This document shows, piece by piece, positions 1-64,000 of a DNA stretch of 64,000 bases. The stretch is from Bacillota bacterium (GTDB lineage: Bacteria > Bacillota > JAAYKD01). The notes below the pieces were generated by a model. The model searched no databases and was not told where the DNA came from. It saw only the letters and a list, made by a program, of their open reading frames with translations. A program made the translations under genes and the position numbers. Where the stretch lies: NCBI GenBank assembly GCA_012522585.1, contig JAAYKD010000049.1, positions 2,808 through 66,807 of the forward strand, read 5' to 3'. The number at the start of each line of letters is the position of its first letter. Position 1 is the stretch's first letter.

Positions 1-138
1 GAAGGTATGAAAAAGCATAACAAGAGCAATATTGTAGTAGCCGGTCATATGGCCAGTGACTCCTTAGGCTTCAACCAGATCCTCAAAGTCTGGGAAGAAA
101 AAGGCGTCGAAGTAGTCAGAGTAAGCGGCTTAATCTAA
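1..138 (+). CDS. C-terminal fragment of a gene that starts left of the window (…NIVVAGHMASDSLGFNQILKVWEEKGVEVVRVSGLI*); product not identified
   Basis: Frame 1 is open from the window edge to TAA at 136-138 and is followed by a terminator. Confidence 0.4.
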   Translation, partial: EGMKKHNKSNIVVAGHMASDSLGFNQILKVWEEKGVEVVRVSGLI

Positions 139-150
139 GATTCAACCGAT

Positions 151-190
151 AAAAAAGGCGGGGTGCAAAAGCTTCCCGCCTTTTTTTATA
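151..190. terminator. Bidirectional rho-independent terminator
   Basis: A-run, then stem GGCGGG(157-162)/CCCGCC(175-180) with a 12-nt loop, then a T-run at 181-187. It sits between convergent genes. Confidence 0.7.
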
Positions 191-202
191 GCTTTTCTTA
201 AA

Positions 203-1363
203 TTAGCCGATGACGATTTCTCCGTCAACTATGACTGTAGTCGGTTTGGCTCCATTTTCAAAGGGATGTTTCTTCCAAATGACGATGTCTGCATCCTTAC
301 CCACTGCCAAAGAACCTACACGATCTTCGATACCAATGATTTCAGCAGGATTAATAGTAATAGCTTTCATAGCTTCGTATTCATCCATACCTTCAGCTAC
401 AGCCATACCTGCCATCAAAGGTAAGGTCTCCAGAGGCACTACCGGGCTGTCTGTACAGATCGCTACATTGATACCTGCTTTGTTCAAGACGCCAGGAGTA
501 TTAAAGCCTTTTTCTTTCAACTCAAATTTTGATCTATGACCAAAACTGGGGCCAACGACTGCAGGATAATCGTATTTAGCTAATTTCTCAGCAATTAAAT
601 GACCTTCAGTGCAGTGCTCCATGGTCAAATCAAGATCAAATTCTTTAACAATGCGAATAGAAGTGAAGATGTCGTCAGCTCTGTGAGCATGAATTTTTAA
701 AGGTATTTCTTTTTTCAAAACAGGAATCATCGCTTCATGGGTGAGATTCAGATCGGGAGCAGATTTTCCTTCGGCTGCTGCCTCTTCTTTTTTCTTCATG
801 TAATTTGAAGCGGCTACCAAGGCCTCTCTCATCACTGCAGCTGAACCCATGCGAGTCGATGGCATTTTACGTTGACCACTATAAACTCTTTTGGGGTTTT
901 CACCTAAAGCACATTTCATTGCGATGGGATCTTTTATAACCATTTCATCGACACAATCTCCGTGCAATTTACAGGCGAAGAAGGTTCCACCAATAACATT
1001 AGCAGAGCCGGGACCTGTAGCAACGGAAGTAACACCGGCTGCTAAGGCTTCTTTAACAGTTCGATCCATCGGATTAAAACCGTCAATACCTCTGACTTGA
1101 GCAGTGTTGGGAGCGATTGCTTCGTTGACATCATTGCCTTCAAAACCAATTGCATCTTCCATCATACCGATATGACAGTGAGCATCAATTAAACCGGGAG
1201 TGACCACTCGATTGCGAGCATTGATCACTTTAGCATCGGCAGGTGCGCTAACAGTTTCCCCAACTTCTTTGATTTTGCCAGCTTCTACTAAGATTTCGCC
1301 TTTGATCAGGCCTAAATCGGTCATAGTATAGATGCGAGCATTTTTGATTAAAATCTTTGACAT
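203..1363 (-). CDS. Metal-dependent amidohydrolase family protein
   Basis: 386 aa with amidohydrolase-fold motifs (…DAHCHIGM…, …HAHRADD…). AAGGAG sits 8 nt upstream of the ATG. Confidence 0.7.
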   Translation of the reverse strand: MSKILIKNARIYTMTDLGLIKGEILVEAGKIKEVGETVSAPADAKVINARNRVVTPGLIDAHCHIGMMEDAIGFEGNDVNEAIAPNTAQVRGIDGFNPMDRTVKEALAAGVTSVATGPGSANVIGGTFFACKLHGDCVDEMVIKDPIAMKCALGENPKRVYSGQRKMPSTRMGSAAVMREALVAASNYMKKKEEAAAEGKSAPDLNLTHEAMIPVLKKEIPLKIHAHRADDIFTSIRIVKEFDLDLTMEHCTEGHLIAEKLAKYDYPAVVGPSFGHRSKFELKEKGFNTPGVLNKAGINVAICTDSPVVPLETLPLMAGMAVAEGMDEYEAMKAITINPAEIIGIEDRVGSLAVGKDADIVIWKKHPFENGAKPTTVIVDGEIVIG

Positions 1364-1511
1364 TACTTTACTCCTTTTTTAAGTTTTGCTTAATTTTCGC
1401 ATTCCAGACCCGAAATTCCTTCTTACCTACCCCTTCTCCTAAAGAATAGCAGGATTTTTTAAAGAAAAAGCGAATCTCTTTTATGTTTACTAGAGAAATG
1501 GATTTGAATTT

Positions 1512-2228
1512 ATGAAAATCGACAACAGCAATTATTCTTCGTCAGGCGGCAAAGCTAAGCGTTTAGTTGAAATAGATGCAATCAGAGGCTTGGCTGTTTT
1601 AGCTATGGTCATTTATCATTTTATCTATGATTTAATTGCCTTTTATAATTTAGATTTTTCTTTAAACCATCCGATCATGTTGGTTTTAGCTACGGCTGCT
1701 TATCTTTTCTTCTTTCTATTCGGTTTGAGCAGCAATTTTACTCGCAACCCCTTAAAACGTCTTGGCAGAACTGCTCTGGCAGCTTTGGTCATAACCGTTA
1801 GCACCTATTTTTTCGACCCTAATCTCTATGTAAAATTTGGCACCCTGCATTTTCTCACAGCAGCAGGCTTGATAGTCTATCTCTTAAAAGACCAAGGAGA
1901 TGAAGTCATAGTTTTAATCGCCATGGCTGCCTTTTTAATCGGTAAATTTATCAGGCAGATCCCGGCTCAAAATGACTGGCTTTTTCCTCTGGGATATATT
2001 TCAAGAAGTTTTAACAGCTCCGATTATTATCCCCTTTTCCCAAATTTGACCTATGTGCTTCTAGGCTATATCACAGGACGTAAGTTCTATCAAGATGCCA
2101 AGCCGATATTCCCCAATTTGAAAGCTCCGTTCCTTTCCTTTTTAGGCAGGAACGCCATTATTATCTACTTCGTCCACCAACCCTTGTTTTTGCTGCTCCT
2201 TTCCGGTTCAGCAAGGCTGATCAAATGA
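1512..2228 (+). CDS. DUF1624-like integral membrane protein (heparan-alpha-glucosaminide N-acetyltransferase-like)
   Basis: 238 aa with multiple predicted TM segments. N-terminal 'IDAIRGLAVLAMVIYHF' is typical of DUF1624 membrane acyltransferases. Confidence 0.5.
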   Translation: MKIDNSNYSSSGGKAKRLVEIDAIRGLAVLAMVIYHFIYDLIAFYNLDFSLNHPIMLVLATAAYLFFFLFGLSSNFTRNPLKRLGRTALAALVITVSTYFFDPNLYVKFGTLHFLTAAGLIVYLLKDQGDEVIVLIAMAAFLIGKFIRQIPAQNDWLFPLGYISRSFNSSDYYPLFPNLTYVLLGYITGRKFYQDAKPIFPNLKAPFLSFLGRNAIIIYFVHQPLFLLLLSGSARLIK

Positions 2229-2239
2229 AAGGAGATTCA

Positions 2240-3445
2240 ATGATTTTTGCAACTTATATAAAAGAAAAACTGGAACAATCCTACAAATTATTGCAGAAAC
2301 ACAAATTAGATTGTTGGATTATCTATAGTCAGGGCAGCGACAACCTCGACCCTGCTTTGAATTTTTTTAACGGAGGTTTAAAGCTTAGAGAAGAAGTTTT
2401 AATTCTGATCTTCAAAAATTTCAAAATCAAAATTTTTACAGGGGAAGAAAATTTCTCGGCCTTAAAAAGCTTGGGCTACCGAGCTGAAGAAATCTATCTT
2501 TTAAATGATCTTAAAGTTTTATTAAAAACTCATTTAAAAGAGGAAAATGTAAAAACTCTAGCTTTAAACAAAAGCGAAAGGGGCTATGGCAGCGGAATCA
2601 ACCATGCTTTGTATCAAAAATTGCTGAGCAATCTCAATGGTTTGGATCTAGTCATCGAGGAGGCAGGTCCACTAGTTTATTCTCTGACTCTTGAACAAAC
2701 TCCAGGTGAAAAGCGATTCAATCGAGAACTAGGCTTTGAACTTTTAAAAGTTCATGGGCTGATTACTCAGAATTTAGGACCCGGCTGGACCTTCAAATCA
2801 CTGATCAGTTTGCTCAAGGAAAATTTCCAGCAAGCCAAGTTGGAATTTTCTGAGTTTTTTAGCAACGATTTATTTTTAAGTCATGGCCAACTGAAGCGAG
2901 GGTTTTACAATCTTGCCGACGATCCTCTCTTTGAACCAGGCTATCTATTAAACCTTTTCTTAGGCTTAAAGAATTTAAACACCCATATTTTCTCTGCCAG
3001 AAGTTGGTATATTTTAAAACCGGGAGAAACGAAAGTTCCCCAGGAGCTTGAACAGAGCTTTCAAAAATTACAAGCCCTTTTTAATCAGCTGATTTTAACC
3101 ATACAAAAAGAGCAAGACTATAACCAAGTCCTGATTTCTTTGCTTGAGCAAATAGAAGATCAGCCAAAGCAAATTATTGGAATAAAATATATTGGAGCTC
3201 AAGGTCATTATACCTGGACTAATTCAAAGCCTAGAGAAGCTGATTTGAAACAGATTCTTGATCTAAAGGAGAACCAATTATTTTACCTTGAATTAACCCT
3301 AGAAACTCAATGGGGCCTACTCCAGCAGGGTGAAACAATCTCCATTGAAGGACAAGAGAGCAAGTTTTTAATTCCCCCACAAAAACAAATTTGGGCAGTG
3401 CAATGGTTTGATGACGAACAGATACGCGAGGTCATCGATAAATAG
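2240..3445 (+). CDS. Hypothetical protein; the N-terminus weakly resembles the creatinase/Xaa-Pro aminopeptidase N-domain but no M24 catalytic motifs are present
   Basis: The ORF-track entry begins at 2225. GGAG lies 7 nt before the ATG at 2240, so the start is called at MIFATY…. The upstream stop and the ATG overlap (ATGA). Confidence 0.45.
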   Translation: MIFATYIKEKLEQSYKLLQKHKLDCWIIYSQGSDNLDPALNFFNGGLKLREEVLILIFKNFKIKIFTGEENFSALKSLGYRAEEIYLLNDLKVLLKTHLKEENVKTLALNKSERGYGSGINHALYQKLLSNLNGLDLVIEEAGPLVYSLTLEQTPGEKRFNRELGFELLKVHGLITQNLGPGWTFKSLISLLKENFQQAKLEFSEFFSNDLFLSHGQLKRGFYNLADDPLFEPGYLLNLFLGLKNLNTHIFSARSWYILKPGETKVPQELEQSFQKLQALFNQLILTIQKEQDYNQVLISLLEQIEDQPKQIIGIKYIGAQGHYTWTNSKPREADLKQILDLKENQLFYLELTLETQWGLLQQGETISIEGQESKFLIPPQKQIWAVQWFDDEQIREVIDK

Positions 3446-3459
3446 AGAGGAGTATTTTC

Positions 3460-4458
3460 ATGGAACAAAAGAAGCCTAAAGTATTGCTTTTAGCAACAGG
3501 TGGCACAATAGCCGGTAAGGGAGCACCGGGCAAAACCACCAATTACCGTCCCGGTGAAATCTCAGTTGAAGAACTCATTGAAACTGTACCCGGCTTAGGC
3601 GATCTGGCGGAAATCAAGAGCGTGCAATTTGCTAATGTTGCATCAATCGCTTTGACCCATCAAGATTGGCTCAATTTAGCTAATCTGATCAACTCTGAAT
3701 TTTCAGCAGATCCCGAGCTGAGAGGAGTGGTGGTCACTCACGGTACTGATGTCCTGGAAGAAACTGCATATTTTCTCCACCTGAGCATCAAGGATATCAG
3801 GCCGGTTGTGGTAGTTGGTTCGATGCGTCCGGCAACTGCTCTCTCGGCAGATGGGCCTTTAAATCTGCTCAACGCAGTAAAGATTGCGGTTTCTCAGGAG
3901 GCAGAGGGTAAGGGTGTTCTGGTAGCCCTTAATGACGAAATCCACTGTGCCCGAGACGTTACTAAAGGCAATGCCAACAAGGTAGAAACTTTCCAAAGCC
4001 CCTACTGCGGCCCTTTAGGTTTTGTCAAAGGTGACAATATTCACTTCTATCATCAACCCAGCCGCCTTCACACTTATCAGACAGTCTTTGATACCAGTGG
4101 TTTGAAGGATTTACCCAGAGTCGATCTAGCCTATTCTCATATTATGGCAGATGGTGCCGCTATCGAAGCTTATGTGGAAAGAGGGGCCAAGGGTATCGTC
4201 ATTGCTGCAGCCGGAGCGGGTGCTGTGACAAGGGAGATGTCACAAGCAATGGAAAAAGCTACCCAGGCAGGCGTCGTAATTTTATTGGGAACGCGTTGCG
4301 GTGCAGGTCTGGTCGGACCGGCTCGCCAAGAGATGCTGAAAAGAGGCTATATCACTGCTGATAATTTAAATCCCCAAAAAGCAAGAGTGTTATTAGCCTT
4401 GGCTTTAGCACATACTGATAATTTAGAGACGATTCAAGATTGGTTTAATAATTGCTAA
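3460..4458 (+). CDS. ansA: L-asparaginase (type I-like)
   Basis: 332 aa with the N-terminal 'LLATGGTIAG' threonine motif and 'VVTHGTDVLEETAYFL'. There is a good RBS. Confidence 0.85.
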   Translation: MEQKKPKVLLLATGGTIAGKGAPGKTTNYRPGEISVEELIETVPGLGDLAEIKSVQFANVASIALTHQDWLNLANLINSEFSADPELRGVVVTHGTDVLEETAYFLHLSIKDIRPVVVVGSMRPATALSADGPLNLLNAVKIAVSQEAEGKGVLVALNDEIHCARDVTKGNANKVETFQSPYCGPLGFVKGDNIHFYHQPSRLHTYQTVFDTSGLKDLPRVDLAYSHIMADGAAIEAYVERGAKGIVIAAAGAGAVTREMSQAMEKATQAGVVILLGTRCGAGLVGPARQEMLKRGYITADNLNPQKARVLLALALAHTDNLETIQDWFNNC

Positions 4459-4467
4459 AATAAAGAA

Positions 4468-4513
4468 GAAAGCCCTTAACAGGTATTATATCCTGTTAAG
4501 GGCTCTTTTTTTG
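4468..4513. terminator. Rho-independent terminator downstream of ansA (bidirectional)
   Basis: Stem aagcccttaacagg/tcctgttaagggctc followed by ttttttt. Confidence 0.8.
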
Positions 4514-4589
4514 AGAAATTCATCAACAGATCTTCCTAACAAACGCATTGCATAAACAACGAAGAGAGATCTGGATCTTTCGATTCATT

Positions 4590-4769
4590 TAAAAACGATT
4601 GGCCTTGATCACCTTCGCTTGAGTTTAACGAAAATTTAAATTCAAAATCATCATGAGCTTGATCAGCAGAATATCCCAAGAAAAAAGGGATCTATATTTT
4701 TTGACTTACCTAAAAAACGATTATCCTTGATCACCTCTGCTTGCGCTAAGAGAAAAGTTTAATTCGAAA
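4590..4769. repeat. Two imperfect direct repeats of ~58 bp (4590-4648 and 4712-4769, about 80-85% identical), each containing a TTGATCA core
   Basis: aaaaacgattggccttgatcaccttcgcttgag…tttaa…ttcaaaa versus aaaaaacgattatccttgatcacctctgcttgcg…tttaattcgaaa. They lie between convergent genes. Confidence 0.6.
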
Positions 4770-4802
4770 GGAAGGAAGCATGATAAAAAGCTTTTTCAAA
4801 AA

Positions 4803-5756
4803 TCAATTGCGCCAAGCCACTTGGCTTTCTTCCAAGCGAGTTCGCGCTTCTTTAGTTTCTGCCGGATAGCCAAAGGATATAAGGCTAAAAGGTATCAAAT
4901 TATCTGCCAGTTGCAAGACATTTTTAGCCCCTTCTTTTCTTTCAGCAACGGGATGCTGACCTATCCAAACTCCACCTAGACCTAAAGCTTGAATAGCCAA
5001 AAGAATATTCTGAGTCACCGCCGCACAATCCTGAATCCAAAAATCTCGGCCTGCTCCCTCTCTCATCCGAGTCTGGTCACCGCTGACCAAAATAGCAGCA
5101 GGTGCAAGTTTTAGCATCTTACCATAAGGGTTTGCCTCAGCTAAAGCGTCCAGCTCTTCCCTCTTAGTAATTACGGTCAAATGCCAAGGACGCCTATCCG
5201 AGGCTGAGGGGGCTGCTAAGCCCGCTTCCAAGATAGTCTGCAAAACTTCTCGAGGGATTGCCTCTTCTGTGTATTTTCTGATCGATCTTCTTTCAAAAAG
5301 TAATTTCAACTTCTCCGGATGTTCTTTCATGATAGATCTCCTTTCCATCTGGTACCTTGGCCCTATAACTCTGACCAGGCCCTTTTGTTCTTCTAGTTTT
5401 CTTCTGATTGGTCTTGATTTCTGAGAATAATACAGATGTGAGCTGCAATTACAATCTGAGCTGCCAAATTTATCTACCCAGTTAAAGCTTTCCGATAAAA
5501 TCTGAGCCAGTGAACACTCGCCCATTTTTTCTTGATCAAAGACATAAAGAGCAACGGGCTTAGCTTCTTCCCGCAAATAATCTATATGCCATTTGATTTT
5601 TTTCTCTTCCAACCAATGTCTATTCAATCTTGAATATCCATTCTTCTTAGCACTGCCCACATAGGCATAATAGCCTCTAGCAAAGGACGGAGTGCCCAGT
5701 TTGCCAATTCTGATAGATTTCTTGGCTTTCAGCTTTAAAAGCAACACATAAGTCAA
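4803..5756 (-). CDS. Fusion protein: N-terminal DUF123/GIY-YIG-like (Uri superfamily) domain plus C-terminal nitroreductase-family domain
   Basis: The N-terminus 'GYYAYVGSAKKNGYSRLNRHW' is DUF123-like, followed by a Cys cluster (CNCSSH). The C-terminus 'RRSIRKYTEEAIPREV…GLAAPSASDRRPWH' matches the nitroreductase fold. Confidence 0.6.
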   Translation of the reverse strand: MTYVLLLKLKAKKSIRIGKLGTPSFARGYYAYVGSAKKNGYSRLNRHWLEEKKIKWHIDYLREEAKPVALYVFDQEKMGECSLAQILSESFNWVDKFGSSDCNCSSHLYYSQKSRPIRRKLEEQKGLVRVIGPRYQMERRSIMKEHPEKLKLLFERRSIRKYTEEAIPREVLQTILEAGLAAPSASDRRPWHLTVITKREELDALAEANPYGKMLKLAPAAILVSGDQTRMREGAGRDFWIQDCAAVTQNILLAIQALGLGGVWIGQHPVAERKEGAKNVLQLADNLIPFSLISFGYPAETKEARTRLEESQVAWRN

Positions 5757-5847
5757 GGGGAGCTGATAGAAAGATTCCTTTTTTAACGGCAGAAGCGTGT
5801 CAATCTCCCCCTTCCACTAATCTACACATCAGTTTTTCTCTTGTGCA

Positions 5848-5876
5848 TGGACAAAACCCTGCTTTTAAGCTAAAAT
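5848..5876 (+). promoter_or_regulatory. Sigma-A-type promoter for the flippase-like gene
   Basis: TGGACA, a 17-nt spacer, then TAAAAT, about 35 nt upstream of the start codon. Confidence 0.5.
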
Positions 5877-5908
5877 GAGTTAGTTTTAGGAAAGGCGGTG
5901 TCCGCTAA

Positions 5909-7447
5909 ATGAATTCAAATCTGAACGAACAGAAGCAGGATTTTCTTACCGGAGCTTTGATTTTGAGTTTAGCCGGATTGATCAGCCAATTTTTAGGAGT
6001 TTTCTCCAAGATATTTTTGCTCTGGCGGATCGGTGAAGAAGGTGTAGGCATTTACAATTTCCCTTATCCTTTTTTTGCCATCATCCTTTCCTTTTCTTCA
6101 GTTGGTTTTAATATCGCAATCTCAAAATTAGTAGCCGAAGCTAAGGCAAATAACGACGACCAGAGAGCCCAATTGGTTTTCCAACAAGGTAGGAAAATCA
6201 GCATTAAATTTGGACTTTTAGGGACTCTTTTACTAGCTTTATTGGCCTATCCCATGGCCAATTATGTCCACAACGATGCACGAGCTCTCTTCTCTTATCT
6301 GGCTTTAGCTCCAACTGCTTTTTTAACATCCTTCCAAGCTACTTATCGGGGCTATTTCCAAGGTTTGCAAAATGTCAAACCAAATGCTTATTCCCAATTG
6401 ATTGAACAGACTTTTCGTATCATCATCATGCTTTTACTGGCCTGGCTGCTTCTGCCTCTGGGCTTGACCTATGCTGCAGCCGGCGCAACATTCGGAGCCG
6501 CCGCCGGAGCCCTGGCAGCCTCCTTTTATCTGGCTTACCTTTATAAAAAAAGCACCGTTGCCACTTTGCAACCATGGTCTGGCATAGCTCAAGAAGTAAA
6601 AAGCCTCAATCAAGAGATTATCAAACATGCCTTACCCATCAGCTTTGCCGGGATCGGATTGCCTGCCTTTCTTTTAGCTGATTCTCTTTTGATTACAAAC
6701 CGTTTGCAATCAGCAGGTCATACTTTAAGCCAGGCAACCACTACCTATGGTATGTTCGCCAACAACGCCATGAGTCTGATTACCATGCCAACAATTTTAA
6801 CCGGATCCCTTTTCGTGACCCTGATACCGGCAATTGCCGCAGCGAGAGCCGCTGAGCAAACACAAAAAACCAGAGCTCTTGTCAACAAAGCCCTCTTGAT
6901 AACCTTGGTTTTTGCCCTTCCTGCCGCCATTGGTATGAACAGTGTAGCCTTAGAACTGACCAATATCCTTCGCATGAGCGAAGCAACAGCCCTTGTCTTA
7001 AAAACTTTATCCTACGCTCTTCCTTTCATCGCTTTGCAGCAAGTCAGCTCTGGAATCTTACAGGGAGCAGGTATCCGGATTTTACCGGTCGTCCATATGT
7101 TTTTTGGTGCTTTGATAAAATTACTGGGCAATTTCATTCTGATTCCCAAGCTCGGCATTGACGGAGCTGCCTATTCCACGATTGCCGGCTTCGCCATAGC
7201 GGCTTTGCTCAACCTTTATCAGGTCTATAAAGAAGATGAGCAGAGCTTAAAGTCCTGGTCTTTAATTTTGATCTATACAATCAGTTCAATCTTGATGGGA
7301 TGGGCTTTGAGATTGATCGAACCTTTGACAGCCAATTTTATTTCTTTGGCCGCTTTGATCATCAAAAGCCTTTTGGGCATCATAGTTTATTTTGCCTTGG
7401 TCATTCTCCTGAATTTTGCTATAAAAAATTTTAAAAAAAGGAAATAG
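5909..7447 (+). CDS. MOP-superfamily polysaccharide biosynthesis/flippase protein (SpoVB/Wzx/MurJ-like)
   Basis: 512 aa with about 14 TM helices and the typical polysaccharide-biosynthesis-protein architecture. There is an AGGAAAGG RBS. Confidence 0.7.
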   Translation: MNSNLNEQKQDFLTGALILSLAGLISQFLGVFSKIFLLWRIGEEGVGIYNFPYPFFAIILSFSSVGFNIAISKLVAEAKANNDDQRAQLVFQQGRKISIKFGLLGTLLLALLAYPMANYVHNDARALFSYLALAPTAFLTSFQATYRGYFQGLQNVKPNAYSQLIEQTFRIIIMLLLAWLLLPLGLTYAAAGATFGAAAGALAASFYLAYLYKKSTVATLQPWSGIAQEVKSLNQEIIKHALPISFAGIGLPAFLLADSLLITNRLQSAGHTLSQATTTYGMFANNAMSLITMPTILTGSLFVTLIPAIAAARAAEQTQKTRALVNKALLITLVFALPAAIGMNSVALELTNILRMSEATALVLKTLSYALPFIALQQVSSGILQGAGIRILPVVHMFFGALIKLLGNFILIPKLGIDGAAYSTIAGFAIAALLNLYQVYKEDEQSLKSWSLILIYTISSILMGWALRLIEPLTANFISLAALIIKSLLGIIVYFALVILLNFAIKNFKKRK

Positions 7448-7599
7448 TGAGAGCTTATTTCGGAATCCGGAATAAACCGAAGGTATTTCGATATAATAAG
7501 CTATTTTTTGTCGATTTTTCATCTTTTAAAGAAGGAATTTCGACAGCAAACCTTGAATAATAGCGAAAAATAGCAAAATCTAGGAAAGTGGGGTTCCCT

Positions 7600-9609
7600 A
7601 TGGAGAAAAAGAAACTTTTAGTTGAAGATATGCTAAAAATCAAGGTGGCAGGAGAGGTAGCACTTTCACCTGAAGGAGATTTAGCGGTTTATGTCATGAC
7701 TTCTATTGACAAAAAAAATAACAAGTATTGTCATGTCCTCTATGGAGCCGAAGTTGGCAAAGAACCTTTTCCATTGACCAATGGCCCCAGTGATACCAAA
7801 CCGAAATTCAGCCCCGACGGTAAAGAGCTGGCCTTTTTGTCCAACCGGTCAGGGAGCAGCCAAATCTGGATTCTTCCGGTCAGTTTAGGCGAGGCCAAAC
7901 AGTACACTCAAATTAAAGGTGGAGTCAGTGATTTCATCTGGCTGCCTGAAGGCAATGGCTTTGTCTATCTTGCCAGCTTAAACGAACAGGGATTACAAAA
8001 GGAAAAAGACCCTGATCCGGAAACAAATCTTTATGACAAACACACAAAAGAGGTCCGAGTCATTGAAAACCTCTATTATAAAATGGACGGAATGGGTTAT
8101 TTGAGTCGGAACAGACCCCAGTTGGTCTATCAAGAACGAGAGCAAAAGCCCGTTCAATTGACCCAAGGGCCTCAATTCGTCTACAGACTTTGCGATGTTG
8201 ATGAAACGGGCAGAAAGATTCTCTTCACCAGCCGTCAGGACGATGATTGGGATAGAAATGCTTGGTCCAGCTATCTCTATGAATACGATATGGAAAAAGC
8301 CAGAGTCAAATCAATGATCACCAAGGATTTGGATGTACAACAGGCTGCTTACAGTCCCAAAGGGGATAGAATCGCCTTACTGGCTACCCTTTCCGACCTG
8401 ACCGGCGGCAACACAAAACTCTATACCATGCCAATTGAGGGTGGAGAGCCAGAACTGGCCTTACCCAATCTGGATAAGACTCTAGGCAATTTGGCTTTAA
8501 GCGACTTGCCTCTGCGCTCCAGCACCCCGATAGTTTGGGGCTGGGGAGCTAAATCCGTCTACCTGCCTTTGAGCGAAGGGGGAAAAGTAAGTTTAGTTAA
8601 AATTTTCGTCGATACCGAGAAGATAGAGACAATCGTCGAAGGCAACAGAGTCGTATACAGCTATAGTTTAAGTGCTAATTGTAAAAAGATTGCTTTTGCA
8701 GCCAGTTATATGACAAATCCCTCTGATCTTTTTTATTTGGATACAGAAAACGATAATCCCAGAACCAGGGAGCGTCAGCTGACCGAGCTCAACCCATGGC
8801 TAGAAGAGTATTTTCTAAGCACTCCGGAAATTTTAAAAGCCAGAGCCTCCAGAAAGTCACCGGAAGTTGACCTTTGGGTGATGAGGCCTAAGGGGTTCAA
8901 AGCCCACGAAAGCTACCCGGCTATCCTCCAGATTCATGGGGGCCCCATGTTGATGTATGGATATTCCTTCTTCTTCGAGTTTCAATTGATGGCCAATATG
9001 GGAATGGGTGTAATCTTCTCCAATCCCCGAGGTTCACAAGGCTACGGGGAAGAATTTTGCACAGCAATTGCCAAAGAATGGGGAAAGCTGGACTACAATG
9101 ATCTTTTGGCAGTCAGAAAGAGAGCTTTGCGTCGACACAAATGGATTGACGACAATCGCATTTCGGTGGCAGGTGGCTCCTATGGCGGTTTTATGACCGC
9201 TTGGATAATTGGCCACACCGACATCTTCAAAGCTGCTATTTGTAGCAGACCGGTAATTCACTGGACCAGCATGTCAGGGACCTCCGATGGCAATTGGTCT
9301 TGGTACCGCAGGTTTGATTTTGTCTTACCTTGGGAAGATGAAAAGGCTTACCGTCAGCAATCACCTTTCACCTATGTGGACAAAGTTAAAACACCGGTCC
9401 TCATAGAAATTCAGGAAGGGGACTTGCGCTGCCCAATTGAACAAGGTCAGATGTATTTCTCAGCTCTGAAATATTTAAATAAAGCTCCTGTAAAACTGGT
9501 CTCCTATCCCAATGAATTCCACGGTATGAGCCGTAACGGCAAACCTTGGAACAAGGTTCACCGCCTCGATCAAATTGTCGATTGGCTAGTGACTTACGGA
9601 ATTGATTGA
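7600..9609 (+). CDS. S9 family serine peptidase (prolyl oligopeptidase/acylaminoacyl-peptidase-like) with an N-terminal beta-propeller
   Basis: The C-terminal 'GGSYGGFMTAW' nucleophile-elbow motif is present, and the propeller carries TolB-like repeats. The ATG at 7600 is preferred over the GTG at 7588. Confidence 0.8.
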   Translation: MEKKKLLVEDMLKIKVAGEVALSPEGDLAVYVMTSIDKKNNKYCHVLYGAEVGKEPFPLTNGPSDTKPKFSPDGKELAFLSNRSGSSQIWILPVSLGEAKQYTQIKGGVSDFIWLPEGNGFVYLASLNEQGLQKEKDPDPETNLYDKHTKEVRVIENLYYKMDGMGYLSRNRPQLVYQEREQKPVQLTQGPQFVYRLCDVDETGRKILFTSRQDDDWDRNAWSSYLYEYDMEKARVKSMITKDLDVQQAAYSPKGDRIALLATLSDLTGGNTKLYTMPIEGGEPELALPNLDKTLGNLALSDLPLRSSTPIVWGWGAKSVYLPLSEGGKVSLVKIFVDTEKIETIVEGNRVVYSYSLSANCKKIAFAASYMTNPSDLFYLDTENDNPRTRERQLTELNPWLEEYFLSTPEILKARASRKSPEVDLWVMRPKGFKAHESYPAILQIHGGPMLMYGYSFFFEFQLMANMGMGVIFSNPRGSQGYGEEFCTAIAKEWGKLDYNDLLAVRKRALRRHKWIDDNRISVAGGSYGGFMTAWIIGHTDIFKAAICSRPVIHWTSMSGTSDGNWSWYRRFDFVLPWEDEKAYRQQSPFTYVDKVKTPVLIEIQEGDLRCPIEQGQMYFSALKYLNKAPVKLVSYPNEFHGMSRNGKPWNKVHRLDQIVDWLVTYGID

Positions 9610-9640
9610 TTTTAAAAGCTAATAATTAAATAAATGATTG

Positions 9641-9719
9641 TCCCGGGTTAGGCAGACACATCTTTTCCTATTAATTCAAGGAAAAGGCCAATATGACTTG
9701 CCAAATCCGGGACTTTTTT
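9641..9719 (+). terminator. Structured element or terminator downstream of the S9 peptidase gene
   Basis: Outer stem gtcccgg(9641-9647)/ccgggac encloses the inner hairpin cttttcc…ggaaaag and is followed by TTTTTTG. Confidence 0.45.
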
Positions 9720-9955
9720 GTTATTATTATTAAGTTAGAACAAAACCAAGATCGTTCAGTGTGGTTTAGGTGTTTTCCTTTTCGCAAATTTTTATTATTG
9801 AGGATTTGAGGCATGTGAAATCATTCTTAATTGATAGTATTGCTAATTCCAATCTAACTTGAAATTTATCTGATGGCTTTTCATTTTAGCCTTGATTGGC
9901 TAACTTGATGATAAAATGTAACACGAAATCAATGTCGACCAGAAGGAGTAAAAAA

Positions 9956-11245
9956 ATGAAATCCCAAGAAAGAACCTACCAAATTGGCTTTTATGGTTAT
10001 ATGCTCAGCGTTAACTTTCTGTTTTTAGCTGCAGCATTAGTCTTCAATCAGGATGGTCAGATGCTTTCAGGTCTAGCAAAAACCCTAACATCTTTTGCCG
10101 GTTCCACCATGGATTATTTTTCTGCCGGAGGTCTATCTGCTGCCCTTTTAAATGTCTCCCTGAGTGGCTTTTTAGCCTTTTTAGTATTTTTATCCGGGAA
10201 GACGAAAGCCAGCGGCTCAGGACTCATGGCTTACATGATAACTCTGGGATTCTCCTTTTATGGAAAAACATTTTTAACATCCCTGCCCATAGTTGTAGGA
10301 GTTTATCTCTATTCACGTTTGAACAAAATAAAATGGACTCAAAATACCGCCATGGCTCTTTTCGCCTGTTCTCTAGACCCTACAGTCAGTCTCTTCGCTT
10401 TTCATCCCCTGCATTTAAAATACCCTCTTTTTCTGCGCTCAATAGTAGCCCTTTCCGTTGGTCTTCTGATCGGCTTGATTGTTCCTATCGTCTCCAAACA
10501 CAGCAGCAAGATCCACAAGGGGTTCAATATTTATAATGTGGGTTTATCCGGAGGCTTGACCGCCTGGTTCATCTTTCAAATCTACCGCAGCACCTTTCTG
10601 GCCCAGCAAAACTTGGACAGCCAGGGGTTTTTACAAAGTGTCTTCAGCAGCGGAGAGAAAACTCCTATTCTGATACTTTACTCGCTGCTCTTCCTCTTAT
10701 TATTCCTCTGGGGTCTCTATATAAAAACCTACGGGGAAGATAAGCCTTCACTGAGCAGCTTGTTCAAAAGAAGCGGTCATAACTGTGATTTTGTTAAGGA
10801 AGAAGGGTTGGCAGCCACCTTTTGGAACATGGCCATCATCGGCATTATCTTTCTCACCTTTTATTATCTGGTGGGAGCGCCCTTTACCGGACCCACGGTC
10901 GGTGCTCTGCTCTGTGCGATTTGCCTGAGCAGCAATGGAGTCAGTCTGACAAACGCCTGGCCTAGTTTTGCCGGATACTTTTTGGCTTCCTTAGTCATGC
11001 CCTTTTCCCTCGGTTCACAAGCACAAGCTGTAACCCTCTCCTTTGCCTTAGCCCTTGCCCCAATCAGCGGAGTCTATGGCTGGTTCTGGGGTATAATTGG
11101 AGGATTCGCTCACGCTGCCATCGCTCCCTACTCAGCAGCCGTTCACGGCGGCCTAACTCTCTATAATGGAGGTTTTGCGGCCGGTATTATCGCCGCTGTT
11201 TTAGTTCCCATCATGGAACATTTTAAAGAACAAAGAGCAAATTAG
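9956..11245 (+). CDS. DUF1576-like polytopic membrane protein
   Basis: Highly hydrophobic protein of about 430 aa. AAGGAG sits 8 nt upstream of the ATG at 9956; the ORF-track start at 9896 has no RBS. Confidence 0.5.
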   Translation: MKSQERTYQIGFYGYMLSVNFLFLAAALVFNQDGQMLSGLAKTLTSFAGSTMDYFSAGGLSAALLNVSLSGFLAFLVFLSGKTKASGSGLMAYMITLGFSFYGKTFLTSLPIVVGVYLYSRLNKIKWTQNTAMALFACSLDPTVSLFAFHPLHLKYPLFLRSIVALSVGLLIGLIVPIVSKHSSKIHKGFNIYNVGLSGGLTAWFIFQIYRSTFLAQQNLDSQGFLQSVFSSGEKTPILILYSLLFLLLFLWGLYIKTYGEDKPSLSSLFKRSGHNCDFVKEEGLAATFWNMAIIGIIFLTFYYLVGAPFTGPTVGALLCAICLSSNGVSLTNAWPSFAGYFLASLVMPFSLGSQAQAVTLSFALALAPISGVYGWFWGIIGGFAHAAIAPYSAAVHGGLTLYNGGFAAGIIAAVLVPIMEHFKEQRAN

Positions 11246-11387
11246 ACAAAAGAAAACATTGGATAAGAGAGGCCCTATTTTAAGTTTTTTAAAGCTTAAA
11301 ATAGGGCTTTTATTAATCTAAGAAGGTTTTTAAAAGGTTAAGGGAGAAATTCTTAATGAATAATTTTATTTTAAAGGAGTTGTTTCA

Positions 11388-13178
11388 ATGCTAGAAAATC
11401 TTAATCCCGTCTGGAATTTAGAAACTATTTTCCCGGGTGGCAGTTCTTCCCCTGAATTAAAAGAGGAAATGGAAAAATTAGCTGCTGAATTAAAACAATT
11501 TGATCAAGGTTTAAACAAAAATCCGCCCCTTTCTTTAGAGGATTGGCTAGAGTGCTTAAACCAAGTTCAGGCCATCGGTGCTCGCCTTCGGGAAGCAGGA
11601 GCTTTTTTAGGCTGCTTAAATGCCGCTAACACCAATGATATCCAAGCTCAAATGCTCTCTGGAGCTTTCTTCCCTATCTTTGCTGGTTTCGATCAGATCA
11701 GAACAAAGATCATGGTTTTTTTAAGCCAAATGGATCAAGAAGCCTTTAACAATCTGATCGCTGCTCCCCAATTGCAGGAATACAATTTTGTCATCAAAGA
11801 GATGAGAAGCCTCTCCAAACAGAGATTACCCTTAGAACAGGAACAATTGATCAGCAATTTGAGCATCAACGGCTTAAACGCTTGGGGCACCCTCTATCAA
11901 CGCTTGGTCTCCAGAGTTAAAATTGAATTGGTCGAAAAAGACGGTAGCATCTCCGAGCTTTCAGCCGGTCAAGCCTACAACAGATTGTCCGATCCGGACA
12001 GATCGATTCGGGAGCAATTGATGCCTAAATGGGAAGAAGCATGGAGTGATTTAGCTGAAATTGCAGCCCATGAACTCAATTCTCTGATTGGTTTCAGATT
12101 GGAAGTTTACAAAGCCCGAGGCTGGTCAGATCCCTTGACTCAAGCCCTGCAACAAAACCGCATTGAACGCAAAACCATCGAGACCATGTGGTCAACCATC
12201 GATAAAAACAAGGATGCTCTCCTCGATTATCTCAATGCCAAGAAAAAGCTTTTAGGTGTTGAAGAATTATCCTGGCACGATTTTTCCGCCCCGGTGGGCA
12301 ATCAAGATGAAGCTTGGACCTATACCCAAGGAGCCAATTTCATCATCGAGCAATTCCAAAGATTCAGCCCCAAAATGGCCGAATTTGCCCAACATGCTTT
12401 TGAAAATCGCTGGGTCGAAGCAGAAAACAGAAGTGGAAAAGGAGTTGGTGCCTTCTGCACAACTTTGCCGGTCAGCAAGGAAACTCGTATTTTCACCACT
12501 TTCTCGGGAACGATCAACAATGTCACTACTTTGGCTCACGAATTAGGCCATGGTTTCCATGCTTATGCCATGAAGGACATGTCTCTGATCAACCAAGAAA
12601 TTGGCATGTGCTTGGCTGAAACTGCTTCAACCTTTTCCGAATTAGTCGTTTCCGATGCCGCTATTAAAAGCGCTCAGAACGATCAGGAAAAATTATCTCT
12701 ATTGGAAGATAAAATGCAAAGAGCAGCCAACCATATGATGAACATCCATAGCCGCTTCATCTTTGAAACCAATTACTATGCTGCCCGCCAAAAAGCACCT
12801 CTTTCCTTACAACAAATCAATGAGATGATGGTCGAGGCACAAAAAGAAGCTTATTGCGATGCTTTAGGAGAATGGCATCCCACCTTCTGGTTCTCCAAAG
12901 GGCATTTCCATGGCACCTCAGTTCCCTTCTACAATTTCCCCTATACCTTTGGTTTCCTCTTCGCTACCGGAGTCTATGCTAAAGCTCAAGAAATGGGCGA
13001 TGACTTCGAAGATATGTATGTAGAGTTATTGCAAAACACAGGAGTCATGACCGTTGAAGAGTTGGCCAAAGCTTATTTAGATGTGGATCTAAGAGAAGAA
13101 GAGTTCTGGCAAAGAGCTATTGACTTGGCTTTAAACGATTTAGACGAATACTTGAGACTGGCCGAAAAATTCAGCTAG
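11388..13178 (+). CDS. pepF: Oligoendopeptidase F (M3B family)
   Basis: 596 aa with the HELGHGFH zinc motif and length and context typical of PepF. There is an AAGGAG RBS. Confidence 0.85.
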   Translation: MLENLNPVWNLETIFPGGSSSPELKEEMEKLAAELKQFDQGLNKNPPLSLEDWLECLNQVQAIGARLREAGAFLGCLNAANTNDIQAQMLSGAFFPIFAGFDQIRTKIMVFLSQMDQEAFNNLIAAPQLQEYNFVIKEMRSLSKQRLPLEQEQLISNLSINGLNAWGTLYQRLVSRVKIELVEKDGSISELSAGQAYNRLSDPDRSIREQLMPKWEEAWSDLAEIAAHELNSLIGFRLEVYKARGWSDPLTQALQQNRIERKTIETMWSTIDKNKDALLDYLNAKKKLLGVEELSWHDFSAPVGNQDEAWTYTQGANFIIEQFQRFSPKMAEFAQHAFENRWVEAENRSGKGVGAFCTTLPVSKETRIFTTFSGTINNVTTLAHELGHGFHAYAMKDMSLINQEIGMCLAETASTFSELVVSDAAIKSAQNDQEKLSLLEDKMQRAANHMMNIHSRFIFETNYYAARQKAPLSLQQINEMMVEAQKEAYCDALGEWHPTFWFSKGHFHGTSVPFYNFPYTFGFLFATGVYAKAQEMGDDFEDMYVELLQNTGVMTVEELAKAYLDVDLREEEFWQRAIDLALNDLDEYLRLAEKFS

Positions 13179-13183
13179 TTCAA

Positions 13184-13230
13184 CAAAAAACCCGCCTTGA
13201 TTTTAAAAATCAAGACGGGTTTTATTTATT
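13184..13230. terminator. Bidirectional rho-independent terminator between pepF and chrA
   Basis: aaaaaacccgccttgatttt-aaaaatcaagacgggtttt followed by atttattt. Confidence 0.75.
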
Positions 13231-13796
13231 TAGCCTAGAAAGTAATATAAGACGGCTCCAACGACTCCATTGGCCAACATCATCTTAATGGGACCTACCC
13301 TTCTTATTCTCATGATGGCCAGAGAGGTGACAAAAAGCACTACACCTATACCGTTAAAATTAGCAGCGCTCATACCCAATTCAGGGTCATGCCAAAGAGT
13401 CAGTGCTACTATAGAAGTACCGGCCGAAGCGATTAAAGCCACGACAGCAGGTCTTAAACCAGACAAAATAGCCTGCACCACTGATAAATTTTTATACCGT
13501 TTGTATAAAAAGGCTAAAATCAAAACTATGATACAGGATGGCGTCACACAACCTAATGTGGCTACTACCGCTCCAGGAAAACCAGCCATACGGGTTCCCA
13601 CAAAAGTAGAGGTATTGAGGGCTATGGGCCCTGGTGTCATCTGTGAAATGGTGATTATATCGACAAAGTCTGCCATGCTGAGCCACTTGTGCTTGAGCAC
13701 CACCTGCTCTTGAATTAAAGGCAAGCTGGCGTAGCCACCGCCAAAACTCAAGGAGCCGACATGGAAAAAGGTTAAAAACAATTGCAAATAAATCAA
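13230..13796 (-). CDS. chrA: Chromate transporter ChrA family protein (one half-size paralog)
   Basis: 188 aa with 6 TM and ChrA-like motifs (GGGYASLPL). Its start is an ATGA overlap with the upstream paralog's stop. Confidence 0.75.
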   Translation of the reverse strand: MIYLQLFLTFFHVGSLSFGGGYASLPLIQEQVVLKHKWLSMADFVDIITISQMTPGPIALNTSTFVGTRMAGFPGAVVATLGCVTPSCIIVLILAFLYKRYKNLSVVQAILSGLRPAVVALIASAGTSIVALTLWHDPELGMSAANFNGIGVVLFVTSLAIMRIRRVGPIKMMLANGVVGAVLYYFLG

Positions 13797-14371
13797 GAAG
13801 TGCTCACTCTCCGCTCTCTTTTTTTCATATAATACATGTTTAAAAGTGAAGTCAGAGCACTGATTGCTAGGACTAAAAGAATATTCATTTTAAAAACTAA
13901 GATAGCCAGAAGAGCGAAAAACATGATGGCCACATAGAGTATTCTTTTTTGCCCAAAAACAGTACCCGCCATTTTCAAAGAGACATCGACAACGACGGCC
14001 GCTACCCCCGCTTGCATACCTCGCAAAACCAAGGAAACCACAGTACTGCTCTTAAACCAAGTATAGATAGAAGAGACAAGTGTCAGGATAAACAAAGGAG
14101 GCATGATGGTTCCTAAAATACTAAAAAAAGCACCGGGCAAGCCGGCTAAATGATAGCCCAAAAGAATAGAAACATTGACCGCCATAGGGCCGGGCGCTGA
14201 TTGAGCTATTGCGCACAAGTTCAACATTTCTTCTTGTTCCAACCAGCCTAATTCATTGACGAATTTTTGCTGCATCAAGGGAACTATGACCGTACCACCG
14301 CCGAAAGTAAAAGCGCTTAAGGTGAAGGTTGATTGAAATAATTTCCGATAAAATTTGGAATCACGCTGCAT
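13793..14371 (-). CDS. chrA: Chromate transporter ChrA family protein (one half-size paralog)
   Basis: FTFGGGTVIVPLM motif. GGAGG sits 8 nt before the ATG at 14371 (MQRDSKF…); the ORF-track start at 14425 is TTG and has no RBS. Confidence 0.7.
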   Translation of the reverse strand: MQRDSKFYRKLFQSTFTLSAFTFGGGTVIVPLMQQKFVNELGWLEQEEMLNLCAIAQSAPGPMAVNVSILLGYHLAGLPGAFFSILGTIMPPLFILTLVSSIYTWFKSSTVVSLVLRGMQAGVAAVVVDVSLKMAGTVFGQKRILYVAIMFFALLAILVFKMNILLVLAISALTSLLNMYYMKKRERRVSTS

Positions 14372-14452
14372 TATATCGCCTCCAAGAGCCATTATACACC
14401 TGCCAGATATTAAAGTAAAGACCAATCAGGCTAGTCTAAACCTTTGCTTTGG

Positions 14453-15937
14453 CTAGTTTAAAATCCACTGTAAAGAACCGATGATAAAACCTAAAAGAGC
14501 CCCCAATTGAGTGATGGCCCGAAGCTCTCTGCCCACCACATCCATGGTCAATTCTTCCAGCTCAGCTAAGGGAAATTCATTGAGCCTTCTTTCCACGGTT
14601 TTCGCAATATCCAGAGTTTTTAAAGCCGAAGGTAAAACTTTAGCAATACCCTCTTTCAAAGCTGAAAATATATCATCTTGCCAGCTATCGGATAAATTGA
14701 CCATCAGATAGGCCAGAGGGATTTCCTTGTTCAACAAGCTCCTACCTAAGAGCAAGACTCTTTCGGTCAAGAACTCTTCCTGCTCTGCTAAAGACAGGAA
14801 AAGGGACTGCCAAAAAGCTGAAAAATCAATTTCTTCAGGGCCTGAATGAGATTCCAAGCCGCTCAAACTGGGCCCCTGAGCTTCCAAATCAAGATTTGTT
14901 TGATCTGGAGAAGTCAGAAGAGAAGGTATAATCCTGATAGATTTTTCCAGAAGAGTATTCAACCTCTCCGCTGAAAGAAAACCATTTTCACTAAAGCCCA
15001 ATTGGGTCAGAGGAATTTTTACGACTTCATCGCTCAATTCCAGAAGATGAGCGATCACACTTTCTCTGTTCTGCTCCAGCTCATGGGCGGCATTGCTCAG
15101 CTGATTGCGGATAAATTCAAATAAGCTGGCTTCGCTCATCATATTTGAGAGCAAGCTCAAAGACCAGTGTTTTTGCATCAGATTTTGAACGATCGGTAAG
15201 ATGAACTTAGGCAAGGATTCAAAAAGTAGAATCGATTGTAAAATTCTGCTAATCTGCTCAGGGTTTTGTTCTATCAAGCTACTCAAAGCTAGGTAATTGT
15301 CCTGCCCCATGATATCAAGCAGAGTTGTTTCATCTCTTTCGAATTCTTGCAATTTATTACTGTAGATCTTTTTCAAGATTTGATTCGTCTCTTCTTGGGA
15401 AAAAACTTTAATTATAAAATCGAAAATCTCCTGATTGGAGCCGATCTTGCTAAAATTGAATTTCTTGCCGTCCAGAAGATTTGAAAATTTCTGACCCCAG
15501 GCCTTTGCCTCAATCGCTTGGGGCAATTCCTCAATCAGTTTCTCTGCTCTTATTCTTAAAGCTTGGATTAAACTCAGAGTTAAATTCTCTCCCAAAACGG
15601 ATTCCAAGGCTCTTCTTAAAGTTGTGTTTTCTTTTTTGGTTTGAGCCAAGCTGACCCACAATTGCTTATAATAATTGTAAAATTCCGGGTCTTGTAAGGA
15701 TTTTTTCAATTCCTTTTCATTAATCAATTCCTGAGCGATAACTTCTCCGACTTTAACGGCTATTTCACCTCGACGGGCAGGAAGTAGTCCGGGAGTAAAG
15801 GGCAATTTGAGCCCTAGAATTCGGTATTCCCGATAAGGACGGAAGAGCATGCGAATAGCTATCCAGTTTGTGATGTAGCCAATTACCGCCCCTAAAAGAG
15901 GAGGTAAAAGCCATTTATATTGAAAATTGGCCAGCAT
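14453..15937 (-). CDS. DUF445 family protein (YheB-like) with an N-terminal membrane anchor
   Basis: The N-terminus 'LLPPLLGAVIGYITNWIAIRMLFRPY' is the DUF445 signature. 494 aa. Confidence 0.65.
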   Translation of the reverse strand: MLANFQYKWLLPPLLGAVIGYITNWIAIRMLFRPYREYRILGLKLPFTPGLLPARRGEIAVKVGEVIAQELINEKELKKSLQDPEFYNYYKQLWVSLAQTKKENTTLRRALESVLGENLTLSLIQALRIRAEKLIEELPQAIEAKAWGQKFSNLLDGKKFNFSKIGSNQEIFDFIIKVFSQEETNQILKKIYSNKLQEFERDETTLLDIMGQDNYLALSSLIEQNPEQISRILQSILLFESLPKFILPIVQNLMQKHWSLSLLSNMMSEASLFEFIRNQLSNAAHELEQNRESVIAHLLELSDEVVKIPLTQLGFSENGFLSAERLNTLLEKSIRIIPSLLTSPDQTNLDLEAQGPSLSGLESHSGPEEIDFSAFWQSLFLSLAEQEEFLTERVLLLGRSLLNKEIPLAYLMVNLSDSWQDDIFSALKEGIAKVLPSALKTLDIAKTVERRLNEFPLAELEELTMDVVGRELRAITQLGALLGFIIGSLQWILN

Positions 15938-16027
15938 AATAAGACCACCTTGTTTCTATTTACTATTTGTGAGACTAACACAGAGAGGGAAAAATATCAA
16001 GTCGTTTGCTGATTAAGCTGATCGAAT

Positions 16028-16075
16028 AAAAAATCCGGAAGCCTTGATCAAGGCTTCCGGATTTTTATTTTATTT
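16028..16075. terminator. Rho-independent terminator downstream of pckA
   Basis: aaaatccggaagcc-ttgatcaa-ggcttccggatttttatttt. Confidence 0.8.
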
Positions 16076-16095
16076 AACTGATTACAACTTGCTAT

Positions 16096-17676
16096 CTAGG
16101 GCTTATGCACGTAGTAGCTGTTTTTATAATCTGGTACTTCCAATTTTTCGTAGTTCTTTTCGAACATAGCTACTAATTCCCAGGCTTGCTCATCATATTC
16201 TTCTTTGTTTTCCCAAGTATTCTTAGGATTGAGAATTTCTGCAGGTACATTGGGGCAGCTGGTGGGAACACTGACTTTGAAAATTTCGTCTTCTCTATAT
16301 TCAACATCATCCAAATCGCCGTTGAGAGCAGCAGTTACCATAGCTCTGGTGTATTTCAAGGAGATGCGTTCGCCTACTCCAAATTTGCCGCCGGTCCAAC
16401 CTGTATTGAGCAAGAAGACACGAGTGTCATGCTTATCGATCAATTCACCTAATAAATCTCCGTAAACATGGGGTGAACGAGGTAGGAAGGGAGCGCCAAA
16501 GCAAGAGCTAAAGGTTGCTTCAGGAGAAACAATGCCTCTTTCAGTACCGGCTAATTTAGATGTGTAACCGGACAGGAAGTAGTACATGGCCTGCTCTTTA
16601 TTGAGTCGGGCGATGGGGGGCATAACACCAAAAGCATCTGCGGTCAGCAGGAAGATAGTCTTGGGATGGCCACCCTTGGAAGGTACTATAGCACCGGGAA
16701 TATATGTGATGGGATAAGCTGAACGAGTATTTTCAGTCAGTGTATCATCGGTATAATCAGGCTCTCTGGTAATGGGATCAATGACAACGTTTTCTAAAAC
16801 ACTGCCAAATTTAATTGAGTCAAAAATTTGAGGCTCATGTTCTCTAGTCAAATTGATGCATTTAGCATAGCAGCCACCTTCAAAATTGAAGACGCCTTCG
16901 TCTGTCCAACCATGCTCATCGTCGCCGATTAGGCTGCGCAGAGGATCTGCTGAGAGAGTAGTTTTACCTGTTCCGGATAAGCCAAAGAAGAGAGCTACAT
17001 CGCCGTCTTGGCCTACGTTGGCTGAGCAGTGCATGGGGCAAACGCCGCGGTCAGTTAAGAGGAAGTTCATAATGGAGAAGACTGATTTTTTGATTTCGCC
17101 GGCATAATGAGTGCCGCCAATCATGACAACTTTTTTTCCAAAATGAACCATGACGAAAGCTTCACTATTGGTCCGGTCTAATTCGGGGATTGCTTCAAAA
17201 CCAGGAGCTGAAATTATTGTAAAACCAGCTAAATGCTCGGCCAGCTCTTCTTCTGTCGGTCTGATGAACAATTGATGGGCAAACATATTCTGCCATGCTT
17301 TTTCTGTGACGACGCGAATAGGAAGACGATAAGTATGATCGGCACCACAGAAACCATCAAAGACAAACAAATCACGATTTTGCAAGTATGCGGCAAAACG
17401 ATTGAAGAGACGATCGAAATGTTTTTCTTCTATGGGGACGTTAACCTCACCCCAAGCGATTTCATCGTGAATTTCCGGTAAATCGACAATGAATTTGTCC
17501 TTGGGTGAACGACCCGTATATTTACCTGTTTCCACTACCAGGGCTCCAGTGTTGGATAAAACCCCTTCTCCTCTTTCTAAAGCATGCTCCAATAATTGAA
17601 CCGGGGATAAGTTGCGATAAACTTCACCATGGTTATGAATTCCTAAATAACCTAAGTCCACTTTGTTTTCAGGCAT
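16096..17676 (-). CDS. pckA: Phosphoenolpyruvate carboxykinase (ATP)
   Basis: 526 aa with '[11 protein letters not shown]' and a full-length match to the PckA architecture. There is a GGAGG RBS. Confidence 0.95.
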
Positions 17677-17705
17677 ATTTTTGTCCTCCTATCTTGTTTG
17701 TGACT

Positions 17706-17734
17706 ATTTTAACGCATAGAGCCAATTAAGTCAA
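17706..17734 (-). promoter_or_regulatory. Near-consensus sigma-A promoter of pckA
   Basis: On the minus strand: TTGACT, a 17-nt spacer, then TAAAAT. An AT-rich (ATATAT) region lies upstream. Confidence 0.55.
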
Positions 17735-17818
17735 CAATATTACACATTTAATATACAATCGACAGAATATTATTTGAGCAATAAACATATATGATATTAC
17801 ATATAGATATATGAGTGT

Positions 17819-18994
17819 TTAATCTGGCAAGCCCATTATCTTTTTGATATCTTTTTCTAGGATTCGGTACATGGCCCAATTCTCCAGACCATATGTGGCG
17901 AGTAAACTCTCTAAGTTTTTAAAAGAGGTTTTTGGTTTTGTTGTTTTTCCTTGCTGAACAGCCTTGATCAACAGGTTTTTAGGCGTATGCTCTAAAGATA
18001 TAAATTCCATAATATCGGTTTTATAACCAAATACTTCTAAAAGCTCCCCTCTCAAAGCATCGGTAATCAAGGCGGCCAGGCGTTCTTTGAGTATGCCGTG
18101 GCGGAGAAAAGCCTTTTGTTCCTCAGATTTAATCTTGTCCATAAGCTCGTGCTGACAGCAAGGCGCTGCCAAAATCACCCGGGCATCCCATTCAATTGCT
18201 TTGGCTAAGGCTGCATCAGTGGCAGTATCGCAAGCATGTAGGGAAATTACCAAATCAATTTTGCCCTGACTCTGCCAGTCGGCAATATCCCCCAGGGCAA
18301 ATTTTAAATTATGATAATTCAATTTTTCAGCCGTTTTCTGACAAAAACTGACCACATCTTCTTTCAAATCCAAGCCTAGAACATCCGGTTCATAGCCTTG
18401 TTCTGTCAGGTATTTATAGAGGGCAAAGGTCAAATAGGCCTTGCCGCTGCCAAAATCGATGATCTTCAAAGATTTTTTAGGTAAATACTGCAAAACATCT
18501 GCCACAATCTCTAAATAGCGATTGATCTGACGAAACTTATCGTACTTGGCAGCATAGACCTTACCTGCTTTATTCATCACTTTAAGTTCAACTAAAAAGT
18601 CATGAGGTATGCCCTCAGCAAAGATGTAATTCTTTTTGCGGTTATGAGATTCTATTTTAGCCTCTTTGGGAGCAGTTTGAACCCGGATTTTAGTTCTCTT
18701 CTGCCCTAAGAGCAGTTGGTAATCAGTCTCCTCGATTCTGATCAGAGCTTGAACATACTGCTCTTTATGTTGCTCAAACCAAGCTTCTACTTCTTCTTTC
18801 TTTTTAAAGTTTTTGTGGAAAACTTGATTGCCAAAAAAGGCCTCTTCTTGCCAGAAAAAGAAGCCTTGGTTTTTTATTGTCAGAACCCGCCTTTTAAACT
18901 CATTGCCTTTTTTGGGCTGGCTGAAGATGATTTTTATCGGCTGATATTCCTCTAAAGCATTTGTGATCAACTCGGCAATTTTTTTCAAATCCAT
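17819..18994 (-). CDS. Class I SAM-dependent methyltransferase (Methyltransf_32-like)
   Basis: 'KIIDFGSGKAYLTFALY' glycine-rich SAM motif plus 'LHACDTATD…APCCQHEL'. The ATG at 18994 lies downstream of the GTG at 19003. Confidence 0.6.
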   Translation of the reverse strand: MDLKKIAELITNALEEYQPIKIIFSQPKKGNEFKRRVLTIKNQGFFFWQEEAFFGNQVFHKNFKKKEEVEAWFEQHKEQYVQALIRIEETDYQLLLGQKRTKIRVQTAPKEAKIESHNRKKNYIFAEGIPHDFLVELKVMNKAGKVYAAKYDKFRQINRYLEIVADVLQYLPKKSLKIIDFGSGKAYLTFALYKYLTEQGYEPDVLGLDLKEDVVSFCQKTAEKLNYHNLKFALGDIADWQSQGKIDLVISLHACDTATDAALAKAIEWDARVILAAPCCQHELMDKIKSEEQKAFLRHGILKERLAALITDALRGELLEVFGYKTDIMEFISLEHTPKNLLIKAVQQGKTTKPKTSFKNLESLLATYGLENWAMYRILEKDIKKIMGLPD

Positions 18995-19009
18995 TTTCTT
19001 CACTTCTTT

Positions 19010-19639
19010 TCAAAGCCCAATTTTCGGACAGACATCCTCCAAACAACAGCCCTCACACATGGGGTTTCGGGCTTTACAGCGATATCTGCCGTGGTGAATA
19101 AACCAATGATGAGCGGCTGCCCATTTTTTTTCCGGGATAAATGAACAGAGTTGGCTTTCCGTTTGACCGGGATTTTTAGCTGCAGCTAAACCGGTACGAT
19201 TGGCAACTCGAAAGACATGGGTATCGACTGCCAGAGCCGGCAAATCGAAGGCAACAGATAAAACCACATTGGCTGTTTTACGGCCGACTCCGGGGAGTTT
19301 TTCTAATTCCTCCCTGGTTTGAGGCACCTGACCCTCAAAATCTTGTAAAAGCATTTGGGCCATGGCTTTCAAATTCTTAGCTTTATTCCGATACAAGCCG
19401 ACACCCTTGATCAGATCCTCTATCTTAGATCTTTCCAATTGACTTAAAGTCTCTGGATCCGGAGCCTCAAGAAACAATTTTTTAGTCACCTGGTTGACCT
19501 GGATGTCCGTAGTTTGAGCGGATAGTATTACGGCTACCAGAAGTTGAAAATCATTGACAAAATCCAATTCAGGGCCGGCGTCTGCATAGTGTTTTTCCAA
19601 GCGTCTTAATATTTCCAATTTGCGCTCTAAATCAGTCAA
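19010..19639 (-). CDS. nth: Endonuclease III
   Basis: HhH-GPD motif 'LPGVGRKTANVVL' and a C-terminal 4Fe-4S cluster CX6CX2CX5C. TTG start with a GAGGAGG RBS. Confidence 0.9.
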   Translation of the reverse strand: MTDLERKLEILRRLEKHYADAGPELDFVNDFQLLVAVILSAQTTDIQVNQVTKKLFLEAPDPETLSQLERSKIEDLIKGVGLYRNKAKNLKAMAQMLLQDFEGQVPQTREELEKLPGVGRKTANVVLSVAFDLPALAVDTHVFRVANRTGLAAAKNPGQTESQLCSFIPEKKWAAAHHWFIHHGRYRCKARNPMCEGCCLEDVCPKIGL

Positions 19640-19670
19640 AAAAGAACCTCCTCAAATTCAAAAATTGATA

Positions 19671-21119
19671 TCATTTATACTTCAAATAGATTTGCAAAGC
19701 AATCAGGATAAAAAAGGCTAGGGATATTAAGATTGTGGTAAATCGATACAAGACTGCTTGCTTTCTGGGGTTTTCCTTGAAGGGCAGTATTTTAATCCCC
19801 TGATTGATCCTTTCTATTTCAACCTCTTCCAGATTTTCTGCATCTAGATCCCAATAATCTAAAAGGCGTTTCTGAGCGATCGCTCCGCTTCCTAAAACTA
19901 AATTCTTTTCCTGCTCAGATTCCAAAATCTCTGCTTCGTCTCTTTCTTCCGGAAATGGGTCTATGGTGGCAAAAGGCATCCTTTCCTCTTGCTCCAACTC
20001 CTGAGCTTTGATTCTCTCCAACAAAAGTCTTTCCCGCTCCTGCTCCTGCAAAAACAGCATGCCCTCGACGGAAGTTCTGGGGACTCTTCGAGTCAAGCTT
20101 TCTTGAGTGACCGGATGAATATAGGGAACTTCAAGATAGAGCTCCGGATTTTGCTGCCAATCCCTAGGCTCAGAAGATGCTACTTCAGCCTCGGGTTCTT
20201 TGGAAGTTTGACCAATTTGAAGGGGATGATCTTCCTGGTCTTCTGACTGCCCCTCCGGGTAGATATAAATACTTGTCGGGTCGTATTCTTCAATTTCTTG
20301 AAAACCCGATGCTTCTATCACTGAAAAATCAGCTGTCTCCTTATTTAAACCAGACGGATTATCCTGATCGAAAAAATCAGCTGCACCGGTAATGTCATCT
20401 TCGACAGCCAAAACCTGTTGATTCAAGGCCTTGGCTAAATCGATTGAATTTTCCAGACCAACTCGATTTTGAATTTCTTCTGCCAAATCTTCTGTCTGAA
20501 CAATCTCCTCGAGCAAGGCTTCATCAGATTCAGCTGTTTGATCTCTATCGATTGAATTTCCGAGACCGACCTGAGCTTGAATTTCCTCTGCTAAATCCTC
20601 TGTCTGAACAATCTCTGCAGGCAAAGCAGCTTGAGCTTCAATTGTTGGAACAGGCTCGATTAGAGGATCCGGGTCAACAGATTCATGATCAAGAGATTCT
20701 AAATCGGCATTAATCAAAGCAGCTTTGAGCTGATCCGAATCTTCCACATGGAAATGGGATTTCAAATCATTCGTATCTTCCGAGTCAGAAAATTCTACTT
20801 TCCCCTTCGACAAACTTTTTTCTTCGGATGAGAAAGGATCCGGCATGATCAAACCGGCATATTCCAACTTTGCTTGCCAGGACTCTCTTCGCAAATCAGC
20901 TGATCTGGGGCGAAATCTTTTCTTTTTACTTTCGACTAAAGGTGTTCTTCTAGGTCTTTCAATCTTTTTCTGGCCGGCACTTCCCGATTGATATGAAGCT
21001 AAAATTCTCTTGCAAGTATCGCATTTTTGAACATGTTCTTGAAAACGAATTAGCTCAGCCGGAGTAAGCTGATCATTTAGATAGGCCGGAATTTTACTTC
21101 TGATCCAAGCACATTGCAT
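19671..21119 (-). CDS. Zinc-finger (HC2-type, anti-sigma-like N-terminus), highly acidic, C-terminally tail-anchored protein
   Basis: N-terminus 'HVQKCDTCKRIL'. About 350 aa are rich in D/E/Q with an internal 36-aa tandem repeat. A single TM helix lies at the extreme C-terminus (FTTILISLAFFILIALQIYL). Confidence 0.55.
   Translation of the reverse strand: MQCAWIRSKIPAYLNDQLTPAELIRFQEHVQKCDTCKRILASYQSGSAGQKKIERPRRTPLVESKKKRFRPRSADLRRESWQAKLEYAGLIMPDPFSSEEKSLSKGKVEFSDSEDTNDLKSHFHVEDSDQLKAALINADLESLDHESVDPDPLIEPVPTIEAQAALPAEIVQTEDLAEEIQAQVGLGNSIDRDQTAESDEALLEEIVQTEDLAEEIQNRVGLENSIDLAKALNQQVLAVEDDITGAADFFDQDNPSGLNKETADFSVIEASGFQEIEEYDPTSIYIYPEGQSEDQEDHPLQIGQTSKEPEAEVASSEPRDWQQNPELYLEVPYIHPVTQESLTRRVPRTSVEGMLFLQEQERERLLLERIKAQELEQEERMPFATIDPFPEERDEAEILESEQEKNLVLGSGAIAQKRLLDYWDLDAENLEEVEIERINQGIKILPFKENPRKQAVLYRFTTILISLAFFILIALQIYLKYK
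20439..20615. repeat. Two tandem copies of a 108-bp unit, 69 bp nearly identical (20439-20507 and 20547-20615), inside the acidic-protein gene
   Basis: atcgattgaatt…ctgtctgaacaatctc occurs twice. The unit encodes EIVQTEDLAEEIQ..VGL.NSID twice. Confidence 0.8.
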
Positions 21120-21133
21120 CGAGCCTACCTCCT

Positions 21134-23503
21134 TTAATCGTCTAGACCTTGTGGTCGAATTCTAATAGTTTCATTATTAGCCAAGGACCTGCGCACAATA
21201 TTGCCCGGAACCACAGTGCGCAATTCTCTGTGAGCTTCCGGTTCTCCGTGAACAAAAAGAGCAACCCTGGGATTGAGCAATTCTAAAGCTTTCAAAACAT
21301 CACTGCGGGCAGCCATGCCCGGCCATTGATAATAGAGCAACTCTGCTTTTCTGGCCGGAATGACCCTCCAGTGATTCTCCAACTCGCTTCTCAAATCAAC
21401 AAAACCGTCGTTCATGGCAGGTAAGAAGATAGCTGAAGCAGGGTCAGCCAAGATTTCCTTTAAGTACTGAAAACCAGGAGCCGCTTCTTTGAGCATCGAG
21501 CTATTGACAATCAGACAAGCCGCTTGGTCGCCTAAGCGATAACGATTATTTTCTGTCAATTTAGAATAGGACCATTGCAAGCTATAGGCAGCATCTAGGC
21601 TGGGCTCTTTGGGAGAATCGGGGGGGCTGATTTCTTCAATGATCTTTAAATATTTTTCGATTCTGCCATCGATATAAAAGGGGACCTTGGAGATCAGGCC
21701 ATCGCTGACGCCTCGGCGCAACATTGCCAAAATAGAGCTTTCACGCCCTATTTCGTTGACCGGAAAGAGTGCGATTCCCCCTCGCAACAAGACTTCTTCA
21801 ATTTTCTCCAACATGACTTCTTCCATCTCAAATCGATTGAATTTCGAATACTGAGCCAAAGTCAGGTTGAGCAAGGCCACATCGTAATCCTTTTGAGGCC
21901 AAGCAGCGGCTTTGGCGATCCTCTCCTCGTGGAGAGCAAAATCCGCGCTAATGAAAATAGAGTTTTCAGAGCTGTCCAAAGAGAAACTAGCTGCCCCGGG
22001 TAAATATCCGGCGGGGTATAAGGTAACACTGAAATCGTCTCGAAAGGGGTAATGGGCTTCTTGCCAAGGAATACCTCTGTAGACTACATTCTTTATCTCT
22101 TCTTCTGTATAAATCGGACCGTCAGCCAATTCCCCCTGTTGGCTCATGGCCTTGAACAAATGGGGTAAGAGTTTGGCCGTTTCAATGGAAGTCCAAACCG
22201 GAACTCCCGGCCATAGCTTGCTCAAATAGGGCAAGGCTCCAATATGGCGATAATTTGCCCTGCTGAGTAAGATCAAATCGGGCCTGGGTGCTGAAGCATA
22301 ATCAGGAAAGCGCTCTACCCCTTGATCTAGTCTGAGGCCTGCATCGATCAAGATTCTCTTATTGTTTTCAACTATTTCTAAAATATAGGCAGCTGCATCA
22401 TTGTCGTTTCCTCCGGCTATAGCCTTGACTAAAACATGGCTGCTTCCGGCTGAATTTGAAGTTTTTCCAGTCTGAGGGTAGAGATAATGGTGCCAATCAG
22501 TGTAATCAGTTTGATCCACCATCAAAAGGGGCACATTGTTGACCATAGGTCTGCCGGGTATGGGGTCTTTAGGCTGTCGTCTTAGAGTCAGCCTAGGGTC
22601 TCGAGCAATTTTATCGCCGTCGATAGTCTTCTTTATCGGTTCGACTTTTTCAATCGGCTCTTCCGTTTTAACTTCCGCTTGGGCAATCTCGGCTGCTTCA
22701 TCCTGAGCCAATTTTTCCACCTGATTTTCCGGCTCTTCTTCTACTGCTTGAGGCTCGATAGAATCGAAAAGAGCAATTTGATTCTCCTGAGGATTTCTTC
22801 TGGCATGAAGCTCCTCTTCCAACCAAGGATACTTCGCTTTGGCCTCGGCAATCAATTTTTGCTGTCTTTTCATGGCTTCTTTAATACCGTTTTGTAAGGC
22901 TAAGGCTCTTATTTTGATCTCTTCTTCAGCATATTCGGCTAAAAGATCGAAGTTTTCCCAAAGCAATTGCAGATGCTCTGACTCGATTTCCAAGTTTTCA
23001 TAATCGTCAATTAGACCTGAATGCTTGGCTGAGCGAAGAATTTTATTTTCGTAACGCAAGCGCAAATACAGGACCAGAAGCTGATCGGAAAAAAGAGCAT
23101 CTTCATAGATAATGGATTTTATTTTTTCATTTTCTTCCAGGGGCTGATCATCCGCCTCTTGATCCTCTGTGTCTACAGCTTTCGGCACAGGCTCTTCTTG
23201 GGGAGCTGGGGATTTTATCACTTCGCCTTTTCCATTTTCCTTGGACCAACGGAAATTTTTTCCATCTTGAAAATTGTTTTGCAAAAGATTCTGCAAATAG
23301 AGATCAGCATTTTCATTTCTTTCAAAAATCTCCATGGCTTGTTGCAGAGTAACATCGGCTTTAGTCAAATTAACCTGTTCTTTAGGATCAATGATCTTTT
23401 TCTTCCCTTTGCTACTTTGGGCAGACCTGTTATTCTTTTGCGATCTGGCTTCGATTATCTCAGCAAATTTTTGATTCCTGGACCGTTTCTTGCTGTTTGC
23501 CAT
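21134..23503 (-). CDS. Large multidomain protein: K/R-rich N-terminus, acidic coiled-coil middle, and a C-terminal degenerate beta-CASP/MBL-fold domain (predicted pseudo-nuclease)
   Basis: The C-terminus has 'ILIDAG', 'FISADF' and the terminal 'ALFVHGEPEAH' of the MBL/beta-CASP fold, but HxHxDH is replaced by 'SRANYRH'. A GGGGTGGT RBS precedes the ATG at 23503. Confidence 0.5.
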   Translation of the reverse strand: MANSKKRSRNQKFAEIIEARSQKNNRSAQSSKGKKKIIDPKEQVNLTKADVTLQQAMEIFERNENADLYLQNLLQNNFQDGKNFRWSKENGKGEVIKSPAPQEEPVPKAVDTEDQEADDQPLEENEKIKSIIYEDALFSDQLLVLYLRLRYENKILRSAKHSGLIDDYENLEIESEHLQLLWENFDLLAEYAEEEIKIRALALQNGIKEAMKRQQKLIAEAKAKYPWLEEELHARRNPQENQIALFDSIEPQAVEEEPENQVEKLAQDEAAEIAQAEVKTEEPIEKVEPIKKTIDGDKIARDPRLTLRRQPKDPIPGRPMVNNVPLLMVDQTDYTDWHHYLYPQTGKTSNSAGSSHVLVKAIAGGNDNDAAAYILEIVENNKRILIDAGLRLDQGVERFPDYASAPRPDLILLSRANYRHIGALPYLSKLWPGVPVWTSIETAKLLPHLFKAMSQQGELADGPIYTEEEIKNVVYRGIPWQEAHYPFRDDFSVTLYPAGYLPGAASFSLDSSENSIFISADFALHEERIAKAAAWPQKDYDVALLNLTLAQYSKFNRFEMEEVMLEKIEEVLLRGGIALFPVNEIGRESSILAMLRRGVSDGLISKVPFYIDGRIEKYLKIIEEISPPDSPKEPSLDAAYSLQWSYSKLTENNRYRLGDQAACLIVNSSMLKEAAPGFQYLKEILADPASAIFLPAMNDGFVDLRSELENHWRVIPARKAELLYYQWPGMAARSDVLKALELLNPRVALFVHGEPEAHRELRTVVPGNIVRRSLANNETIRIRPQGLDD

Positions 23504-23516
23504 TTTACCACCCCAT

Positions 23517-24395
23517 TTAAATATCGGCTTTTTCATTTAGAATCAGTCGCAGTTCCTCCGGTGTAAATTCATAACGTTGTCGACAGAAATGGCAAATCAT
23601 CTCAGTCTCTTCTTCCTTGGCAATCATGTCTTCCAATTCGGATACTTCCAAGGTTCCTAAAAGATCCTTCAATCTTTCTCGATTGCAAGTGCATCTAAAT
23701 TCCACATCCCTTTTCTCTAGGATCTCAAATTCATCAGGATTGAAGATCTTTGAGAGAAGATACTCGGGTCTGTCGTTTTCTTTTAAAAGAGTCGTCACAT
23801 TGGGAAAATCGGTCAGCCTTCTTTCGATATCAGGAACAATCTCGTCAGGCGCCCCGGGTAAAAGCTGGATCAAATAGCCTCCTGCAACTTCAACCTGGCT
23901 ATCAGTTCCCACTAAAACACCCAAAGCTAAGACAGTTGGAGTCTGTTCTGAGACAGCATAATAATAAGCTAAATCGGTGGCGATTTCTCCGCTTTGAATA
24001 GGCACCTGACCTACATAAGGTTCGCCTAAGCCTAAATCCTTGCTGACAATTAAATTGCCTTGACCAACCGCTCCACCCACATTCAATTTGCCATCAAAGG
24101 TTGGAGGCAGATGAACTTGAGGTTCTTGAACATAGCCCCTGACTTGTTGTTCGGCGTTAGCGTCGACTATAACTGCACCAACAGGCCCATCCCCTAAAAA
24201 GCGAATGGTCAGTTTCTGTTCGTCCTGCAAAGAAGCGGACATCAACAATCCACCGATTAAAGCTCGACCTAAAACAGCAGTTGCTGTGGGCCAAGTTTCA
24301 TGACGCATTCGGGCTGTTTCAACGGTTCCCTTGGCGCTTATGGCAATTATTCGCAAATTATTGTCCAGAGCAGTTCCTATGATCATTTTATCCAT
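23517..24395 (-). CDS. hslO: Redox-regulated chaperone Hsp33
   Basis: 292 aa with C-terminal CxC…CxxC zinc centres (CTCNRE…CHFCRQ) and an Hsp33-like N-domain. Confidence 0.9.
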   Translation of the reverse strand: MDKMIIGTALDNNLRIIAISAKGTVETARMRHETWPTATAVLGRALIGGLLMSASLQDEQKLTIRFLGDGPVGAVIVDANAEQQVRGYVQEPQVHLPPTFDGKLNVGGAVGQGNLIVSKDLGLGEPYVGQVPIQSGEIATDLAYYYAVSEQTPTVLALGVLVGTDSQVEVAGGYLIQLLPGAPDEIVPDIERRLTDFPNVTTLLKENDRPEYLLSKIFNPDEFEILEKRDVEFRCTCNRERLKDLLGTLEVSELEDMIAKEEETEMICHFCRQRYEFTPEELRLILNEKADI

Positions 24396-24507
24396 ATTTT
24401 TGATTCCTTTCGATTAAAGAAAATTTTTTATTAATAATCTTACTTCCTCTTTTTACCCTAAAAAACCTTCAGAGCCACTCTCAATTATTGAAAATGACTC
24501 TGTTTTA

Positions 24508-25893
24508 TTATTCATATTCTAAAATTATTTCGTTTTTCCCTGGCAACCAATGAACTTCTATGCCAAATGCCTCAGCCACTGCCCGCAAAGGAATCATGGT
24601 GCGCCAAGTTTGCTGATCGATATAAGGGGCCATATCCAATTGGACTTCTTCTTCATCGACCAGCATGCTGGTGGAATCTATAGCCAGTTCAATGACTTTG
24701 TTTTTATAAGAGGAGATTATTTTTTGATCTTCCTCTTGATAGACTACTCTGGCTCCCAAAGCTTGGAAAATCATCCGCAAAGGGACGAAAGTTCTATTTA
24801 CATCGGTAATAATCGGTTTTGCATCCGGAAATAGAACCCTGGAATTTTTATTTAAGAGAACGAATATTTCATCATTTAAATGTCGGTGATTGAAGACAAA
24901 AGCATCGGCACTGGTTCCGCTTAAAGCTGTACCACCAAAATGCTCTGTCCTGATCCTGTATTGGCTGGCTTCAACACCATAAGAAGTGATCACATAACCC
25001 CAATCGTTTAAGGCTGCAAAAAAGTTTGAGGCAACTACGCGCTCCTGATCTGTGTAGACAAAATGGGTCGGATCGGCCGGTAACCAACCGATACCGTCAA
25101 CAAAAAACTCTACCCAGGCATGAGCTACCTCATTGCCGTTGACATTGGGCTTGCCCTGATGTTCATTTAAAATATAACCGCCGATCATCCGGGAGGGAAT
25201 ACCGCTGGCTCGCATGAGTGCGACTGTCAAGGAGGCAAAATCGGTACAAATGCCCCGCTGATTGTAAAAAGCTGAAATACTTCCCTTTCTGGCATATTGA
25301 TTGGATTCGTCATATTCCATCTGGGTATTCACATAAGAAAATATATTATAGGCCTGATTCAATACATCTTGCTGATCATTGCTCAAAGCAAGAGCTAATT
25401 CTTTGATCCCCTGATGATTAGGTTCAATATACTTCTCTTCTTTTAAATACTCTTTTTTTATTTCCGCAGGAAGAAATTTTTGAGAATTATCGCCACTCTT
25501 TTTTATTTCTTGTTCTAATCGGTTCATTGAATACTTTTTATTTGTCTTGCTGAGCAAATTGCACTCATAAATAATATCTATACTTTGACCCTTCTCTAAG
25601 CTAGGCAATTTGATCAAAGCATATCTGTTTCCCCTTTGGTCACAAAAGATTTTTTCCGGTCTGGGTGTAATTCTCTCTTCGAAGATGTCCTGATATTCTG
25701 CAGAATAGGCAGACAATAATAAAATCTCTATTTCGCCAACAAAATCCTCTTCAACTCCCGTATTCAAGACCCGGGTTATCCTACGATAATGGAGTATTTG
25801 CTCTCCTCCTTGGGCTGCCTTGATAATTTGAGGAAAAGCAGAACTGATTATAACAATTATTAAAAGAATGAGAAAAAAACGAGAATGTTTCAT
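24508..25893 (-). CDS. Secreted transglutaminase-like cysteine protease domain protein with C-terminal copper-amine-oxidase N-domain-like repeats
   Basis: Signal peptide, transglutaminase core 'GICTDFASLTVALMRASGIPSRMIGGY', and two C-terminal 'PLR…A..G' repeats. Confidence 0.7.
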   Translation of the reverse strand: MKHSRFFLILLIIVIISSAFPQIIKAAQGGEQILHYRRITRVLNTGVEEDFVGEIEILLLSAYSAEYQDIFEERITPRPEKIFCDQRGNRYALIKLPSLEKGQSIDIIYECNLLSKTNKKYSMNRLEQEIKKSGDNSQKFLPAEIKKEYLKEEKYIEPNHQGIKELALALSNDQQDVLNQAYNIFSYVNTQMEYDESNQYARKGSISAFYNQRGICTDFASLTVALMRASGIPSRMIGGYILNEHQGKPNVNGNEVAHAWVEFFVDGIGWLPADPTHFVYTDQERVVASNFFAALNDWGYVITSYGVEASQYRIRTEHFGGTALSGTSADAFVFNHRHLNDEIFVLLNKNSRVLFPDAKPIITDVNRTFVPLRMIFQALGARVVYQEEDQKIISSYKNKVIELAIDSTSMLVDEEEVQLDMAPYIDQQTWRTMIPLRAVAEAFGIEVHWLPGKNEIILEYE

Positions 25894-25909
25894 CTATACC
25901 CCCTGTATG

Positions 25910-26890
25910 CTATTGCAAAATTTCTGCTTGAGTAAAAAGAGCGCCATAGCCACCTGTGTGGAAAATGCAGATCTTTTGATCGCCAGAAATCTCACCTAGC
26001 TTGGCTTTTTCTAAAAGCCCGGCCAGAGTTTTACCCCCATAAACCTGCTCAAGAAAAATCCCTTCTCTGGCTGCTAAAGATCTGATCGCAGCCCTGCTTT
26101 GGGCTGTGGGTTCTGCGTAGCCTGAGCCTAGAGTGTCGTCGCTGAGCAGAGCAAATCGGGAATAGTGTTTTTGGGGTTCGATTCCGGTCAACTCAATCAA
26201 CTGCAACCAGATTTCTTCAATCTTTTTTTCCATAATCTTGAGGGGATATTCTACCGAGATCACATGAACTTTAAAAGGTGCATCGAGCAGAGCCGTTCCA
26301 TATAAAAAACCTGTTGCTGTAATATTCATGGCTCCGACTATGAAGACATGATCAAACTTTAATCCTAAGGATTGTGCTTGTTCCACCAATTCAAAAGCAC
26401 TGTCAGCATAGCCCAGTGCTCCTAAAGCTGGGTCTCCAATCAAATAAGGTCTAAAGCCTTGCTCCCGCAATCTATTCACTTCTTGAGCAACCTGGATATT
26501 TCTTTCCTCTTCACTGATCGCTCCTAAAAAGACAGCTTGAGCTCCTAGCAAATCGTTGAGTAAAAGATTACCTTCCAACTTTTCAGGTTTCTGATCATTG
26601 TGGTAGATGCGACAATTTAAATTCAATTTTGCACAGGCCGCAGCCGTCAAACGGCACTGATTGCTCTGTAAACCTCCTGCTGCAATGATTAAATCTGCTC
26701 CTTCCTTTTTAGCTTGGGCCAACCAATATTCCAAATTCCTCAATTTGTTGCCGCCTAAGCCTAAGAGCATAGAATCGTCTCTTTTCATATAGAGGTTATC
26801 AAAACCATGATGCCGGCCAAAATTTTCCAGCTTTTGCAAAGGGGTTGGCTTCTCAAAAAGCTTTACCTTATCAAACTGATAGAACTGCAT
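25910..26890 (-). CDS. PLP-dependent D-cysteine desulfhydrase/ACC deaminase family protein
   Basis: 'GGNKLRNLEYWL' lysine motif. 326 aa. Confidence 0.8.
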   Translation of the reverse strand: MQFYQFDKVKLFEKPTPLQKLENFGRHHGFDNLYMKRDDSMLLGLGGNKLRNLEYWLAQAKKEGADLIIAAGGLQSNQCRLTAAACAKLNLNCRIYHNDQKPEKLEGNLLLNDLLGAQAVFLGAISEEERNIQVAQEVNRLREQGFRPYLIGDPALGALGYADSAFELVEQAQSLGLKFDHVFIVGAMNITATGFLYGTALLDAPFKVHVISVEYPLKIMEKKIEEIWLQLIELTGIEPQKHYSRFALLSDDTLGSGYAEPTAQSRAAIRSLAAREGIFLEQVYGGKTLAGLLEKAKLGEISGDQKICIFHTGGYGALFTQAEILQ

Positions 26891-26918
26891 TGTCTTTTCC
26901 GCCTCTTTTTCTTTATTT

Positions 26919-27572
26919 TTAAAAATCTTTAGGAAGAAGTCCCTGCCATATTAACAAGAGCAAGCCAGTTTCAAAGCTAATCTGGGCCTGCTCCTCTAAA
27001 AATTGATTGGACAAACCGCGGCTAGCCCCGATATAGAGGTTTTCCTGCTCCAGTGGATAAAACAATCCCTCTGTTTTTATATTTGTGACCACCGAAGTGA
27101 GAGGGATCAGCGAAACTATACCTTTACCTAAAATCCGATAATTTCCCGGCCCACAGAGGCGCAGAAAAAAACCATCTGCATAAATTAGAGCATCGATATT
27201 TATCTCTAAAAGCCGATGTAAAAGAGCTAAATTACCCAGGCTATGATCAGGCCTATTGCCCCCCCAAGCGCCTAAAAAAAGCAGGGATTGACAGCCTTCT
27301 TTCAAGGCCAAGTCCAGGGCAATTTCAGCATCAGTCAGATCCTTTTGCTCAGGCCAATTCTCAATGACAACCTGCCAATCTGTTGCAATTTTTAATAAGG
27401 ATTGGTCTAAGGAATCAAAATCACCCACCAAAAAATCCGGTTTGATCTGTAAATCGACTAAATTCTTAAAGCCTCCGTCGGCGGCGATAATCAAATCATC
27501 ACTGCGAAACTCAAAGTTTGGTGGCAATTTTTCAAATTCCCCGGCCAAAAAAACAATTGCTCTTTTCTTCAT
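26919..27572 (-). CDS. Thiamine pyrophosphokinase
   Basis: 'GDFDS' motif and a C-terminal thiamine-binding-like domain. AGGAG sits 6 nt before the ATG at 27572; the ORF-track start at 27635 has no RBS. Confidence 0.75.
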   Translation of the reverse strand: MKKRAIVFLAGEFEKLPPNFEFRSDDLIIAADGGFKNLVDLQIKPDFLVGDFDSLDQSLLKIATDWQVVIENWPEQKDLTDAEIALDLALKEGCQSLLFLGAWGGNRPDHSLGNLALLHRLLEINIDALIYADGFFLRLCGPGNYRILGKGIVSLIPLTSVVTNIKTEGLFYPLEQENLYIGASRGLSNQFLEEQAQISFETGLLLLIWQGLLPKDF

Positions 27573-27647
27573 ATGCGGACTCCTAAAAAACCTGTGATCA
27601 AAAAAGGAGATATTTTCCCCAAGTTTTGAAACCACAGGCTTGATTTA

Positions 27648-28514
27648 TTAAAATTCTTCTCTTTGGCTGACTTGTATGATATTTTCCATTTCTAAATCTT
27701 CGATCTCTTCCATGGATTTTTCCAAAGCCATGAGTTCTTGGGTCAATTGACTCAATTCGAAACGCAGGCTTTCCTGACCCCAAGTCGTGGTATTGATCAG
27801 TCTGGCTCTTAAACTGGAAAGGGCACTCTCCAGGGTATCTAAATGAGCTTGCAAGAGAATACTGCTTTGACGGACTCTTTCCAGAGCTTTCAATTCCTGC
27901 TCCTTAAATTCAGCCGCTCGCCTGTATTGCAGCCCTGCTTCAAAACTGACAGCATGCTCAGCTTGGCGCAAAAGCCGGTCTGCTTCTTCTCTGATGGCTT
28001 GTAAATTTGAACTTTCCAAAAGAGAAGCGAGCCTTTGGTCTCGGTTTAAAAGCTCATAATAGCCTAGAAAACCGTTGATTGACTGAGTTAAAACTTCTTG
28101 GGTCAGAGGTTCATGCAAATCTTCGATGCGATTGAAATCAGCAAACATTTCCCTTTCCAGTTTGCGAATTCTATCGTAACGATTGCGCTGATAATTTGGC
28201 CTGGTTCGCTGCCTTTCGTATTTTCTCGAAGCTTCTCTTAAAGTTTTTTGTAAATCCGTTAGATTTTTTATGGTCCATTCTTTTTGGACCTTTTCCTTAA
28301 ATTCTTCTGAGAAAAGTGTTTTTAACCAAATCGAAATAAGGCCTATGCCTCCCGCTGCCAAAATAGCCAATCTCAGGGGCAAAAAAATCCAGGGGAGGCT
28401 AATGCCTCCACTGAAATTAATTACACCAATGATGGTTGCGATGACAATTAGAAAGGTCGCAGGCCTTAAAATCAAGGATTTTAAGTAATACGAAACCGGC
28501 GGCGATTTAATCAC
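27648..28514 (-). CDS. Membrane-anchored coiled-coil protein, partner of PspA (product unknown)
   Basis: Two N-terminal TM helices followed by about 200 aa of coiled coil. Its GTG start overlaps the pspA stop by 8 nt. Confidence 0.5.
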   Translation of the reverse strand: MIKSPPVSYYLKSLILRPATFLIVIATIIGVINFSGGISLPWIFLPLRLAILAAGGIGLISIWLKTLFSEEFKEKVQKEWTIKNLTDLQKTLREASRKYERQRTRPNYQRNRYDRIRKLEREMFADFNRIEDLHEPLTQEVLTQSINGFLGYYELLNRDQRLASLLESSNLQAIREEADRLLRQAEHAVSFEAGLQYRRAAEFKEQELKALERVRQSSILLQAHLDTLESALSSLRARLINTTTWGQESLRFELSQLTQELMALEKSMEEIEDLEMENIIQVSQREEF

Positions 28515-29289
28515 TGGGCCCCATCTCCTGCTTAATTTTCTCTAAGCGTTCTTTTACTTGTTCTTCTTCCAGAGTTCCGGCTTTTTCCAAGACTTCGGTC
28601 TCACTGATTTCAGCTAAGCCCATCTGAGCTTTTAATTGGGTTAGGCGCTCTTGAGCCTGCAGGCTCTTCAGATCATCCTGTAAGTTTGTAAATTCTGCAT
28701 TTAAATTGATGCTACCCATTTCTGTCAGAGCTTCTGCCCTAGCTTGCTTTTCTTGTATCTTTTCTCTGGCTCTCTCCCATGAATCTTCTGTTGTTTCAAA
28801 GGAAATACCACTCAAGGCTTCGTTCAACTTTTCTGTAATCTGAGCTTGCTTCCATTGAGTTTGTAATTGCAATTTTTCTCTGTATTTTGCCTGAACCTGA
28901 GCCTCAAAAGCTTTGACCTGCTTTTTGACCAGTTCACTGGCTTCTGTAGCTTTTTCAAATTGAGCTTGCAAAGAAGCAACAGTATCTTCCGATGCGATCA
29001 TCTGTTGCATGACTTGTTCAGCTAAATCATCTCGGCCCATTTGCAGAGCTTGCTTGACTTGAGCTTCCATTGTTTTGTATTTTTGTTCCTCGTCCCGCAA
29101 CATCAATTCAACCTGATTCTTTTGTTGAATCACCTGGATTGCCTGTTTGCGCACTTGGCCTTGTTTAGCCCGCAATTCATTTTGGGCTGCTTCCAAAATT
29201 GCATTGGGATCTTCAATAGCACTGATCCCCATACCGAACCACCCTTTTATGGTAATCCATAAACGGTTTAATAAACCCATATTCTTCAC
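28507..29289 (-). CDS. pspA: PspA/IM30 (phage shock protein A / LiaH-like) family protein
   Basis: N-terminal amphipathic helix followed by coiled coil in the PspA/IM30 arrangement. There is an AAGGAG RBS. Confidence 0.8.
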   Translation of the reverse strand: MKNMGLLNRLWITIKGWFGMGISAIEDPNAILEAAQNELRAKQGQVRKQAIQVIQQKNQVELMLRDEEQKYKTMEAQVKQALQMGRDDLAEQVMQQMIASEDTVASLQAQFEKATEASELVKKQVKAFEAQVQAKYREKLQLQTQWKQAQITEKLNEALSGISFETTEDSWERAREKIQEKQARAEALTEMGSINLNAEFTNLQDDLKSLQAQERLTQLKAQMGLAEISETEVLEKAGTLEEEQVKERLEKIKQEMGPSD

Positions 29290-29376
29290 TCCTTAAATCA
29301 ATATATCCCTGTTAATATTTCTCTTTGAGCCTTGAATGTCCTTCTTCAATCTTAATTTTCTTGATTTAAATCTCAT

Positions 29377-29415
29377 AAAAAAAGAGCTCCGAGTCAATCG
29401 GAGCTCTTTTTTCTT
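29377..29415. terminator. Rho-independent terminator at the end of the FtsX/ABC operon
   Basis: aaaaaagagctccg-agtcaat-cggagctcttttttc. Confidence 0.8.
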
Positions 29416-29418
29416 TAT

Positions 29419-30957
29419 TTATTTGCTTGTCTGAACCGAATTCTCCAATCGCGCTCTTCTTCGGCCCTGTTCCAAGTTTTTCTGATGTCGGATTTCATCT
29501 TGCAGAATATGAGCAGGATAAGGATAGCGACCGGCTTCAGGATCATCCGGCTTGATGGCCATATGCCCGCTGTCTCGGTTATACTCAACGACTTCCCCAT
29601 CACAAGGTGAACGCCATTCGTGATAACGCAAGCCTAAGTACATTTCCTGAGTGGCTACAACTTCTCCCTCTTTGACCCGGTCTCCAACTTCTTTCAAGAG
29701 GATTCCTTCGATCCGCCCATCTACTACATCAAATTTAAGGAATCGCAAATTTTCTTTGTCCTCACGCATTAAAATCCAACCGGTAGGTTTGGCCAGATGA
29801 TCGATATCCGTCCGAACAATCGGTATATTGCGGGCGAAGAGCAATTGGTTGACCGTTGCTACCTTGGCCAAGATGGTGGGGAAAGAAATAGCTGCGATCA
29901 TCACAGCCAAGGTGTAAAAGGAACCTTGCAAAACAAATTTAGCTAACTCAGAAGAAGGTATGGCACTAAACCAGCTGATTCTTTGGCCTAAAAGCATGAC
30001 AATGATCATCCCGGCAATAACACCGACTAATCCGGCTGAACCTTGTTCTAAGCCAAGAGCATAGACAATTTGACCGTTGGAAACACCAATCGACTTCATA
30101 ATGGCCAGTTCTCGCCTTCTTTCTAGGAAGGTTATAAAGGCAACGGTTAAAACACCGATTCCCATAAACATAAAAATCAAAACCAAAAGCCAGCGTCCCG
30201 GCTGAAAAATCTGTTGGAGTAAGGCTGTGCCCATATCCGTCGTCACCGTCGGATAGATTAAAACAGCGTCGGGATAAGCTGCCCTCATCCATTCCACCAG
30301 ATGAGGCAACTCTGATTCTGCCCTGTTATATTGAATGAAAAAACGGTTAGGAGCAGCATCCTGTCTGATCAGGGCTGCGCTTTCTGTTTTGATCAAGGGG
30401 AGATCAAGATCGTAATCTGTTTGATAAAAACCGGAAATAATAAATTTATATTGAACTTGGACTCCATCTTGCAAAATATTGTAGACATAAAATTCGTCGC
30501 CTAAGCTCAAGTCGAATTGATCAGCCATCTGACTGGGCAAAACAATATCATCTTCATCGACCAGCCAGTTGCCCTCGATCAAAAAATCAGACTTAAAAAA
30601 GTGACTATTCTCTTCTATACCTAACAGTTCTATTTGCCCAGTTTCACTTTTGACAATTATTGAACTGCCTGTTTCTGCTTTTTTCAGAATCGGTCTTCTG
30701 AATTTGGGAGTGGGCAATTGGCTTTCCGGTATAATCGGGCTGTTCTGATCTCCCATGACCATTAAATCATAGGGCAAGTTTAGCTCTACTGTTTGAGCAA
30801 CTCCAATTTGCGAAGAAACAGTCAGCATGCCGCTGTATAAGACGAAAAGGGCAAAGGAACCTGCTACCAAGATAAAAATTGTCAATAAACGCCAGCGCCA
30901 ACGCCAAATATTTTTCAAAGCCAATTGGGTGGTTGCAACGAAGGAAATCATGTTCAT
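29419..30957 (-). CDS. FtsX-like ABC permease (type B) with a ~135-aa cytoplasmic C-terminal barrel-sandwich/biotin-lipoyl-like domain
   Basis: 4 TM in FtsX topology with about 200 aa of extracytoplasmic loop after TM1. The C-terminus reads '…VGDRVKEGEVV…SPCDGEVVEY'. Its start overlaps the ATPase stop (ATGA). Confidence 0.7.
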   Translation of the reverse strand: MNMISFVATTQLALKNIWRWRWRLLTIFILVAGSFALFVLYSGMLTVSSQIGVAQTVELNLPYDLMVMGDQNSPIIPESQLPTPKFRRPILKKAETGSSIIVKSETGQIELLGIEENSHFFKSDFLIEGNWLVDEDDIVLPSQMADQFDLSLGDEFYVYNILQDGVQVQYKFIISGFYQTDYDLDLPLIKTESAALIRQDAAPNRFFIQYNRAESELPHLVEWMRAAYPDAVLIYPTVTTDMGTALLQQIFQPGRWLLVLIFMFMGIGVLTVAFITFLERRRELAIMKSIGVSNGQIVYALGLEQGSAGLVGVIAGMIIVMLLGQRISWFSAIPSSELAKFVLQGSFYTLAVMIAAISFPTILAKVATVNQLLFARNIPIVRTDIDHLAKPTGWILMREDKENLRFLKFDVVDGRIEGILLKEVGDRVKEGEVVATQEMYLGLRYHEWRSPCDGEVVEYNRDSGHMAIKPDDPEAGRYPYPAHILQDEIRHQKNLEQGRRRARLENSVQTSK

Positions 30958-31655
30958 CTGGGCCGCACCTCAATGTCCTCGATTTTACCGTCCATCATTG
31001 AAATTACCCGATGAGCATAAGAAGTAAGGCTCGTATCATGGGTAATCAGGACAAATGTCTGCTTCTCCGTTTCGTTAAAGCGACAGAATAATTCAATTAC
31101 CATGTCCCTGGTCTTGCTATCCAGATTTCCTGTCGGTTCATCGGCTAAAACGACGGCAGGTTTATTGGCCAAAGATCTGGCAATCGCCACTCTCTGTTGT
31201 TCACCCCCGGAAAGTTGATCGGGACGGTGATGGGATCGGGGAGTCAGACCGACTTCATCCAATAAAAATCTGGCTCTTTCTCTCGCTTCGTTCCTGGCCA
31301 TCCCGGAAATCGACATGGGTAATTCCACATTTTCCAAAGCACTCAAATGAGGTATCAGATTGAAAAACTGGAAGACATAGCCGATATTTTTACGTCGCAT
31401 CAAAGCCAATTCATCTTCATTTAATTTGACGATGGATTTGTCATTGATCAGAATATCTCCACTGATCGGTCGATCCAATCCGCCCAAAAGGCTGAGCAAG
31501 GTACTCTTACCGCTGCCTGAAGGGCCGACGATTATGGCAATTTCTCCCGGCATAACTTGGATGTTGACATTGTTAACGGCATAAACCGCTTCACCTAAAT
31601 AGAAGGCTTTGTTTAAATTTACAGTCTCGAGAATTGGGCGCTTAGTATTTTCCAT
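30954..31655 (-). CDS. ABC transporter ATP-binding protein (MacB/LolD-type NBD)
   Basis: Walker A 'GPSGSGKSTLL', signature 'LSGGEQQRVAIAR', Walker B 'VVLADEPT'. Confidence 0.9.
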   Translation of the reverse strand: MENTKRPILETVNLNKAFYLGEAVYAVNNVNIQVMPGEIAIIVGPSGSGKSTLLSLLGGLDRPISGDILINDKSIVKLNEDELALMRRKNIGYVFQFFNLIPHLSALENVELPMSISGMARNEARERARFLLDEVGLTPRSHHRPDQLSGGEQQRVAIARSLANKPAVVLADEPTGNLDSKTRDMVIELFCRFNETEKQTFVLITHDTSLTSYAHRVISMMDGKIEDIEVRPR

Positions 31656-31665
31656 ATTTATCCTC

Positions 31666-33120
31666 CTATTCGTTGCGCAAAACAGTCATGACCGACATAC
31701 CGGCCATCTTCAAAGCGGGCACTAAACCAAAAATTAAAGAAACAATACCAGTTGCCAATAAGACCTTGATCAAGTCTTCGCCAACTGAAGTCATCACAGT
31801 TAAAAACTTCTGACCATTGGTAAACTGATTCAAAGCTCCCGGTAGACGGAAAACCAGAAAACCGATTAAAGCTCCAAATAAAGCTAAGATCAAAGCTTCG
31901 GTCAAGGCCATGATGGTAATATCCAGACGCTTAGCGCCCACAGATTTTAAAATAGCCATCTCTCTTTTTCGCTCGTTGATCATGATCAGCATATTGGCTG
32001 CGACCAGCAAGGCTGCATTGAGTAGAACCAGGCCCATAATGGGCAAGCGCAAGTCCATTGCCATGCCTTGCTGAGTTGCTTTATGCTCGCTTGCTTCAAC
32101 CACCTGAGTAGGCACCGTGATAAACTTCTCAATCAGCTGCCTCTGCATAGCCATCAGGGCTTGATTGGGAACGCTCACGAAACTATAATCAGAAAATTCT
32201 TTGACTAAATTCAAGACCGTATCCTCTAAATAAGTTAGGTCATCGGCTTGCACAAGTACCTGAGAAATCGGATAAGCCAAATCGCCGGCACTTTCCTGCC
32301 AAATCTCCTGCCAAGTGCTCAAGGGGATCTGAATTTCATTGTTCCACCAGTATAGTCTCTCCGTCTGAGTATCCATTTCACCTTGCCAGCTAAATTCTCT
32401 GGTCGGGGCGACGAAGTTGCCAATCACTTTAAATTCTCGACGAATAGTATTGATATAATCGATTCTTATATCTTGATTTTTATCGAGTTTAAAAGTTGGA
32501 AATTCCAAATAAAAAACACTTCCCGGCTCAGGAGCCGCCATGCCTTGGGGCAGATCCATCATTCTTGAGATTATAGCGACATTTTGACCCTGGTCCCCTT
32601 CTTCAAAATAACGACCGCTATAGATCAAATCCTGCAAGGAATTGAGACGGTATTCCTCAGAAAAATCTCGCCCTCGGATGGGGGTTTCGACACGAAACTG
32701 CTCACTCAAAAGAGTAAAAGCAGGCAATCTATAATAAGGACTAACTGAGCTGACCCCTGAAGCTTGAGCCATCTCGACCAGATCTTCAGACTTAAAGTTG
32801 ACAGTTTGGGAACTGTTCAAATAACCTTGAGTAAAAATTTCCGGATGAAAAACATCAAGGTCAGTAAAAGGCTCCTCCGTTGGACGGTTAAATTCCCAAA
32901 AAGCATCGTCTTGGGGCATTTCACCCTGAATTTTTGAAGCATAGGCGATGGCTTCACCGCCTAAAACTTGACGAAACACGCTATAGGCTTCATGAGAATA
33001 GCCTCTGCTCAAACTGATTGTATAAGTTAAAAATGCAGCTGCCACTGCCATGGATGCTATTGCCAACACACTTCTGGCTAAATTTCTCCAAGCATTGACA
33101 GCGCCTAGACGAAAGAACAT
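31666..33120 (-). CDS. FtsX-like ABC permease (type A) with a large extracytoplasmic domain
   Basis: 484 aa with TM1, a ~330-aa extracytoplasmic domain, then 3 C-terminal TM helices. The N-terminus 'MFFRLGAVNAWRNL' matches its paralog at 35751. There is a GGAGG RBS. Confidence 0.75.
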   Translation of the reverse strand: MFFRLGAVNAWRNLARSVLAIASMAVAAAFLTYTISLSRGYSHEAYSVFRQVLGGEAIAYASKIQGEMPQDDAFWEFNRPTEEPFTDLDVFHPEIFTQGYLNSSQTVNFKSEDLVEMAQASGVSSVSPYYRLPAFTLLSEQFRVETPIRGRDFSEEYRLNSLQDLIYSGRYFEEGDQGQNVAIISRMMDLPQGMAAPEPGSVFYLEFPTFKLDKNQDIRIDYINTIRREFKVIGNFVAPTREFSWQGEMDTQTERLYWWNNEIQIPLSTWQEIWQESAGDLAYPISQVLVQADDLTYLEDTVLNLVKEFSDYSFVSVPNQALMAMQRQLIEKFITVPTQVVEASEHKATQQGMAMDLRLPIMGLVLLNAALLVAANMLIMINERKREMAILKSVGAKRLDITIMALTEALILALFGALIGFLVFRLPGALNQFTNGQKFLTVMTSVGEDLIKVLLATGIVSLIFGLVPALKMAGMSVMTVLRNE

Positions 33121-33123
33121 AGA

Positions 33124-34077
33124 TTAACCTCCGATTATTTCTGCCATTGTACCTATTTCAATATTACCTCCACTGAGCAAACAGACACAATTTTTATCAG
33201 CGATCTCCTGGTCATACTTCCAGTATGCTGCTAAAGTAATTGCCGCTGAAGGCTCAGCCCAGAGTTTCGTTGCTTCGATTAAGGCTCTTGTAGCCTCTCT
33301 GATTTCCTCTTCTTCAACAGAGATGACTTGATCGACATATTTTTTGGCTTGATGATAAGCTATTTGTCCGATCTTTTTAGATCTGATGCCATCGGCAATA
33401 CTGGGTTGCCATCTTTCCAACTCCCAAGGCTCTCCTTTAGCCAAGGCTAAGCGCAAACGAGAGCTTAGAACAGGCTCAACCCCAACTATTTTAGCTGAAC
33501 TTCCCAATTCTTTCAAGGCTGTAGCCACACCGGATAAGAGGCCTCCTCCACCGACCGGAACAAAAACATAATCCACTTGAGGCAAGGAGCGGAAAATCTC
33601 TAAACCGATGGTGCCTTGACCGGCCACTACATGGGGATGGTCATAGGGATGAATCAGGGTCATTCCTTGTAGGGCAAACTCTTCTGCTTTAGCCAATCTT
33701 TCCGTGGTGGTCAAACCATGAAAGACTACTTCAGCTCCATATTTTTGACAGGCTTTTACTTTAGCCGCTGAAGCGTCTTGGGGAACAACGATAACTGCTT
33801 TGGTTTGCAAAAGAGAAGCGGCATAGGACACGGCGATACCATGATTGCCGGAAGAGCCGGTGACTAAACCCTTTTTTAAATCTTCTTGAGTTAATTGTAC
33901 TGCACAATTGTAGGCCCCTCTAATTTTAAAAGACCCGGTCTTTTGCAAATTTTCGCATTTAAAATAGAGGCGACCTCTTTTCTCGCGACTCAAACTTTCG
34001 TTTTTTAGCAAGGGAGTTTCCAGGACAATATCTTCCAGATTCTTTTTGGCTTGATAGATCTCTTTGAGCCCCAGCAT
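33124..34077 (-). CDS. PLP-dependent threonine/serine dehydratase family enzyme
   Basis: 'FKCENLQKTGSFKIRGAYN' PLP-lysine motif. AGGAGG sits 7 nt before the ATG at 34077; the ORF-track start is a TTG. Confidence 0.8.
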   Translation of the reverse strand: MLGLKEIYQAKKNLEDIVLETPLLKNESLSREKRGRLYFKCENLQKTGSFKIRGAYNCAVQLTQEDLKKGLVTGSSGNHGIAVSYAASLLQTKAVIVVPQDASAAKVKACQKYGAEVVFHGLTTTERLAKAEEFALQGMTLIHPYDHPHVVAGQGTIGLEIFRSLPQVDYVFVPVGGGGLLSGVATALKELGSSAKIVGVEPVLSSRLRLALAKGEPWELERWQPSIADGIRSKKIGQIAYHQAKKYVDQVISVEEEEIREATRALIEATKLWAEPSAAITLAAYWKYDQEIADKNCVCLLSGGNIEIGTMAEIIGG

Positions 34078-34252
34078 AAATTCGCCTCCTAATTTTTCTT
34101 TCAATGTAAAATGTTTCGCTGAACGAAGAATTTTTCCTGCTTAATTTCCTCTTATCTCCTTTGAATTACCAGATTAAACAGAAAACGGCCAAATACAATA
34201 AAAAAATCTCTCTCTAAAACTCAAAACATTGAGATTTCAGAAAAAACAGATT

Positions 34253-35758
34253 TTAATCTCTCTTATTAAAACGAGGATAATTATGACGAGGGGCATCTTT
34301 ATCTGCAGGATCGATAATATATTTGCCATTGGCTTCATTATAGGATAAAACCCTTCCGTCAACAGGGGCCAGCCATTCTTCATAGACCAAGCCTCCCAAG
34401 GAATACTTAAAAGCTATAGTTTCACCTTTTTTGACCAGTTCATCGGGCCAGCGCAGGAGCACCGAGAGAGATCTTCCATCAACCACACTTAGTTTCAAGA
34501 TATGGGTGTTCTCCTCTTCCATCTCTCTGAGCCAATCTCCAGACGGATTGACTATATGATCATAAGAGCGTTTGAGCAAGGGGATTTCTCTTGAATATAA
34601 TAATTGATTTACTCCAGCCGCTTTGGCCAAGAGCAAAGGATAGATGATGGCCAGAATATAGAAAAACAAAACCAAAAGGATATTGATTAGAGAGAGCTGC
34701 AGAAACTTGTCCCAGGACAAGCTGGAGCTGGTCAAAGTGCCAAAAAGCAAAGCTGAACCCAGAAGACCAACAGCCAAACCAAAAACACCTGCAGCTCCGG
34801 CTTCGGCCAGAAAAAGCCCTAAGGCTTGATTGTTTCTGATTCCCAAAGTTTTGAAAATAGCCAATTCTTGTTTGCGCTCCAGGAAAGCCAAGAGGTTGAG
34901 GGTTAAAACTGCCACAGCCATAAAGATAAAGACCAGAAAAATCACCCAATTACCCGGACTTTGAATCACTCTGTTCAGTTCTTGAAAGCGTAAGAGGGGT
35001 GTTTCTTTTAAAATGAATTCTGCTCCGGGATAGAGCCGGGCCAGGGTGTTGTTAAAAAAGGTAAAATCCCTTAAATTATCAAAGCCACTGACTTGCAAAA
35101 ACTGACGATTGAGGTTTTTTTGCCCGCTTATTTTCTGAGCTGCTCCTAAACTGATTTGAGCTTGATCCAAATCGTAATGCTCTAAACCGATGGCGCTGAC
35201 AGTCAGGTTCAAACTTTCCTTAATACCCAGATCGTTTTTATAGAGAGCCACAAACTCATAGCCCAAGGCTAAATCGTATTGCTCGGCTAAGTTTTTAGGC
35301 AGATAAATTTCATCATCCTTTTCAGGCCAGCTACCCATGATCTTTCCTTGACGTAAAAATATGCTTTCCTCGGACACTCCCAAGACCTCAAACTCGCTCA
35401 AAGGAGTCTGAAGCTTCAAGGCTAAAGCGCTGTCACTGGCACTAACAGTCACAGGAATACTGGCACTGCGGCCCCGACTATACCCGGAAATATTGGCAGC
35501 ATAGGAAGCCAAGACGGGAAAATCCGTCAGGGGCCTTTGTCTTCCGGTCATTTGGATTTGCACATCATAGGGAATATTCAAAGGTCGAATCAAATCTGTT
35601 TTTCCTAGCCCTTGACTCTCCATCATACTGCCGTAGAGCAAAGCAACACTGACGCTGCCCGCTACCAAAGTTGCCATGAGCAGAAATCGCCAGCGCCAGC
35701 GCTTGATATTTCTGATTATTAAGCCACCAAGTGATAATGTGTCGAACCTCTTAATCAA
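34253..35758 (-). CDS. FtsX-like ABC permease (type B', paralog of 29419..30957) with the same C-terminal barrel-sandwich-like domain
   Basis: Same topology. N-terminal 'RNIKRWRWRF' matches 'KNIWRWRWRL'. The C-terminus reads 'KKGETIAFKYSLGGLVYEEWLAPVDGRVLSY'. Confidence 0.7.
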   Translation of the reverse strand: MIKRFDTLSLGGLIIRNIKRWRWRFLLMATLVAGSVSVALLYGSMMESQGLGKTDLIRPLNIPYDVQIQMTGRQRPLTDFPVLASYAANISGYSRGRSASIPVTVSASDSALALKLQTPLSEFEVLGVSEESIFLRQGKIMGSWPEKDDEIYLPKNLAEQYDLALGYEFVALYKNDLGIKESLNLTVSAIGLEHYDLDQAQISLGAAQKISGQKNLNRQFLQVSGFDNLRDFTFFNNTLARLYPGAEFILKETPLLRFQELNRVIQSPGNWVIFLVFIFMAVAVLTLNLLAFLERKQELAIFKTLGIRNNQALGLFLAEAGAAGVFGLAVGLLGSALLFGTLTSSSLSWDKFLQLSLINILLVLFFYILAIIYPLLLAKAAGVNQLLYSREIPLLKRSYDHIVNPSGDWLREMEEENTHILKLSVVDGRSLSVLLRWPDELVKKGETIAFKYSLGGLVYEEWLAPVDGRVLSYNEANGKYIIDPADKDAPRHNYPRFNKRD

Positions 35759-37283
35759 GTCTGAGCACCTCCATCACCGGTAATTTGGCATATTTTCGGG
35801 CTGGCATCCAACCAAAGAGCAGAGCTGCCGCGAGAGAAACCGTCAGGACGGTCAGGAAATCTCTAAAAAACAGGAGCAGCAGATAAAACAGACCCATGGG
35901 ATTGGTCAGCTGATTGAGCACTGCCTGAATTCTGATAAAGAGAAAGCCGAAGGAAGCACCCAAAGCTGTAATCAAAGCGGCCTCAGCCAAAATCATCAAA
36001 ATTATTTCCTTTTCTCTGGCTCCGATCGCTTTCAAAATAGCAATTTCATCCTTGCGTTCGGAAACTAATATTAAAATATTGGCAGCCACTAACAAACCTG
36101 CATTGATCATGACTAAAAGGGTTATGGGTTTGCGTAAATCAGCCTGGATTACTGTTTGTTGAACTAAGGAGCTGCGCTCCTGTAACATGGCCCTGGCTCC
36201 GGCTGGAATCTTGGGCTCCAAGCTGAGATTGTCGTGGATTTGTTTTTGATATTCGGGCAAGCCATGAAAGCTGAACTGGGGAAATTCTCTTTGTAAATCG
36301 TAAACTATATCCTGGAGATAACTCAAATCCTTGACTTCTAATAAAACTTCAGCCGGCTTAAAATCAGCATAGGGGCTTAAAGATTGCCAAATCTCCAACC
36401 AAGTCTCTTGAGGCAAATAGAATTCATTAAAATAGACGTAAATCTCCTCGGTCACCCAGCCGTCTATGCCCACTTCGTAATCGACAGTCCGACTGACCAC
36501 ACTCAAATGGCCGATGATTTCCACTTCAATTTCTTCAGCATCAGTAAAATCAACATTCCACTTGTGCCCTAGATCATTGATTTTTGGTAATTTTATTCGC
36601 ACCTTTTGACCTACAGCGGGGGTTTTAGCCAGGCCCTGTAAATTCATGTTTTCAGAAATCACAGCCACATATTTACCCTGATCTTCAGGGGAGAACCAAC
36701 GACCTTGAACTATCGAACTCTCCAGGGAGTAACGGTCCTCTTCCTGACAAGCCTTGGCTTGCAGACCAATTGCAGTCAAAACGTCGGGGCCTTGAGTGGA
36801 ACCATCTTCCCCTTGCACCAACAAATGAGGAGGCAAAGGTGTCTTCAAAGCGTCTAAATCAACCTGCTGAGCCATTTCAGCCGGCAGCCTATATAAGGGC
36901 TTGGCTGCAACAACAAAAGGCTGCTCAGCCAGTTTTTCTAAATCTGTTAAATCAAACTCCCTGAGAGCTTGGCTGGGCTTTAAAAAGCCTGTTTGGGCTA
37001 ATTGGGGCTGAAGATAATTGAGGCTGGCAAAAGGGCTCACTGCCCCTTGTTCGAATTCCCATTCTTCCTGCTGAGAAGAAAAATCAGCCGTTGTTTTCAT
37101 CGCCTGAACCAGTATTTCCCCACCTAACATAGAACTCAGCGGTTGACCGGCATGTTGGGCATAGCCTTTGCTCAAGCTGACGGTAAAGGTAAAGAACGAG
37201 GCGGCTAAAGCCATCGCTAAAATAGCTAAAATGCTGCGTTGCAGATTTCTCCAGGCATTTTGAAAACCGAGTCTTATAAACAT
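35751..37283 (-). CDS. FtsX-like ABC permease (type A', paralog of 31666..33120)
   Basis: N-terminus 'MFIRLGFQNAWRNLQRS'. Its stop and the next gene's start overlap by 8 nt. Confidence 0.7.
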   Translation of the reverse strand: MFIRLGFQNAWRNLQRSILAILAMALAASFFTFTVSLSKGYAQHAGQPLSSMLGGEILVQAMKTTADFSSQQEEWEFEQGAVSPFASLNYLQPQLAQTGFLKPSQALREFDLTDLEKLAEQPFVVAAKPLYRLPAEMAQQVDLDALKTPLPPHLLVQGEDGSTQGPDVLTAIGLQAKACQEEDRYSLESSIVQGRWFSPEDQGKYVAVISENMNLQGLAKTPAVGQKVRIKLPKINDLGHKWNVDFTDAEEIEVEIIGHLSVVSRTVDYEVGIDGWVTEEIYVYFNEFYLPQETWLEIWQSLSPYADFKPAEVLLEVKDLSYLQDIVYDLQREFPQFSFHGLPEYQKQIHDNLSLEPKIPAGARAMLQERSSLVQQTVIQADLRKPITLLVMINAGLLVAANILILVSERKDEIAILKAIGAREKEIILMILAEAALITALGASFGFLFIRIQAVLNQLTNPMGLFYLLLLFFRDFLTVLTVSLAAALLFGWMPARKYAKLPVMEVLRLD

Positions 37284-37379
37284 CTTTCAACCTCCAGCCT
37301 TTTAATAACTAATTCTGAAAGTAAAAGCTCAGAACACCTTAGACTTGTTCTAAAAAAAGGTAACCAAATCCTTTAATTT

Positions 37380-37431
37380 AACAATTAAATATAAATAACA
37401 AGAGGAAAAGAAAAAATCTTTTCCTCTTGTT
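37380..37431. terminator. Bidirectional rho-independent terminator at the 3' end of the lysine-fermentation operon
   Basis: aacaagaggaaaag-aaaaaatc-ttttcctcttgtt, flanked by A/T runs. Confidence 0.8.
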
Positions 37432-37448
37432 ATGAGAGTATTTGCTTT

Positions 37449-38114
37449 TTAAGATTGGAGAGGCGGACCAAAATCCTTCAAATCATGGCTGACCTGGAAT
37501 TCCGCTTCCGTCTTTTCTCTGATTTCGTCAACTGTAACTCCCTTGCGTTTTTCAATTAAGAGCAATCCGCCTTTAGTGATATCGAAAACGGCAAGTTCGG
37601 TCACAATTTTATGAACCTTTTTGTAAGCGGTTAAAGGCAACTTACAAGTTTTCAGGATTTTTTTAGCGTCCCCTCGAGCCGTATGAGTCGTTACAACGAT
37701 GACCTTTTTAGCTCCGGCGACTAAATCCATAGCGCCTCCCATGCCGGGCACCATTTTTCCCGGAATGATATGGCTGGCCAAGGAACCTTCTTGGTCTATT
37801 TCCAGAGCACCTAAAATAGTCAGATCAAGATGCCCGCCTCTGATGATGGCAAAAGACAAGGCGCTGTCGAAGAAGCTGGCATAGTCTTTAACTGTGACCA
37901 TGGCTGCTCCGGCATTGACGATGTCCGGATTTTGCTCTTCCGGGGAGGCCATTTTATCCATGCCCATAATACCGTTTTCCGATTGAAAGACTGCATGCAC
38001 ATCTTCGGGAATAAAATTGGCGACCATGGTGGGGATGCCGATTCCTAGATTGACTACATCACCATCTTTAATTTCTAAGGCTGCCCTTCTGGCAATGACT
38101 TCTCTCGCGTCCAT
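37449..38114 (-). CDS. ctfB: 3-oxoacid (butyrate-acetoacetate) CoA-transferase subunit B
   Basis: 221 aa, CoA-transferase family I beta subunit. Adjacent to subunit A. Confidence 0.85.
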   Translation of the reverse strand: MDAREVIARRAALEIKDGDVVNLGIGIPTMVANFIPEDVHAVFQSENGIMGMDKMASPEEQNPDIVNAGAAMVTVKDYASFFDSALSFAIIRGGHLDLTILGALEIDQEGSLASHIIPGKMVPGMGGAMDLVAGAKKVIVVTTHTARGDAKKILKTCKLPLTAYKKVHKIVTELAVFDITKGGLLLIEKRKGVTVDEIREKTEAEFQVSHDLKDFGPPLQS

Positions 38115-38116
38115 AA

Positions 38117-38770
38117 TCAGTCTCCTTTCACGATATAATCGACAAAGATACCGGGTGTCGCTACATCTTCCGCTTTGATTTCTCCAATATTGACGTAACT
38201 ATCAGCAGTAGCTAAAACTAAATCTGCAGCCATAGCCATTAGAGGATTGAAATTTCTGGTCGTTCCGTGATAGTAAAGATTGCCAAAGGGATCGATTTTA
38301 CTGCCGTGGATCAGAGCAATATCGGCTCTTAAGGGAGTTTCTAAAAGATAATTTTGGCCATCCACCTCAATTACTCTTTTCCCTTCAGCCACGTGAGTGT
38401 TCATGCCGGTAGCTGTTAAGACACCACCTAGACCGGAACCGCCGCAACGAATTTGCTCGGCTAAGGTGCCTTGAGGCACTAACTCCACTTCCAATTCACC
38501 GGCCCCCATCTGACGACCGGTTTCCGGATTGGTACCGATATGGGAAACTATGACTTTTTTAGCTTTTTGATCAGCGATCAAGCGGGAAATACCTATTTCC
38601 GGCAAGGCTGTGTCGTTGGCTATGATGGTGTAATCTTTTACACCCGAAGCGAGAATTGCATCGATTAAAAGTTCCGGTGTACCATTACCTAAAAAGCCAC
38701 CAATCATGATGGTCATGCCATCACAGAAATGTCTTTGCGCCTCTTCAAGAGAAATTATCTTGTTTATCAT
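38117..38770 (-). CDS. ctfA: 3-oxoacid (butyrate-acetoacetate) CoA-transferase subunit A
   Basis: 217 aa with N-terminus 'MINKIISLEEA…GMTIMIGGF'. Confidence 0.85.
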   Translation of the reverse strand: MINKIISLEEAQRHFCDGMTIMIGGFLGNGTPELLIDAILASGVKDYTIIANDTALPEIGISRLIADQKAKKVIVSHIGTNPETGRQMGAGELEVELVPQGTLAEQIRCGGSGLGGVLTATGMNTHVAEGKRVIEVDGQNYLLETPLRADIALIHGSKIDPFGNLYYHGTTRNFNPLMAMAADLVLATADSYVNIGEIKAEDVATPGIFVDYIVKGD

Positions 38771-38788
38771 TTCATCTCCCCCTCATGA

Positions 38789-39631
38789 TCAGCTATATTG
38801 ATAAAAGCCCTCGTTGGATTTTCGACCCAGTTTTCCAGCCCGCACCATTTTCTTCAAGAGCAGATGAGGACGATATTTAGGATCGAGAGTTTCATCGTGC
38901 AGCACATTTAAAATATCTAAAACTATATCCAGACCGATAAAATCTGCCAGAGCTAAGGGTCCCATAGGATGATTAGCTCCCAATTTCATGGCTGTATCTA
39001 TGTCCTCGGGAGTGGCAACTCCTTCGGCTAAGACTGCCACCGCTTCGTTGATCATGGGAATCAGCAAACGATTGACCACAAAGCCGGGTGCTTCTTCAAC
39101 CTGCACCGATGTTTTCCCCAGAGCTTCAACTATCTTTTGACATTGAGCCAGGGTTTCATCGGAGGTACGCTCCCCTTTGATCAGTTCGACTAATTTCATC
39201 ACCGGTGCCGGGTTGAAAAAGTGCATCCCGATAAAAGCAGTGGGGTCAGGTGAGTGAGCAGCCAATTCGGTTATGGATAGACTGGATGTGTTGCTGGCCC
39301 AGATAGGTTGACCCAAGTTCAGTTCTTTTAATTCTTGGAAGAGCTTTTTCTTGATCTCCGCTCTTTCCGCTACAGCCTCGATGACCAAATCAACTTGACC
39401 CGGCAGCTCCCTTAAATCTTCTAAGAGGTTGAGGTTGTTCAAAATAAGATCTTTATCAGCAACAGTCATCCGCTCTCTGGATACTTGACGTTCTAAGATT
39501 TTCTCAATAGCCACTTTAGCCTTGATTGTAACTTCATTGTTGACATCGTAAAGATAAGTTGGGCCGATACCTGCAAAGCATTGGGCTATACCACTGCCCA
39601 TGGTGCCGGCTCCGATGACCAAAACACGCAT
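38789..39631 (-). CDS. hbd: 3-hydroxybutyryl-CoA dehydrogenase
   Basis: 'MRVLVIGAGTMGSGIA' Rossmann N-terminus. GGAGGGG sits 6 nt before the ATG at 39631; the longer ORF-track entry would overlap crt. Confidence 0.9.
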   Translation of the reverse strand: MRVLVIGAGTMGSGIAQCFAGIGPTYLYDVNNEVTIKAKVAIEKILERQVSRERMTVADKDLILNNLNLLEDLRELPGQVDLVIEAVAERAEIKKKLFQELKELNLGQPIWASNTSSLSITELAAHSPDPTAFIGMHFFNPAPVMKLVELIKGERTSDETLAQCQKIVEALGKTSVQVEEAPGFVVNRLLIPMINEAVAVLAEGVATPEDIDTAMKLGANHPMGPLALADFIGLDIVLDILNVLHDETLDPKYRPHLLLKKMVRAGKLGRKSNEGFYQYS

Positions 39632-39647
39632 ATTAGCCCCTCCTCGT

Positions 39648-40421
39648 TTATTTTGCATTCTGTTTGTCCAAAAAGGATTGCATTCTTTCCTTCTGGTCAG
39701 GATGAGCAAAGCAAGCTTTAAAATGTTCGGCTTCCTGCAAGAAATCAGCAGCCGATGCGTCGGCATGAGCATAGGCAAAGATATTGGTCAGTTTATCAAT
39801 GGCGACTTGGCTGTTGTTGAGGATGCGTTTCAAAGTATCGTCTAACATTTCTTCCAATTCCTCAGGCTGAGCTAAGAGCTCAACTAAACCAATGCGATAA
39901 GCCTCTTCGCCACCGACTGTTTTTCCTGTGTACATCATATATTTAGCTCTGCCTTCACCGATTAAACGGCCTAAACGAAAGACTCCGCCAAAACCTGGGA
40001 TGATGCCTAAGCCTGTTTCCGGTAAAGCAAAACGGGCATTAGGAGTAGCAATCCGAATATCACAGGCTATAGCCAATTCCATACCGCCCCCTAGAGCATA
40101 ACCGTGGACCACAGCTATGGTCGGGATAGGCAGTTGCTCCAATTGAGCAAAGACTCGATTGCCAAACATGGAAAAATCAAAAGCTTGTTCAGGGGTATAA
40201 TCGACCATTTCAGAAATATCCGCTCCGGCAACAAAAGCTCTGTTGCCTGAACCTCTGATCACTAGGCAGCGATAGTCGGGATGCTCTCCCACTTCTCTGA
40301 TCGCTGTGCTGAGTTCTGAAAGCACTTCGGTGTTCAAAGCATTTAAAGCTTGGGGACGAGTAATCGTCAAGGTTATAACATTGTTTTCTACTGAGGTTTT
40401 AATATACTTCATTTTAAACAC
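39648..40421 (-). CDS. crt: Short-chain enoyl-CoA hydratase (crotonase)
   Basis: 257 aa, crotonase fold (…[15 protein letters not shown]…). Confidence 0.85.
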
Positions 40422-41607
40422 ACCTTTCGTCTCTTTTAACGATCAGAGCTTCACCCATGCCACCGCCGATACAGAGGGTGGCCAAGCCGATTTTAGCATC
40501 TCTTTTTTCCATTTCGTGTAAGAGTGTGACTAAAATTCTAGTGCCGGAGGCTCCGATAGGATGACCTAGAGCAATAGCTCCTCCGTTAACATTGACTATT
40601 TCAGGATTAAATCCCAATTCTTTGTTGACTGCCAAGGATTGGGCTGCAAAAGCTTCGTTGGCTTCAATTAAATCTATATCTTCCAAATTCAATTTTGCTT
40701 TAGCCAAAGCTTGTTTGACCGAAGGAACAGGACCTATTCCCATGATGGAAGGATCGACGCCAACGGAACCGGAGGCTAGGATAACCGCCATGGGCTGCAA
40801 ATTGTTTTCGACCAAAAAGGATTCGCTACAGACGATCACTGCCGCTGCTCCATCATTGATACCGGAAGCATTACCGGCGGTGACGCTGCCGTCTCTTTTA
40901 AAGGCAGGACGTAATCTGGCCAAACCTTCGATGGTGCTACCGGCTCTGGGATGTTCATCCTGATTGAAAATAGTGACATTTTTTCTCCTGTCGACCAGGG
41001 ATACATCGACAATTTCAGCATCGAAACGCCCACTGTTTTGAGCTGCTTCTGTTTTTAACTGAGAATTTAAGGCAAATTCATCTTGCTCTTCTCTGCTCAA
41101 ATTATATTGCTCAACTAAATTTTCTGCTGTGATGCCCATATGATATTGATTGAAGACGTCGGTCAAGCCGTCATAGACCATCAAATCCACGGCTTCTCGA
41201 TTGCCCATTCTGGCACCGTAGCGCAAATCTTTGAGAACATAAGGAGCTTGGTTCATGTTTTCCATGCCCCCAGCAACCACACACTCAGCTTCTCCTGCTA
41301 AAATACTGCGACGAGCATATTCAACTGCATTGAGGCCGGAACCACAGACTTTGTTTAAAGTCATAGCCGGACGCTCGATGGGAATACCGGCAGCAATAGC
41401 CGCTTGTCTGGCTGGGTTTTGCCCATTAGCTGCCTGCAAAACCTGACCCATGACTATTTCATCCACTTTTTCCGGGGCTACACCGGCTCTGTTTAAGGCT
41501 TCTTTGATGACAATAGCACCTAAATCCTTGGCTGCTGTATCCTTGAGGCTACCGCCCAAGGCTCCAATAGCTGTCCTGCATGCTCCCAAAAGATAGACTT
41601 TTTCCAT
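40414..41607 (-). CDS. thl: Acetyl-CoA C-acetyltransferase (thiolase II)
   Basis: 397 aa with thiolase N- and C-terminal signatures (…NKVCGSGL…, …CIGGGMGEA…). Confidence 0.9.
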
Positions 41608-41636
41608 TTTCTTTTCCCCTTCCTCATATTTAAATC

Positions 41637-42386
41637 TTAAAAATTGCTCTCTTTTCTCCTGATCAATTCTTTGACCATAAAGGTTGCCACATCGTCGGCA
41701 TATTTACCGCTGCCAAACCCGGCATCGTAACCCAACTCTTTAGCCAACTCATGGGTAATGCGAGCTCCTCCACAAATGAAGACCATTTTATCTCGCAAAC
41801 CTTCAGCTTCGGCCATTTCGATTAATTCGGTTAAATTATGTATATGTATATCCTTTTGAGTGACCGTTTGAGAAACCAAAATAACATCGGCATTTTCTTG
41901 AACCGCTTTTTGCAAGAGAGTTTCGTTTAAAACCTGACTGCCTAAATTATGAGTGATCAACATGTCGTAGCGTTCCAAACCAAAACGGCCATTGAAGCCC
42001 TTGCGATTCATGATAGCATCGATGCCTACAGTGTGAGCATCTGTGCCTGTCGAAGCTCCGATGACGGTGAGCTTTCGGCCCAATTCTCTTTTGATCAGCT
42101 CGTCGGTTTCTTCAATGGTCAAAGCTTTTTGCTCGTTTTCCAGCACGACAATTGTATCTAAGTCGATGGCAGCTTTGAAAGAACCATAAGCAACATAGAA
42201 TGTAAAGCCTGGGCTCAGACTCTGTTCTTGAGCTATGACAATATCCTCTAAACCCAGCTTCTCCATGATTTGACTGGCAGCAGCTTGAGCTTTCGCTCCT
42301 GCATCCAGAGGCAGAGTAAAACTGATTTGAATTTTACCGTCATTGAGAGTATCTCCATAGGGTTTGATAAAATTTTTATCCTGCAT
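41637..42386 (-). CDS. kamE: Lysine 5,6-aminomutase beta subunit (B12-binding)
   Basis: 249 aa with the B12-binding DxHxxG motif 'TDAHTVG'. Adjacent to kamD. Confidence 0.85.
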
Positions 42387-42405
42387 TTTTCACACCTCTT
42401 TTTCC

Positions 42406-43950
42406 TTAAGACCAGATTTGGCTAAAAGGATTTTCATAGCGCTCATCTTTTTTAGCAACCCCGTCTAATCCTTTGCCTCCCTGGGAAGAACGAGAGATAT
42501 CAGCGAAGACTCCCTTTTCCAAAGCATGAAAGAGTTTGTTTTGATCGATCTCTTCCAGCAATTCCAGGGCCTTTTCTAAAACCAGCTGGGCTCTCTTTTC
42601 AATCTTGCCTCCCGATTTTATTTCCAATTCTTCGGCCAATCCTGCCATGGAAGTAAAGACCATCAGGGCATTTTCTATACTGAGAGCACGATCGGACATG
42701 AAGGGTGTATGAATTGCTTCGGTCAACATGCCTAAGAGGTGGATGTTCTGTCCAGTCAAATATGAAGCGATGTTGAACATGGTGTTTTGGCTCTGACCTT
42801 TAAAAATATTCCCGGTCATGAATTTTGTCGGGGGCATATATTTTAAAGGAGCTTGGGGAAAGAGGCTGCGGGACAGAAGAGCGTGAGCCAATTCCAAGAC
42901 AAATCCACCCTGAACATTTGGGTCGATTTCAAAAGCATGGCCTAAACCCATCTGCTCCGAGGGCAAACCGGCAGCTAAAGCCAATTGTTCATTTAAAATT
43001 TGAGAGGCAATGACGGTATGGGCTTCCTCCACGGCATCGGCAGTGGTCAGATAATTATCTTCGCCGGTGTTGATGATAATACCGGCAACTGCGTTGATTT
43101 GCCTGGAGAAATGCTGGTCGATTAAAGTCCGCTGCATATTGATGTCCCTAAAAAGTATACCATAGAGTGCGTCATTGAGCATCATGTCCAGACGCTCCAA
43201 AGCCCCCATGGCTGCAATTTCAGGCATGCATAAGCCGGAACAATAATTGGTCAGACGGATATAGCGGCCTAACTCCTCTCCCACTTGATCCAGGGCTTGC
43301 CGCATCAGACGAAAATTCTCTTGGGTGGCATAGGTGCCGCCAAAGCCTTCTGTGGTAGCACCATAGGGAACATAGTCTAAAAGACTCTGTCCGGTGGTGC
43401 GAATGACGGCAATGATATCAGCTCCCTGACGGGCCGCTGCCACACTCTGGGTAATATCCTCATAGATATTGCCGGTAGCCACAATACAATAGATCAAAGG
43501 CCTGTCTTTTTTAGGTTCAGCTGCAATTTTCTCTTCCCGTTTTGCTCTTTGTTCAGCGATTTTTTTCAAGCTTTGATTAATATAAGGAGCCAAAACATCA
43601 GAAGCTGTAACTCCCGGGGGAAGAGCAAAGCTGCCCAGCTGAAGCTGGCCTTGATCCACCGCTTCGGCTATTTCCTGAGGGCTCATTTTAGTCTCAAGAT
43701 GAGCTGCTGCAATAAAATAGGCGGCCCCTATGGATAAAAGTCCCCACTCCTTTAAATGTTCAACCAGCACATTGGCATAAGGAGCATAGACTTGATTGAC
43801 CCCGTCGATGCCTAAAAGGCGACAGATGGTCCGTTCAACTGCAACAGTTGTGTGTCCTTGGACAAAAGCCAAAACATCAGAGGCTATACTGGCCCCATGG
43901 GCTTTGGCTTGGGCTACCAGATTTTCATCCAGTTTGATTTGATCGATCAT
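42406..43950 (-). CDS. kamD: Lysine 5,6-aminomutase alpha subunit (PLP-binding TIM barrel)
   Basis: 514 aa. Its start overlaps the kamA stop (ATGA). Confidence 0.85.
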   Translation of the reverse strand: MIDQIKLDENLVAQAKAHGASIASDVLAFVQGHTTVAVERTICRLLGIDGVNQVYAPYANVLVEHLKEWGLLSIGAAYFIAAAHLETKMSPQEIAEAVDQGQLQLGSFALPPGVTASDVLAPYINQSLKKIAEQRAKREEKIAAEPKKDRPLIYCIVATGNIYEDITQSVAAARQGADIIAVIRTTGQSLLDYVPYGATTEGFGGTYATQENFRLMRQALDQVGEELGRYIRLTNYCSGLCMPEIAAMGALERLDMMLNDALYGILFRDINMQRTLIDQHFSRQINAVAGIIINTGEDNYLTTADAVEEAHTVIASQILNEQLALAAGLPSEQMGLGHAFEIDPNVQGGFVLELAHALLSRSLFPQAPLKYMPPTKFMTGNIFKGQSQNTMFNIASYLTGQNIHLLGMLTEAIHTPFMSDRALSIENALMVFTSMAGLAEELEIKSGGKIEKRAQLVLEKALELLEEIDQNKLFHALEKGVFADISRSSQGGKGLDGVAKKDERYENPFSQIWS

Positions 43951-45209
43951 TTATCCAATCTCCGGTTTCTATCATGACGTTTTAAATCCTGAGGTTCTAG
44001 AGATAAGCCTTTGCCTTGGAGCAGAGCCGAAACACCAATTTCCATCTCTTCTCCTTCTTGACGGCAATCCTCACATTCACATTCGAAGACATAATCGCGA
44101 GGCTGGGTGTAAGCGGAGATAACCCCTTCAAAGTTCCTCAAAACGATTCTTTCCGGGCTCTGACTGATCAGATAGTTGGGCATGACCGGTATTTTACCGC
44201 CGCCTCCGGGTGCATCAACGACGAAGGTGGGTACGGCAAAGCCGGAAGTATGGCCTCTTAAGGCCTCGATTATTTCAATACCTTTGCTGACCGGAGTTCT
44301 AAAGTGCTCTAAGCCTTGAGAGAGGTCACATTGGTAAATATAATAGGGTCGTACTCTGATGTCGACTAAATCCTGGACCAGCTGTTTCATCACATGAGTG
44401 CAATCATTGATGCCCGCTAAGAGAACGCTTTGATTTCCCACAGGAATACCAGCGTCTGCTAAAAGTTCGCAGGCTTTGGTGGCTTCCGGAGTAACCTCGG
44501 CCGGATGGTTGAAGTGGGTATTGAGCCAGATAGGATGATACTTTTTCAACATAGCAGTCAACTCAGGAGTGATTCTCTGAGGACAGACCACCGGGGTGCG
44601 GCTGCCTATGCGAATAATTTTGACGTGGGGAATTTCTCGTAAAGCTTTGATAATCTCTTCTAGGCGATTATCCGAGAGGAGTAAGGGGTCTCCACCTGAT
44701 AAGAGGACATCGCGAATTTCCGGATGGGCTGCAATATATTCAATGGCTTTGGCAATTCTGTCCTTGGCCATGGGTTGATCCGACTGACCGGCAAAGCGTC
44801 TGCGGGTGCAATGACGACAGTACATGGAGCATTGATCGGTGACTAAAAGCAAGACCCTGTCGGGATAGCGATGAGTCAGTCCGAAAACAGGGGCATCCTC
44901 ATCTTCACTGAGAGGATCGAGTAAATCTGCAGGAGATTGGATCAATTCCATTAGTGAAGGAACTGCTTGCCTGCGAACCGGGCATTTCGGGTTATTCTCA
45001 TCGATTAAAGAAAGATAGTAAGGGGTGATAGCCATGCGCAGATGGCCTAAACACTGTTTTATTCCTTCTTCCTCATCCTCGGTTAAATTTAAGTACTCTT
45101 TCAACTGTTCCACTGTCTCGATGCGATTGCGCACCTGCCAGTGCCAATCCTGCCAATCTTCATCTTTAACTGAAGCAAAATATTTATCCTTCAAAGACAA
45201 AGCAAACAC
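43947..45209 (-). CDS. kamA: L-lysine 2,3-aminomutase (radical SAM)
   Basis: 420 aa with the radical-SAM 'CSMYCRHCTRRR' motif and a C-terminal Zn-Cys cluster. Confidence 0.9.
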   Translation of the reverse strand: MFALSLKDKYFASVKDEDWQDWHWQVRNRIETVEQLKEYLNLTEDEEEGIKQCLGHLRMAITPYYLSLIDENNPKCPVRRQAVPSLMELIQSPADLLDPLSEDEDAPVFGLTHRYPDRVLLLVTDQCSMYCRHCTRRRFAGQSDQPMAKDRIAKAIEYIAAHPEIRDVLLSGGDPLLLSDNRLEEIIKALREIPHVKIIRIGSRTPVVCPQRITPELTAMLKKYHPIWLNTHFNHPAEVTPEATKACELLADAGIPVGNQSVLLAGINDCTHVMKQLVQDLVDIRVRPYYIYQCDLSQGLEHFRTPVSKGIEIIEALRGHTSGFAVPTFVVDAPGGGGKIPVMPNYLISQSPERIVLRNFEGVISAYTQPRDYVFECECEDCRQEGEEMEIGVSALLQGKGLSLEPQDLKRHDRNRRLDK

Positions 45210-45221
45210 TCCTTTCGATAG

Positions 45222-46256
45222 CTAGACATAGCGTTGGTTAAAATATTCTTTGAGTTCTTCATTTTCTCTCAATTCCCACAGGGTGATTTCCGCATGACCT
45301 TTGGTATAACCGTTGCCGATGATCATGGTCACGTCCTTACCCACACCTTCAGCCCCCAAAGCTGCTTTGGTAAAGCTGGTCGCCATGGAAAAGAAATAGA
45401 CTATACCCTCCTGGCGCACAGGTAAAATACAGGACATCTCAGCATCAGGAGCATTGACACAGCTGATTGCGATATCCACTTCCTGGTTGTCATTGGCTTC
45501 CAGTGTTTTTTCCAAAACTTCCAGAGCATTGGTCGCATCTGCTACGATGATCTGATGGGCTAAGCCTAAAGCTCTGATCTTCTCCACATCTTTTTCGCTG
45601 CGATCGAGAGCGATTACATTGCCTGTAGGCCCGACCCTTTTCTTAGCTTCATAGAGACAGAGCAAGCCTGATTTGCCTCCGGCTCCCAAGATCAAGACGG
45701 AATCACCGGGCTTGACCAATTTAGCCGTTTGAGCCGGAGCTCCTGCCACATCTAGAGCAGCCAAGCTCAGGTTTTCGCTCAAATCTGTAGGCAATTTAGC
45801 ATAGATTCCACTGGCAAATAAAACTGCTTGTCCTTTAATATCCACCCGGTCAATCTCCGGATGAATGGCTATGATTTCTTCAATGTAGAGAGGAGTCAAG
45901 GATAAGGAGACCAAGGAAGCTATTTTATCCCCGATTTTTAAATCCTTGAGTTTTAAAGCGGAACCAAAGGCCGCCACAGTGCCGATGAACATACCGCCTG
46001 AACCTGTGACGGGATTTTGCATTTTACCTCTGTCAGCGACAATCTTCAGAATCTGTTCTTTGATCTTTTCCGGATCCCCTTGGGCGGCCTGCTTCAATTG
46101 AGCAAAGGAAGCAGAGTCAATATTCAATGAATGGACATCCACTAAAATCTCATTATCATAGAGTTTAGAAAAATCATTGTCCAATTTTTGCGCCCCTTGG
46201 GGCAGTTTGCCTTGGGGCTCTAGTACCCTGTGGCTGCCGTATTTGTTGCCTTGCAT
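45222..46256 (-). CDS. kdd: L-erythro-3,5-diaminohexanoate dehydrogenase
   Basis: 344 aa NAD(P)-dependent dehydrogenase in the canonical position between kce and kamA. Confidence 0.8.
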   Translation of the reverse strand: MQGNKYGSHRVLEPQGKLPQGAQKLDNDFSKLYDNEILVDVHSLNIDSASFAQLKQAAQGDPEKIKEQILKIVADRGKMQNPVTGSGGMFIGTVAAFGSALKLKDLKIGDKIASLVSLSLTPLYIEEIIAIHPEIDRVDIKGQAVLFASGIYAKLPTDLSENLSLAALDVAGAPAQTAKLVKPGDSVLILGAGGKSGLLCLYEAKKRVGPTGNVIALDRSEKDVEKIRALGLAHQIIVADATNALEVLEKTLEANDNQEVDIAISCVNAPDAEMSCILPVRQEGIVYFFSMATSFTKAALGAEGVGKDVTMIIGNGYTKGHAEITLWELRENEELKEYFNQRYV

Positions 46257-46277
46257 AAGAATCTTCCTTTCAAGGAT

Positions 46278-47105
46278 TTATTTAGGATTTAAGCCTAAAA
46301 TCTCTCGAGCTTGTTGGGGAGTGGCGATTTCTCGGCCTAATTCCTTGGCTATCCGCACCACTTTTTCCACCAATTCACCGTTGCTTTGAGCTTTTAAGCC
46401 TCGGGCTAAATAGACATTGTCTTCAAAGCCTACTCGAACATGGCCACCTAAGATCATCGCCATGGTGGCAATGGGAAAAGCCGCTCGGCCTATGCCGGTA
46501 GCTGTATAAGTGGAATCGGCAGGTAAGCTCTCAACCATGAAAAGAAGATCGCGGGGCTCAGCACTGATGCCGCCATTGACCCCTAAAACTAAATTGAAAT
46601 GCATGGGACCGGGGATCTGGCCTCTGGCATTCAGCCTTTTGGCTAAATCAATCATGCCCTTGTCAAAAACCTCTACTTCCGGCTTGACATTGCGCTCCAT
46701 CATCTGACGGGCAAACTCAATAATCATATTCTCAGTATTGACGAAAATTTCATCTCCGCCGAAATTTAGGGTCCCACAATCTAAAGTAGCCATCTCAGGA
46801 TTTAAGCGCAAAGGCTGCAGACGCTCTTCAGCACTCATGCCGGTGGCTCCACCAGTGGAAGGTTGAACGATCAACTCAGGAGGACAAAGCCGGTAAATTT
46901 CTTCCATACAAGCTTTAAATCGATCATAGCTCTGAGTCGGGGTGCCATCGTCTTCTCTGACATGGAGATGAATGATGGAAGCTCCTGCCCGATAAGCGCT
47001 TAAAGCCTCTCGGCCAATTTCTTCAACGGTATAAGGGACAGCCGGGTTATGTTCTTTGGTCACTTCCGCCCCACAAATGGACGCTGTGATGATTAAAGGT
47101 TCCAT
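46278..47105 (-). CDS. kce: 3-keto-5-aminohexanoate cleavage enzyme (BKACE/DUF849)
   Basis: 275 aa with N-terminus 'PLIITASICGAEVTKEHNPAVPYTVEEI'. Confidence 0.85.
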   Translation of the reverse strand: MEPLIITASICGAEVTKEHNPAVPYTVEEIGREALSAYRAGASIIHLHVREDDGTPTQSYDRFKACMEEIYRLCPPELIVQPSTGGATGMSAEERLQPLRLNPEMATLDCGTLNFGGDEIFVNTENMIIEFARQMMERNVKPEVEVFDKGMIDLAKRLNARGQIPGPMHFNLVLGVNGGISAEPRDLLFMVESLPADSTYTATGIGRAAFPIATMAMILGGHVRVGFEDNVYLARGLKAQSNGELVEKVVRIAKELGREIATPQQAREILGLNPK

Positions 47106-47121
47106 TCTTTCACCTCAATTA

Positions 47122-47505
47122 TTATTTGTTTCTTTGCCTGTCTTTGGGCACTATACAGGTACCCACAGCTTTACAGACTACTATCGGTTCAGCTAAAACT
47201 TCACAGGCAGAATCTCTAATATCAGGCCTGGGTTGAATCACTTTGCGAGCTTCAAATTCCATCTTTCTGGATGTGTTTCCGGCAGATGTGATTCTTCCGA
47301 CGATTTCAAGAAAATCTCCGGCATAGACTGGAGCTAAAAAATCTATCGACTCGTAAGCTCTAAACAAGCCTTCGTCTCCATCGTGACGAATCAGCAATTC
47401 TGTGGCTACATCTCCAAAAAGCTGCAGCAGCTTGGCTCCGTCCACCATCTGGCCTCCGTAATGAGCATCGGCCGCACTCATCCGCAATCTCAGCATAACT
47501 TCCAT
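47122..47505 (-). CDS. kal: 3-aminobutyryl-CoA ammonia-lyase (hot-dog fold)
   Basis: About 128 aa. AAAGGGGA sits 7 nt before the ATG at 47505; the ORF-track start at 47523 is a TTG inside the RBS. First gene after the riboswitch. Confidence 0.8.
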
Positions 47506-47520
47506 GAAAATTTCCCCTTT

Positions 47521-47574
47521 CAAATAAAAAAATAAGAGCCCTTTAAAAATCAGTTAAACTGTTTTTAAAGCGCT
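47521..47574 (-). terminator. Intrinsic terminator (expression platform of the lysine riboswitch)
   Basis: On the minus strand: GAGCGCTTTAAAAA-cagtttaactga-TTTTTAAAGGGCTC followed by TTATTTTTTTATTT. The 5' arm overlaps the riboswitch's 3' P1 strand. Confidence 0.65.
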
Positions 47575-47727
47575 CCATGATTTACCTTCATCATGACAGA
47601 AAGACCGCACTGAGCAATCTTCCCAAAGCTAAAGAAGACACGTTTCTTTGCTTTTCGGCAGCTGCACATTCCATCGATTCATCAAGAACGTTCTCCCTCC
47701 CCGATGTACCTTGACAACTGCGCCTCT
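47569..47727 (-). promoter_or_regulatory. Lysine riboswitch (L-box) aptamer in the leader of the kal-kce-kdd-kamADE… operon
   Basis: On the minus strand the element has 5' AGAGGCGC, …GTGCAGCTGCCGAAAAG…, …CTGTCATGATGAAGG… and a 3' GGAGCGCT. These are the L-box hallmark blocks, in the canonical order and at the expected length of about 160 nt. Confidence 0.7.
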
Positions 47728-47750
47728 AATCAGATATTAAGTTCAAGAAT

Positions 47751-47779
47751 AATATAACAATCTTTCATGCTAATGTCAA
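47751..47779 (-). promoter_or_regulatory. Near-consensus sigma-A promoter driving the riboswitch and lysine operon
   Basis: On the minus strand: TTGACA, a 17-nt spacer, then TGT-TATATT (extended -10). The -35 box overlaps the stop codon of the upstream gene. Confidence 0.6.
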
Positions 47780-49242
47780 TGTTTTTTTCGTTTTTTAGCC
47801 ATTTCTTTGGCAAAATTCTCCATTATCTCCTGATCCAAGCCTAAAAGACCAGCAACCAAGCGGGCTTCTTTGGGTACTGTTTTTTCTGAAGCGGAAATTT
47901 CCCAACTATAGTTCATCTTTTCCTGCAAGAAAAGGGTGGGATCTTTGCCTGAATTCAATTGCTTCCTCAAAGCCTTTAAATCCAATTGACTCAAACCTAT
48001 GATCTGCCAATGAGCCTCAGCCTCTTGAGCAATTTCATCATAATGGCTGGCAATAATAGTCAGGCCCTTTTGTTTTTTTCTTTTCTTTAAAATCGCTTTG
48101 AGCAGGGCTGCCCCTTCTGTCGGATTGGTGCTGCGAGCAAATTCATCCAGGATTAAAAAAGCTTTGCTCTTTTGATTTTGGGCAATGAAGTTTTGCAGAG
48201 CTATGATCTCAGCAGCAAAACTGCTCAAGCCCTTCTGTAAGGATTGTTTGATCTCATCGATCATGGTTAAAGAATCGAAAAGAGTCAGACAAGCTCTTTC
48301 AGCAAAAACGAAAAATCCTGTCTGAAAGAGATATTGGTTGAGCATCAGGCTCTTTAAAGCTATGCTTTTACCGCTCATATTGGCTCCGGTCAAAACGCTT
48401 GTGCCCAAGGGCAGTTTTAAATCCAGACTCTGATAGGCCTTGTGCTGGGATTGCAAATTCCACTGGAGCAGAGGATGCCTGAGCTTCATATAATCGAGCT
48501 TGTCTGTCTGGCTTATTTGAGGGCTGACCATTTTAAATTGAATGGCCATATGAGCCTTGGCCTGCAAAAAATCCAGACGCCCCAAGAGCTGACAGAGCTC
48601 TTCAATCTCCTCAGTCCAAACTCTCAGCTGCAGTGAGAGCTCTTGGTAAATACTCTCCTCTTCCTTCGTCTCTTCTTGGTTTTTCCTTTTCAGCTCTGCT
48701 TTAATCTGGTCATTCTCTTCATCTTGAAAGAGAGATTTTAACAATTGAGCCTTGTCTTGACGAATCAGAGCTAATTCTCGGGAAAAATTCCCATCTAAAA
48801 AAAAGGAAGGCAAGCGATTGCTTTGAGGATCGAGGATTTTTAAGACCTGCTCAATTAAAATAACCCTTACTTCAGAGCCTTGCAGCCGGCTCAATTCGAT
48901 TAAAATTTCCAAATCCTTCTCCAGAGCTATGAAGAATCGTTTTATTTTCAAAAAGCCTTCAGCATAGAGTGAATGACCGTTCTTCAGACTTTCAAGCTCC
49001 GATTTTAAATCAGGCAAGCTTTGCAAAAAAGAATTGAGAGGGGCTTTTAAATCTGGGCGCTGAACAAAATAATTGTAAAAGGATTGAACTTTCTCCAGCT
49101 CCTGAACCAGCTCTGCTTCCTCAGCGGAGGAATAAAACTTGAGCCGGAAAGCCCGCTGACCATAGACGGAGCCTAAAGGCAATTGAGCCAAAACCTCATC
49201 CAACTCCTCCGACCACTGCCAATTTATACCGGGATATTGCAA
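47776..49242 (-). CDS. MutS2-like protein lacking the Smr domain (MutS core/clamp region plus domain V ABC ATPase)
   Basis: 'LGRLDFLQAKAHMAIQF…KLRHPLLQ' matches MutS domain IV/connector. Walker A 'GANMSGKS' and Walker B 'LILDEFARST' are present. There are no mismatch-binding domains. Confidence 0.65.
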   Translation of the reverse strand: MQYPGINWQWSEELDEVLAQLPLGSVYGQRAFRLKFYSSAEEAELVQELEKVQSFYNYFVQRPDLKAPLNSFLQSLPDLKSELESLKNGHSLYAEGFLKIKRFFIALEKDLEILIELSRLQGSEVRVILIEQVLKILDPQSNRLPSFFLDGNFSRELALIRQDKAQLLKSLFQDEENDQIKAELKRKNQEETKEEESIYQELSLQLRVWTEEIEELCQLLGRLDFLQAKAHMAIQFKMVSPQISQTDKLDYMKLRHPLLQWNLQSQHKAYQSLDLKLPLGTSVLTGANMSGKSIALKSLMLNQYLFQTGFFVFAERACLTLFDSLTMIDEIKQSLQKGLSSFAAEIIALQNFIAQNQKSKAFLILDEFARSTNPTEGAALLKAILKKRKKQKGLTIIASHYDEIAQEAEAHWQIIGLSQLDLKALRKQLNSGKDPTLFLQEKMNYSWEISASEKTVPKEARLVAGLLGLDQEIMENFAKEMAKKRKKH

Positions 49243-50291
49243 GCCAAACCCTCCTTAATATCAAAAACCGCACATTTTGCCTGAAAGCACAATTCTTTAA
49301 AAAATTGCCTTTCCGGCGAAATCAAACCATATTGGTCCTGTTGGTTGACGAAAATACCGCCAACAGTAAAATTGTTGAAAGCGTAAACTCTCAGTCCTCT
49401 CTCCTGCCAAAAGGTCCACTGCTTTGAGTCCAACATGATCTTGCTTCCGTTGGGGATGATCAGAGAAAATCCTTGATCGAACTTTGTATTTTGATTGAGC
49501 TCAGTCAAAAAAGCATTGGTAATGGCTCCCTGAAAATAAAAGCCATCGCAGAGCTGCTCATGGAAAAGATTCCAAGGCAGATCATTTTGATAGATTTGCT
49601 CCAAGCTAAATTCTCTGATTATTTCTTGGCCTTTGACAAAGGCAGCATGAGCCGCTGAATCAAGATCGATTCTTAAAGGCAGGTTGGCCAACAAGTCATA
49701 GAGAAAAAGAGTTTCAGCCAGGGCATCCTCTTCCCTTTGAAAACAAAAAGGAGCGGTGGCCAGGAGCAGGGTCTGCTCTTTTTGCCAATCCATGACTCGC
49801 CGATTGATACTGCCATCGATTATCACCCTCTCGGCTCCATGCGCTTGCAGAGCCTGGATAACCCTTTCGGTCTGACGACGAGAAGATGGCCCCGACAACT
49901 GAATATAGCCGGCACTGCGGGCCCGAATCAAGAGATAGGAGCCTAGGGCACCCCCAGGCCCCAGAATATCAACAAGCTCCTTGGTTACTTCCGATTGAGA
50001 CCAAAGAGCTGTTTGACTGATAAATAGAGTTCCTGCCGTGACAAGGATTCGAGGTTTGGCTTTTGTGCCGGCCCGATCCAGGCTTTCTCCATCCAAACCG
50101 ATGGACAACAAACCTAAGACCAGATCTTTTTTTTCTTCCCTAGCCGCTTGCAAAAAAGCATTGAGCACGGTTGTCTTGCCGGCATTTTTACAAAAACCGA
50201 TTAAGGAGAGAACTTGATTTTTATCCAGTATTTCCATGAGCTGGCTATTTTTCAAACCTATGGGCACAGGATCATCCTCCTCGAGAATCAA
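49224..50291 (-). CDS. P-loop NTPase of unknown family
   Basis: 'GFCKNAGKTT' Walker A near the N-terminus. 355 aa. Its stop and the MutS-like start overlap by 19 nt. Confidence 0.45.
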   Translation of the reverse strand: MILEEDDPVPIGLKNSQLMEILDKNQVLSLIGFCKNAGKTTVLNAFLQAAREEKKDLVLGLLSIGLDGESLDRAGTKAKPRILVTAGTLFISQTALWSQSEVTKELVDILGPGGALGSYLLIRARSAGYIQLSGPSSRRQTERVIQALQAHGAERVIIDGSINRRVMDWQKEQTLLLATAPFCFQREEDALAETLFLYDLLANLPLRIDLDSAAHAAFVKGQEIIREFSLEQIYQNDLPWNLFHEQLCDGFYFQGAITNAFLTELNQNTKFDQGFSLIIPNGSKIMLDSKQWTFWQERGLRVYAFNNFTVGGIFVNQQDQYGLISPERQFFKELCFQAKCAVFDIKEGLACNIPV

Positions 50292-50306
50292 AAATAATCA
50301 CTTAGC

Positions 50307-50660
50307 TTAGAGTAAAATAAAGGTAACGCCATGATTGTGTCTCTCTAAATCCCTGTCTTGGCGCAATTCAGGTGCTGCCTGCAAAATTTCCCTGGCTGTC
50401 TGATCAAAAATGGAAAAATCTTCTCCACTAACAAAAGCTTTAATTTTATCCTGCTTCTGCAAGGATTTTAAATAACTGCGCAGACCAATCCGCAAATTGC
50501 CCCCTTTACCACTGGAGCCATAGCCGTGAATGATTTTTAAAACCGAAAGCTTTTGCCTTCGGCAGTTTTTCATTTCTTGATCCAACAATTGTCTGCCTAG
50601 CTGAACCGTAGGGAAATAGCTTTCTAAATTAAAAACTGTGCTGTTCGTCTTTTTCTTCAT
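50307..50660 (-). CDS. Stand-alone Smr-domain protein
   Basis: 'LKIIHGYGSSGKGGNLRIGL' is the Smr-domain core. Its ATG at 50660 forms an ATGA overlap with the lepB stop; the ORF-track start at 50690 lies inside lepB. Confidence 0.6.
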   Translation of the reverse strand: MKKKTNSTVFNLESYFPTVQLGRQLLDQEMKNCRRQKLSVLKIIHGYGSSGKGGNLRIGLRSYLKSLQKQDKIKAFVSGEDFSIFDQTAREILQAAPELRQDRDLERHNHGVTFILL

Positions 50661-51181
50661 TTTAAAGCCCTCAGCTTGTTCAAAGGCCACATGATGGCGA
50701 CAGCCCGACCAATGACTTTTTTCTCACTGACAAAGGGAGTCGTCACCCAAAATCTGGCATCTTCAGAATTATTGCGGTTGTCCCCCATGAAAAAGAGCAT
50801 GCCCTCAGGCACTTCAAACTTCTCCTGATAGCTAAAGGTCTGCCCCATTGTATAGCCTTCTTCAAGCAATTGCCCATTCAAAAAGACTTGGCCTTCTTTG
50901 AACTCGATGGTGTCTCCACCTTTGGCAATCAGCCTTTTTATATAGGGGAAAGTACCGGGCTTGGAGTCCGGGCAGGGAAAGACCAGAATGTCACCGTATT
51001 CAGGTTTGCGGAAAAACCGGGTGAATTTTTCTACTACCACCCTTTCTCCCGGCATGATGGTAGGAGTCATGGAAGCTGAGGGAACCAAGGGAAAGACCAC
51101 TACAAAAAAATATATGAAGGCCACAATGGCGGCTGAAATCAAAAACTCAGATAGAAATTCCTTTATCCATTTTAAATCCAA
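50657..51181 (-). CDS. lepB: Signal peptidase I
   Basis: 'SASMTPTIMPGERVVVEKF' with the catalytic Ser, and 'GDNRNNSEDARFW' box E. 174 aa. Confidence 0.85.
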   Translation of the reverse strand: MDLKWIKEFLSEFLISAAIVAFIYFFVVVFPLVPSASMTPTIMPGERVVVEKFTRFFRKPEYGDILVFPCPDSKPGTFPYIKRLIAKGGDTIEFKEGQVFLNGQLLEEGYTMGQTFSYQEKFEVPEGMLFFMGDNRNNSEDARFWVTTPFVSEKKVIGRAVAIMWPLNKLRALK

Positions 51182-51301
51182 TTATAAAACCCTCTTTCAT
51201 CATTAGCCACAAGATCAGATAAATTATAACACAATTGAAAAACCTTGACCAGATAAGCCTGAATTTAACAGAATTGTTTGACAACAAGAGGGAAAGGGCT
51301 G

Positions 51302-51330
51302 TTTACAGAAAGAGAACTTTTTGTTATATT
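51302..51330 (+). promoter_or_regulatory. Sigma-A-type promoter for the hemolysin-III-family gene
   Basis: TTTACA, a 17-nt spacer, then TGT-TATATT. Confidence 0.5.
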
Positions 51331-51362
51331 AGTTCTAACCATTGAAAGATTGGAGGGATATT

Positions 51363-52031
51363 TTGAATTTAAAAAAGATTAAAGAGGATTACGACCCAAT
51401 CCGCATTGTTTCTGCGGCCAGCCATGGCTTTGGCGCTCTTTTCTTTTTAGGGGGTACCATCGCTTTGGTTGTCAAGGCAACCCTTTTCCGTCAATCCTTT
51501 TTACACTATCTGGCCTTCATCCTCTATGGGCTCTCGGCAATCTCCTTATATTCAGCCAGTACCCTCTATCATTCAGTCAAATCATCGATCAAGATCAGAG
51601 AAATCCTGAAAAAAATAGACCATTCCATGATCTACGTCCTGATCGCAGGCACTTATACGCCCATCTGCCTTTTAGCCGTCTGGCAGGAGGGAGGAAAAAT
51701 CATGTTGCCGCTGATCTGGGTTTTAGCTTCCTTAGGAGTGGTCAGCAGCATCATTTGGATCAAAAAGCCCAATTGGTTGTCTGCTCTTCTTTACCTGGGT
51801 ATGGGTTGGTTAGCCTTGACCATCATCAAGCCCCTTTGGCAAAACCTTTCCGGTCCGGCTTTGTTCCTTCTGATTCTGGGCGGTGCCCTCTATAGTTTAG
51901 GAGCAGTTTTGTATGCTCTGCGCTGGCCCGGGCGCAATCATCCAGTTTTTGGCTTCCATGAAATCTTTCATTTTTTTGTTTTAGCAGGAAGTTTTTGCCA
52001 CTTCTTTCTAATCTTTGCATTTTTAAATTAA
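51363..52031 (+). CDS. Hemolysin III / PAQR-family (TrhA-like) membrane protein
   Basis: 7 TM with conserved His residues (HSVK…, HEIFH). GGAGGG sits 5 nt upstream of the TTG start at 51363. Confidence 0.7.
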   Translation: MNLKKIKEDYDPIRIVSAASHGFGALFFLGGTIALVVKATLFRQSFLHYLAFILYGLSAISLYSASTLYHSVKSSIKIREILKKIDHSMIYVLIAGTYTPICLLAVWQEGGKIMLPLIWVLASLGVVSSIIWIKKPNWLSALLYLGMGWLALTIIKPLWQNLSGPALFLLILGGALYSLGAVLYALRWPGRNHPVFGFHEIFHFFVLAGSFCHFFLIFAFLN

Positions 52032-52126
52032 AGGAAGATTTTATAATCAAGTTAGCCGGTCACGGCTAAAACAAAAAGACGTCACCTGAATTTCATGGTA
52101 AGTTGAAATTCTTGTTTTAAATTGAA

Positions 52127-52170
52127 TAAAAAAAAGAGCGGAGTCAATTTAACTTCGCTCTTTTTATTCT
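52127..52170. terminator. Bidirectional rho-independent terminator between the hlyIII-like gene and ppiB
   Basis: aaaaaaaagagcggagt-caatttaa-cttcgctctttttatt. Confidence 0.8.
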
Positions 52171-52599
52171 TTAAAGAATCTTGACCTCTTTCATCTTATC
52201 CCCTTGTTTGATTGCATCGACAACATCCATGCCAGAAGTTACCTGGGCAAAAACTGTATGAAGCCCATCCAAATGGGGGAAAGAGTCGTAACAGATGAAG
52301 AACTGACTGCCTCCCGTATCCGGTCCGGCGTGAGCCATAGAAATAGCTCCCCTGACATGCTTATTAGGATTATCCTTGGTTTCGCATTTAATGGTATAAC
52401 CGGGACCACCTGTACCGGTGCCTAGGGGGCATCCACCCTGGGCAACGAAGCCGGGTATGACTCGGTGAAAGGCCAAGCCATCGTAAAAACCTTTTTCTGC
52501 CAAGCTGACGAAATTTTCCACCGTCTTAGGCGCCTGCTCTTGGAAAAACTCAATTTCGATGAGCCCGCCATTTTCCATTTCAATTGTTGCTTTTTTCAT
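52171..52599 (-). CDS. ppiB: Peptidyl-prolyl cis-trans isomerase, cyclophilin type
   Basis: 142 aa with cyclophilin motifs '[13 protein letters not shown]' and '[11 protein letters not shown]'. Confidence 0.9.
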
Positions 52600-52663
52600 A
52601 AATATGCCTCCAAAAAATATATTTAGTTAAATCTCAATTCGAACAAAATTTCCCATCCTTGAA

Positions 52664-53533
52664 TCAAATCAAACCCTCATCTTTTAGGGGGATCTCAATT
52701 CTCTCTAGGCGGCAAAAATTGACCAGGTAGTTCAATCCTAAATCCTGGCTGAGACGATGAAAATATGCCAGTCCTCGGCCACAATCTTCTGCCTTGTGGG
52801 CATCGGAGCCCAAACTGAAATCGCAAGCCAATTGGCTGCCCTTGAGAAGCAAGCCGATCGGGGGTGTGATCCGTTTAAAAGGATAGCGATAAGCCAAACC
52901 ACTATTCATTTCAATTGCCACCTGATTGGCTTTGGCAGCCAAAGCAATTTTCAGAAAAGCTTGATCCCAGTCGAAATTTTTCGGCTCAGCTCCAAAAACC
53001 TGACAGGAAAAAGGATGAGCGACTGTCTGGAACAATCTGCTCTCGATACTCTGGACAAAATGATCCAGATATTGGGAAAAAACAGCATCTACATCTTTGC
53101 CTTGCCAGAGTTCAGCTTTCATATCAAAGGCCCAACCGTCGAGCCAATGAACGGAACCGATAATATAATCAAAGGGGTATTTTGCTAATAGATTTTTTAA
53201 AAATTCCTCTTCACCGGGAAAATAGCAAACTTCAATGCCTAATTTAATGGGATGGCCTTTGGATTTTTCCGTTTCAATCAATTCCACATAGTCATCCAGA
53301 TCATAGATAAAGGATTTTTCTCCTTGATTGAGCCATCTTTGCTGAAATTCTCCAATTTCACTTTCATCTAAAATAGCATTTCTAAAGTACATATCTTTGA
53401 ACTGCTTAAAATGATGACTGTGTTCACTAAAGCCAAATTCACTAATTCCTCTTTCCGACCCATGCAAAAGAAATTGAGCTATGGATTGAGGTGTATATTC
53501 ATAATTTTCTAAATGCAAATGCAAATCTACCAC
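52664..53533 (-). CDS. PHP-domain histidinol-phosphatase family (HisJ-like) protein
   Basis: N-terminal 'VDLHLHLENYEY' metal-binding motif. 289 aa. Confidence 0.65.
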   Translation of the reverse strand: MVDLHLHLENYEYTPQSIAQFLLHGSERGISEFGFSEHSHHFKQFKDMYFRNAILDESEIGEFQQRWLNQGEKSFIYDLDDYVELIETEKSKGHPIKLGIEVCYFPGEEEFLKNLLAKYPFDYIIGSVHWLDGWAFDMKAELWQGKDVDAVFSQYLDHFVQSIESRLFQTVAHPFSCQVFGAEPKNFDWDQAFLKIALAAKANQVAIEMNSGLAYRYPFKRITPPIGLLLKGSQLACDFSLGSDAHKAEDCGRGLAYFHRLSQDLGLNYLVNFCRLERIEIPLKDEGLI

Positions 53534-53600
53534 ATTATCATTCCTTTTAACTGCTCAAGGAAAAAAAGCCTCGCCTTAAAAAGCGAGGCTTAAATTTTTT

Positions 53601-54722
53601 CTATTCTTCAATCAATTCGACGTTGGCCCTGGGCACAGTTACGATTTCACCATTGCGCAAACGCACGTTCATGATTCTTACTCGAGCACCAGTTTCGATA
53701 ACAAACAGCTCAGGTGGTAAGTCCACAACTTCTGCCAATTGACCAAAATAGGGTTCACGGATGCAACGAACCAAAGTTCCAGCGTCCATGCTGCCGTCCA
53801 AAGCTGCTTCAATTTCATCTACATCGATGGACTCATCGGGTACAATGATTTCCGGACGCATAACACCGGCACGAATTTGAGTAGCACCGTTGATCGAAGC
53901 ATGCTTTCCGTCTAAAGCAGTGAGGAGTTCAAAGGTCTTGTGAGCCATATTGATTTCACCAAAACCTTCGGTTGTGATTAAAGTAAAGGGTACATCTTCG
54001 TGACCTGTGATGGCAACACCAATATCATAACCTAAGAATTTAACCAAGTCGCTATCGATGATTCCACCGACAACAATACCGCGTGCTCCAACTTGAGCTG
54101 CTTTTTGAATAGCTTCATAGGTTACTAAGCTGCCGCCGACGAGGATACAACCTTCGTGAGAATCATTGATATGATGAGCATCTAAAACTGTGTTTTCGTC
54201 TTCTACAACAACTTTTAAGATGCCTTCACGTTCGCCGCCGACCCCGAAGATACCCTGAATAAAGGCACCCTTGGTTTCAACTGTAACGCCTTCCCGTTCG
54301 ATAATATCGACAACTGTGCCTTCAATATAGGCATGCATTGTAATAGGCATGGCGGGTTCACGAATGATTACCTGACCGGTAACTTCAGAGATATGCTCAA
54401 CTGTTCCTGAAACAGGTGATTTTACTTCAGTTTTAAAGAGGCCAAAGAATGATTTAGCCAATGCCAGTGTTTCATCTTTTTCGACTGTGTCACCAGCTTT
54501 TTTCTGCATGAAGGGTTCAATATCTTCAGCTTCGACGCCTAAGATATTAGCAACGTTAATAGATTGAGGGTTACCAGGGATGTACGCCTTAGCAACGGGA
54601 GTATCGGGGTGCACTCTGGCACCTTTTTGAACCAAAACTTCACCGGGGATAGGAAGACGACGAACCTTGGATATTCTTGAGGCAGAAGTTACCTTCAGAC
54701 CCGGAGTATATGCACTAGCCAT
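53601..54722 (-). CDS. Hypothetical protein, partner of the GlmL-like ATPase
   Basis: 373 aa. Its start lies 30 nt downstream of the preceding gene's stop. No family recognised. Confidence 0.4.
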   Translation of the reverse strand: MASAYTPGLKVTSASRISKVRRLPIPGEVLVQKGARVHPDTPVAKAYIPGNPQSINVANILGVEAEDIEPFMQKKAGDTVEKDETLALAKSFFGLFKTEVKSPVSGTVEHISEVTGQVIIREPAMPITMHAYIEGTVVDIIEREGVTVETKGAFIQGIFGVGGEREGILKVVVEDENTVLDAHHINDSHEGCILVGGSLVTYEAIQKAAQVGARGIVVGGIIDSDLVKFLGYDIGVAITGHEDVPFTLITTEGFGEINMAHKTFELLTALDGKHASINGATQIRAGVMRPEIIVPDESIDVDEIEAALDGSMDAGTLVRCIREPYFGQLAEVVDLPPELFVIETGARVRIMNVRLRNGEIVTVPRANVELIEE

Positions 54723-54751
54723 TGAGTAACGCTCCTTTCATTTTCAAGTCT

Positions 54752-56626
54752 TTATTGCGCTGTGTTCATGTAGCGTTCCAATACATCCATCGGATAGATG
54801 TCCAACGCCTTGAACCATTCAACGAGCTTGGCAATCCGTGTTTGTTTATCAGTAGGTAAGTTGAAGGGACGGCGACCGCGAGCATCTATGATGATACCGC
54901 CGGCTGCTCCGCCTCTGATTTTTTTATGAACGGCACGTCCTTTGCCATTACCCATATCAAACATATTGGTTGGAATAACTTCTACTTCAGCATAATCATC
55001 ATGTCCCAGCGGGATGGTATCCATAGCACCGTAGGGAACTTCTCTTGTTACAGTTTCGCCATTGGGCATTTTAGCTTTGACAGTTACACATTTGTCGCCG
55101 TCTTTTTGAGCATTGCCAATGGGAACAATAGCAGTAGCCAAGAAAATCAGGCAGTCACGGGCAAAAACTTCTGCAGCTGCTGTAGGGTGAACGTCAGAAA
55201 GTACGCCCAATTGAGGTGTCATAAAGATAGAGTCAACTGTCAACTCAGTAAAGCCTTCCAATTGGAAAGCATCCAACATCATCAAAGCAGTTTGTTGACG
55301 ACGAGGAGCATGAGATAAAACTCCGCCGGAGCCAACGATCATGCCCAGTTTATCCAATTCAATGATGGAGTCGCTGGAAGAGCTTTGATCGAATGCTTCT
55401 GCAATATCACGAACTTTTTGGACACCTTTGAGGCCTGTGGCCAAGGATTTGTGGTGAATGAAAGACAAGCGCAGGGCTTCTCTGGCAACGCTTTGTTCGA
55501 TGACCAATTCTTCCAATGTCTGGGGAACTGTAGTCGGACGAATCATCTTATTACGGATACGGTTGCGCAAATCACCTTCATCAATATCAAAGGGGACCCA
55601 TTGCATGATATTATCTACGCCTGCTTCAAGCAAGACGTTACAGATGGAATAGCTCATACCTAAGTTAGCTGAAACTGTTCTGTTGAAATATTCATGATCA
55701 TCACCGAAAACGGAGAAGATGTCAGTAGTAGCTCCGCCAATATCAACACCGATAATATGAATGTTGTATTGTTCAGCAGTTGTTTGGATGATACGACCAA
55801 CTGCACCGGGTGTGGGCATGATGGGCACTTCAGTCCATTGCATCAACTTGTTGTAACCGGGAGCTTGAGCCATAACGTGTTCCATAAAGAGGTTATGAAT
55901 CTCTTCACGAGCCGGTCCTAGAACTTCAACTTCCAGAACAGGACGAAGGTTGTCGACAATTCTCAAGTCAACTTTCTTTTCTAAGATGTCACTGATATAT
56001 TTGCGAGCATCTTTGTTACCTGCGAAGATAATAGGCAGATTATAACCAATCCCCAAACGAGGTCTCGGTTCGGCTGCAGAAATCAATTCTCCAATTTCAA
56101 CAACGTGGGTGATTGTTCCGCCATCGATACCACCGGATAAGAGAATCATATCCGGACGCAATTGGCGAATACGCTCGATTTTTTCGTAAGGTTTACGACC
56201 GTCATCAATTGAAATGGCGTCCATAACGATAGCACCTGCACCCAAAGCTGCACGTTGAGCGGATTCGGCGGTCATTGTTTTAACGACGCCTGCTACCATC
56301 ATCTGTAAGCCTCCGCCGGCTGATGAGGTGGACAAATAAATATCTACACCTGTGCCGTCGGGTTGACGCGGGGTGATGACACCGTCAGGTCCTAGGAAAG
56401 TGTTACCAACTAATTCTTCAAGTTCGTGTACCGCATTGCGGACACCGGCAGTAACGTCTTCAAAGGGGGCTTCGACGGTTGTCGGAGATTCTCCACGGTT
56501 AATCAAACGATAGACTCCATCAATCTTTTCAATCAAGATTGCTTTGGTCGTTGTTGATCCACAGTCCGTGGCAATAATGGAATTAATTTCGCGAGTTATA
56601 GGGGCTCGCTTTACTTCATGAGCCAT
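54752..56626 (-). CDS. GlmL/MutL-family (hydantoinase-A-like, ASKHA) ATPase
   Basis: Two ASKHA phosphate motifs: N-terminal 'IATDCGSTTTKAIL' and internal 'IIGVDIGGATTDIFSV'. 624 aa. Confidence 0.55.
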   Translation of the reverse strand: MAHEVKRAPITREINSIIATDCGSTTTKAILIEKIDGVYRLINRGESPTTVEAPFEDVTAGVRNAVHELEELVGNTFLGPDGVITPRQPDGTGVDIYLSTSSAGGGLQMMVAGVVKTMTAESAQRAALGAGAIVMDAISIDDGRKPYEKIERIRQLRPDMILLSGGIDGGTITHVVEIGELISAAEPRPRLGIGYNLPIIFAGNKDARKYISDILEKKVDLRIVDNLRPVLEVEVLGPAREEIHNLFMEHVMAQAPGYNKLMQWTEVPIMPTPGAVGRIIQTTAEQYNIHIIGVDIGGATTDIFSVFGDDHEYFNRTVSANLGMSYSICNVLLEAGVDNIMQWVPFDIDEGDLRNRIRNKMIRPTTVPQTLEELVIEQSVAREALRLSFIHHKSLATGLKGVQKVRDIAEAFDQSSSSDSIIELDKLGMIVGSGGVLSHAPRRQQTALMMLDAFQLEGFTELTVDSIFMTPQLGVLSDVHPTAAAEVFARDCLIFLATAIVPIGNAQKDGDKCVTVKAKMPNGETVTREVPYGAMDTIPLGHDDYAEVEVIPTNMFDMGNGKGRAVHKKIRGGAAGGIIIDARGRRPFNLPTDKQTRIAKLVEWFKALDIYPMDVLERYMNTAQ

Positions 56627-56815
56627 GAACGTTCCTCCTTCTTACCTAATGGCTGTCTGCCTTAAAATAAACCTCAGTTCATTTGCTACAGATGCCGTTA
56701 AATACTGGTCATAATTCTCGTTTCAAAAGAAAAAACCTTCCTGTTTAAGAAAAGTAACCAATTAAATCAAAAATCAGTCTGTTTCACCGTATAAAACGAT
56801 ATATTACTACTCAAA

Positions 56816-57244
56816 TCACCAGAACTTCCACCAAGGTTTTTTTCCCTCAGCTAGAGCTCTTTTTTTGGCTTCTTGCTTAGCGATTTTTTCTCTTGCAACT
56901 CGGTCATACTCTAAAGATTCTATTTTTTCTATGAGTATCTCGATATTTTTTCTATCTTCTAAAAACAAGGCGATCTCTTTGGTATAGCGGTCATTGATAA
57001 ATATATCCAGAAAGGGTGCTGCTCCCCACATCAGAGAACCACCGATAAAGCTCAGTGGTCTGGCAGCTTCCAGGAAAACTATGGCGGGTGTTCCCATGGC
57101 AAATTTATCAATTTTTTCGGCCATATAATTTACGATGAAGTCCCGGCGTTCCGGGTCCAATTCAAAATAGTTTGGTTCCAGCATAGGTTGGGGACTGGCT
57201 GGTAGTTCTTCTATCTTCTTTTTATCTTCATTGTCTTTGTTCAT
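56816..57244 (-). CDS. Hypothetical small protein (142 aa)
   Basis: ATGA overlap with the upstream membrane-protein gene. No recognisable motif. Confidence 0.4.
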   Translation of the reverse strand: MNKDNEDKKKIEELPASPQPMLEPNYFELDPERRDFIVNYMAEKIDKFAMGTPAIVFLEAARPLSFIGGSLMWGAAPFLDIFINDRYTKEIALFLEDRKNIEILIEKIESLEYDRVAREKIAKQEAKKRALAEGKKPWWKFW

Positions 57245-57825
57245 TCTTCTTTCTCACTCTCCTTATCCAGCTCGGCTATGACTTCGGCTCTGATTCTATC
57301 TTCTATAGCCTTTTTCTCAGCCCAAGCCTTAGCATGTAAGTCCTTGACATTTTGCTCAATTTCTTCTTTGTTATCCTGATAATAAATGGGCATGTTTCTT
57401 TGAATCCGAGACCTCATGTTGCTTTTCTCAAAGAACAACTCGCCCATCTCTTCCTCAAAAATAAAATTTTCGATCTCTGACCATCGTTTAAATATCTGGT
57501 TCATAAAATTACGCCAATAAATACCCTGATCAGTGATTACGTATTGACTGTTGACCAGATGGGCAGAGGCACTGCCAAAGAGCAAAAGGGGAATCAGTAA
57601 TAAAAAGAAGCCTGCATCCGGCATCAGATAAAGGAAAATGGCGAAAAGAAGCACATAGATGCCAACCAACATAGCTAGTTTTTTCGGCCTGCTTTCCCAG
57701 GGTTTGCCATTCCAGACCTGAAGAATTTCACCCGGCACTTCTAAATATCCGATTTTTCCATTTTCATCACGAATGGTTTCTAAAAGATCTTTTTGATTGA
57801 GATTTTTCTTATCCTTTTTTGCCAT
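57241..57825 (-). CDS. Hypothetical membrane protein (two central TM helices)
   Basis: 194 aa with 'LAMLVGIYVLLFAIFLYLMPDAGFFLLLIPLLLFG'. Co-operonic with the TPR gene. Confidence 0.45.
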   Translation of the reverse strand: MAKKDKKNLNQKDLLETIRDENGKIGYLEVPGEILQVWNGKPWESRPKKLAMLVGIYVLLFAIFLYLMPDAGFFLLLIPLLLFGSASAHLVNSQYVITDQGIYWRNFMNQIFKRWSEIENFIFEEEMGELFFEKSNMRSRIQRNMPIYYQDNKEEIEQNVKDLHAKAWAEKKAIEDRIRAEVIAELDKESEKEE

Positions 57826-57864
57826 AATATGCCTCTTTTCTTTTAGAAAACAATAAATAAACGT

Positions 57865-59292
57865 CTATTTAAACATCTGTTTTAATTTGTCTAAGAGGCC
57901 CTTCTTCTCCTCTTTTTGCACTGCTGCCTGCACTTTGGCTGCTTCGATTATTTGCTGGACAGCTTGGCCACTGTTGATCTCCTGTAATCTGGTCAAGAAA
58001 TCTTGATCTTGATCGCCTGCTGCTGCCATGATCTGTTCAAATTTACCATCTTTGAGCATTTCTTGAATAGCAGTTGCATAGCTGACTAAAATTTCAGAGT
58101 TTTGTGATTCAGCTTTTTGCCAAAAGCTCAGAGTATCTTTCAATCTATTCTGCCCCAAAGCCAAAACTCCTTGCAAATAAGTGAATCTGGCTTCTTCAGG
58201 ATGCTTTTCTATTGCATCTTCCAAGGCTTTTTCAGCTTCTTCTATTCTATTCAACTGCTGATTGATTTCAACTATATTGCCTAAGGATTGTTGGTGCAGA
58301 GGGTCAATAGTCAATACTTTTTGCCAGCGCTCCAAGGATTCTTCCATTTTCCCATCAGTATAGTATTGAATGCCCTGATTGGCAATAGCGGGAACATAGA
58401 GAGGATCGATTGCCAGGGTTTTCTCATAATAATCGAGAGCTTCCTGACCACTGCCCTCTTGAGCCGCAGCCAGGCCTAAATTATACATGGCATCGGCTGA
58501 ATTGGGCTCTTTTTCTAGGAGTTCCAGCCATTCTGCTTTAGCGGCTTCCCGATCACCTGAGGCAATATAGGCTTCACCTAAAGATAGCCTGGTGGCATGA
58601 TCTTCCGGATCCGCTTCTTTAGCTAATTTCAAATACTTTAAGCTATCTTCTTGCAAGCCTATAAAGAGATAGGCCATTCCTAAATTGTAATAGACGATGG
58701 GGGAAGCAACACCCAGACTCAAAGCGATGGTACCGTGTCTGATCGAGCTTTCCATATAATTAGCATCAAGATAAGCTGCACTCAAGTTGACATGGGCTTG
58801 AGCATCTTGCTCGTTAAAAGTCAAGATTTTATGCCACTGCTTGATGGCCTCGGCTAAATCCCCTTTACCTAAATACATCTCAGCTAAACCGGAATAATAT
58901 TGAGGCATTTCATCGTTGATTTTGATAGCCTGATTGAATTGATGAATAGCCATGTCCCACATGCCCTTCATCCCATAAATTTTACCGATAAAGTAGATGG
59001 CATTGTCGTGGCGCTTATTCAATTCAACAGTTTTCTTCCACATATCGACTGCTTCGTCTGGTTTGCCCAACTCTGCGTAGCAAATGCCGGCTAAATAGGC
59101 GGCGCTAACAAAACGGGGATCCAATTCGAAAGCACGCAAAAATCCAGAAAGAGCCTGATCAAATTGGCCTAATTCCATTCGGGCCACTGCCAAATCGTGA
59201 TGGGCCTCCTTGCTGCGAGGATTTTTGGCAATTTGTCTTTCCATATCTTCTATGATTTTTTGAATCTGTTCTCTGGTTAATCTCATGGACAT
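57865..59292 (-). CDS. Tetratricopeptide (TPR) repeat protein
   Basis: 475 aa with more than 10 tandem TPR units (…LG..DEA…Y.KAL.LDP…). Confidence 0.75.
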   Translation of the reverse strand: MSMRLTREQIQKIIEDMERQIAKNPRSKEAHHDLAVARMELGQFDQALSGFLRAFELDPRFVSAAYLAGICYAELGKPDEAVDMWKKTVELNKRHDNAIYFIGKIYGMKGMWDMAIHQFNQAIKINDEMPQYYSGLAEMYLGKGDLAEAIKQWHKILTFNEQDAQAHVNLSAAYLDANYMESSIRHGTIALSLGVASPIVYYNLGMAYLFIGLQEDSLKYLKLAKEADPEDHATRLSLGEAYIASGDREAAKAEWLELLEKEPNSADAMYNLGLAAAQEGSGQEALDYYEKTLAIDPLYVPAIANQGIQYYTDGKMEESLERWQKVLTIDPLHQQSLGNIVEINQQLNRIEEAEKALEDAIEKHPEEARFTYLQGVLALGQNRLKDTLSFWQKAESQNSEILVSYATAIQEMLKDGKFEQIMAAAGDQDQDFLTRLQEINSGQAVQQIIEAAKVQAAVQKEEKKGLLDKLKQMFK

Positions 59293-59404
59293 GATGAAGC
59301 CTCCTTACAAGCATTATATATTCAAGATATAGATGCTTGTTCCTCTAAAGATATATAAACATACATAATATAACACATAAGGGTTCCTTTGGCAAAAGAA
59401 TAAA

Positions 59405-60391
59405 TCACCTTTCTCCTTGATCATAAGGTTGCCCGGCAGCCTGAGGAGCTGAAGATGATTGGCTGGAAAAAATCAGAACAATCAGGGTCGCTATATAGGG
59501 CACCATTTTGTAAACCTCGCTGGAAATCGGCAGTTTGGCTAAGAACAAAACTGAAGATGAGGAGGCTGAAATGGTTTTCATAAAACCGAAGAAAATAGCA
59601 GCTGCAAAGACTTTGAGAGGATTCCATTGGCCGAAGATTAAAACAGCCAAGGCCAAAAAGCCATAGCCTCCCACAGTGGCGTTGAAATTGGTTGAAGTGG
59701 GTATGACCAAGACTAATCCGCCAATCCCGCCTAGGATTCCTGAAATCAAAACACCGGCGTAGCGCATCTTATAGACATTGATTCCGACGGAATCGGCCGC
59801 TTGCGGATGTTCACCACAAGCCCTTAAACGCAGACCAAAGCGAGTTTTATAAAGTAAAACCCAGGAGACTATCAATAACAACAAACACAAATAGGAAGTA
59901 ATATAGGTGTTTTTAAAAAACATCGGGCCAAGCAAAGGCAGATCGCCTAAAAGAGGCACTGAAGCTATGCGAAATTGATTTTTAAAAGGTATTTGTTGAA
60001 CTGTTCGGCCGATCACTTTGGTTGTAGCCAGTCGACCTACGAAGATGGCAAAAGGGGTTGATGCCAGGTTTAAGGCGGTGCCACTGATCACCTGGTCGGC
60101 CTTTAAGTGAATCGCGGCATAAGCATGAAAGAGAGAATAGACTAAGCCCGCCAGGCCGGCTACCAAAACAGCCGCCAGCAAAAGAAGATGGCCGGCAAAC
60201 TCAGTGTAATTTTGCATATAAAAGATGAAGAGAACCCCGGCCAGAGCCCCCATGACCATGATGCCTTCTAGAGCTATATTGACGACACCACTGCGTTCGG
60301 AAAACAAACCGCCTAAAGCTACGATTAAAAGAGGCATGGAAAAATACATCATCTGCTGAAAAAGGAAAAAGAGTAAATCTAGACCAGTCAC
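59405..60391 (-). CDS. ABC transporter permease (nucleoside/BMP-type, NupQ-like)
   Basis: 328 aa, about 8 TM, branched-chain-type permease. ATGA overlap with the upstream permease gene. Confidence 0.8.
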   Translation of the reverse strand: MTGLDLLFFLFQQMMYFSMPLLIVALGGLFSERSGVVNIALEGIMVMGALAGVLFIFYMQNYTEFAGHLLLLAAVLVAGLAGLVYSLFHAYAAIHLKADQVISGTALNLASTPFAIFVGRLATTKVIGRTVQQIPFKNQFRIASVPLLGDLPLLGPMFFKNTYITSYLCLLLLIVSWVLLYKTRFGLRLRACGEHPQAADSVGINVYKMRYAGVLISGILGGIGGLVLVIPTSTNFNATVGGYGFLALAVLIFGQWNPLKVFAAAIFFGFMKTISASSSSVLFLAKLPISSEVYKMVPYIATLIVLIFSSQSSSAPQAAGQPYDQGER

Positions 60392-61542
60392 TTTTCTATC
60401 CCCTCCTCTATTTTGTTCTCAGCACTTTCTGCTAAGTCGGCTTCCACAAACCCTTCGCTGACTATTTTTTCCCGCCCGGAAAAGAGATTGAGCAAACGAG
60501 TGCGGAAGAGCAGAGCAAAAGCACTGAAATAGATGATAGCTGCTATGATAATATTAATGATTTCCTGGTCATAATTGAGCAATTGCAGATTGAAGCCTCC
60601 GACCTTGATATAGGCAATAAAAATACCTGCGGCCAGAATACCAAAGGGCTGACTCATGCCTAAGAGAGCTACGGAGATACCGTCAAAACCTTCGTTGGCG
60701 ATCAGGTCAATCACTTTAATGTATTTACCAGAACCGGACAGATAAAGAAGACCGCCACCTAAGCCGGACAAAGCTCCGGAAATCATCATGGAATAGACAA
60801 TATTCCTTTTGGCATTGATACCGGCATAGAGACCTGCATCCAAATTAAAGCCACAGGCTTTTAATTCGTAACCGAAGGTTGTCTTTTCTAGGATAACATA
60901 GACTAAGACGACGAAAATCAGGACAATCAGGATTCCCCCGTTCATGCTCGAATAGGGAAAAATTTTATCCAAGCCCCATTTAGGCACATTGGCCGAGGCC
61001 ATGACGGGCAAACTTTCATTTTTATACTTATTGTAAACAGTGGCCTTGACCAGCATATTGACGGCACTCATGCTAATATAATTCATCATGATCGAGGTTA
61101 TGACTTCGTTAACATTGCGCACAGCTTTTAAAAAGCCGGGTAAAAAGCCCCAAATGGCCCCAGCCAGCAGGGAAGCCAAGAGAGCCACCATCCAATGAAT
61201 GGAGGCGGGCAGGCCTTTTAAATTTACCCCCACATAGACAGCCGCAAAAGCTCCGATGCTAAACTGACCTGAGGCACCGATATTAAAGAGCCCCGTCTTA
61301 AAAGCAAAGCCTACAGCCAAACCTGTCATGATAATTGGTGTGGCATAATAAAGAACTTGCCCCATTCCGGCCAAGCCCTTGTTTAAACCACCCTTGAAGA
61401 TTATCAGAATACCAGCCAGAGCTTGCTGGTAATTTACTGTCAGCAAGATCAAGAAGCCTAAAATGAAACCGGCCATGATAGCCATGATAGAAGGTGCAAC
61501 AGCTAACAGAAAGTTCTTAGATTTATCTCGCAAATTCTGCAC
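60388..61542 (-). CDS. ABC transporter permease (NupP-like)
   Basis: 384 aa polytopic protein. Overlaps the ATPase gene by 20 nt. Confidence 0.8.
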   Translation of the reverse strand: MQNLRDKSKNFLLAVAPSIMAIMAGFILGFLILLTVNYQQALAGILIIFKGGLNKGLAGMGQVLYYATPIIMTGLAVGFAFKTGLFNIGASGQFSIGAFAAVYVGVNLKGLPASIHWMVALLASLLAGAIWGFLPGFLKAVRNVNEVITSIMMNYISMSAVNMLVKATVYNKYKNESLPVMASANVPKWGLDKIFPYSSMNGGILIVLIFVVLVYVILEKTTFGYELKACGFNLDAGLYAGINAKRNIVYSMMISGALSGLGGGLLYLSGSGKYIKVIDLIANEGFDGISVALLGMSQPFGILAAGIFIAYIKVGGFNLQLLNYDQEIINIIIAAIIYFSAFALLFRTRLLNLFSGREKIVSEGFVEADLAESAENKIEEGIEK

Positions 61543-63055
61543 CCACTTTCAAACCGGCCATATAAAGGCCCAATTCTTCCACCGTAACCTCTTTGGGATC
61601 CAGGTCAGCCACCAAAGCTCCTTCGAAAATTACCAGAATACGGTCGCTCACATCCAAAACTTCGTCCAATTCCAAAGACACCAAGAGCACGCCCTTATCA
61701 GCACTGCGCTGTCTGATCAGCTGCTCGTGAATGAATTCTATGGCTCCCACATCCAAACCTCGAGTGGGTTGAACAGCAATTAAAAGTTCTGGGTCTAAAT
61801 CCAATTCCCTGGCCAAGATTGCTTTTTGCTGATTACCTCCGGACATGCTGCGAGCCTTGGTCCGCCCTCCGAGGGCAGATCGTATGTCGTATTTACCGAT
61901 TAACTCTCGGGCATAATTTTCAATCACGGAAAATTTTAAAAAGCCACGATTGGAAAAGGGCTCCCTGTTATAACTATGTAAGACTAGATTCTCATCGAGG
62001 CGGTAATCCAAGACCAGCCCGTGTTTATGTCTGTCTTCAGGGATATGAGCAAAGCCCAGCTCCGTCTTCCTCTTGGTAGGCAAATTGGTCACATCCTGGC
62101 CTTTGTAATAGATGCGCCCCCCATCTATGGAGAGCAAGCCGGTCAAAGCGTAAACCAAAGGGCTTTGACCGTTCCCGTCAATACCGGCAATGCAGACAAT
62201 TTCTCCTTTAGCGACTGAAAAGGAAATATCGTTGACTAAATTTTTACCTGTGGTCGGGCTTTTCACCACCAAGTTTTCCACCCTTAAAATTTGCTCACCT
62301 AATTCTTGCTCGGGTTTGGCAACTTGGAAATTGACAGTTCGCCCTACCATGAGGCGGGACATCTCAGTTTTATCTGTTGTAGGCACGTCGACAGTGGCTA
62401 CTTTAACACCTTTTCGTAAGATGGTACAGCGGTCTGCCACTTCTTTGATTTCATTTAATTTGTGAGTGATAAAGAGAATGGTTTTACCTTCAGCCGTCAA
62501 CTCTCTCATGATCTTCATCAATTCTCGAATTTCTTGAGGCGTCAAGACGGCAGTCGGTTCATCAAAAATCAGTATTCTATTATCCCGATAGAGCATCTTC
62601 AAGATTTCTACTCTTTGCTGCATGCCAACTGTAATCTCCGAAATTAAGGCATCTGGGTCGATTCTCAATTGATATTTTTGACTCAACTCCAAAACCTTTT
62701 CCTTGGCTTCCTCCATTTTTAGAAATCCTCGGCTGGTAGTTTCCACTCCCAGAACGATATTTTCCAAAACGGTGAAATTGTGGACCAGCTTGAAATGCTG
62801 ATGCACCATACCAATACCCAAAGCGTTGGCATCGTTAGGATTGCGAATTTCCACCGGCTCATTGTCAATTAGAATCTGACCTGAATCAGGCTTATAGAGA
62901 CCGAATAAAATGCTGACTAAAGTCGATTTACCGGCACCATTCTCGCCTAAAAGAGCGTGGATCTCCCCTGGCTTCAATTGCAGGGTGACATCATCATTGG
63001 CTACTATACCGGGAAAACTCTTTGTTATCTGGCGCATCTCTATGATATAACTCAC
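61523..63055 (-). CDS. ABC transporter ATP-binding protein with duplicated NBDs (NupO-like)
   Basis: Two Walker A motifs (GENGAGKST and GIDGNGQS). AAGAGGTG sits 5 nt before the GTG at 63055; the ORF-track start at 63103 has no RBS. Confidence 0.8.
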   Translation of the reverse strand: MSYIIEMRQITKSFPGIVANDDVTLQLKPGEIHALLGENGAGKSTLVSILFGLYKPDSGQILIDNEPVEIRNPNDANALGIGMVHQHFKLVHNFTVLENIVLGVETTSRGFLKMEEAKEKVLELSQKYQLRIDPDALISEITVGMQQRVEILKMLYRDNRILIFDEPTAVLTPQEIRELMKIMRELTAEGKTILFITHKLNEIKEVADRCTILRKGVKVATVDVPTTDKTEMSRLMVGRTVNFQVAKPEQELGEQILRVENLVVKSPTTGKNLVNDISFSVAKGEIVCIAGIDGNGQSPLVYALTGLLSIDGGRIYYKGQDVTNLPTKRKTELGFAHIPEDRHKHGLVLDYRLDENLVLHSYNREPFSNRGFLKFSVIENYARELIGKYDIRSALGGRTKARSMSGGNQQKAILARELDLDPELLIAVQPTRGLDVGAIEFIHEQLIRQRSADKGVLLVSLELDEVLDVSDRILVIFEGALVADLDPKEVTVEELGLYMAGLKVGAEFAR

Positions 63056-63089
63056 GAATTCACCTCTTTTAACCCATATATTCTGATTA

Positions 63090-63136
63090 AAAGTATAAAG
63101 CACTAAGAGCAGTTTGGCAACTGCTCTTAGTGCTTG
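63090..63136 (-). terminator. Intra-operon hairpin (partial terminator) between the substrate-binding-protein gene and the ATPase gene
   Basis: aagcactaagagcag-tttggcaa-ctgctcttagtgctt, a perfect 15-bp stem followed by a weak T-tract. Confidence 0.5.
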
Positions 63137-63156
63137 AACTTTTAAATTTTAATTTT

Positions 63157-64000
63157 CTATTCTATAACAATGACCTTGGTGCGGGCTGTGCTCAGCTCAG
63201 CAGGAGAATCAGCATCCATATCTGTTAAGATTTCAATTTCCTCGTCGACTAACTTAGCATAGATTGCATCGTAATCTTCTTGAGTGAAGTTTTCAAATTT
63301 GGATGTTTCCATGGGAATGCCTACGCCAACTGATTTGGCATCGACAATTAAAGTTGCACCGCCGGCAAACTCTTCATTATAGAACTCAGTCAAAGAATCG
63401 TAGACGGATTTGGTCAGATTCTTGGTGGCAGAAGTGATTACTGTTTCCGATTCGCTGGATTGGTCTACGTCAACACCGACAACATATTTTTCGGTTGCTT
63501 CGGCAGCTGCCATAACGGAATCACCTAAAGCACCGCCACAAGCGAAGATAACGTCGGTTCCGGCTGAATACCAACCGGATGCCATGGTTTGAGCTTCGGG
63601 GGTTGCTTCAAATTTACCGGTATAATTATAATTGACTTCAATTGCATTGTCTTCTAAACCTAGAATTTCGGCAGCATAATCAGCACCTTGGACAAAGCCA
63701 TAACCAAAACGAACAACTGCAGGAACTGCTTGTCCGCCCATGAAGCCTAAATTACGATGACCGTCCAGGACGGTGGCATAACCGGCTAAGAAACCGGCTT
63801 CATGCTCAGCATAGAGAATCGGTTTTACATTTTCGTTGGTCTCAAATGTTTCCCAATCTTCAGTGTGAGGTTCCCCATCTAGCAAAACAAAATAGATATC
63901 TGGATATGTATTCTGTGCTTCATAAATTGCTACTTCAAAGTTAAAGCCCGGGCAGATGATAATTTCTGCTCCACCCTCTATTGCTAAATCGATTGAAGCT
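63157..64000 (-). CDS. BMP-family (Med/PnrA/NupN-like) nucleoside-binding lipoprotein; the 5' end of the gene lies beyond the window edge
   Basis: The frame stays open to position 64000 (…IICPGFNFEVAIYEAQNTYPDIYFVLLDGEPH…). The ORF-track 'start' at 63885 is an internal TTG. Confidence 0.75.
   Translation of the reverse strand, partial: ASIDLAIEGGAEIIICPGFNFEVAIYEAQNTYPDIYFVLLDGEPHTEDWETFETNENVKPILYAEHEAGFLAGYATVLDGHRNLGFMGGQAVPAVVRFGYGFVQGADYAAEILGLEDNAIEVNYNYTGKFEATPEAQTMASGWYSAGTDVIFACGGALGDSVMAAAEATEKYVVGVDVDQSSESETVITSATKNLTKSVYDSLTEFYNEEFAGGATLIVDAKSVGVGIPMETSKFENFTQEDYDAIYAKLVDEEIEILTDMDADSPAELSTARTKVIVIE

What the first reader, a model, noticed from the sequence alone, without database searches (positions are those of the whole stretch)
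21134..23503. 800-aa protein with a basic N-terminus, coiled coil and a catalytically degenerate beta-CASP/MBL domain, co-operonic with hslO
The C-terminal 430 aa follow the MBL/beta-CASP order: motif 1 D (ILIDAG), motif 4 D (FISADF), and the terminal H of 'ALFVHGEPEAH'. The metal-binding HxHxDH reads SRANYRH, and the motif-3 His is replaced (AGYLPGAASF). This predicts a non-catalytic RNA/DNA-binding scaffold. The N-terminus (KKRSRNQK…KGKKK) is strongly basic, and the middle is acidic with heptad repeats. It sits 13 nt downstream of the Hsp33 gene and upstream of an acidic zinc-finger, tail-anchored protein. This suggests a stress-linked nucleic-acid-binding complex of unknown function.
Basis: partly seen in the sequence, partly recalled or inferred. 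Interest (0 to 1): 0.55.

Follow-up and report, generated by a model that had tools for sequence, protein, structure and literature searches.

The report
Dead beta-CASP nuclease beside Hsp33
This gene encodes a protein that keeps the full fold of a CPSF-73/aCPSF1-type RNA-cutting enzyme but has lost the metal-binding residues needed to cut, carries a previously unseen N-terminal half, and is found only in one small group of uncultured anaerobic Bacillota, always between the Hsp33 chaperone gene and a membrane-anchored zinc-finger protein.

Summary
Window 21134..23503(-) encodes a 789-aa protein; the 800-aa reading starts at an upstream in-frame ATG. Residues 355-789 are a CPSF-73/IntS11/aCPSF1-type MBL + beta-CASP module (PDB profile E 1e-31; Foldseek E 1e-30, TM up to 0.82).

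The catalytic motifs are degenerate:
- HxHxDH reads RANYRH.
- Motif 3: H to Y.
- Motif A: E to N.
- Motif B: H to M.
- Motif 1 D, motif 4 D and motif C H remain.

All 12 known relatives lack a complete HxHxDH, with graded decay. The deepest clade still has HxH plus the motif 3 and motif B His. The dead domain is nevertheless under strong purifying selection: dN 0.027 against 0.046 for hslO in the closest pair.

The N-terminal 354 aa have no relative among 1.84 billion representative proteins outside this family. They comprise a basic tail, acidic linkers, a helical hairpin and an invariant PGRPMxNNVPLLMVD..YTDWH.YLY motif.

The order hslO-X-zfHC2(tail-anchored)-nth-methyltransferase is conserved. 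The zinc-finger partner is equally lineage-restricted.

Best reading: a non-catalytic beta-CASP binding or scaffold protein coupled to the membrane-tethered ZAS-like partner. Nucleic-acid binding and a stress link are inferred, not shown. It is a new variant of a known kind (CPSF100, IntS9, RNase J2). Interest is moderate.

The parts
23517..24395 (-). hslO (Hsp33 redox-regulated chaperone), first gene of the putative operon. Cys clusters CTC (235-237) and CHFC (268-271) are present.
   Evidence: Pfam HSP33 4.4e-95 and NCBIfam HslO 6e-95, above cut-off. Cys motifs read directly.
24385..24502 (-). Intergenic leader upstream of hslO. Terminator-like hairpin plus T-run (24502..24470) ends the upstream transglutaminase-like gene. 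A sigma-70-like promoter match lies at 24413..24385.
   Evidence: Consensus scans only. A comparable hairpin plus leader is seen in the related loci. No CIRCE, CtsR or PerR box was found.
23504..23516 (-). 13-nt hslO-X spacer with Shine-Dalgarno GGGGTGG.
   Evidence: Sequence read directly.
21134..23503 (-). Gene X: 789-aa pseudo-beta-CASP protein (stop codon 21134-21136).
   Evidence: the translation equals P0001.
23366..23503 (-). X residues 1-46: basic N-terminal tail (net +9, pI 10.8). A basic start plus the conserved F13/I16 is shared by all homologues.
   Evidence: first 30 aa net +4 to +6 in all 12 members.
23216..23365 (-). X residues 47-96: small conserved region (ADITLQQAME.F......LYLQ.LL). 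No known family. Low-confidence model.
22763..23104 (-). X residues 134-247: predicted long-helix hairpin (DALFSDQ.LVLYLRLR.EN.ILR ... EHLQLL ...), flanked by acidic disordered linkers (residues 97-133 and 248-300).
   Evidence: AF2 helices 123-191, 194-224 and 227-247, block pLDDT about 72-85 over residues 161-230. Conservation. Weak heptad signal.
22475..22600 (-). X residues 302-343: the most conserved stretch of the family, D.RL(T/S)LR...D..PGRPM.NNVPLLMVD..(D/E/Q)YTDWH.YLY. It lies outside the MBL core and is not confidently folded in either model.
   Evidence: Invariant columns. pLDDT 32-54. No Pfam or PDB match.
21137..22441 (-). X residues 355-789: MBL + beta-CASP module of the CPSF-73/IntS11/aCPSF1 type.
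22244..22264 (-). Motif 2 position: SRANYRH instead of tHxHxDH. Three of the four metal ligands are lost.
   Evidence: alignment with canonical relatives (THAHADH)..
21992..22012 (-). Motif 3 position: AGYLPGA (H to Y).
21854..21871 (-). beta-CASP motif A position: LNLTLA (E to N).
21308..21325 (-). beta-CASP motif B position: WPGMAA (H to M).
21149..21253 (-). Motif C VHGEP (His kept) and the invariant C-terminal strand R.S....ETIR(I/V)RPQ. This strand aligns with the aCPSF1 C-terminal DTIRLR dimer-interface motif.
   Evidence: PMC3553952. A tail-only profile finds nothing in the PDB.
19671..21119 (-). Putative partner: 482-aa ZAS-like (zf-HC2, HVQKCDTC) protein with net charge -48. Conserved islands: the basic KKKRFRP..AGLI.P and WQ..P..Y.E.PY.HPVT (residues 321-338). 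C-terminal TM helix at residues 455-479 (tail anchor). It contains a 108-bp tandem duplication.
19010..19639 (-). nth (endonuclease III, HhH-GPD plus 4Fe-4S), fourth gene.
17819..19003 (-). SAM methyltransferase (Methyltransf_32), fifth gene, 6 nt after nth.

Best explanation
Gene X encodes a pseudo-nuclease. It has a complete CPSF-73/aCPSF1-type MBL + beta-CASP fold whose binuclear zinc site has been dismantled, so it cannot carry out the canonical two-metal phosphodiester hydrolysis.

Shown in silico:
- The fold.
- Loss of 4 of the 7 metal ligands, plus the motif A acid and the motif B His.
- Strong purifying selection on the dead domain.
- Restriction of the family to one lineage.
- Invariable pairing with the downstream gene.

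Inferred: the conserved shell is kept as a binding module.
- X most likely works as a non-catalytic adaptor that dimerises through the MBL/beta-CASP body and its invariant C-terminal strand.
- It would use the former substrate cleft and the basic N-terminal tail to hold single-stranded nucleic acid, most plausibly RNA, as for its active relatives.
- It would be tied to the cytoplasmic face of the membrane through the translationally coupled, co-distributed, tail-anchored ZAS-like zinc-finger protein. The likely contacts are the two families' invariant aromatic/proline-rich linear motifs (X 313-343; partner 321-338).

More speculative: the pair is transcribed behind hslO. Both Hsp33 and ZAS domains are zinc-thiolate redox switches, so the module may be deployed or released under thiol/oxidative stress.
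For: Fold:
- phmmer against the PDB gives aCPSF1 at 1e-16, and IntS11 and CPSF-73 at 1e-15 to 1e-13.
- The family profile gives IntS11 at 1e-31.
- hhalign to a canonical Bacillaceae beta-CASP gives probability 99.9.
- The AF2 model has pTM 0.81. Foldseek gives E 1e-30 and TM 0.72-0.82.

Dead site: motif 2 reads RANYRH, motif 3 Y, motif A N and motif B M. No metal-ligand set beyond the motif 4 D and motif C H is conserved across the 12 members. Motif 2 reads RANYRH, RAGYRQ, RAHYNH, RAHYQH and HAHYSQ, the pattern expected once the constraint on metal binding has gone.

Still functional:
- 12 full-length clusters of 789-825 aa.
- 66% mean column identity.
- In the closest pair, dN is 0.027 for the MBL part, against hslO 0.046, nth 0.062 and the partner 0.163.

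Coupling to the partner:
- 13-28 nt spacing in all seven related loci examined.
- The partner family is found only in the same lineage: 4 clusters among 5.8e9 proteins.
- X's N-terminal profile finds 3 representatives among 1.84e9 proteins, all this family.
- The partner has conserved cytoplasmic motifs and a C-terminal TM helix.

Precedent: inactive beta-CASP subunits that serve as scaffolds, namely CPSF100, IntS9 and RNase J2, and active:inactive pairs in bacteria (PMC8501993). The C-terminal strand of aCPSF1 is its dimer interface and is needed for RNA binding (PMC3553952). X's tail aligns with it at 7 of 16 identical positions.
Against: - No experiment or co-fold supports X-partner contact, dimerisation or nucleic-acid binding.
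- The whole 20-kb neighbourhood is syntenic in this narrow lineage. Adjacency may therefore be inherited rather than selected.
- The closest outgroup hslO loci have neither gene, so there is no independent re-association.
- The tail-only profile has no PDB hit at E <= 10. The same terminal strand pattern also exists in the non-aCPSF1 Bacillaceae relatives (consensus), so the dimer-motif argument is weak.
- The deepest clade keeps a potentially intact zinc site 1 (HxH, motif 3 H, motif 4 D) and the motif B His. Inactivity may therefore not hold for the whole family.
- No stress operator was found upstream of hslO.
- Very strong constraint on the MBL domain is also what an enzyme would show.
Confidence: 0.5

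Rival explanations
1. X is the inactive half of an active:inactive beta-CASP heterodimer, like CPSF100 with CPSF73, IntS9 with IntS11, or RNase J2 with J1. It would regulate or target an active beta-CASP nuclease (RNase J or a COG1236 enzyme) encoded elsewhere in the genome. The zinc-finger neighbour would be incidental or only a localiser.
For: Such pairs are documented, in bacteria too (PMC8501993). X keeps the body and the C-terminal strand used for dimerisation in aCPSF1. The dead domain is the most constrained part of the protein, as expected for an interface-rich subunit.
Against: No paralogue lies in the 64-kb window. X is closer to active enzymes (IntS11 at 1e-31) than to CPSF100 (3.5e-7), so the loss is independent. 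CPSF100/IntS9-type pairing uses extra C-terminal domains that X lacks. The nearest active relatives found are in Bacillaceae, not in this lineage. The rest of these genomes could not be scanned here.
Confidence: 0.2
2. X is still an enzyme. It would use a remodelled, mono-metal or metal-independent site, built from D387, D521, H525, E527, H752 and the GGND.DAA loop, on a different substrate.
For: The MBL domain has a very low dN (0.027; omega about 0.02). Invariant polar residues lie next to the old site: motif 1 D, motif 4 D with DF..H.E, and motif C H. Clade P0010-12 retains all the site-1 ligands and the motif B His. MBL-fold enzymes with altered metal sites are known.
Against: The positions equivalent to the metal ligands vary freely among members (R/H; N/G/H; R/N/Q/S; H/Q; Y/N/Q/H). 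This is not how a functional site evolves. Motif A is lost in all members. In characterised beta-CASP nucleases, single substitutions of these His or Asp residues are used as inactivating mutants (H261A and H594A in PMC3553952; the TTHA0252 and RNase J mutants listed).
Confidence: 0.13
3. X belongs to a sigma/anti-sigma-type signalling module. The ZAS domain of the downstream protein would sequester X, or a sigma factor encoded elsewhere with X as modulator, and release it on thiol oxidation. X would act on transcription, for example on RNA polymerase, by analogy with aCPSF1/FttA.
For: The partner has a zf-HC2 domain with HxxxCxxC and a weak RsrA-model hit. X occupies the position, immediately upstream of the anti-sigma-like gene, where the sigma gene normally sits. 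The closest structural relatives, FttA and IntS11, act on transcribing polymerases. Hsp33 is co-encoded.
Against: X's N-terminal half has no sigma-70 region 2 or region 4 signal, or any other Pfam signal, even at E <= 10. No structural match exists for the N-terminus. Nothing links X to RNA polymerase. Orphan zf-HC2 proteins are common.
Confidence: 0.12
4. X is a decaying relic (pseudogene-like ORF) or an assembly or annotation artefact.
For: Catalytic motifs are destroyed. Pfam scores are barely above threshold. The sequence is known only from metagenome assemblies.
Against: There is an uninterrupted 789-825-aa ORF in 12 clusters from independent samples. Purifying selection is strong. A good SD and tight spacing are present. 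Long invariant stretches are conserved.
Confidence: 0.02

Closest known systems
Active CPSF-73 / IntS11 / archaeal aCPSF1 (FttA) / TTHA0252-type beta-CASP ribonucleases (COG1236)
   Same: Same two-domain MBL + beta-CASP fold over about 435 aa. E-values are 1e-31 to 1e-12 by profile and TM is 0.7-0.8. Motif 1 D, motif 4 D, motif C His and the terminal strand are retained.
   Different: Motifs 2, 3, A and B are destroyed. There are no KH domains and no CPSF/Integrator C-terminal domains. Instead there is a unique 354-aa N-terminal half. The NCBIfam aCPSF1 score is 80.6 against a cut-off of 580.
Catalytically inactive beta-CASP subunits: CPSF100, IntS9, and RNase J2-type paralogues in Bacillota
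   Same: The beta-CASP fold is retained with degenerate metal ligands. They are presumed to act by binding or scaffolding rather than catalysis (PMC8501993).
   Different: X is not orthologous to them. CPSF100 matches at only 3.5e-7, and RNase J matches only by structure. The loss is independent. No active partner has been identified. The N-terminal architecture and genomic context (hslO and a ZAS-like protein) are different.
Bacillaceae ~907-aa 'MBL fold metallo-hydrolase' beta-CASP proteins (P0013-P0027)
   Same: These are the closest sequence relatives outside the family: 26% identity over the whole beta-CASP module and hhalign probability 99.9.
   Different: They have fully canonical motifs (THAHADH, AGH, MESTYG, SAHAD, VHGD). 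Their beta-CASP module is N-terminal, followed by an unrelated ~470-aa C-terminal half. They have a different, uninformative context.
ZAS-family anti-sigma factors (RsrA, RsiW, ChrR type), for the neighbouring gene
   Same: An N-terminal zf-HC2 domain with HxxxCxxC (Pfam 5e-8) and a weak RsrA-model hit.
   Different: No sigma gene lies upstream or within about 10 kb. There is no extracytoplasmic domain: the TM helix is at the extreme C-terminus. A roughly 400-aa acidic linker with lineage-specific motifs separates the two.

Membership tests
MBL-superfamily beta-CASP nucleases (CPSF-73/aCPSF1/IntS11/TTHA0252 type) | alpha-beta/beta-alpha MBL fold with an inserted beta-CASP domain | tested here: met
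   PDB sequence hits at 1e-16 to 1e-31. AF2 pTM 0.81. Foldseek E 1e-30 with TMt up to 0.82 over about 450 columns.
MBL-superfamily beta-CASP nucleases (CPSF-73/aCPSF1/IntS11/TTHA0252 type) | MBL motifs 1-4: D; HxHxDH; H; D (zinc ligands) | tested here: not met
   Motif 1 D and motif 4 D are present. Motif 2 reads RxNxRH and motif 3 reads Y (also the alignments).
MBL-superfamily beta-CASP nucleases (CPSF-73/aCPSF1/IntS11/TTHA0252 type) | beta-CASP motifs A (D/E), B (H), C (H) | tested here: not met
   A is N and B is M. Only the motif C His is kept.
MBL-superfamily beta-CASP nucleases (CPSF-73/aCPSF1/IntS11/TTHA0252 type) | Pfam Beta-Casp (PF10996) and RMMBL (PF07521) above gathering score | tested here: not met
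   The window protein has no Beta-Casp hit, and RMMBL scores 14.9 against a cut-off of 21.6. Homologue P0011 scores 19 against 27.7.
MBL-superfamily beta-CASP nucleases (CPSF-73/aCPSF1/IntS11/TTHA0252 type) | Metal-dependent endo- or 5'-3' exonuclease activity | not testable with these tools
   Needs biochemistry. The sequence predicts loss of activity.
aCPSF1 / FttA (TIGR03675) | Two N-terminal KH domains | tested here: not met
   No Pfam hit of any kind in residues 1-355, even at E <= 10. No PDB hit for the N-terminal profile.
aCPSF1 / FttA (TIGR03675) | Equivalog score at or above the curated cut-off | tested here: not met
   80.6 bits against a cut-off of 580.2.
aCPSF1 / FttA (TIGR03675) | Conserved C-terminal dimer-interface motif | tested here: inconclusive
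   NIVRRSLANNETIRIR against PH1404 GISTRAPNNLDTIRLR is 7 of 16 identical, at the end of the full-domain alignment. The motif's role is described in PMC3553952. A tail-only profile finds nothing in the PDB at E <= 10.
Inactive beta-CASP scaffold subunits (CPSF100 / IntS9 / RNase J2 type) | Degenerate metal-binding motifs on a conserved fold under selection | tested here: met
Inactive beta-CASP scaffold subunits (CPSF100 / IntS9 / RNase J2 type) | Heterodimer with an active paralogue in the same genome | not testable with these tools
   There is no paralogue in the window. It needs a whole-genome scan of OY762825.2 and co-purification.
Inactive beta-CASP scaffold subunits (CPSF100 / IntS9 / RNase J2 type) | Orthology to CPSF100, IntS9 or RNase J2 | tested here: not met
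   CPSF100 matches at 3.5e-7, against IntS11 at 1e-31. RNase J and J2 appear only as lower-ranked structural matches.
ZAS anti-sigma factors (neighbouring gene 19671-21119) | zf-HC2 domain with HxxxCxxC | tested here: met
   Pfam PF13490 at 5e-8, above its cut-off. HVQKCDTC lies at residues 29-36 and is invariant in the homologues.
ZAS anti-sigma factors (neighbouring gene 19671-21119) | Co-transcribed cognate ECF sigma gene | tested here: not met
   No sigma-70 r2/r4 gene lies in the +/-10 kb annotated neighbourhoods, nor among the small window ORFs scanned. Not every ORF of the window was scanned.

The most novel reading that the evidence does not exclude
X and its tail-anchored ZAS-like neighbour form a previously unknown, sigma-less redox-gated module. 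A zinc-thiolate switch at the membrane would hold a dead CPSF/FttA-type beta-CASP dimer. On thiol oxidation, in parallel with Hsp33 activation, it would release the dimer to clamp nascent or damaged RNA, or RNA polymerase, without cleaving it. That would be a bacterial pseudo-nuclease counterpart of the archaeal and eukaryotic termination and processing scaffolds.
Probability: 0.08. Interest if true: 0.7.

Novelty: new variant of a known kind. Interest (0 to 1): 0.4.

Why it matters
Pseudo-enzymes derived from beta-CASP nucleases are central scaffolds in eukaryotic RNA 3'-end processing (CPSF100, IntS9). They are known in bacteria mainly as RNase J2.

This family is an independent bacterial case on the CPSF-73/aCPSF1 branch. 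It shows a visible stepwise decay series of the zinc site across three clades, a wholly novel N-terminal half, and a co-restricted membrane-tethered zinc-finger partner.

If the pairing is real, it would add a way of using a dead nuclease fold as a binding module. It would also give an example of a ZAS domain working without a sigma factor.

The impact is limited because the family is confined to a handful of uncultured anaerobic-digester Bacillota, and nothing about its ligand is known.

Tried and rejected
- N-terminal half: Pfam at E <= 10, a PDB profile search and an exhaustive HMM search of 1.84e9 representatives found no relatives outside the family. No domain assignment is possible.
- Defence-system reading: PADLOC finds nothing for X, the partner or the transglutaminase-like gene. 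The NCBIfam Cas14 hit (51.7 bits against a cut-off of 800) is generic beta-CASP similarity. Rejected.
- Origin by synteny: the nearest Hsp33 outgroups at <= 52% identity have unrelated genes next to hslO. No active 'ancestor' sits at the locus.
- Context of the closest active relatives in Bacillaceae: uninformative. One look-up found no record.
- Paralogue in the window: none.
- Sigma factor nearby: none found.
- Stress operators (CIRCE, CtsR, PerR) upstream of hslO in six loci: none.
- C-terminal dimer motif as an independent signal: the tail-only profile gave no PDB hit.
- Full-length AF2 with the 12-sequence alignment: poor, with mean pLDDT 54. It was used only for the helical hairpin.
- dN/dS beyond the closest pair: dS is saturated, so only dN comparisons are usable.
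- Literature: no paper links beta-CASP with Hsp33 in an operon, and no paper describing this family was found.


Full report
**1. Observation**

The window carries a long minus-strand ORF, 21134..23536, which is 800 aa from the first ATG.
- This is the real start. It is the one used by the identical database protein P0001 and it matches the N-termini of all homologues (MSKRRK/MTKRRK).
- It is preceded by GGGGTGG four bases upstream and lies exactly 13 nt after the TAA of the Hsp33 gene.
- The next gene starts 14 nt after the stop of X.
- An independent ENA contig from an anaerobic-digester metagenome carries the identical gene and neighbours. A 62%-identical homologue from another sample shows an equally degenerate motif. 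Sequencing or frameshift errors are therefore excluded.

**2. Fold**

- Pfam assigns residues ~383-562 to Lactamase_B, Lactamase_B_2 and Lactamase_B_6, only just above their cut-offs, and gives a sub-threshold RMMBL hit at 741-773.
- Against PDB sequences, the single protein reaches 1e-16 (aCPSF1 PH1404), with IntS11, CPSF-73, FttA, TTHA0252 and, more weakly, CPSF100 below it.
- A profile of the 12 family members reaches 1e-31 for IntS11 and 3e-27 for M. mazei aCPSF1, with the alignment running to the last residue of that chain.
- The full-length AF2 model was poor, with mean pLDDT 54.
- A model of residues 295-789 built on 28 sequences is good: mean pLDDT 77.6, pTM 0.81, and most of the domain in the 80-95 range.
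- Foldseek places that model at E 1e-30 on IntS11 and aCPSF1, with TMt 0.82 on the CPSF-73 catalytic segment. RNase J and J2 rank lower.
The C-terminal 435 aa are a CPSF-type MBL + beta-CASP module.

**3. Catalytic motifs**

I aligned the 12 family members with 16 canonical relatives.

| Motif | Canonical relatives | Window protein | Status |
|---|---|---|---|
| Motif 1 | LIDAG | ILIDAG | D kept |
| Motif 2 | tHaHaDH | sRaNyRH | three of four ligands lost |
| Motif 3 | AGH | AGY | H lost |
| Motif 4 | GD | AD | D kept |
| Motif A | mESTyG | LNLTLA | acid lost |
| Motif B | SAHAD | PGMAA | His lost |
| Motif C | VHG | VHG | H kept |

The same correspondences appear in the HMMER alignment to PH1404 and in hhalign.

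No member has a complete HxHxDH, and the decay is graded:

| Clade | Motif 2 | Motif 3 | Motif B |
|---|---|---|---|
| Deepest clade, P0010-12 | HAHYSQ | H | H |
| P0003-08 | RAHYNH | Q | F |
| P0009 | RAHYQH | Q | F |
| P0002 | RAGYRQ | N | Y |
| Window protein | RANYRH | Y | M |

- Motif A is N or S in all members.
- The former ligand positions thus drift freely, while D387, D521 and H752 stay invariant.
The loss is ancestral for the motif 2 'DH' and for motif A, and progressive for the rest.
- It also introduces a caveat. The deepest clade could still hold one metal in site 1.

**4. Selection**

The dead domain is not decaying.
- Across the family the mean column identity is 66%, with long invariant runs.
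- In the closest pair with DNA available (L006/L008), dN values are:

| Region | dN |
|---|---|
| X, MBL part | 0.027 |
| hslO | 0.046 |
| nth | 0.062 |
| X, N-terminal half | 0.108 |
| Zinc-finger partner | 0.163 |

- dS is about 1.2-1.5, which is near saturation. The omega of about 0.02 is therefore approximate, and only the dN ranking is firm.

**5. The N-terminal half (residues 1-354)**

Layout:
- A basic tail, net +9 over 46 aa with pI 10.8. The first 30 aa are net +4 to +6 in all members.
- A small conserved region at residues 47-96.
- An acidic linker.
- Predicted long helices at 123-191, 194-224 and 227-247, with block pLDDT about 72-85 over residues 161-230.
- A second acidic linker.
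- The most conserved stretch of the whole family, D.RL(T/S)LR...D..PGRPM.NNVPLLMVD..(D/E/Q)YTDWH.YLY at residues 302-343. It is not confidently folded onto the domain in either model (pLDDT 32-54).

Other findings:
- Heptad periodicity is weak: lag-7 autocorrelation is 0.15, and the periodicity peak is at 3.6. 'Coiled coil' should be read as 'helical hairpin, possibly coiled'.
- This half has no Pfam hit even at E <= 10 and no PDB hit.
- An exhaustive profile search of 1.84 billion representative proteins returns only three hits, all from this family.

**6. Distribution and context**

- The k-mer-seeded search of 5.8 billion proteins finds 12 full-length clusters at 36-62% identity. The next hits are canonical ~907-aa Bacillaceae beta-CASP proteins at 26% identity over the C-terminal half only.
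- Only four of 185,579 GTDB species representatives carry the gene. All are uncultured Bacillota or 'Eubacteriales' MAGs.
- In every locus the order is hslO - X - zf-HC2 protein - nth - Methyltransf_32 - pckA, with 13-28 nt between X and the zinc-finger gene.
- A terminator-like hairpin and a promoter-like site separate hslO from the upstream transglutaminase-like gene in the window. Similar hairpins and leaders occur in the relatives. The transcription unit is thus probably hslO through the methyltransferase gene.
- The entire >20-kb neighbourhood is collinear in these genomes. The closest Hsp33 outgroups at <= 52% identity have neither X nor the partner. Conserved adjacency is therefore suggestive but not independent evidence of coupling.

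**7. The partner**

The downstream 482-aa protein has these features:
- An N-terminal zf-HC2/ZAS domain (Pfam 5e-8; HVQKCDTC; weak RsrA-model hit).
- A basic patch.
- An acidic linker of roughly 225 residues. The protein's overall net charge is -48. The linker contains a 108-bp tandem duplication.
- An invariant island, WQ..P..Y.E.PY.HPVT...R.S.EG..FL.
- LPF.EN..KQA..YRF followed by a TM helix at the extreme C-terminus.

It is as lineage-restricted as X, with four clusters in total. No sigma gene lies within about 10 kb, nor among the small window ORFs I scanned. It is a tail-anchored protein that is cytoplasmic apart from the anchor. It is ZAS-like but has no obvious sigma factor.

**8. Interpretation**

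Shown in silico:
- A CPSF-type beta-CASP fold.
- A dismantled two-metal site.
- Strong constraint.
- A novel N-terminal half.
- Strict co-occurrence and tight spacing with a tail-anchored ZAS-like protein behind hslO.

Inferred:
- X is a non-catalytic binding or adaptor protein.
- It probably dimerises through the beta-CASP body. Its invariant C-terminal ETIR(I/V)RPQ strand aligns with the DTIRLR strand that forms the aCPSF1 dimer interface and is needed for RNA binding. This resemblance is not significant on its own.
- It may bind single-stranded nucleic acid via the old cleft and the basic tail.
- It may be tethered to the membrane by the partner through the two conserved linear motifs.

More speculative:
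- A thiol/oxidative-stress connection. Hsp33 and ZAS domains are both zinc-thiolate redox switches (established knowledge of those families), and Nth repairs oxidised pyrimidines.
- No stress operator was found upstream of hslO.

Rivals:
- X is the inactive partner of an unidentified active beta-CASP, as in RNase J1/J2, CPSF73/100 and IntS11/9 (PMC8501993).
- X has residual or remodelled catalysis.
- X has a role in sigma-type signalling.
- X is a relic. This is rejected.

**9. Comparison and novelty**

- X works most like the inactive beta-CASP scaffold subunits. It is not their orthologue: CPSF100 matches at 3.5e-7 against 1e-31 for IntS11.
- It cannot be filed as a beta-CASP nuclease in the functional sense, because the defining motifs 2, 3, A and B were tested and not met.
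- It is not aCPSF1: there are no KH domains, and it scores 80.6 bits against a cut-off of 580.
- No paper in the searchable library links beta-CASP with Hsp33 in an operon, and none was found that describes this family.
- I class it as a new variant of a known kind. It is a genuine and clean finding, but narrow in distribution and without a testable ligand as yet.
- Interest: 0.40.

Noticed in passing
window 47560-47734 (-) and genes 37449-47523 (-): A lysine riboswitch (RF00168, 64.8 bits) sits directly upstream of a lysine-fermentation operon rather than biosynthesis or transport genes. The operon encodes a 4HBT thioesterase, BKACE (Kce), a 344-aa protein with no Pfam hit, lysine 2,3-aminomutase, beta-lysine 5,6-aminomutase alpha and beta, thiolase, 3-hydroxyacyl-CoA dehydrogenase and CoA-transferase A/B. 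A catabolic operon would call for lysine-ON logic.
   Followed up: partly
window 20439-20661 (inside the zf-HC2 partner gene): A 108-bp tandem duplication (2.1 copies, 75% matches) encodes a repeated 36-aa acidic unit (..IVQTEDLAEEIQ..VGL.NSID..). It is absent from the homologues' shorter linkers.
   Followed up: partly
window 27648-29289 (-): A PspA/IM30 gene (28507-29289) overlaps by 8 nt the start of the next gene, a 288-aa helical protein with predicted N-terminal TM segments and no Pfam hit (27648-28514). The pair is conserved upstream of the hslO cluster in the related loci L002 and L003.
   Followed up: no
window 17819-19003 (-): The Methyltransf_32 methyltransferase at the end of the cluster gives a weak PADLOC hit to mad2 (6e-11, residues 158-283). 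This is probably generic SAM-MTase similarity.
   Followed up: no
P0013-P0027 (Bacillaceae); L015 6001-8724; P0028: The closest active relatives of X are ~907-aa Bacillaceae proteins. They have a canonical N-terminal beta-CASP module and a ~470-aa C-terminal half with no Pfam annotation. P0028 fuses a beta-CASP module to a Cas_APE2256 (CARF-like) domain.
   Followed up: partly
window 56816-57825 (-) and 45222-46256 (-), 49224-50291 (-): Four sizeable ORFs (142, 194, 344 and 355 aa) have no Pfam family at the thresholds used.
   Followed up: no
L003 12417-13978 vs L005 12417-13979: In the complete-chromosome copy of the P0011 locus, the zinc-finger partner is called as two ORFs (187 + 339 aa). 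Two Logan assemblies of the same locus give one 520-aa ORF. This is a probable frameshift or assembly difference in the acidic linker.
   Followed up: no

Follow-up and report, generated by a model that had tools for sequence, protein, structure and literature searches.

The locus consists of six co-directional genes in the order A', B', PLP enzyme, A, NBD and B, and all six ORFs were found on the minus strand of the window (the whole 64-kb stretch of DNA that was analyzed) where the initial annotation had placed them (Table 1). Two strong terminators bracket these genes, and none is located internally. The terminator upstream of A' closes a lysine-fermentation operon and marks the 5′ limit of the ABC operon; the bidirectional terminator directly 3′ of B marks its 3′ limit and parts it from pspA. 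A', B', the PLP enzyme, A, NBD and B are thus a single terminator-bounded operon. A second promoter could lie in the gap of 148-175 nt between B' and the PLP gene; a promoter scan returned 15 sites, with 15.6 expected by chance. Genes for an HlyD adaptor, a peptidase, a lipoprotein, a hydrolase, a kinase or a two-component system are absent from the operon, and the only clue to a substrate inside it is the PLP gene.

Table 1. Features of the ABC operon and of the related genes outside it (window coordinates).
Feature	Coordinates	Strand	Basis
Intrinsic terminator	37395..37433	-	17-bp stem and T run
A', type VII ABC permease, A-type paralog, 510 aa	35751..37283	-	ORF; Pfam FtsX and MacB_PCD
B', type VII ABC permease, B-type paralog, 501 aa	34253..35758	-	ORF; Pfam FtsX
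C-terminal cytoplasmic region of B', residues 380-501	34256..34621	-	Alignments; post-TM4 motif and BSH, no terminal helix
PLP enzyme, fold-type II (Ser/Thr dehydratase or serine racemase subfamily)	33124..34104	-	Pfam PALP, 280 bits
A, type VII ABC permease, 484 aa	31666..33120	-	ORF; Pfam FtsX
NBD, LolD/MacB/MJ0796-type ABC ATPase, 233 aa	30954..31655	-	Pfam ABC_tran; overlaps B start by 4 nt
B, type VII ABC permease with cytoplasmic C-terminal domain, 512 aa	29419..30957	-	ORF; FtsX; AF2 model
BSH (lipoyl/biotinyl-like) domain of B, residues ~380-472	29542..29820	-	Domain model, pLDDT 90.7
Long charged C-terminal helix of B, residues 482-511	29425..29514	-	AF2 and domain models, alignment; missing from B'
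Bidirectional terminator	29378..29412	.	15-bp palindromic stem, A and T runs on both flanks
373-aa soluble protein, outside operon	53601..54722	-	N-terminal domain homologous to B C-terminal domain
GlmL/MutL-like (PF13941) ATPase, outside operon	54752..56626	-	Paired with the 373-aa protein

All four permeases have the 4-TM FtsX/MacB fold, with extracytoplasmic domains of ~345 aa in A' and ~320 aa in A. The paralogy proposed earlier was borne out for both types: A and A' are 35% identical over 513 columns (E 5e-78), and B and B' are 35% identical over 495 columns (E 4e-79). The two pairs are also heterologous, as claimed, since BLAST matches A-type to B-type sequences in the FtsX transmembrane core only; profiles of A and B align through the extracytoplasmic domain too (hhalign, 97.9%). 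In the PDB, the A-family profile matches the transmembrane regions of MacB, Spr0695-type, LolF, YtrF and LolC proteins. The AF2 model of B (pLDDT 87) has its best Foldseek matches in LolE/LolC, YtrF, HrtB, MacB and YbbP. A search of the 64-kb window by tblastn revealed no further copy of A or B. Across ~25 loci, A is invariably paired with an adjacent B, usually with an overlap between the two genes, and the A and B trees agree with each other at high bootstrap values. From the sequences, we infer that A·B and A'·B' are heterodimers.

The NBD has complete catalytic motifs (Walker A, Q-loop, LSGGE, Walker B and H-loop), and its top PDB matches are MJ0796, the Spr0694-type ATPase and LolD. Its top NCBIfam match is LolD, at 243 bits and under the cutoff of 308. 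It is the only such gene for the two pairs, as previously noted: no second MacB-type NBD was detected by tblastn in the window. The combination of a separate NBD with two unlike FtsX partners had been considered atypical, but permease-NBD-permease is the LolCDE arrangement, and the superfamily is known to include both separate NBDs and LolCE heterodimers (PMC5985334).

A fused cytoplasmic C-terminal domain had been ascribed to B and B', and both indeed carry ~120-145 aa after TM4. This part is cytoplasmic, given the standard MacB topology (N-in, 4 TM), and so is the BSH domain, which fused relatives place between TM4 and an additional TM5 leading outside. Just after TM4 comes VNQLLFARxIPL, the motif with the highest conservation in the family, and the BSH domain directly follows it; in B' this conserved motif reads GVNQLLYSREIPL. 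Foldseek matches of the domain include the N-terminal BSH of NqrA, BCCP, GcvH and DUF2118. Its profile matches GcvH at E 0.005, and the column of the lipoyl-Lys is occupied by an aromatic or hydrophobic residue, so that the BSH domain of B has no cofactor lysine. Only 197 representatives among 1.84 billion were matched by the BSH profile. In some relatives of B, a fifth TM after the BSH domain leads to an M14 peptidase (L011, L018, P0042, P0046, P0058, P0066 and P0087) or an HlyD adaptor outside. Among long representatives, HlyD fusions seem commoner than peptidase fusions, as judged by length class with domains checked in P0038, P0042 and P0056 only. The domain shares the fold and the GE...(S/A)P.DG hairpin motifs of known BSH proteins (lipoyl/biotinyl carriers, GcvH, NqrA/RnfC N-termini and the membrane-fusion lipoyl domain) but differs from them in having no modifiable lysine, in being cytoplasmic and in being fused after a permease TM4.

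The PLP enzyme has no ACT domain. Its likelier start is the ATG at 34077, which yields 317 aa, as in the orthologs, and has AGGAGG 8 nt upstream. Every NCBIfam equivalog scored under its cutoff, and the best PDB matches, serine racemase (6lut) and TdcB (2gn0), were tied. Orthologs with 62-65% identity occupy the same position in five related loci (L009, L007, L010, L005 and L028).

We built bootstrapped trees for both A and B. In each, A'B' groups (100/100) not with the adjacent AB but with pairs of a second locus type (A-B-NBD or A-B-A-B-NBD). With only 35% identity between the pairs and A'B' assigned to another subfamily, the tandem duplication originally proposed does not describe this operon as a recent event; A'B' is no tandem copy of AB. 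The family is small: only ~30-40 clusters of A and B were found among 5.8 billion proteins, all of them from uncultured Bacillota. Its permease pairs often exceed its NBD genes, with ratios of 2:1 or 3:1 or no adjacent NBD. The arrangement A'B'-PALP-A-NBD-B, with two pairs to one NBD, is present in the window and in L009, L007, L010 and L028; other clusters read A-B-A-B-NBD (L019 and L024), A-B-NBD-A-B (L030) and A-B-A-NBD-B-A-B, with a 3:1 ratio (L011/L023). Another seven loci or more contain A-B but no adjacent NBD. The ATPase sharing suggested by the initial annotation fits this family, many of whose loci have more pairs than NBD genes, though it is deduced from them rather than observed. 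L036 and L039 have more NBD genes than permease pairs, and gene counts by themselves are therefore no proof of sharing.

We conclude that the operon belongs to a branch of the MacB/LolCDE-type ABC machines that is rare and has not been described, and that the family is new. The reading that we favor, and consider somewhat better than an even bet, is an envelope-directed type VII ABC machine in which one operon encodes two LolCDE-style heterodimers whose ATPase is most likely shared. A·B and A'·B' would each be completed, presumably, by two copies of the LolD/MacB-type ATPase; this is probably the operon's one ATPase for both pairs, and a near-identical paralog elsewhere in the genome could serve too. 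As in other type VII systems, no solute would be carried through the membrane; ATP hydrolysis in the cytoplasm would move the large extracytoplasmic domains and so act at the outer face. The substrate may be a peptide-like or amphipathic envelope compound that is extracted or expelled, each pair may have a different specificity, and the BSH domain could act at the ATPase face as a module for docking or regulation. Stoichiometry, ATPase sharing, BSH role and substrate are all proposals of this kind.

The closest known layout is LolCDE, the lipoprotein release transporter of Gram-negative bacteria, itself a type VII ABC system of two unlike 4-TM permeases with Porter/Sabre extracytoplasmic domains and a separate ATPase. 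In contrast to LolCDE, A and B differ from each other far more than expected of a simple LolC/LolE-like pair (only their transmembrane core is aligned by BLAST), A has an extracytoplasmic domain ~100 aa larger and B has its cytoplasmic BSH domain. MacAB, YknXYZ and pneumococcal Spr0693-0695 share the permease fold and the NBD family. Unlike the window operon, these pumps are homodimers, the NBD of MacB is fused at the N-terminus and an adaptor gene is present. The long HlyD-type adaptor fused to some B homologs speaks for a conduit like that of MacA in these proteins. To our knowledge, a cytoplasmic BSH domain has not been described for MacAB, YknXYZ or Spr0693-0695.

The EcfAA'T module of ECF transporters is shared among several membrane modules. 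Among multitask ATPases, MsmX/MsiK serve type I sugar importers and MceG serves Mce1 and Mce4 (PMC7658222 and PMC9947336). All of these have one ATPase gene for several membrane modules, to which the window NBD can be likened, but the systems that they drive, importers or Mce systems, are of other ABC types, and here sharing is read from gene counts only. We know of no described case of ATPase sharing among type VII (MacB-fold) permeases.

It is possible, though we would not expect it, that A'B' is served in trans by a paralogous NBD at another A-B-NBD locus and that the operon NBD works for A·B alone. A second NBD beside similar permeases, the finding named beforehand as one that would speak against sharing, does occur: L016, L017 and L019, from three relatives that share the operon, have one, and so does L024, from a relative that has no A'B'. 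Because A'B' is phylogenetically nearer to the pairs of such loci, it may use their NBD; moreover, L005 lost A'B' yet retains PALP-A-NBD-B. However, pairs still outnumber NBDs in these genomes, at 3:2 (L009/L016 and L007/L017) and at 4:2 in the complete chromosome OY762825 (L010 and L019), so that the second-locus NBD would itself be shared. Second-locus NBDs are 77-80% identical to operon NBDs, with permeases only 34-40% identical to those of the window, and partner discrimination is not evident at this level. A second locus was not seen for the window's organism, for which 64 kb is covered. Among orthologs, the NBD is 87-90% identical, compared to 63-68% for A, 53-62% for B, 49-55% for A' and 39-43% for B' (A' in L009, L007 and L010). 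Since NBDs are in general better conserved than transmembrane domains, this high identity is only suggestive of sharing. The faster evolution of A'B' and its loss in L005 would also fit a decaying, non-functional duplicate, an outcome that the initial annotation had named as one that would refute it and that we find scarcely credible. Both ORFs are full-length and overlap by 8 nt, as in the orthologs, and A' has a good RBS (GGAGG 7 nt 5′ of the ATG). A' retains 42/42 and B' 28/28 invariant columns of their family alignments, including the coupling-helix motif ER(K/R)xE(I/L)AIxK. The pair is conserved in at least five species (window, L009, L007, L010 and L028). Being conserved and intact, A'B' is not decaying.

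The remaining alternatives concern function. In FtsEX, BceAB-BceS and YbbAP-TesA, the transporter controls partner enzymes or kinases by mechanotransmission, and a similar regulator, whose extracytoplasmic movement controls an envelope hydrolase or peptidase or which signals inward via the BSH domain, is a rather doubtful option here. The M14-fused B homologs recall this logic, and so do the cassettes preceded by a 252-302-aa histidine kinase, too short for a membrane sensor domain, and an AraC-type response regulator (L029, L031, L033 and L041), an arrangement reminiscent of BceAB-BceS. But the window's operon has no hydrolase, kinase or two-component gene, the FtsX equivalogs score 19-21 bits where 225-250 would be needed, the apparently commoner HlyD fusions suggest a conduit, and no partner protein has been identified. 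Still less likely is a functional partnership in which the PLP enzyme makes or uses the compound that the transporter handles. The PLP stop lies 3-4 nt before the A start in six loci (3 nt in the window), with no terminator between, a 54%-identical homolog is located 2.3 kb upstream of the L011 cluster, and family neighborhoods are rich in peptide and amino-acid enzymes (M14 fusion, Opp, M20, M42 and ATP-grasp). Conversely, the five genomes in which the genes are tightly adjacent share a collinear region of >15 kb around the locus (PspA through Hsp33 and a metallo-beta-lactamase-fold gene), so that the adjacency may be inherited synteny, and the gene is absent in L016, L017, L019, L024, L030, the Symbiobacteriaceae loci and the L029 type. 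The host ferments amino acids and can be expected to have a catabolic Ser/Thr dehydratase in any case, and type VII substrates are extracytoplasmic or membrane compounds rather than cytoplasmic metabolites (PMC5985334). The tie of the PLP gene to the transporter is clade-level synteny only (adjacent in one clade, loosely near in a second, absent elsewhere), which leaves the amino-acid-derived substrate read from it a conjecture; the enzyme, though co-transcribed, is probably dispensable to the mechanism. Finally, it appears very improbable that the operon encodes a Lol-like system for lipoprotein release in a diderm lineage of Bacillota. Such a system would agree with the permease-NBD-permease order, the structural matches of B to LolE and LolC, the LolD match of the NBD, a ~450-aa lipoprotein gene before A-B in L020, L025 and L027 and the labeling of some source MAGs as Negativicutes. 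Yet MAG labels are unreliable, all equivalog scores are far under their cutoffs (LolCE, 19-23 bits against 362; LolD as given above), no LolA/LolB or outer-membrane marker was found among the window ORFs scanned against Pfam, and several pairs per genome with fewer NBDs, together with BSH, M14 and HlyD fusions, do not resemble Lol.

The nearest sequence relatives of the BSH domain of B are uncharacterized soluble proteins of 370-415 aa that are paired with GlmL-like ATPases. B-short lineages have the layout A-NBD-B(no BSH)-GlmL-like-stand-alone BSH protein (L029, L031, L032 and L033), with related layouts in L035, L036, L038, L039, L040 and L042. Type VII ABC parts adjoin the stand-alone protein in nine of the ten informative loci fetched with it. 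The window encodes such a protein, of 373 aa, which the B C-terminal profile detects with an E value of ~1e-11 and which is 25-32% identical over its full length to the stand-alone proteins and to the 413-aa protein of L029. Its family is very widespread in Bacillota and elsewhere is co-operonic with A-NBD-B; in the window, it may be functionally tied to the ABC operon. Orthologs of its GlmL-like partner, with 48-50% identity, directly follow the A-NBD-B triad in L036 and L039.

The six genes lie head to tail at the coordinates proposed in the initial annotation (table below). The cluster is flanked by two terminators, and since no terminator-like sites were found between any of the six genes, they can be read as one transcription unit, or at most two if the 148–175-nt gap before the PLP enzyme gene contains a promoter. 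A promoter scan returned 15 sites against 15.6 expected, no better than shuffles; alignment of the B'-to-PLP intergenic region across six relatives revealed no conserved element, and an Rfam search of the operon gave no match. The pspA gene was considered as a further operon member and rejected, as the terminator that stands between it and B makes it a separate unit. It overlaps the gene for a 288-aa protein that begins with hydrophobic, TM-like segments, contains a long coiled coil and has no match in NCBIfam or Pfam; the same gene pair adjoins B in five loci of relatives (L002, L005, L007, L010 and L028).

Coordinates of the operon and of other features in the window and in relatives' loci (L numbers)
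Feature	Locus	Position	Strand	Basis or remark
A' permease	window	35751–37283	minus	ORF
B' permease	window	34253–35758	minus	ORF; 8-nt overlap with A'
PLP enzyme	window	33124–34104	minus	ORF, ortholog lengths; likelier start ATG 34077, giving 317 aa as in all orthologs
A permease	window	31666–33120	minus	ORF; start 3 nt from PLP stop
NBD	window	30954–31655	minus	ORF; 4-nt overlap with B
B permease	window	29419–30957	minus	ORF
Terminator, 17-bp stem	window	37395–37433		3' of the CoA-transferase gene ending the upstream lysine-fermentation operon
Terminator, palindromic, bidirectional	window	29378–29412		directly 3' of B
PspA/IM30	window	28507–29289	minus	8-nt overlap with 288-aa protein gene
288-aa protein	window	27648–28514	minus
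Second PLP enzyme	window	25910–26890	minus	intact
Second PLP enzyme, fragments	L005; L010; L028	14733–15248; 14381–14593; 20789–21001		60–109 aa
Transglutaminase-core protein	window	24508–25893	minus
DUF123–nitroreductase fusion	window	4803–5756	minus	one 317-aa ORF
Lysine riboswitch	window	47560–47734	minus	RF00168, 64.8 bits
Lysine fermentation operon	window	37449–47523	minus	133-aa ORF 47122–47523; BKACE 46278–47105
KamC; KamB	window	47776–49242; 49224–50291		reactivase genes
373-aa soluble protein	window	53601–54722	minus	N-terminal BSH homologous to B C-terminus; weak KOW-like C-terminus
624-aa GlmL/MutL-like protein	window	54752–56626	minus	PF13941; below all GlmL cutoffs
Extended B-type permeases	L011; L018; L020; L027	9959–12883; 612–3503; 7635–11882; 8001–12122		TM5, then M14 (~970 aa total) or HlyD region (1,370–1,415 aa)
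~450-aa conserved proteins	L020; L025; L027	4675–6018; 7101–8486; 5156–6493		immediately upstream of A-B
Kinase and regulator genes	L029; L031; L033; L041	5257–7817; 73–2513; 151–2585; 3722–6158

All four permeases score above the Pfam gathering threshold for FtsX (PF02687) and possess the four TM segments of type VII ABC permeases, arranged, according to hydropathy and the model, as TM1, an extracytoplasmic domain and TM2–4; the extracytoplasmic domains measure ~200–345 aa. The paralogy claimed initially is evident in BLAST, where A and A' are 35% identical over the full length (E 5e-78), as are B and B' (35%, E 4e-79); A-type and B-type proteins have the FtsX core alone in common. An AF2 model of B (pLDDT 87) matches the structures of LolE/LolC, YtrF, HrtB, MacB and YbbP, as well as the isolated periplasmic domains of LolC (5naa), LolE (5udf), MacB (3ftj) and YknZ (5f9q). 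The A-family profile matches the TM part of MacB, the pneumococcal Spr0695-type permease, LolF, YtrF and LolC, and its alignment with the B-family profile runs through the extracytoplasmic domain (97.9%), which suggests that A has the same architecture as B with roughly 100 additional residues outside. A Porter/Sabre-type domain between TM1 and TM2 is present in B as judged from the model, in A' from a MacB_PCD match (PF12704, Pfam) and in A from the profile–profile alignment to B alone. The NBD belongs with the MacB/LolD/FtsE-type NBDs, more closely the LolD/MJ0796/MacB type of ATPase, and none of its catalytic motifs is missing. As had been noted, the window has a single ATPase gene of this kind beside two permease pairs: neither another NBD of this type nor a further copy of A or B was found in the 64 kb.

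Every score against the curated equivalogs LolCE, LolD, MacB and FtsX is far below cutoff. In comparison with LolCDE, the permeases reach 19–23 bits against a lolCE (TIGR02212) cutoff of 362, and the NBD 243 bits against a LolD (TIGR02211) cutoff of 308; a Pfam scan of window ORFs of at least 150 aa detected no LolA/LolB or outer-membrane genes. A MacAB-type pump would call for an HlyD adaptor, and no HlyD-family match was obtained in the operon or in other scanned window ORFs; the adaptor is seen solely in fused homologs of other clades (L020 and P0038, a representative protein matching the profile of B's C-terminal domain). The FtsX_Gpos and FtsX_actino models give 19–21 bits against cutoffs of 225–250, and the permeases lack the combination of score and short extracytoplasmic domain, the binding site of a hydrolase activator, expected for FtsEX. 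The separate NBD with two unlike FtsX partners was called atypical in the initial annotation; a separate NBD and LolCE-type heterodimers are in fact recognised layouts of the MacB superfamily (PMC5985334).

The family is rare. A search of 5.8 billion protein clusters retrieved 30 full-length relatives of B, followed only by generic FtsX proteins, and 39 relatives of A, followed by an equally abrupt drop; none is functionally named, and metagenomes or MAGs are the source of all of them. Among 185,579 species represented by one genome each, 16 loci were found in eight MAG assemblies labeled Bacillota, Eubacteriales, Clostridia or Symbiobacteriaceae. The organism of the window originates from an anaerobic digester and is an amino-acid fermenter that encodes a full lysine-to-butyrate pathway, peptidases and asparaginase.

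Gene order was compared across about 40 loci, of which many lie on short contigs. A and B are always adjacent and always in this order, and their genes usually overlap. The order of the window, A'B'-PALP-A-NBD-B (PALP being the PLP enzyme gene), recurs in L009, L007, L010 and L028, and L005 has PALP-A-NBD-B with A'B' deleted; these are examples of the A-NBD-B triad that the initial annotation proposed to look for in other genomes. Other arrangements are A-B-NBD (L016, L017), A-B-A-B-NBD (L019, L024), A-B-NBD-A-B (L030), A-B-A-NBD-B-A-B (L011/L023) and A-B with no adjacent NBD (L006, L014, L015, L020, L021, L025, L027). Permease pairs therefore often exceed adjacent NBD genes, at ratios of 2:1, 3:1 and 1:0 in various loci.

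Neighbor-joining trees of A and B (p-distance, 100 bootstrap replicates) are congruent with each other. The AB pair of the window falls among PALP-linked triads, which form one clade (100/100). The A'B' pairs of four species make up another (100/100), to which L028 adds a fifth species by gene order, and this second clade joins the pairs of second loci (L016, L017, L019; 100/100), which have their own NBD. A'B' is therefore an old separate subfamily that stands beside AB, not the tandem copy of it that was originally supposed. Nor is it a decaying one: the A'B' permeases are full-length in five species and deviate at none of the invariant columns (42 for A, 28 for B), among them those of the coupling-helix motif ER(K/R)xE(I/L)A..K. 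NBD orthologs are 87–90% identical and two paralogous NBD types 77–80% identical, the permeases associated with those NBDs being only 34–40% identical to those of the window.

The PLP enzyme is of fold-type II, has no ACT domain, is equally near to serine racemase and catabolic threonine dehydratase and scores below every equivalog cutoff. The gene is embedded in the operon and reads as co-transcribed, although a role of the enzyme in the transporter would be hypothetical. Its tight junction with A is kept in the window and five relatives, but these six genomes are collinear across the whole region; a homolog lies 2.3 kb upstream of the cluster in L011, and all other clades lack the gene. Downstream of the operon, the window encodes a second PLP enzyme, similar to D-cysteine desulfhydrase/ACC deaminase (best PDB match 7ysk); its gene is intact also in L002 and L007 and fragmentary in three relatives, seemingly through pseudogenisation.

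The most conserved motif of the B family, (A/G)(T/S/G)(V/I)NQL(L/I/V)..R.IP, directly follows TM4 and precedes the fused C-terminal domain, whose presence had been noticed from the sequence. The domain model (pLDDT 90.7) is a barrel-sandwich hybrid (BSH), to which a long charged helix is added in B only. Foldseek matches it to the N-terminal BSH of NqrA, to BCCP, GcvH and DUF2118, and its profile aligns with GcvH at E 0.005. The lipoyl-lysine column is occupied by an aromatic or hydrophobic residue, no lysine is conserved among 22 sequences at the lipoyl/biotinyl position (ESVK/MKM site), and the invariant residues are G431, E432, G442 and G454; the lack of the lysine argues against a cofactor-carrying function.

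Run exhaustively with HMMER against 1.84 billion representatives, the BSH profile retrieved only 197 proteins, of which ~100 are FtsX fusions with the domain at the same position. Some are longer than B, and two kinds of extension were recognized from the domains of P0042, P0056 and P0038 and of ORFs of L011, L018 and L020: a hydrophobic fifth TM with a Peptidase_M14 domain in proteins of roughly 960–985 aa, and a TM-like segment with a multi-repeat HlyD/membrane-fusion region in those of roughly 1,170–1,420 aa. In these relatives TM5 follows the BSH domain, which places the latter on the cytoplasmic side between TM4 and TM5 and puts the added enzymes on the outside. The HlyD-extended type amounts to a MacB-like permease carrying its own adaptor by fusion. 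A 609-aa protein of L011 has no match in NCBIfam or Pfam. The same holds for the conserved ~450-aa proteins encoded immediately upstream of A-B in L020, L025 and L027, which share 29–35% identity. A lipoprotein signal peptide (LTGC, LVGC) is present in two of these proteins, and the remaining one has a signal sequence that contains a cysteine. Those of L025 and L027 were considered as stand-alone BSH proteins and rejected, given their signal peptides and the absence of a profile match.

The other BSH-profile matches are soluble proteins of 370–415 aa with the domain at the N-terminus and no match in NCBIfam or Pfam. In L029, an operon encodes, in order, a histidine kinase of 252 aa, an AraC-type response regulator, A, NBD, B, a GlmL/MutL-like ATPase (PF13941) and a 413-aa stand-alone BSH protein. 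Its A is 30% identical to both A and A' of the window and its NBD 59% identical; its B, of 412 aa, keeps the VNQLL..IPL motif and ends there, and the BSH domain of the 413-aa protein is 43% identical to residues 402–469 of B. Further loci were collected by a metagenome scan with the stand-alone family and mapped by BLAST and Pfam. The L029-type cassette recurs in L031, L032 and L033; L035 has B-GlmL-like-BSH protein; L036 and L039 have NBD-GlmL-like-BSH protein, a regulator and A-NBD-B-GlmL-like; and L038, L040 and L042 show other neighboring combinations. Type VII ABC parts stand beside the BSH protein in nine of ten informative loci, which indicates that other lineages provide in trans, together with a GlmL-like ATPase, the domain that B of the window carries by fusion. 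Short histidine kinases (PF06580 and HATPase, 252–302 aa, leaving no room for a membrane sensor domain) and AraC-type regulators precede the ABC/GlmL-like/BSH cassettes of L029, L031, L033 and L041; such kinases recall the transporter-dependent BceS.

The window itself encodes a 373-aa/GlmL-like pair, 16 kb from the operon. In L036 and L039, the GlmL-like proteins encoded after the A-NBD-B triad, the second of the two ABC sets there, are the orthologs of its GlmL-like protein (48–50% identical), and pairs that are paralogous or orthologous to that of the window share an operon with A-NBD-B in L029, L031–L033, L036 and L039. The 373-aa family is very widespread, with at least 8,000 matches at ~60% identity in Bacillota metagenomes, all annotated as hypothetical, and a specific link of the pair to the window operon is therefore no more than a possibility. 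The GlmL-like protein is unlikely to be a lysine 5,6-aminomutase reactivase, since KamB and KamC are encoded separately.

We propose that the operon would specify two LolCDE-style heterodimers, A·B and A'·B', each with two copies of a LolD-type ATPase, which, from gene counts and the high conservation of the NBD, is probably common to both. Their mode of action would be mechanotransmission, directed at a target on the outer membrane face, and the cytoplasmic BSH domain of B may be a docking or regulatory element beside the ATPase. The HlyD and M14 fusions and the lipoprotein neighbors argue for an envelope-directed role, and we weakly prefer a system that extracts or expels some peptide-like or amphipathic compound to one that controls a hydrolase. 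It is conceivable, if rather doubtful, that these systems are a new class of type VII machines, in which several heterodimers would work on a common ATPase and the BSH domain would link the cytoplasmic face to further machinery, either fused or in trans (the BSH/KOW protein encoded beside the GlmL-like actin-fold ATPase, sometimes with a short histidine kinase), the whole being a two-way mechanotransduction/signaling device at the envelope of uncultured Bacillota and not a simple exporter.

To our knowledge, type VII ABC systems (MacB, LolCDE, FtsEX, BceAB, HrtBA, YbbAP) form a small set in which every addition has brought a different envelope function to light. The literature searched contained no account of FtsX–BSH fusions, of an association between GlmL and FtsX, or of ATPase sharing by MacB-fold permeases. 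We found no earlier description of a cytoplasmic BSH domain fused to a permease, of gene fusion and fission connecting such a system with a GlmL-like ATPase and with an uncharacterised protein that is widespread in Bacillota, or of permease heterodimers that are regularly more numerous than their ATPase genes. Shared ATPases are known elsewhere, namely MsmX of type I importers (PMC7658222) and MceG of Mce systems (PMC9947336); sharing here, if true, would mean that the "multitask NBD" idea applies to mechanotransmission machines as well as to importers. In addition, the split-gene operons offer a first functional handle on the 373-aa/GlmL-like pair, the 373-aa family being unannotated and very common in Bacillota metagenomes.

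Several other features of the window deserve mention. A lysine riboswitch lies directly upstream of the catabolic lysine fermentation operon (a 133-aa ORF, BKACE, a 344-aa dehydrogenase, KamA, KamDE, thiolase, crotonase, HBD and CoA-transferase AB), which ends at the 17-bp-stem terminator; preceding a degradation pathway, the riboswitch would have to turn on with lysine. The reactivase genes KamC and KamB are located just upstream of the riboswitch. One ORF combines DUF123 (residues 24–110) with a nitroreductase (from residue 151 on), an unusual fusion. Finally, a transglutaminase-core protein with a C-terminal copper-amine-oxidase N-terminal-like domain (PF07833) is kept in the syntenic block of all close relatives.

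Follow-up and report, generated by a model that had tools for sequence, protein, structure and literature searches.

A predicted barrel-sandwich domain on the cytoplasmic C-terminus of FtsX/MacB-type permeases in Bacillota

Type VII ABC transporters, which include MacB, LolCDE, FtsEX and BceAB, function in antibiotic efflux, lipoprotein sorting, cell division and peptide-antibiotic sensing, and their permeases share a fold in which the N- and C-termini both lie inside the cell. The catalogue of type VII layouts given in a review contains neither a cytoplasmic permease domain nor a single-chain fusion of a permease with an adaptor or a peptidase (PMC5985334). Here we analyzed a 64,000-nucleotide stretch of a Bacillota genome (hereafter, the window), in which two FtsX-type permeases continue beyond their last transmembrane helix (TM) into a further domain, called the tail below. 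An earlier reading of this stretch (the sequence-only reading) had claimed that a fused intracellular domain of this kind has not been described. Our searches agree with it; we found nothing corresponding in Pfam or NCBIfam, and no description of a C-terminal domain on FtsX/MacB permeases in the searchable literature. The tail extends the known layouts of MacB/FtsX-type transporters in a modest but real way, and the tail family and its relatives add a cytoplasmic permease domain, a permease-adaptor fusion and a permease-peptidase fusion to those of the type VII class.

The locus is a tightly packed row of minus-strand genes in the order A', B', PLP gene, A, ATPase and B. Gene A' (35751-37283) encodes a permease of 510 aa with Pfam FtsX and MacB_PCD matches, which ends a few residues past TM4 without a tail. 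It overlaps by 8 bases with B' (34253-35758), the paralog of B, whose product of 501 aa scores 33.2 bits for Pfam FtsX. These are followed by a gene for a PLP-dependent dehydratase-like protein (33124-34104, 326 aa), by the A-type FtsX permease (31666-33120, 484 aa), which also terminates just past TM4 with the tail absent, and by the gene for a LolD/MacB-type ABC ATPase (30954-31655, 233 aa; ABC_tran, 125 bits), the sole ATPase in the cluster. The last gene, B (29419-30957), overlaps the ATPase gene by 4 bases and encodes a B-type FtsX/MacB-like (type VII ABC) permease of 512 aa (Pfam FtsX, 28.6 bits), made up of four TMs, an extracellular domain of about 200 aa and the cytoplasmic tail. All four permeases in the window pass the Pfam FtsX gathering score of 25.5 bits. 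Seven bases past the B stop codon, the row ends at a palindromic hairpin with a 15-bp stem and flanking A and T runs (29378-29412), a site that resembles a bidirectional terminator and beyond which a PspA/IM30 gene follows (28507-29289). A second hairpin lies ahead of A' (37395-37433).

The AlphaFold2 model of full-length B (pLDDT 86.6) places the TM helices at residues 21-54, 238-279, 294-326 and 335-366. Foldseek matched this model to LolC/E, HrtB, YtrF, YbbP, MacB, BceB and FtsX, with E-values down to 2e-15, in alignments of about 365-435 columns, a length consistent with the permease part minus the tail. The permease part shows the features of the type VII class, namely an FtsX score above the cutoff in B and B', four TMs of which the first two enclose a large extracytoplasmic domain, termini predicted to lie inside the cell, and a cognate ATPase.

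Past TM4, as the sequence-only reading had noticed, both B-type permeases extend into a tail that carries a lipoyl-like motif. The tail measures 137 aa in B (residues 376-512, encoded together with the stop codon by 29419-29833) and, counted from the VNQLL motif, about 119 aa in B' (residues 383-501, 34253-34612, minus strand), where the same domain lacks the C-terminal helix; the two tails are 41% identical. In B, a minor coupling helix and an invariant R-x-I-P linker (residues 369-380, VNQLLFARNIPI, 29818-29853, minus strand, as are all parts of B listed here) are followed by a lead-in strand and helix (residues 381-404, 29746-29817; strand 381-385 and helix 393-402 by DSSP on the AlphaFold2 models), by the barrel-sandwich hybrid core (residues 405-470, 29548-29745, pLDDT 89-97), and by a variable part comprising a YPYP motif and a long charged C-terminal helix (residues 471-512, 29422-29547). 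The motif lies inside the core (G425-V456, GDRVKEGEVVATQEMYLGLRYHEWRSPCDGEV, 29590-29685) and reads GDRVKEGEVV...SPCDGEV in B and PDELVKKGE...APVDGRV in B'. The pattern proposed earlier was present in both tails, and only its first half is better worded differently, the signature common to both being [GP]-[DE]-x-V-x-x-G-E ... [AS]-P-x-D-G-x-V. A regular expression for the motif matched once when the window was translated in all six frames and not at all in 200 residue shuffles; its presence in the tail is far above chance expectation.

A homolog search for B over 5.8 billion proteins returned only 32 homologs, 25 of which were aligned, and the tail was kept in all 25 of these family members. 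Seven tail residues are invariant among them (R376, I378, P379, G431, E432, G442 and G454), as are Q371 and L372 in the coupling-helix segment, and E399, in the helix leading to the barrel-sandwich core, is nearly so. The best-conserved stretch of the whole protein is residues 369-380 (VNQLLFARxIP), with a mean pairwise identity of 78% in the 25 homologs. The corresponding values are 45% for the barrel-sandwich core, 44% for the TM2-TM4 region, 30% for the extracellular domain and 26% for residues 471-512. The tail core is thus conserved as strongly as the TMs, a pattern that marks it as under functional constraint. The region of the C-terminal helix is missing in B' and in some homologs (P0012, P0015 and P0025), and in these proteins the helix is dispensable.

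AlphaFold2 prediction from the tail alignment (pLDDT 89.4) gave a beta-sandwich preceded by a strand and a helix and followed by a long C-terminal helix, which spans residues 482-511 in the full-length B model. The predicted core is a flattened beta-barrel of two interleaved half-motifs, the architecture of the barrel-sandwich hybrid proteins (Pfam clan Hybrid). Foldseek searches of the PDB with the tail model matched DUF2118 (3d4r), E2 lipoyl domains, NqrA, RnfC, BCCP, GcvH and, at rank 50, BesA, with E-values of 6e-3 to 8e-2 and probabilities of about 1.0, and the matches inspected were all barrel-sandwich hybrid proteins. The tail profile matched GcvH (E=0.006) and, more weakly, NusG domain II, BCCP, an E2 lipoyl domain, EIIA-Glc and ZneB. 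The barrel-sandwich fold that had been read from the motif was therefore supported by the model, by the structural matches and by the GcvH profile match. Against a word-indexed protein database, the tail profile matched three fragments. Giant cadherin/Big_9 repeat proteins also matched the tail profile (P0086 and P0124), and we judged these matches to be driven by repeats and the proteins not to be homologs.

In none of the 24 members scanned did the tail reach a Pfam family cutoff. The sub-threshold matches were scattered over HlyD_D23 (5/24 members), Biotin_lipoyl, GCV_H, Peptidase_M23, PYNP_C, RnfC_N and NQRA_N; PF00364 and PF01597 stayed below their gathering scores, with best E-values of 0.017-0.018 in three of the 24 members each. 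NCBIfam held no family matching the tail. Given the barrel-sandwich fold together with the absence of any member reaching a Pfam cutoff and of an NCBIfam match, we conclude that the tail belongs to a family of the barrel-sandwich hybrid superfamily that had not been annotated before. The sequence-only reading had described this fold as normally periplasmic and the tail as adaptor-like, and neither description held. The closest Foldseek matches are barrel-sandwich proteins of the cytoplasmic type, and many domains of this fold are cytoplasmic, including lipoyl and biotinyl domains, GcvH, EIIA-Glc, NqrA and RnfC. In the AlphaFold2 models the tail is one contiguous barrel-sandwich unit whose halves are linked by a short beta-hairpin, and neither AlphaFold2 nor Pfam revealed in it the alpha-hairpin, beta-barrel or membrane-proximal domains of an HlyD/YknX adaptor.

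The location of the tail relative to the membrane was assigned from hydropathy, charge counts, predicted models and fold matches. Hydropathy gave four TMs in B, with a tail maximum of at most 1.28 (19-residue window) in 25 of 25 homologs. No hydrophobic segment was found by hydropathy between TM4 and the barrel-sandwich domain in the 25 homologs, so that the fifth TM ahead of the domain, which the earlier reading had named as a finding that would refute it, was not seen. The mean number of K+R residues is 4.4 in the flank before TM1 and 4.2 in the TM2-TM3 loop, versus about 1 in the outside flanks; with these high counts the positive-inside rule is satisfied.

A profile search over 1.84 billion cluster representatives gave 215 proteins at E<=1e-3, and these fell into three layouts. 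Some consist of FtsX plus the tail (440-550 aa). In others the tail is followed by an extra hydrophobic segment preceded by K/R and then by an outside module, either an HlyD-type adaptor (1170-1420 aa in total) or an M14 or S41 peptidase (890-985 aa). The third layout is that of soluble proteins (250-450 aa) that have no TM and no ABC context and carry the domain close to their N-terminus. About 19 relatives have the K/R-preceded hydrophobic segment after the tail, and in those scanned against Pfam the module behind this fifth TM was HlyD, Peptidase_M14 or Peptidase_S41. Because the domain in these long proteins lies between TM4 and TM5, it is placed on the inside and the following module outside. 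Judged from sequence, the longer relatives constitute the strongest argument for the inside location of the tail, and they serve as natural topology reporters. Taken together, the four TMs with none in the tail, the match to a solved fold with both termini inside and the TM5 that follows the tail in the longer relatives lead us to conclude that the tail is cytoplasmic, as had been expected from FtsX topology. The genuine HlyD adaptor in the longer relatives lies beyond TM5, thus outside the cell. The cluster look-up of ten relatives returned one named protein, an S41 family peptidase from Symbiobacteriaceae, and the taxon-labelled carriers are all uncultured Bacillota metagenome genomes (Negativicutes, Symbiobacteriaceae, Eubacteriales and Bacillota). 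Since the carriers found so far are uncultured, laboratory work would require heterologous expression.

Next to these structural features, the gene neighbourhoods show a conserved pattern. The gene order is A then B in every locus examined (L001/L002, L003, L005, L006, L007, L019 and L020), and the long fusions occur in the same context, as A followed by a long B. Loci with an ATPase nearby have at most one ATPase gene per two or three A/B pairs; the arrangement is A'B'-x-A-ATPase-B in the window, ABAB-ATPase in L006 and AB-A-ATPase-Blong-AB in L003, and for several A/B pairs the surroundings contain no ATPase gene. The tail is confined to B subunits, A and A' being without it. It starts directly after the helix equivalent to the minor coupling helix of MacB, and this C-terminal helix of MacB contacts the nucleotide-binding domain, or NBD (PMC5985334). 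Given that the tail emerges right after the NBD-contacting helix, the barrel-sandwich domain would be placed beside the ATPase. Residues 369-377 of B have a pLDDT below 50 in the full-length model, and in the single-chain model the barrel-sandwich domain sits on this low-confidence linker. The coupling-helix segment is therefore the most conserved one and yet is modelled with low confidence when alone, which fits an interface that is ordered by a partner.

From these observations, we consider it very probable that B carries a folded, constrained and cofactor-less barrel-sandwich domain inside the cell, on the B subunit of a type VII A/B pair. What this domain does can be proposed more tentatively. 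We suggest that the tail may act in cis, as a docking or regulatory module, on the ATPase common to the permease pairs, an idea based on its position and on analogy, and one that we hold at somewhat below even chances but above any of its rivals. The barrel-sandwich domain would then be positioned against the ATPase, where it could keep one copy of the shared ATPase in place on the B subunit or else influence how the ATPase dimer closes, and by either route the two otherwise identical ATPase sites would be made unequal in the A/B complex. Alternatively, the tail might help B to compete for a shared ATPase pool. In the long relatives the same domain would also link the ATPase-proximal side to the extracellular adaptor or peptidase through TM5. 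A precedent for a beta-sandwich protein blocking an ABC ATPase is provided by EIIA-Glc, which binds MalK and arrests MalFGK2 (PMC6906923); this precedent is a functional analogy, and no homology is claimed. Weighing against the proposal are the A/B pairs without a neighbouring ATPase gene, the low-confidence linker that carries the domain in the single-chain model, the loss of the C-terminal helix in B' and others, and the occurrence of the same subfamily in soluble proteins outside any ABC context, which indicates that the domain is portable and not intrinsically ATPase-specific. If the tail binds or gates the ATPase, regulation in the type VII class can reside on the membrane subunit, and the asymmetric use of two identical ATPase sites becomes directly testable. 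A more far-reaching version, which we regard as speculative and rather improbable, is that the tail acts as a built-in clutch picking the A/B pair that captures or activates the one shared ATPase, and that in the long relatives it relays the state of the ATPase via TM5 to the fused outside adaptor or peptidase. If this were true, it would mean that ABC regulation is carried by the permease rather than by the ATPase, and that type VII transporters have a second route of mechanotransmission.

We also considered the possibility that the tail docks another cytoplasmic partner or ligand, which might be a regulator, a protein that delivers the substrate, or another A/B complex assembled around one ATPase pool. 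Barrel-sandwich domains are generic protein-interaction modules, the linker of the tail appears flexible, and the conserved presence of two or three A/B pairs per ATPase gene would suit a complex of this type. In addition, soluble homologs of the same subfamily adjoin PF13941 MutL-like ATPases. However, no conserved neighbour gene for a candidate partner was found in the loci examined. PspA/IM30 and the embedded PLP enzyme were considered as partners and rejected, since the adjacency of the former and the synteny of the latter are limited to the closest clade, and PspA is also separated from B by the strong terminator hairpin. The tail, moreover, exits exactly at the ATPase-contacting helix. 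Docking of another partner therefore seems unlikely to us, though it deserves to be kept in mind beside docking to the shared ATPase.

Another explanation is that the tail is a leftover of the fusions in which it serves as the spacer between TM4 and TM5 ahead of an adaptor or peptidase, and that in the short forms it contributes to folding stability only. The shared gene-order context of the long fusions and the variable or lost C-terminal helix would be consistent with this history. However, the short forms are in the majority, both paralogs in the window retain the tail, and its core matches the conservation of the TM region, invariant residues included, across lineages down to 32% overall identity; we therefore consider this explanation improbable. 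A role of the tail as a swinging-arm carrier of lipoate or biotin on a membrane protein, as the resemblance of its fold and half-motifs to lipoyl, biotinyl and GcvH domains might suggest, is extremely improbable, because the hairpin tip where those domains have the modifiable Lys is occupied by the invariant G442, no conserved Lys occurs at residues 436-449 in the 25 homologs, the conserved K422 and K429 are Arg in some members, and every Pfam score is under its cutoff. Equally hard to credit is an HlyD/YknX adaptor-like domain brought outside the cell by a cryptic fifth TM ahead of the tail, a reading to which the weak HlyD_D23 matches and BesA might point and which is already contradicted by the sequence, with no hydrophobic segment between TM4 and the domain, an extra TM in the relatives that comes after the domain and has its K/R on the domain side, and a barrel-sandwich unit that is unsplit.

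Returning to the tail as a cofactor-less cytoplasmic domain that may act on the ATPase, we compared it with known domains and systems. Lipoyl and biotinyl domains and GcvH share its fold and both half-motifs, whereas the tail is without the hairpin-tip Lys and scores under the Pfam cutoffs. DUF2118, the NqrA N-terminal domain and RnfC_N, which are among the top Foldseek matches of the tail (E=6e-3 to 3e-2, probability about 1.0), are cytoplasmic and have no prosthetic group; they differ from the tail in showing no significant sequence similarity to it (Pfam E>=0.07) and in their context. The adaptors HlyD, MacA and YknX have a lipoyl domain split by an alpha-helical hairpin and an N-terminal TM anchor that makes them extracytoplasmic, and the tail has neither. 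With regard to the proposed role, EIIA-Glc in its complex with MalK (PDB 4JBW) is likewise a cytoplasmic beta-sandwich that contacts an ABC ATPase and controls its closure (PMC6906923), although EIIA-Glc, a separate protein, targets a type I importer. MalK, MetN and ModC have C-terminal regulatory domains that may also be taken as a functional analogy; unlike the permease-borne tail, these domains are part of the ATPase.

Among transport systems, LolCDE gives the best structural match for residues 1 to about 375 of B (Foldseek E=2e-15), and it resembles the system in the window in having four TMs, a large outside domain, two different permeases and a separate LolD-like ATPase. However, LolC and LolE stop with the minor coupling helix and lack a tail, and the window has two A/B pairs per ATPase. 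Moreover, the lolCE equivalog scores are 19.4 and 23.2 bits against a cutoff of 362, and the ATPase scores 243 bits for LolD against an equivalog cutoff of 308, next to 207 for MacB and 203 for FtsE. With scores this far short of the equivalog cutoffs, the system in the window is not LolCE. MacAB-TolC, YknXYZ of B. subtilis and Spr0693-0695 of S. pneumoniae have the same permease fold as B and work with an HlyD-type adaptor, which the long relatives of B carry as well. Those systems have their adaptor outside the cell and as a protein of its own, whereas the tail of B is inside, unsplit and not an adaptor; the long relatives carry their adaptor on the permease chain itself, behind TM5. Finally, FtsEX with EnvC, PcsB, CwlO or RipC shares the fold of B, and its combination with an outside enzyme is paralleled in the relatives that carry M14 or S41 peptidases. 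Unlike in FtsEX, the enzyme of these relatives is fused in cis via the tail and TM5, and the proteins in the window are without such an enzyme. By analogy with FtsEX, the peptidase-bearing relatives suggest a mechanotransmission to the enzyme.

At 29419-37283 of the window and in six loci of relatives (L003, L005, L006, L007, L019 and L020), every gene for a B-type permease, which carries the barrel-sandwich tail, is directly preceded by a gene for a tail-less A-type permease. At most one ATPase gene is common to two or three such A/B pairs across these regions, and near several A/B pairs in the loci examined no ATPase gene was found. We also identified a cytoplasmic N-terminal motif in B, N-x-x-R-W-R-W-R (residues 16-23; 30880-30910, minus strand), which lies directly before TM1. 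Its residues R19, W20 and R23 are invariant in all 25 of the B-type homologs aligned, and the motif may form a second cytoplasmic contact surface.

A threonine/serine-dehydratase-like PLP enzyme (33124-34104, minus strand) is encoded between B', the paralog of B, and A, only 3 bases from the latter; among the loci examined, this arrangement is kept in L001 and L002 only. A second PALP gene is located at 25910-26890. Between the stop codon of B and a PspA/IM30 gene we found a perfect palindrome with a 15-bp stem and A6 and T6 runs at its flanks (29378-29412), which looks, from its sequence, like a bidirectional intrinsic terminator. The PspA/IM30 gene overlaps by 8 bases the gene for a 288-aa protein (together 27648-29289, minus strand), for which no family match was found, and in which two TMs and a coiled coil were recognized by eye; the same gene pair is also located downstream of B in L001/L002. 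The minus strand at 37449-47105 carries a lysine-fermentation gene set, which includes lysine 2,3-aminomutase, D-lysine 5,6-aminomutase alpha and beta and a BKACE cleavage enzyme. In the same set, a thiolase, CoA-transferase subunits, a hydroxyacyl-CoA dehydrogenase and an enoyl-CoA hydratase were recognized by eye in the translations.

The tail profile also matched the giant cadherin/Big_9 repeat proteins P0086 (4805 aa), P0124 (1431 aa) and P0161 (3848 aa). These matches are spread over many short stretches; they are probably driven by the repeats and not by homology. The same barrel-sandwich subfamily occurs at residues ~40-125 of soluble proteins of 250-450 aa (P0090, P0098, P0113 and about 40 others; profile E down to 3e-18), in which neither a TM nor a Pfam match was found. 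One of their genes (L008, 8001-9155) follows a PF13941 MutL-like ATPase gene; a second MutL-like gene and then a 374-aa gene without Pfam matches are found upstream.

Five longer relatives (P0038, P0045, P0044, P0060 and P0065; 1170-1420 aa) combine in one chain the FtsX permease, the tail, an additional hydrophobic segment (TM5) and a long HlyD-type adaptor, which contains several lipoyl-like units. Such fusion genes are located at 10001-14143 of L007 and 10001-14014 of L020. A permease-adaptor fusion is absent from the type VII (MacB/LolCDE/FtsX-like) layouts catalogued in a review (PMC5985334).

In other relatives (P0056, P0067, P0071, P0046/P0177 and P0040, the last encoded at 5232-8147 of L003), an M14 carboxypeptidase or S41 peptidase is joined to the permease, tail and TM5. 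This layout resembles a cis version of FtsEX-style hydrolase control, with the peptidase in the same chain as the permease.
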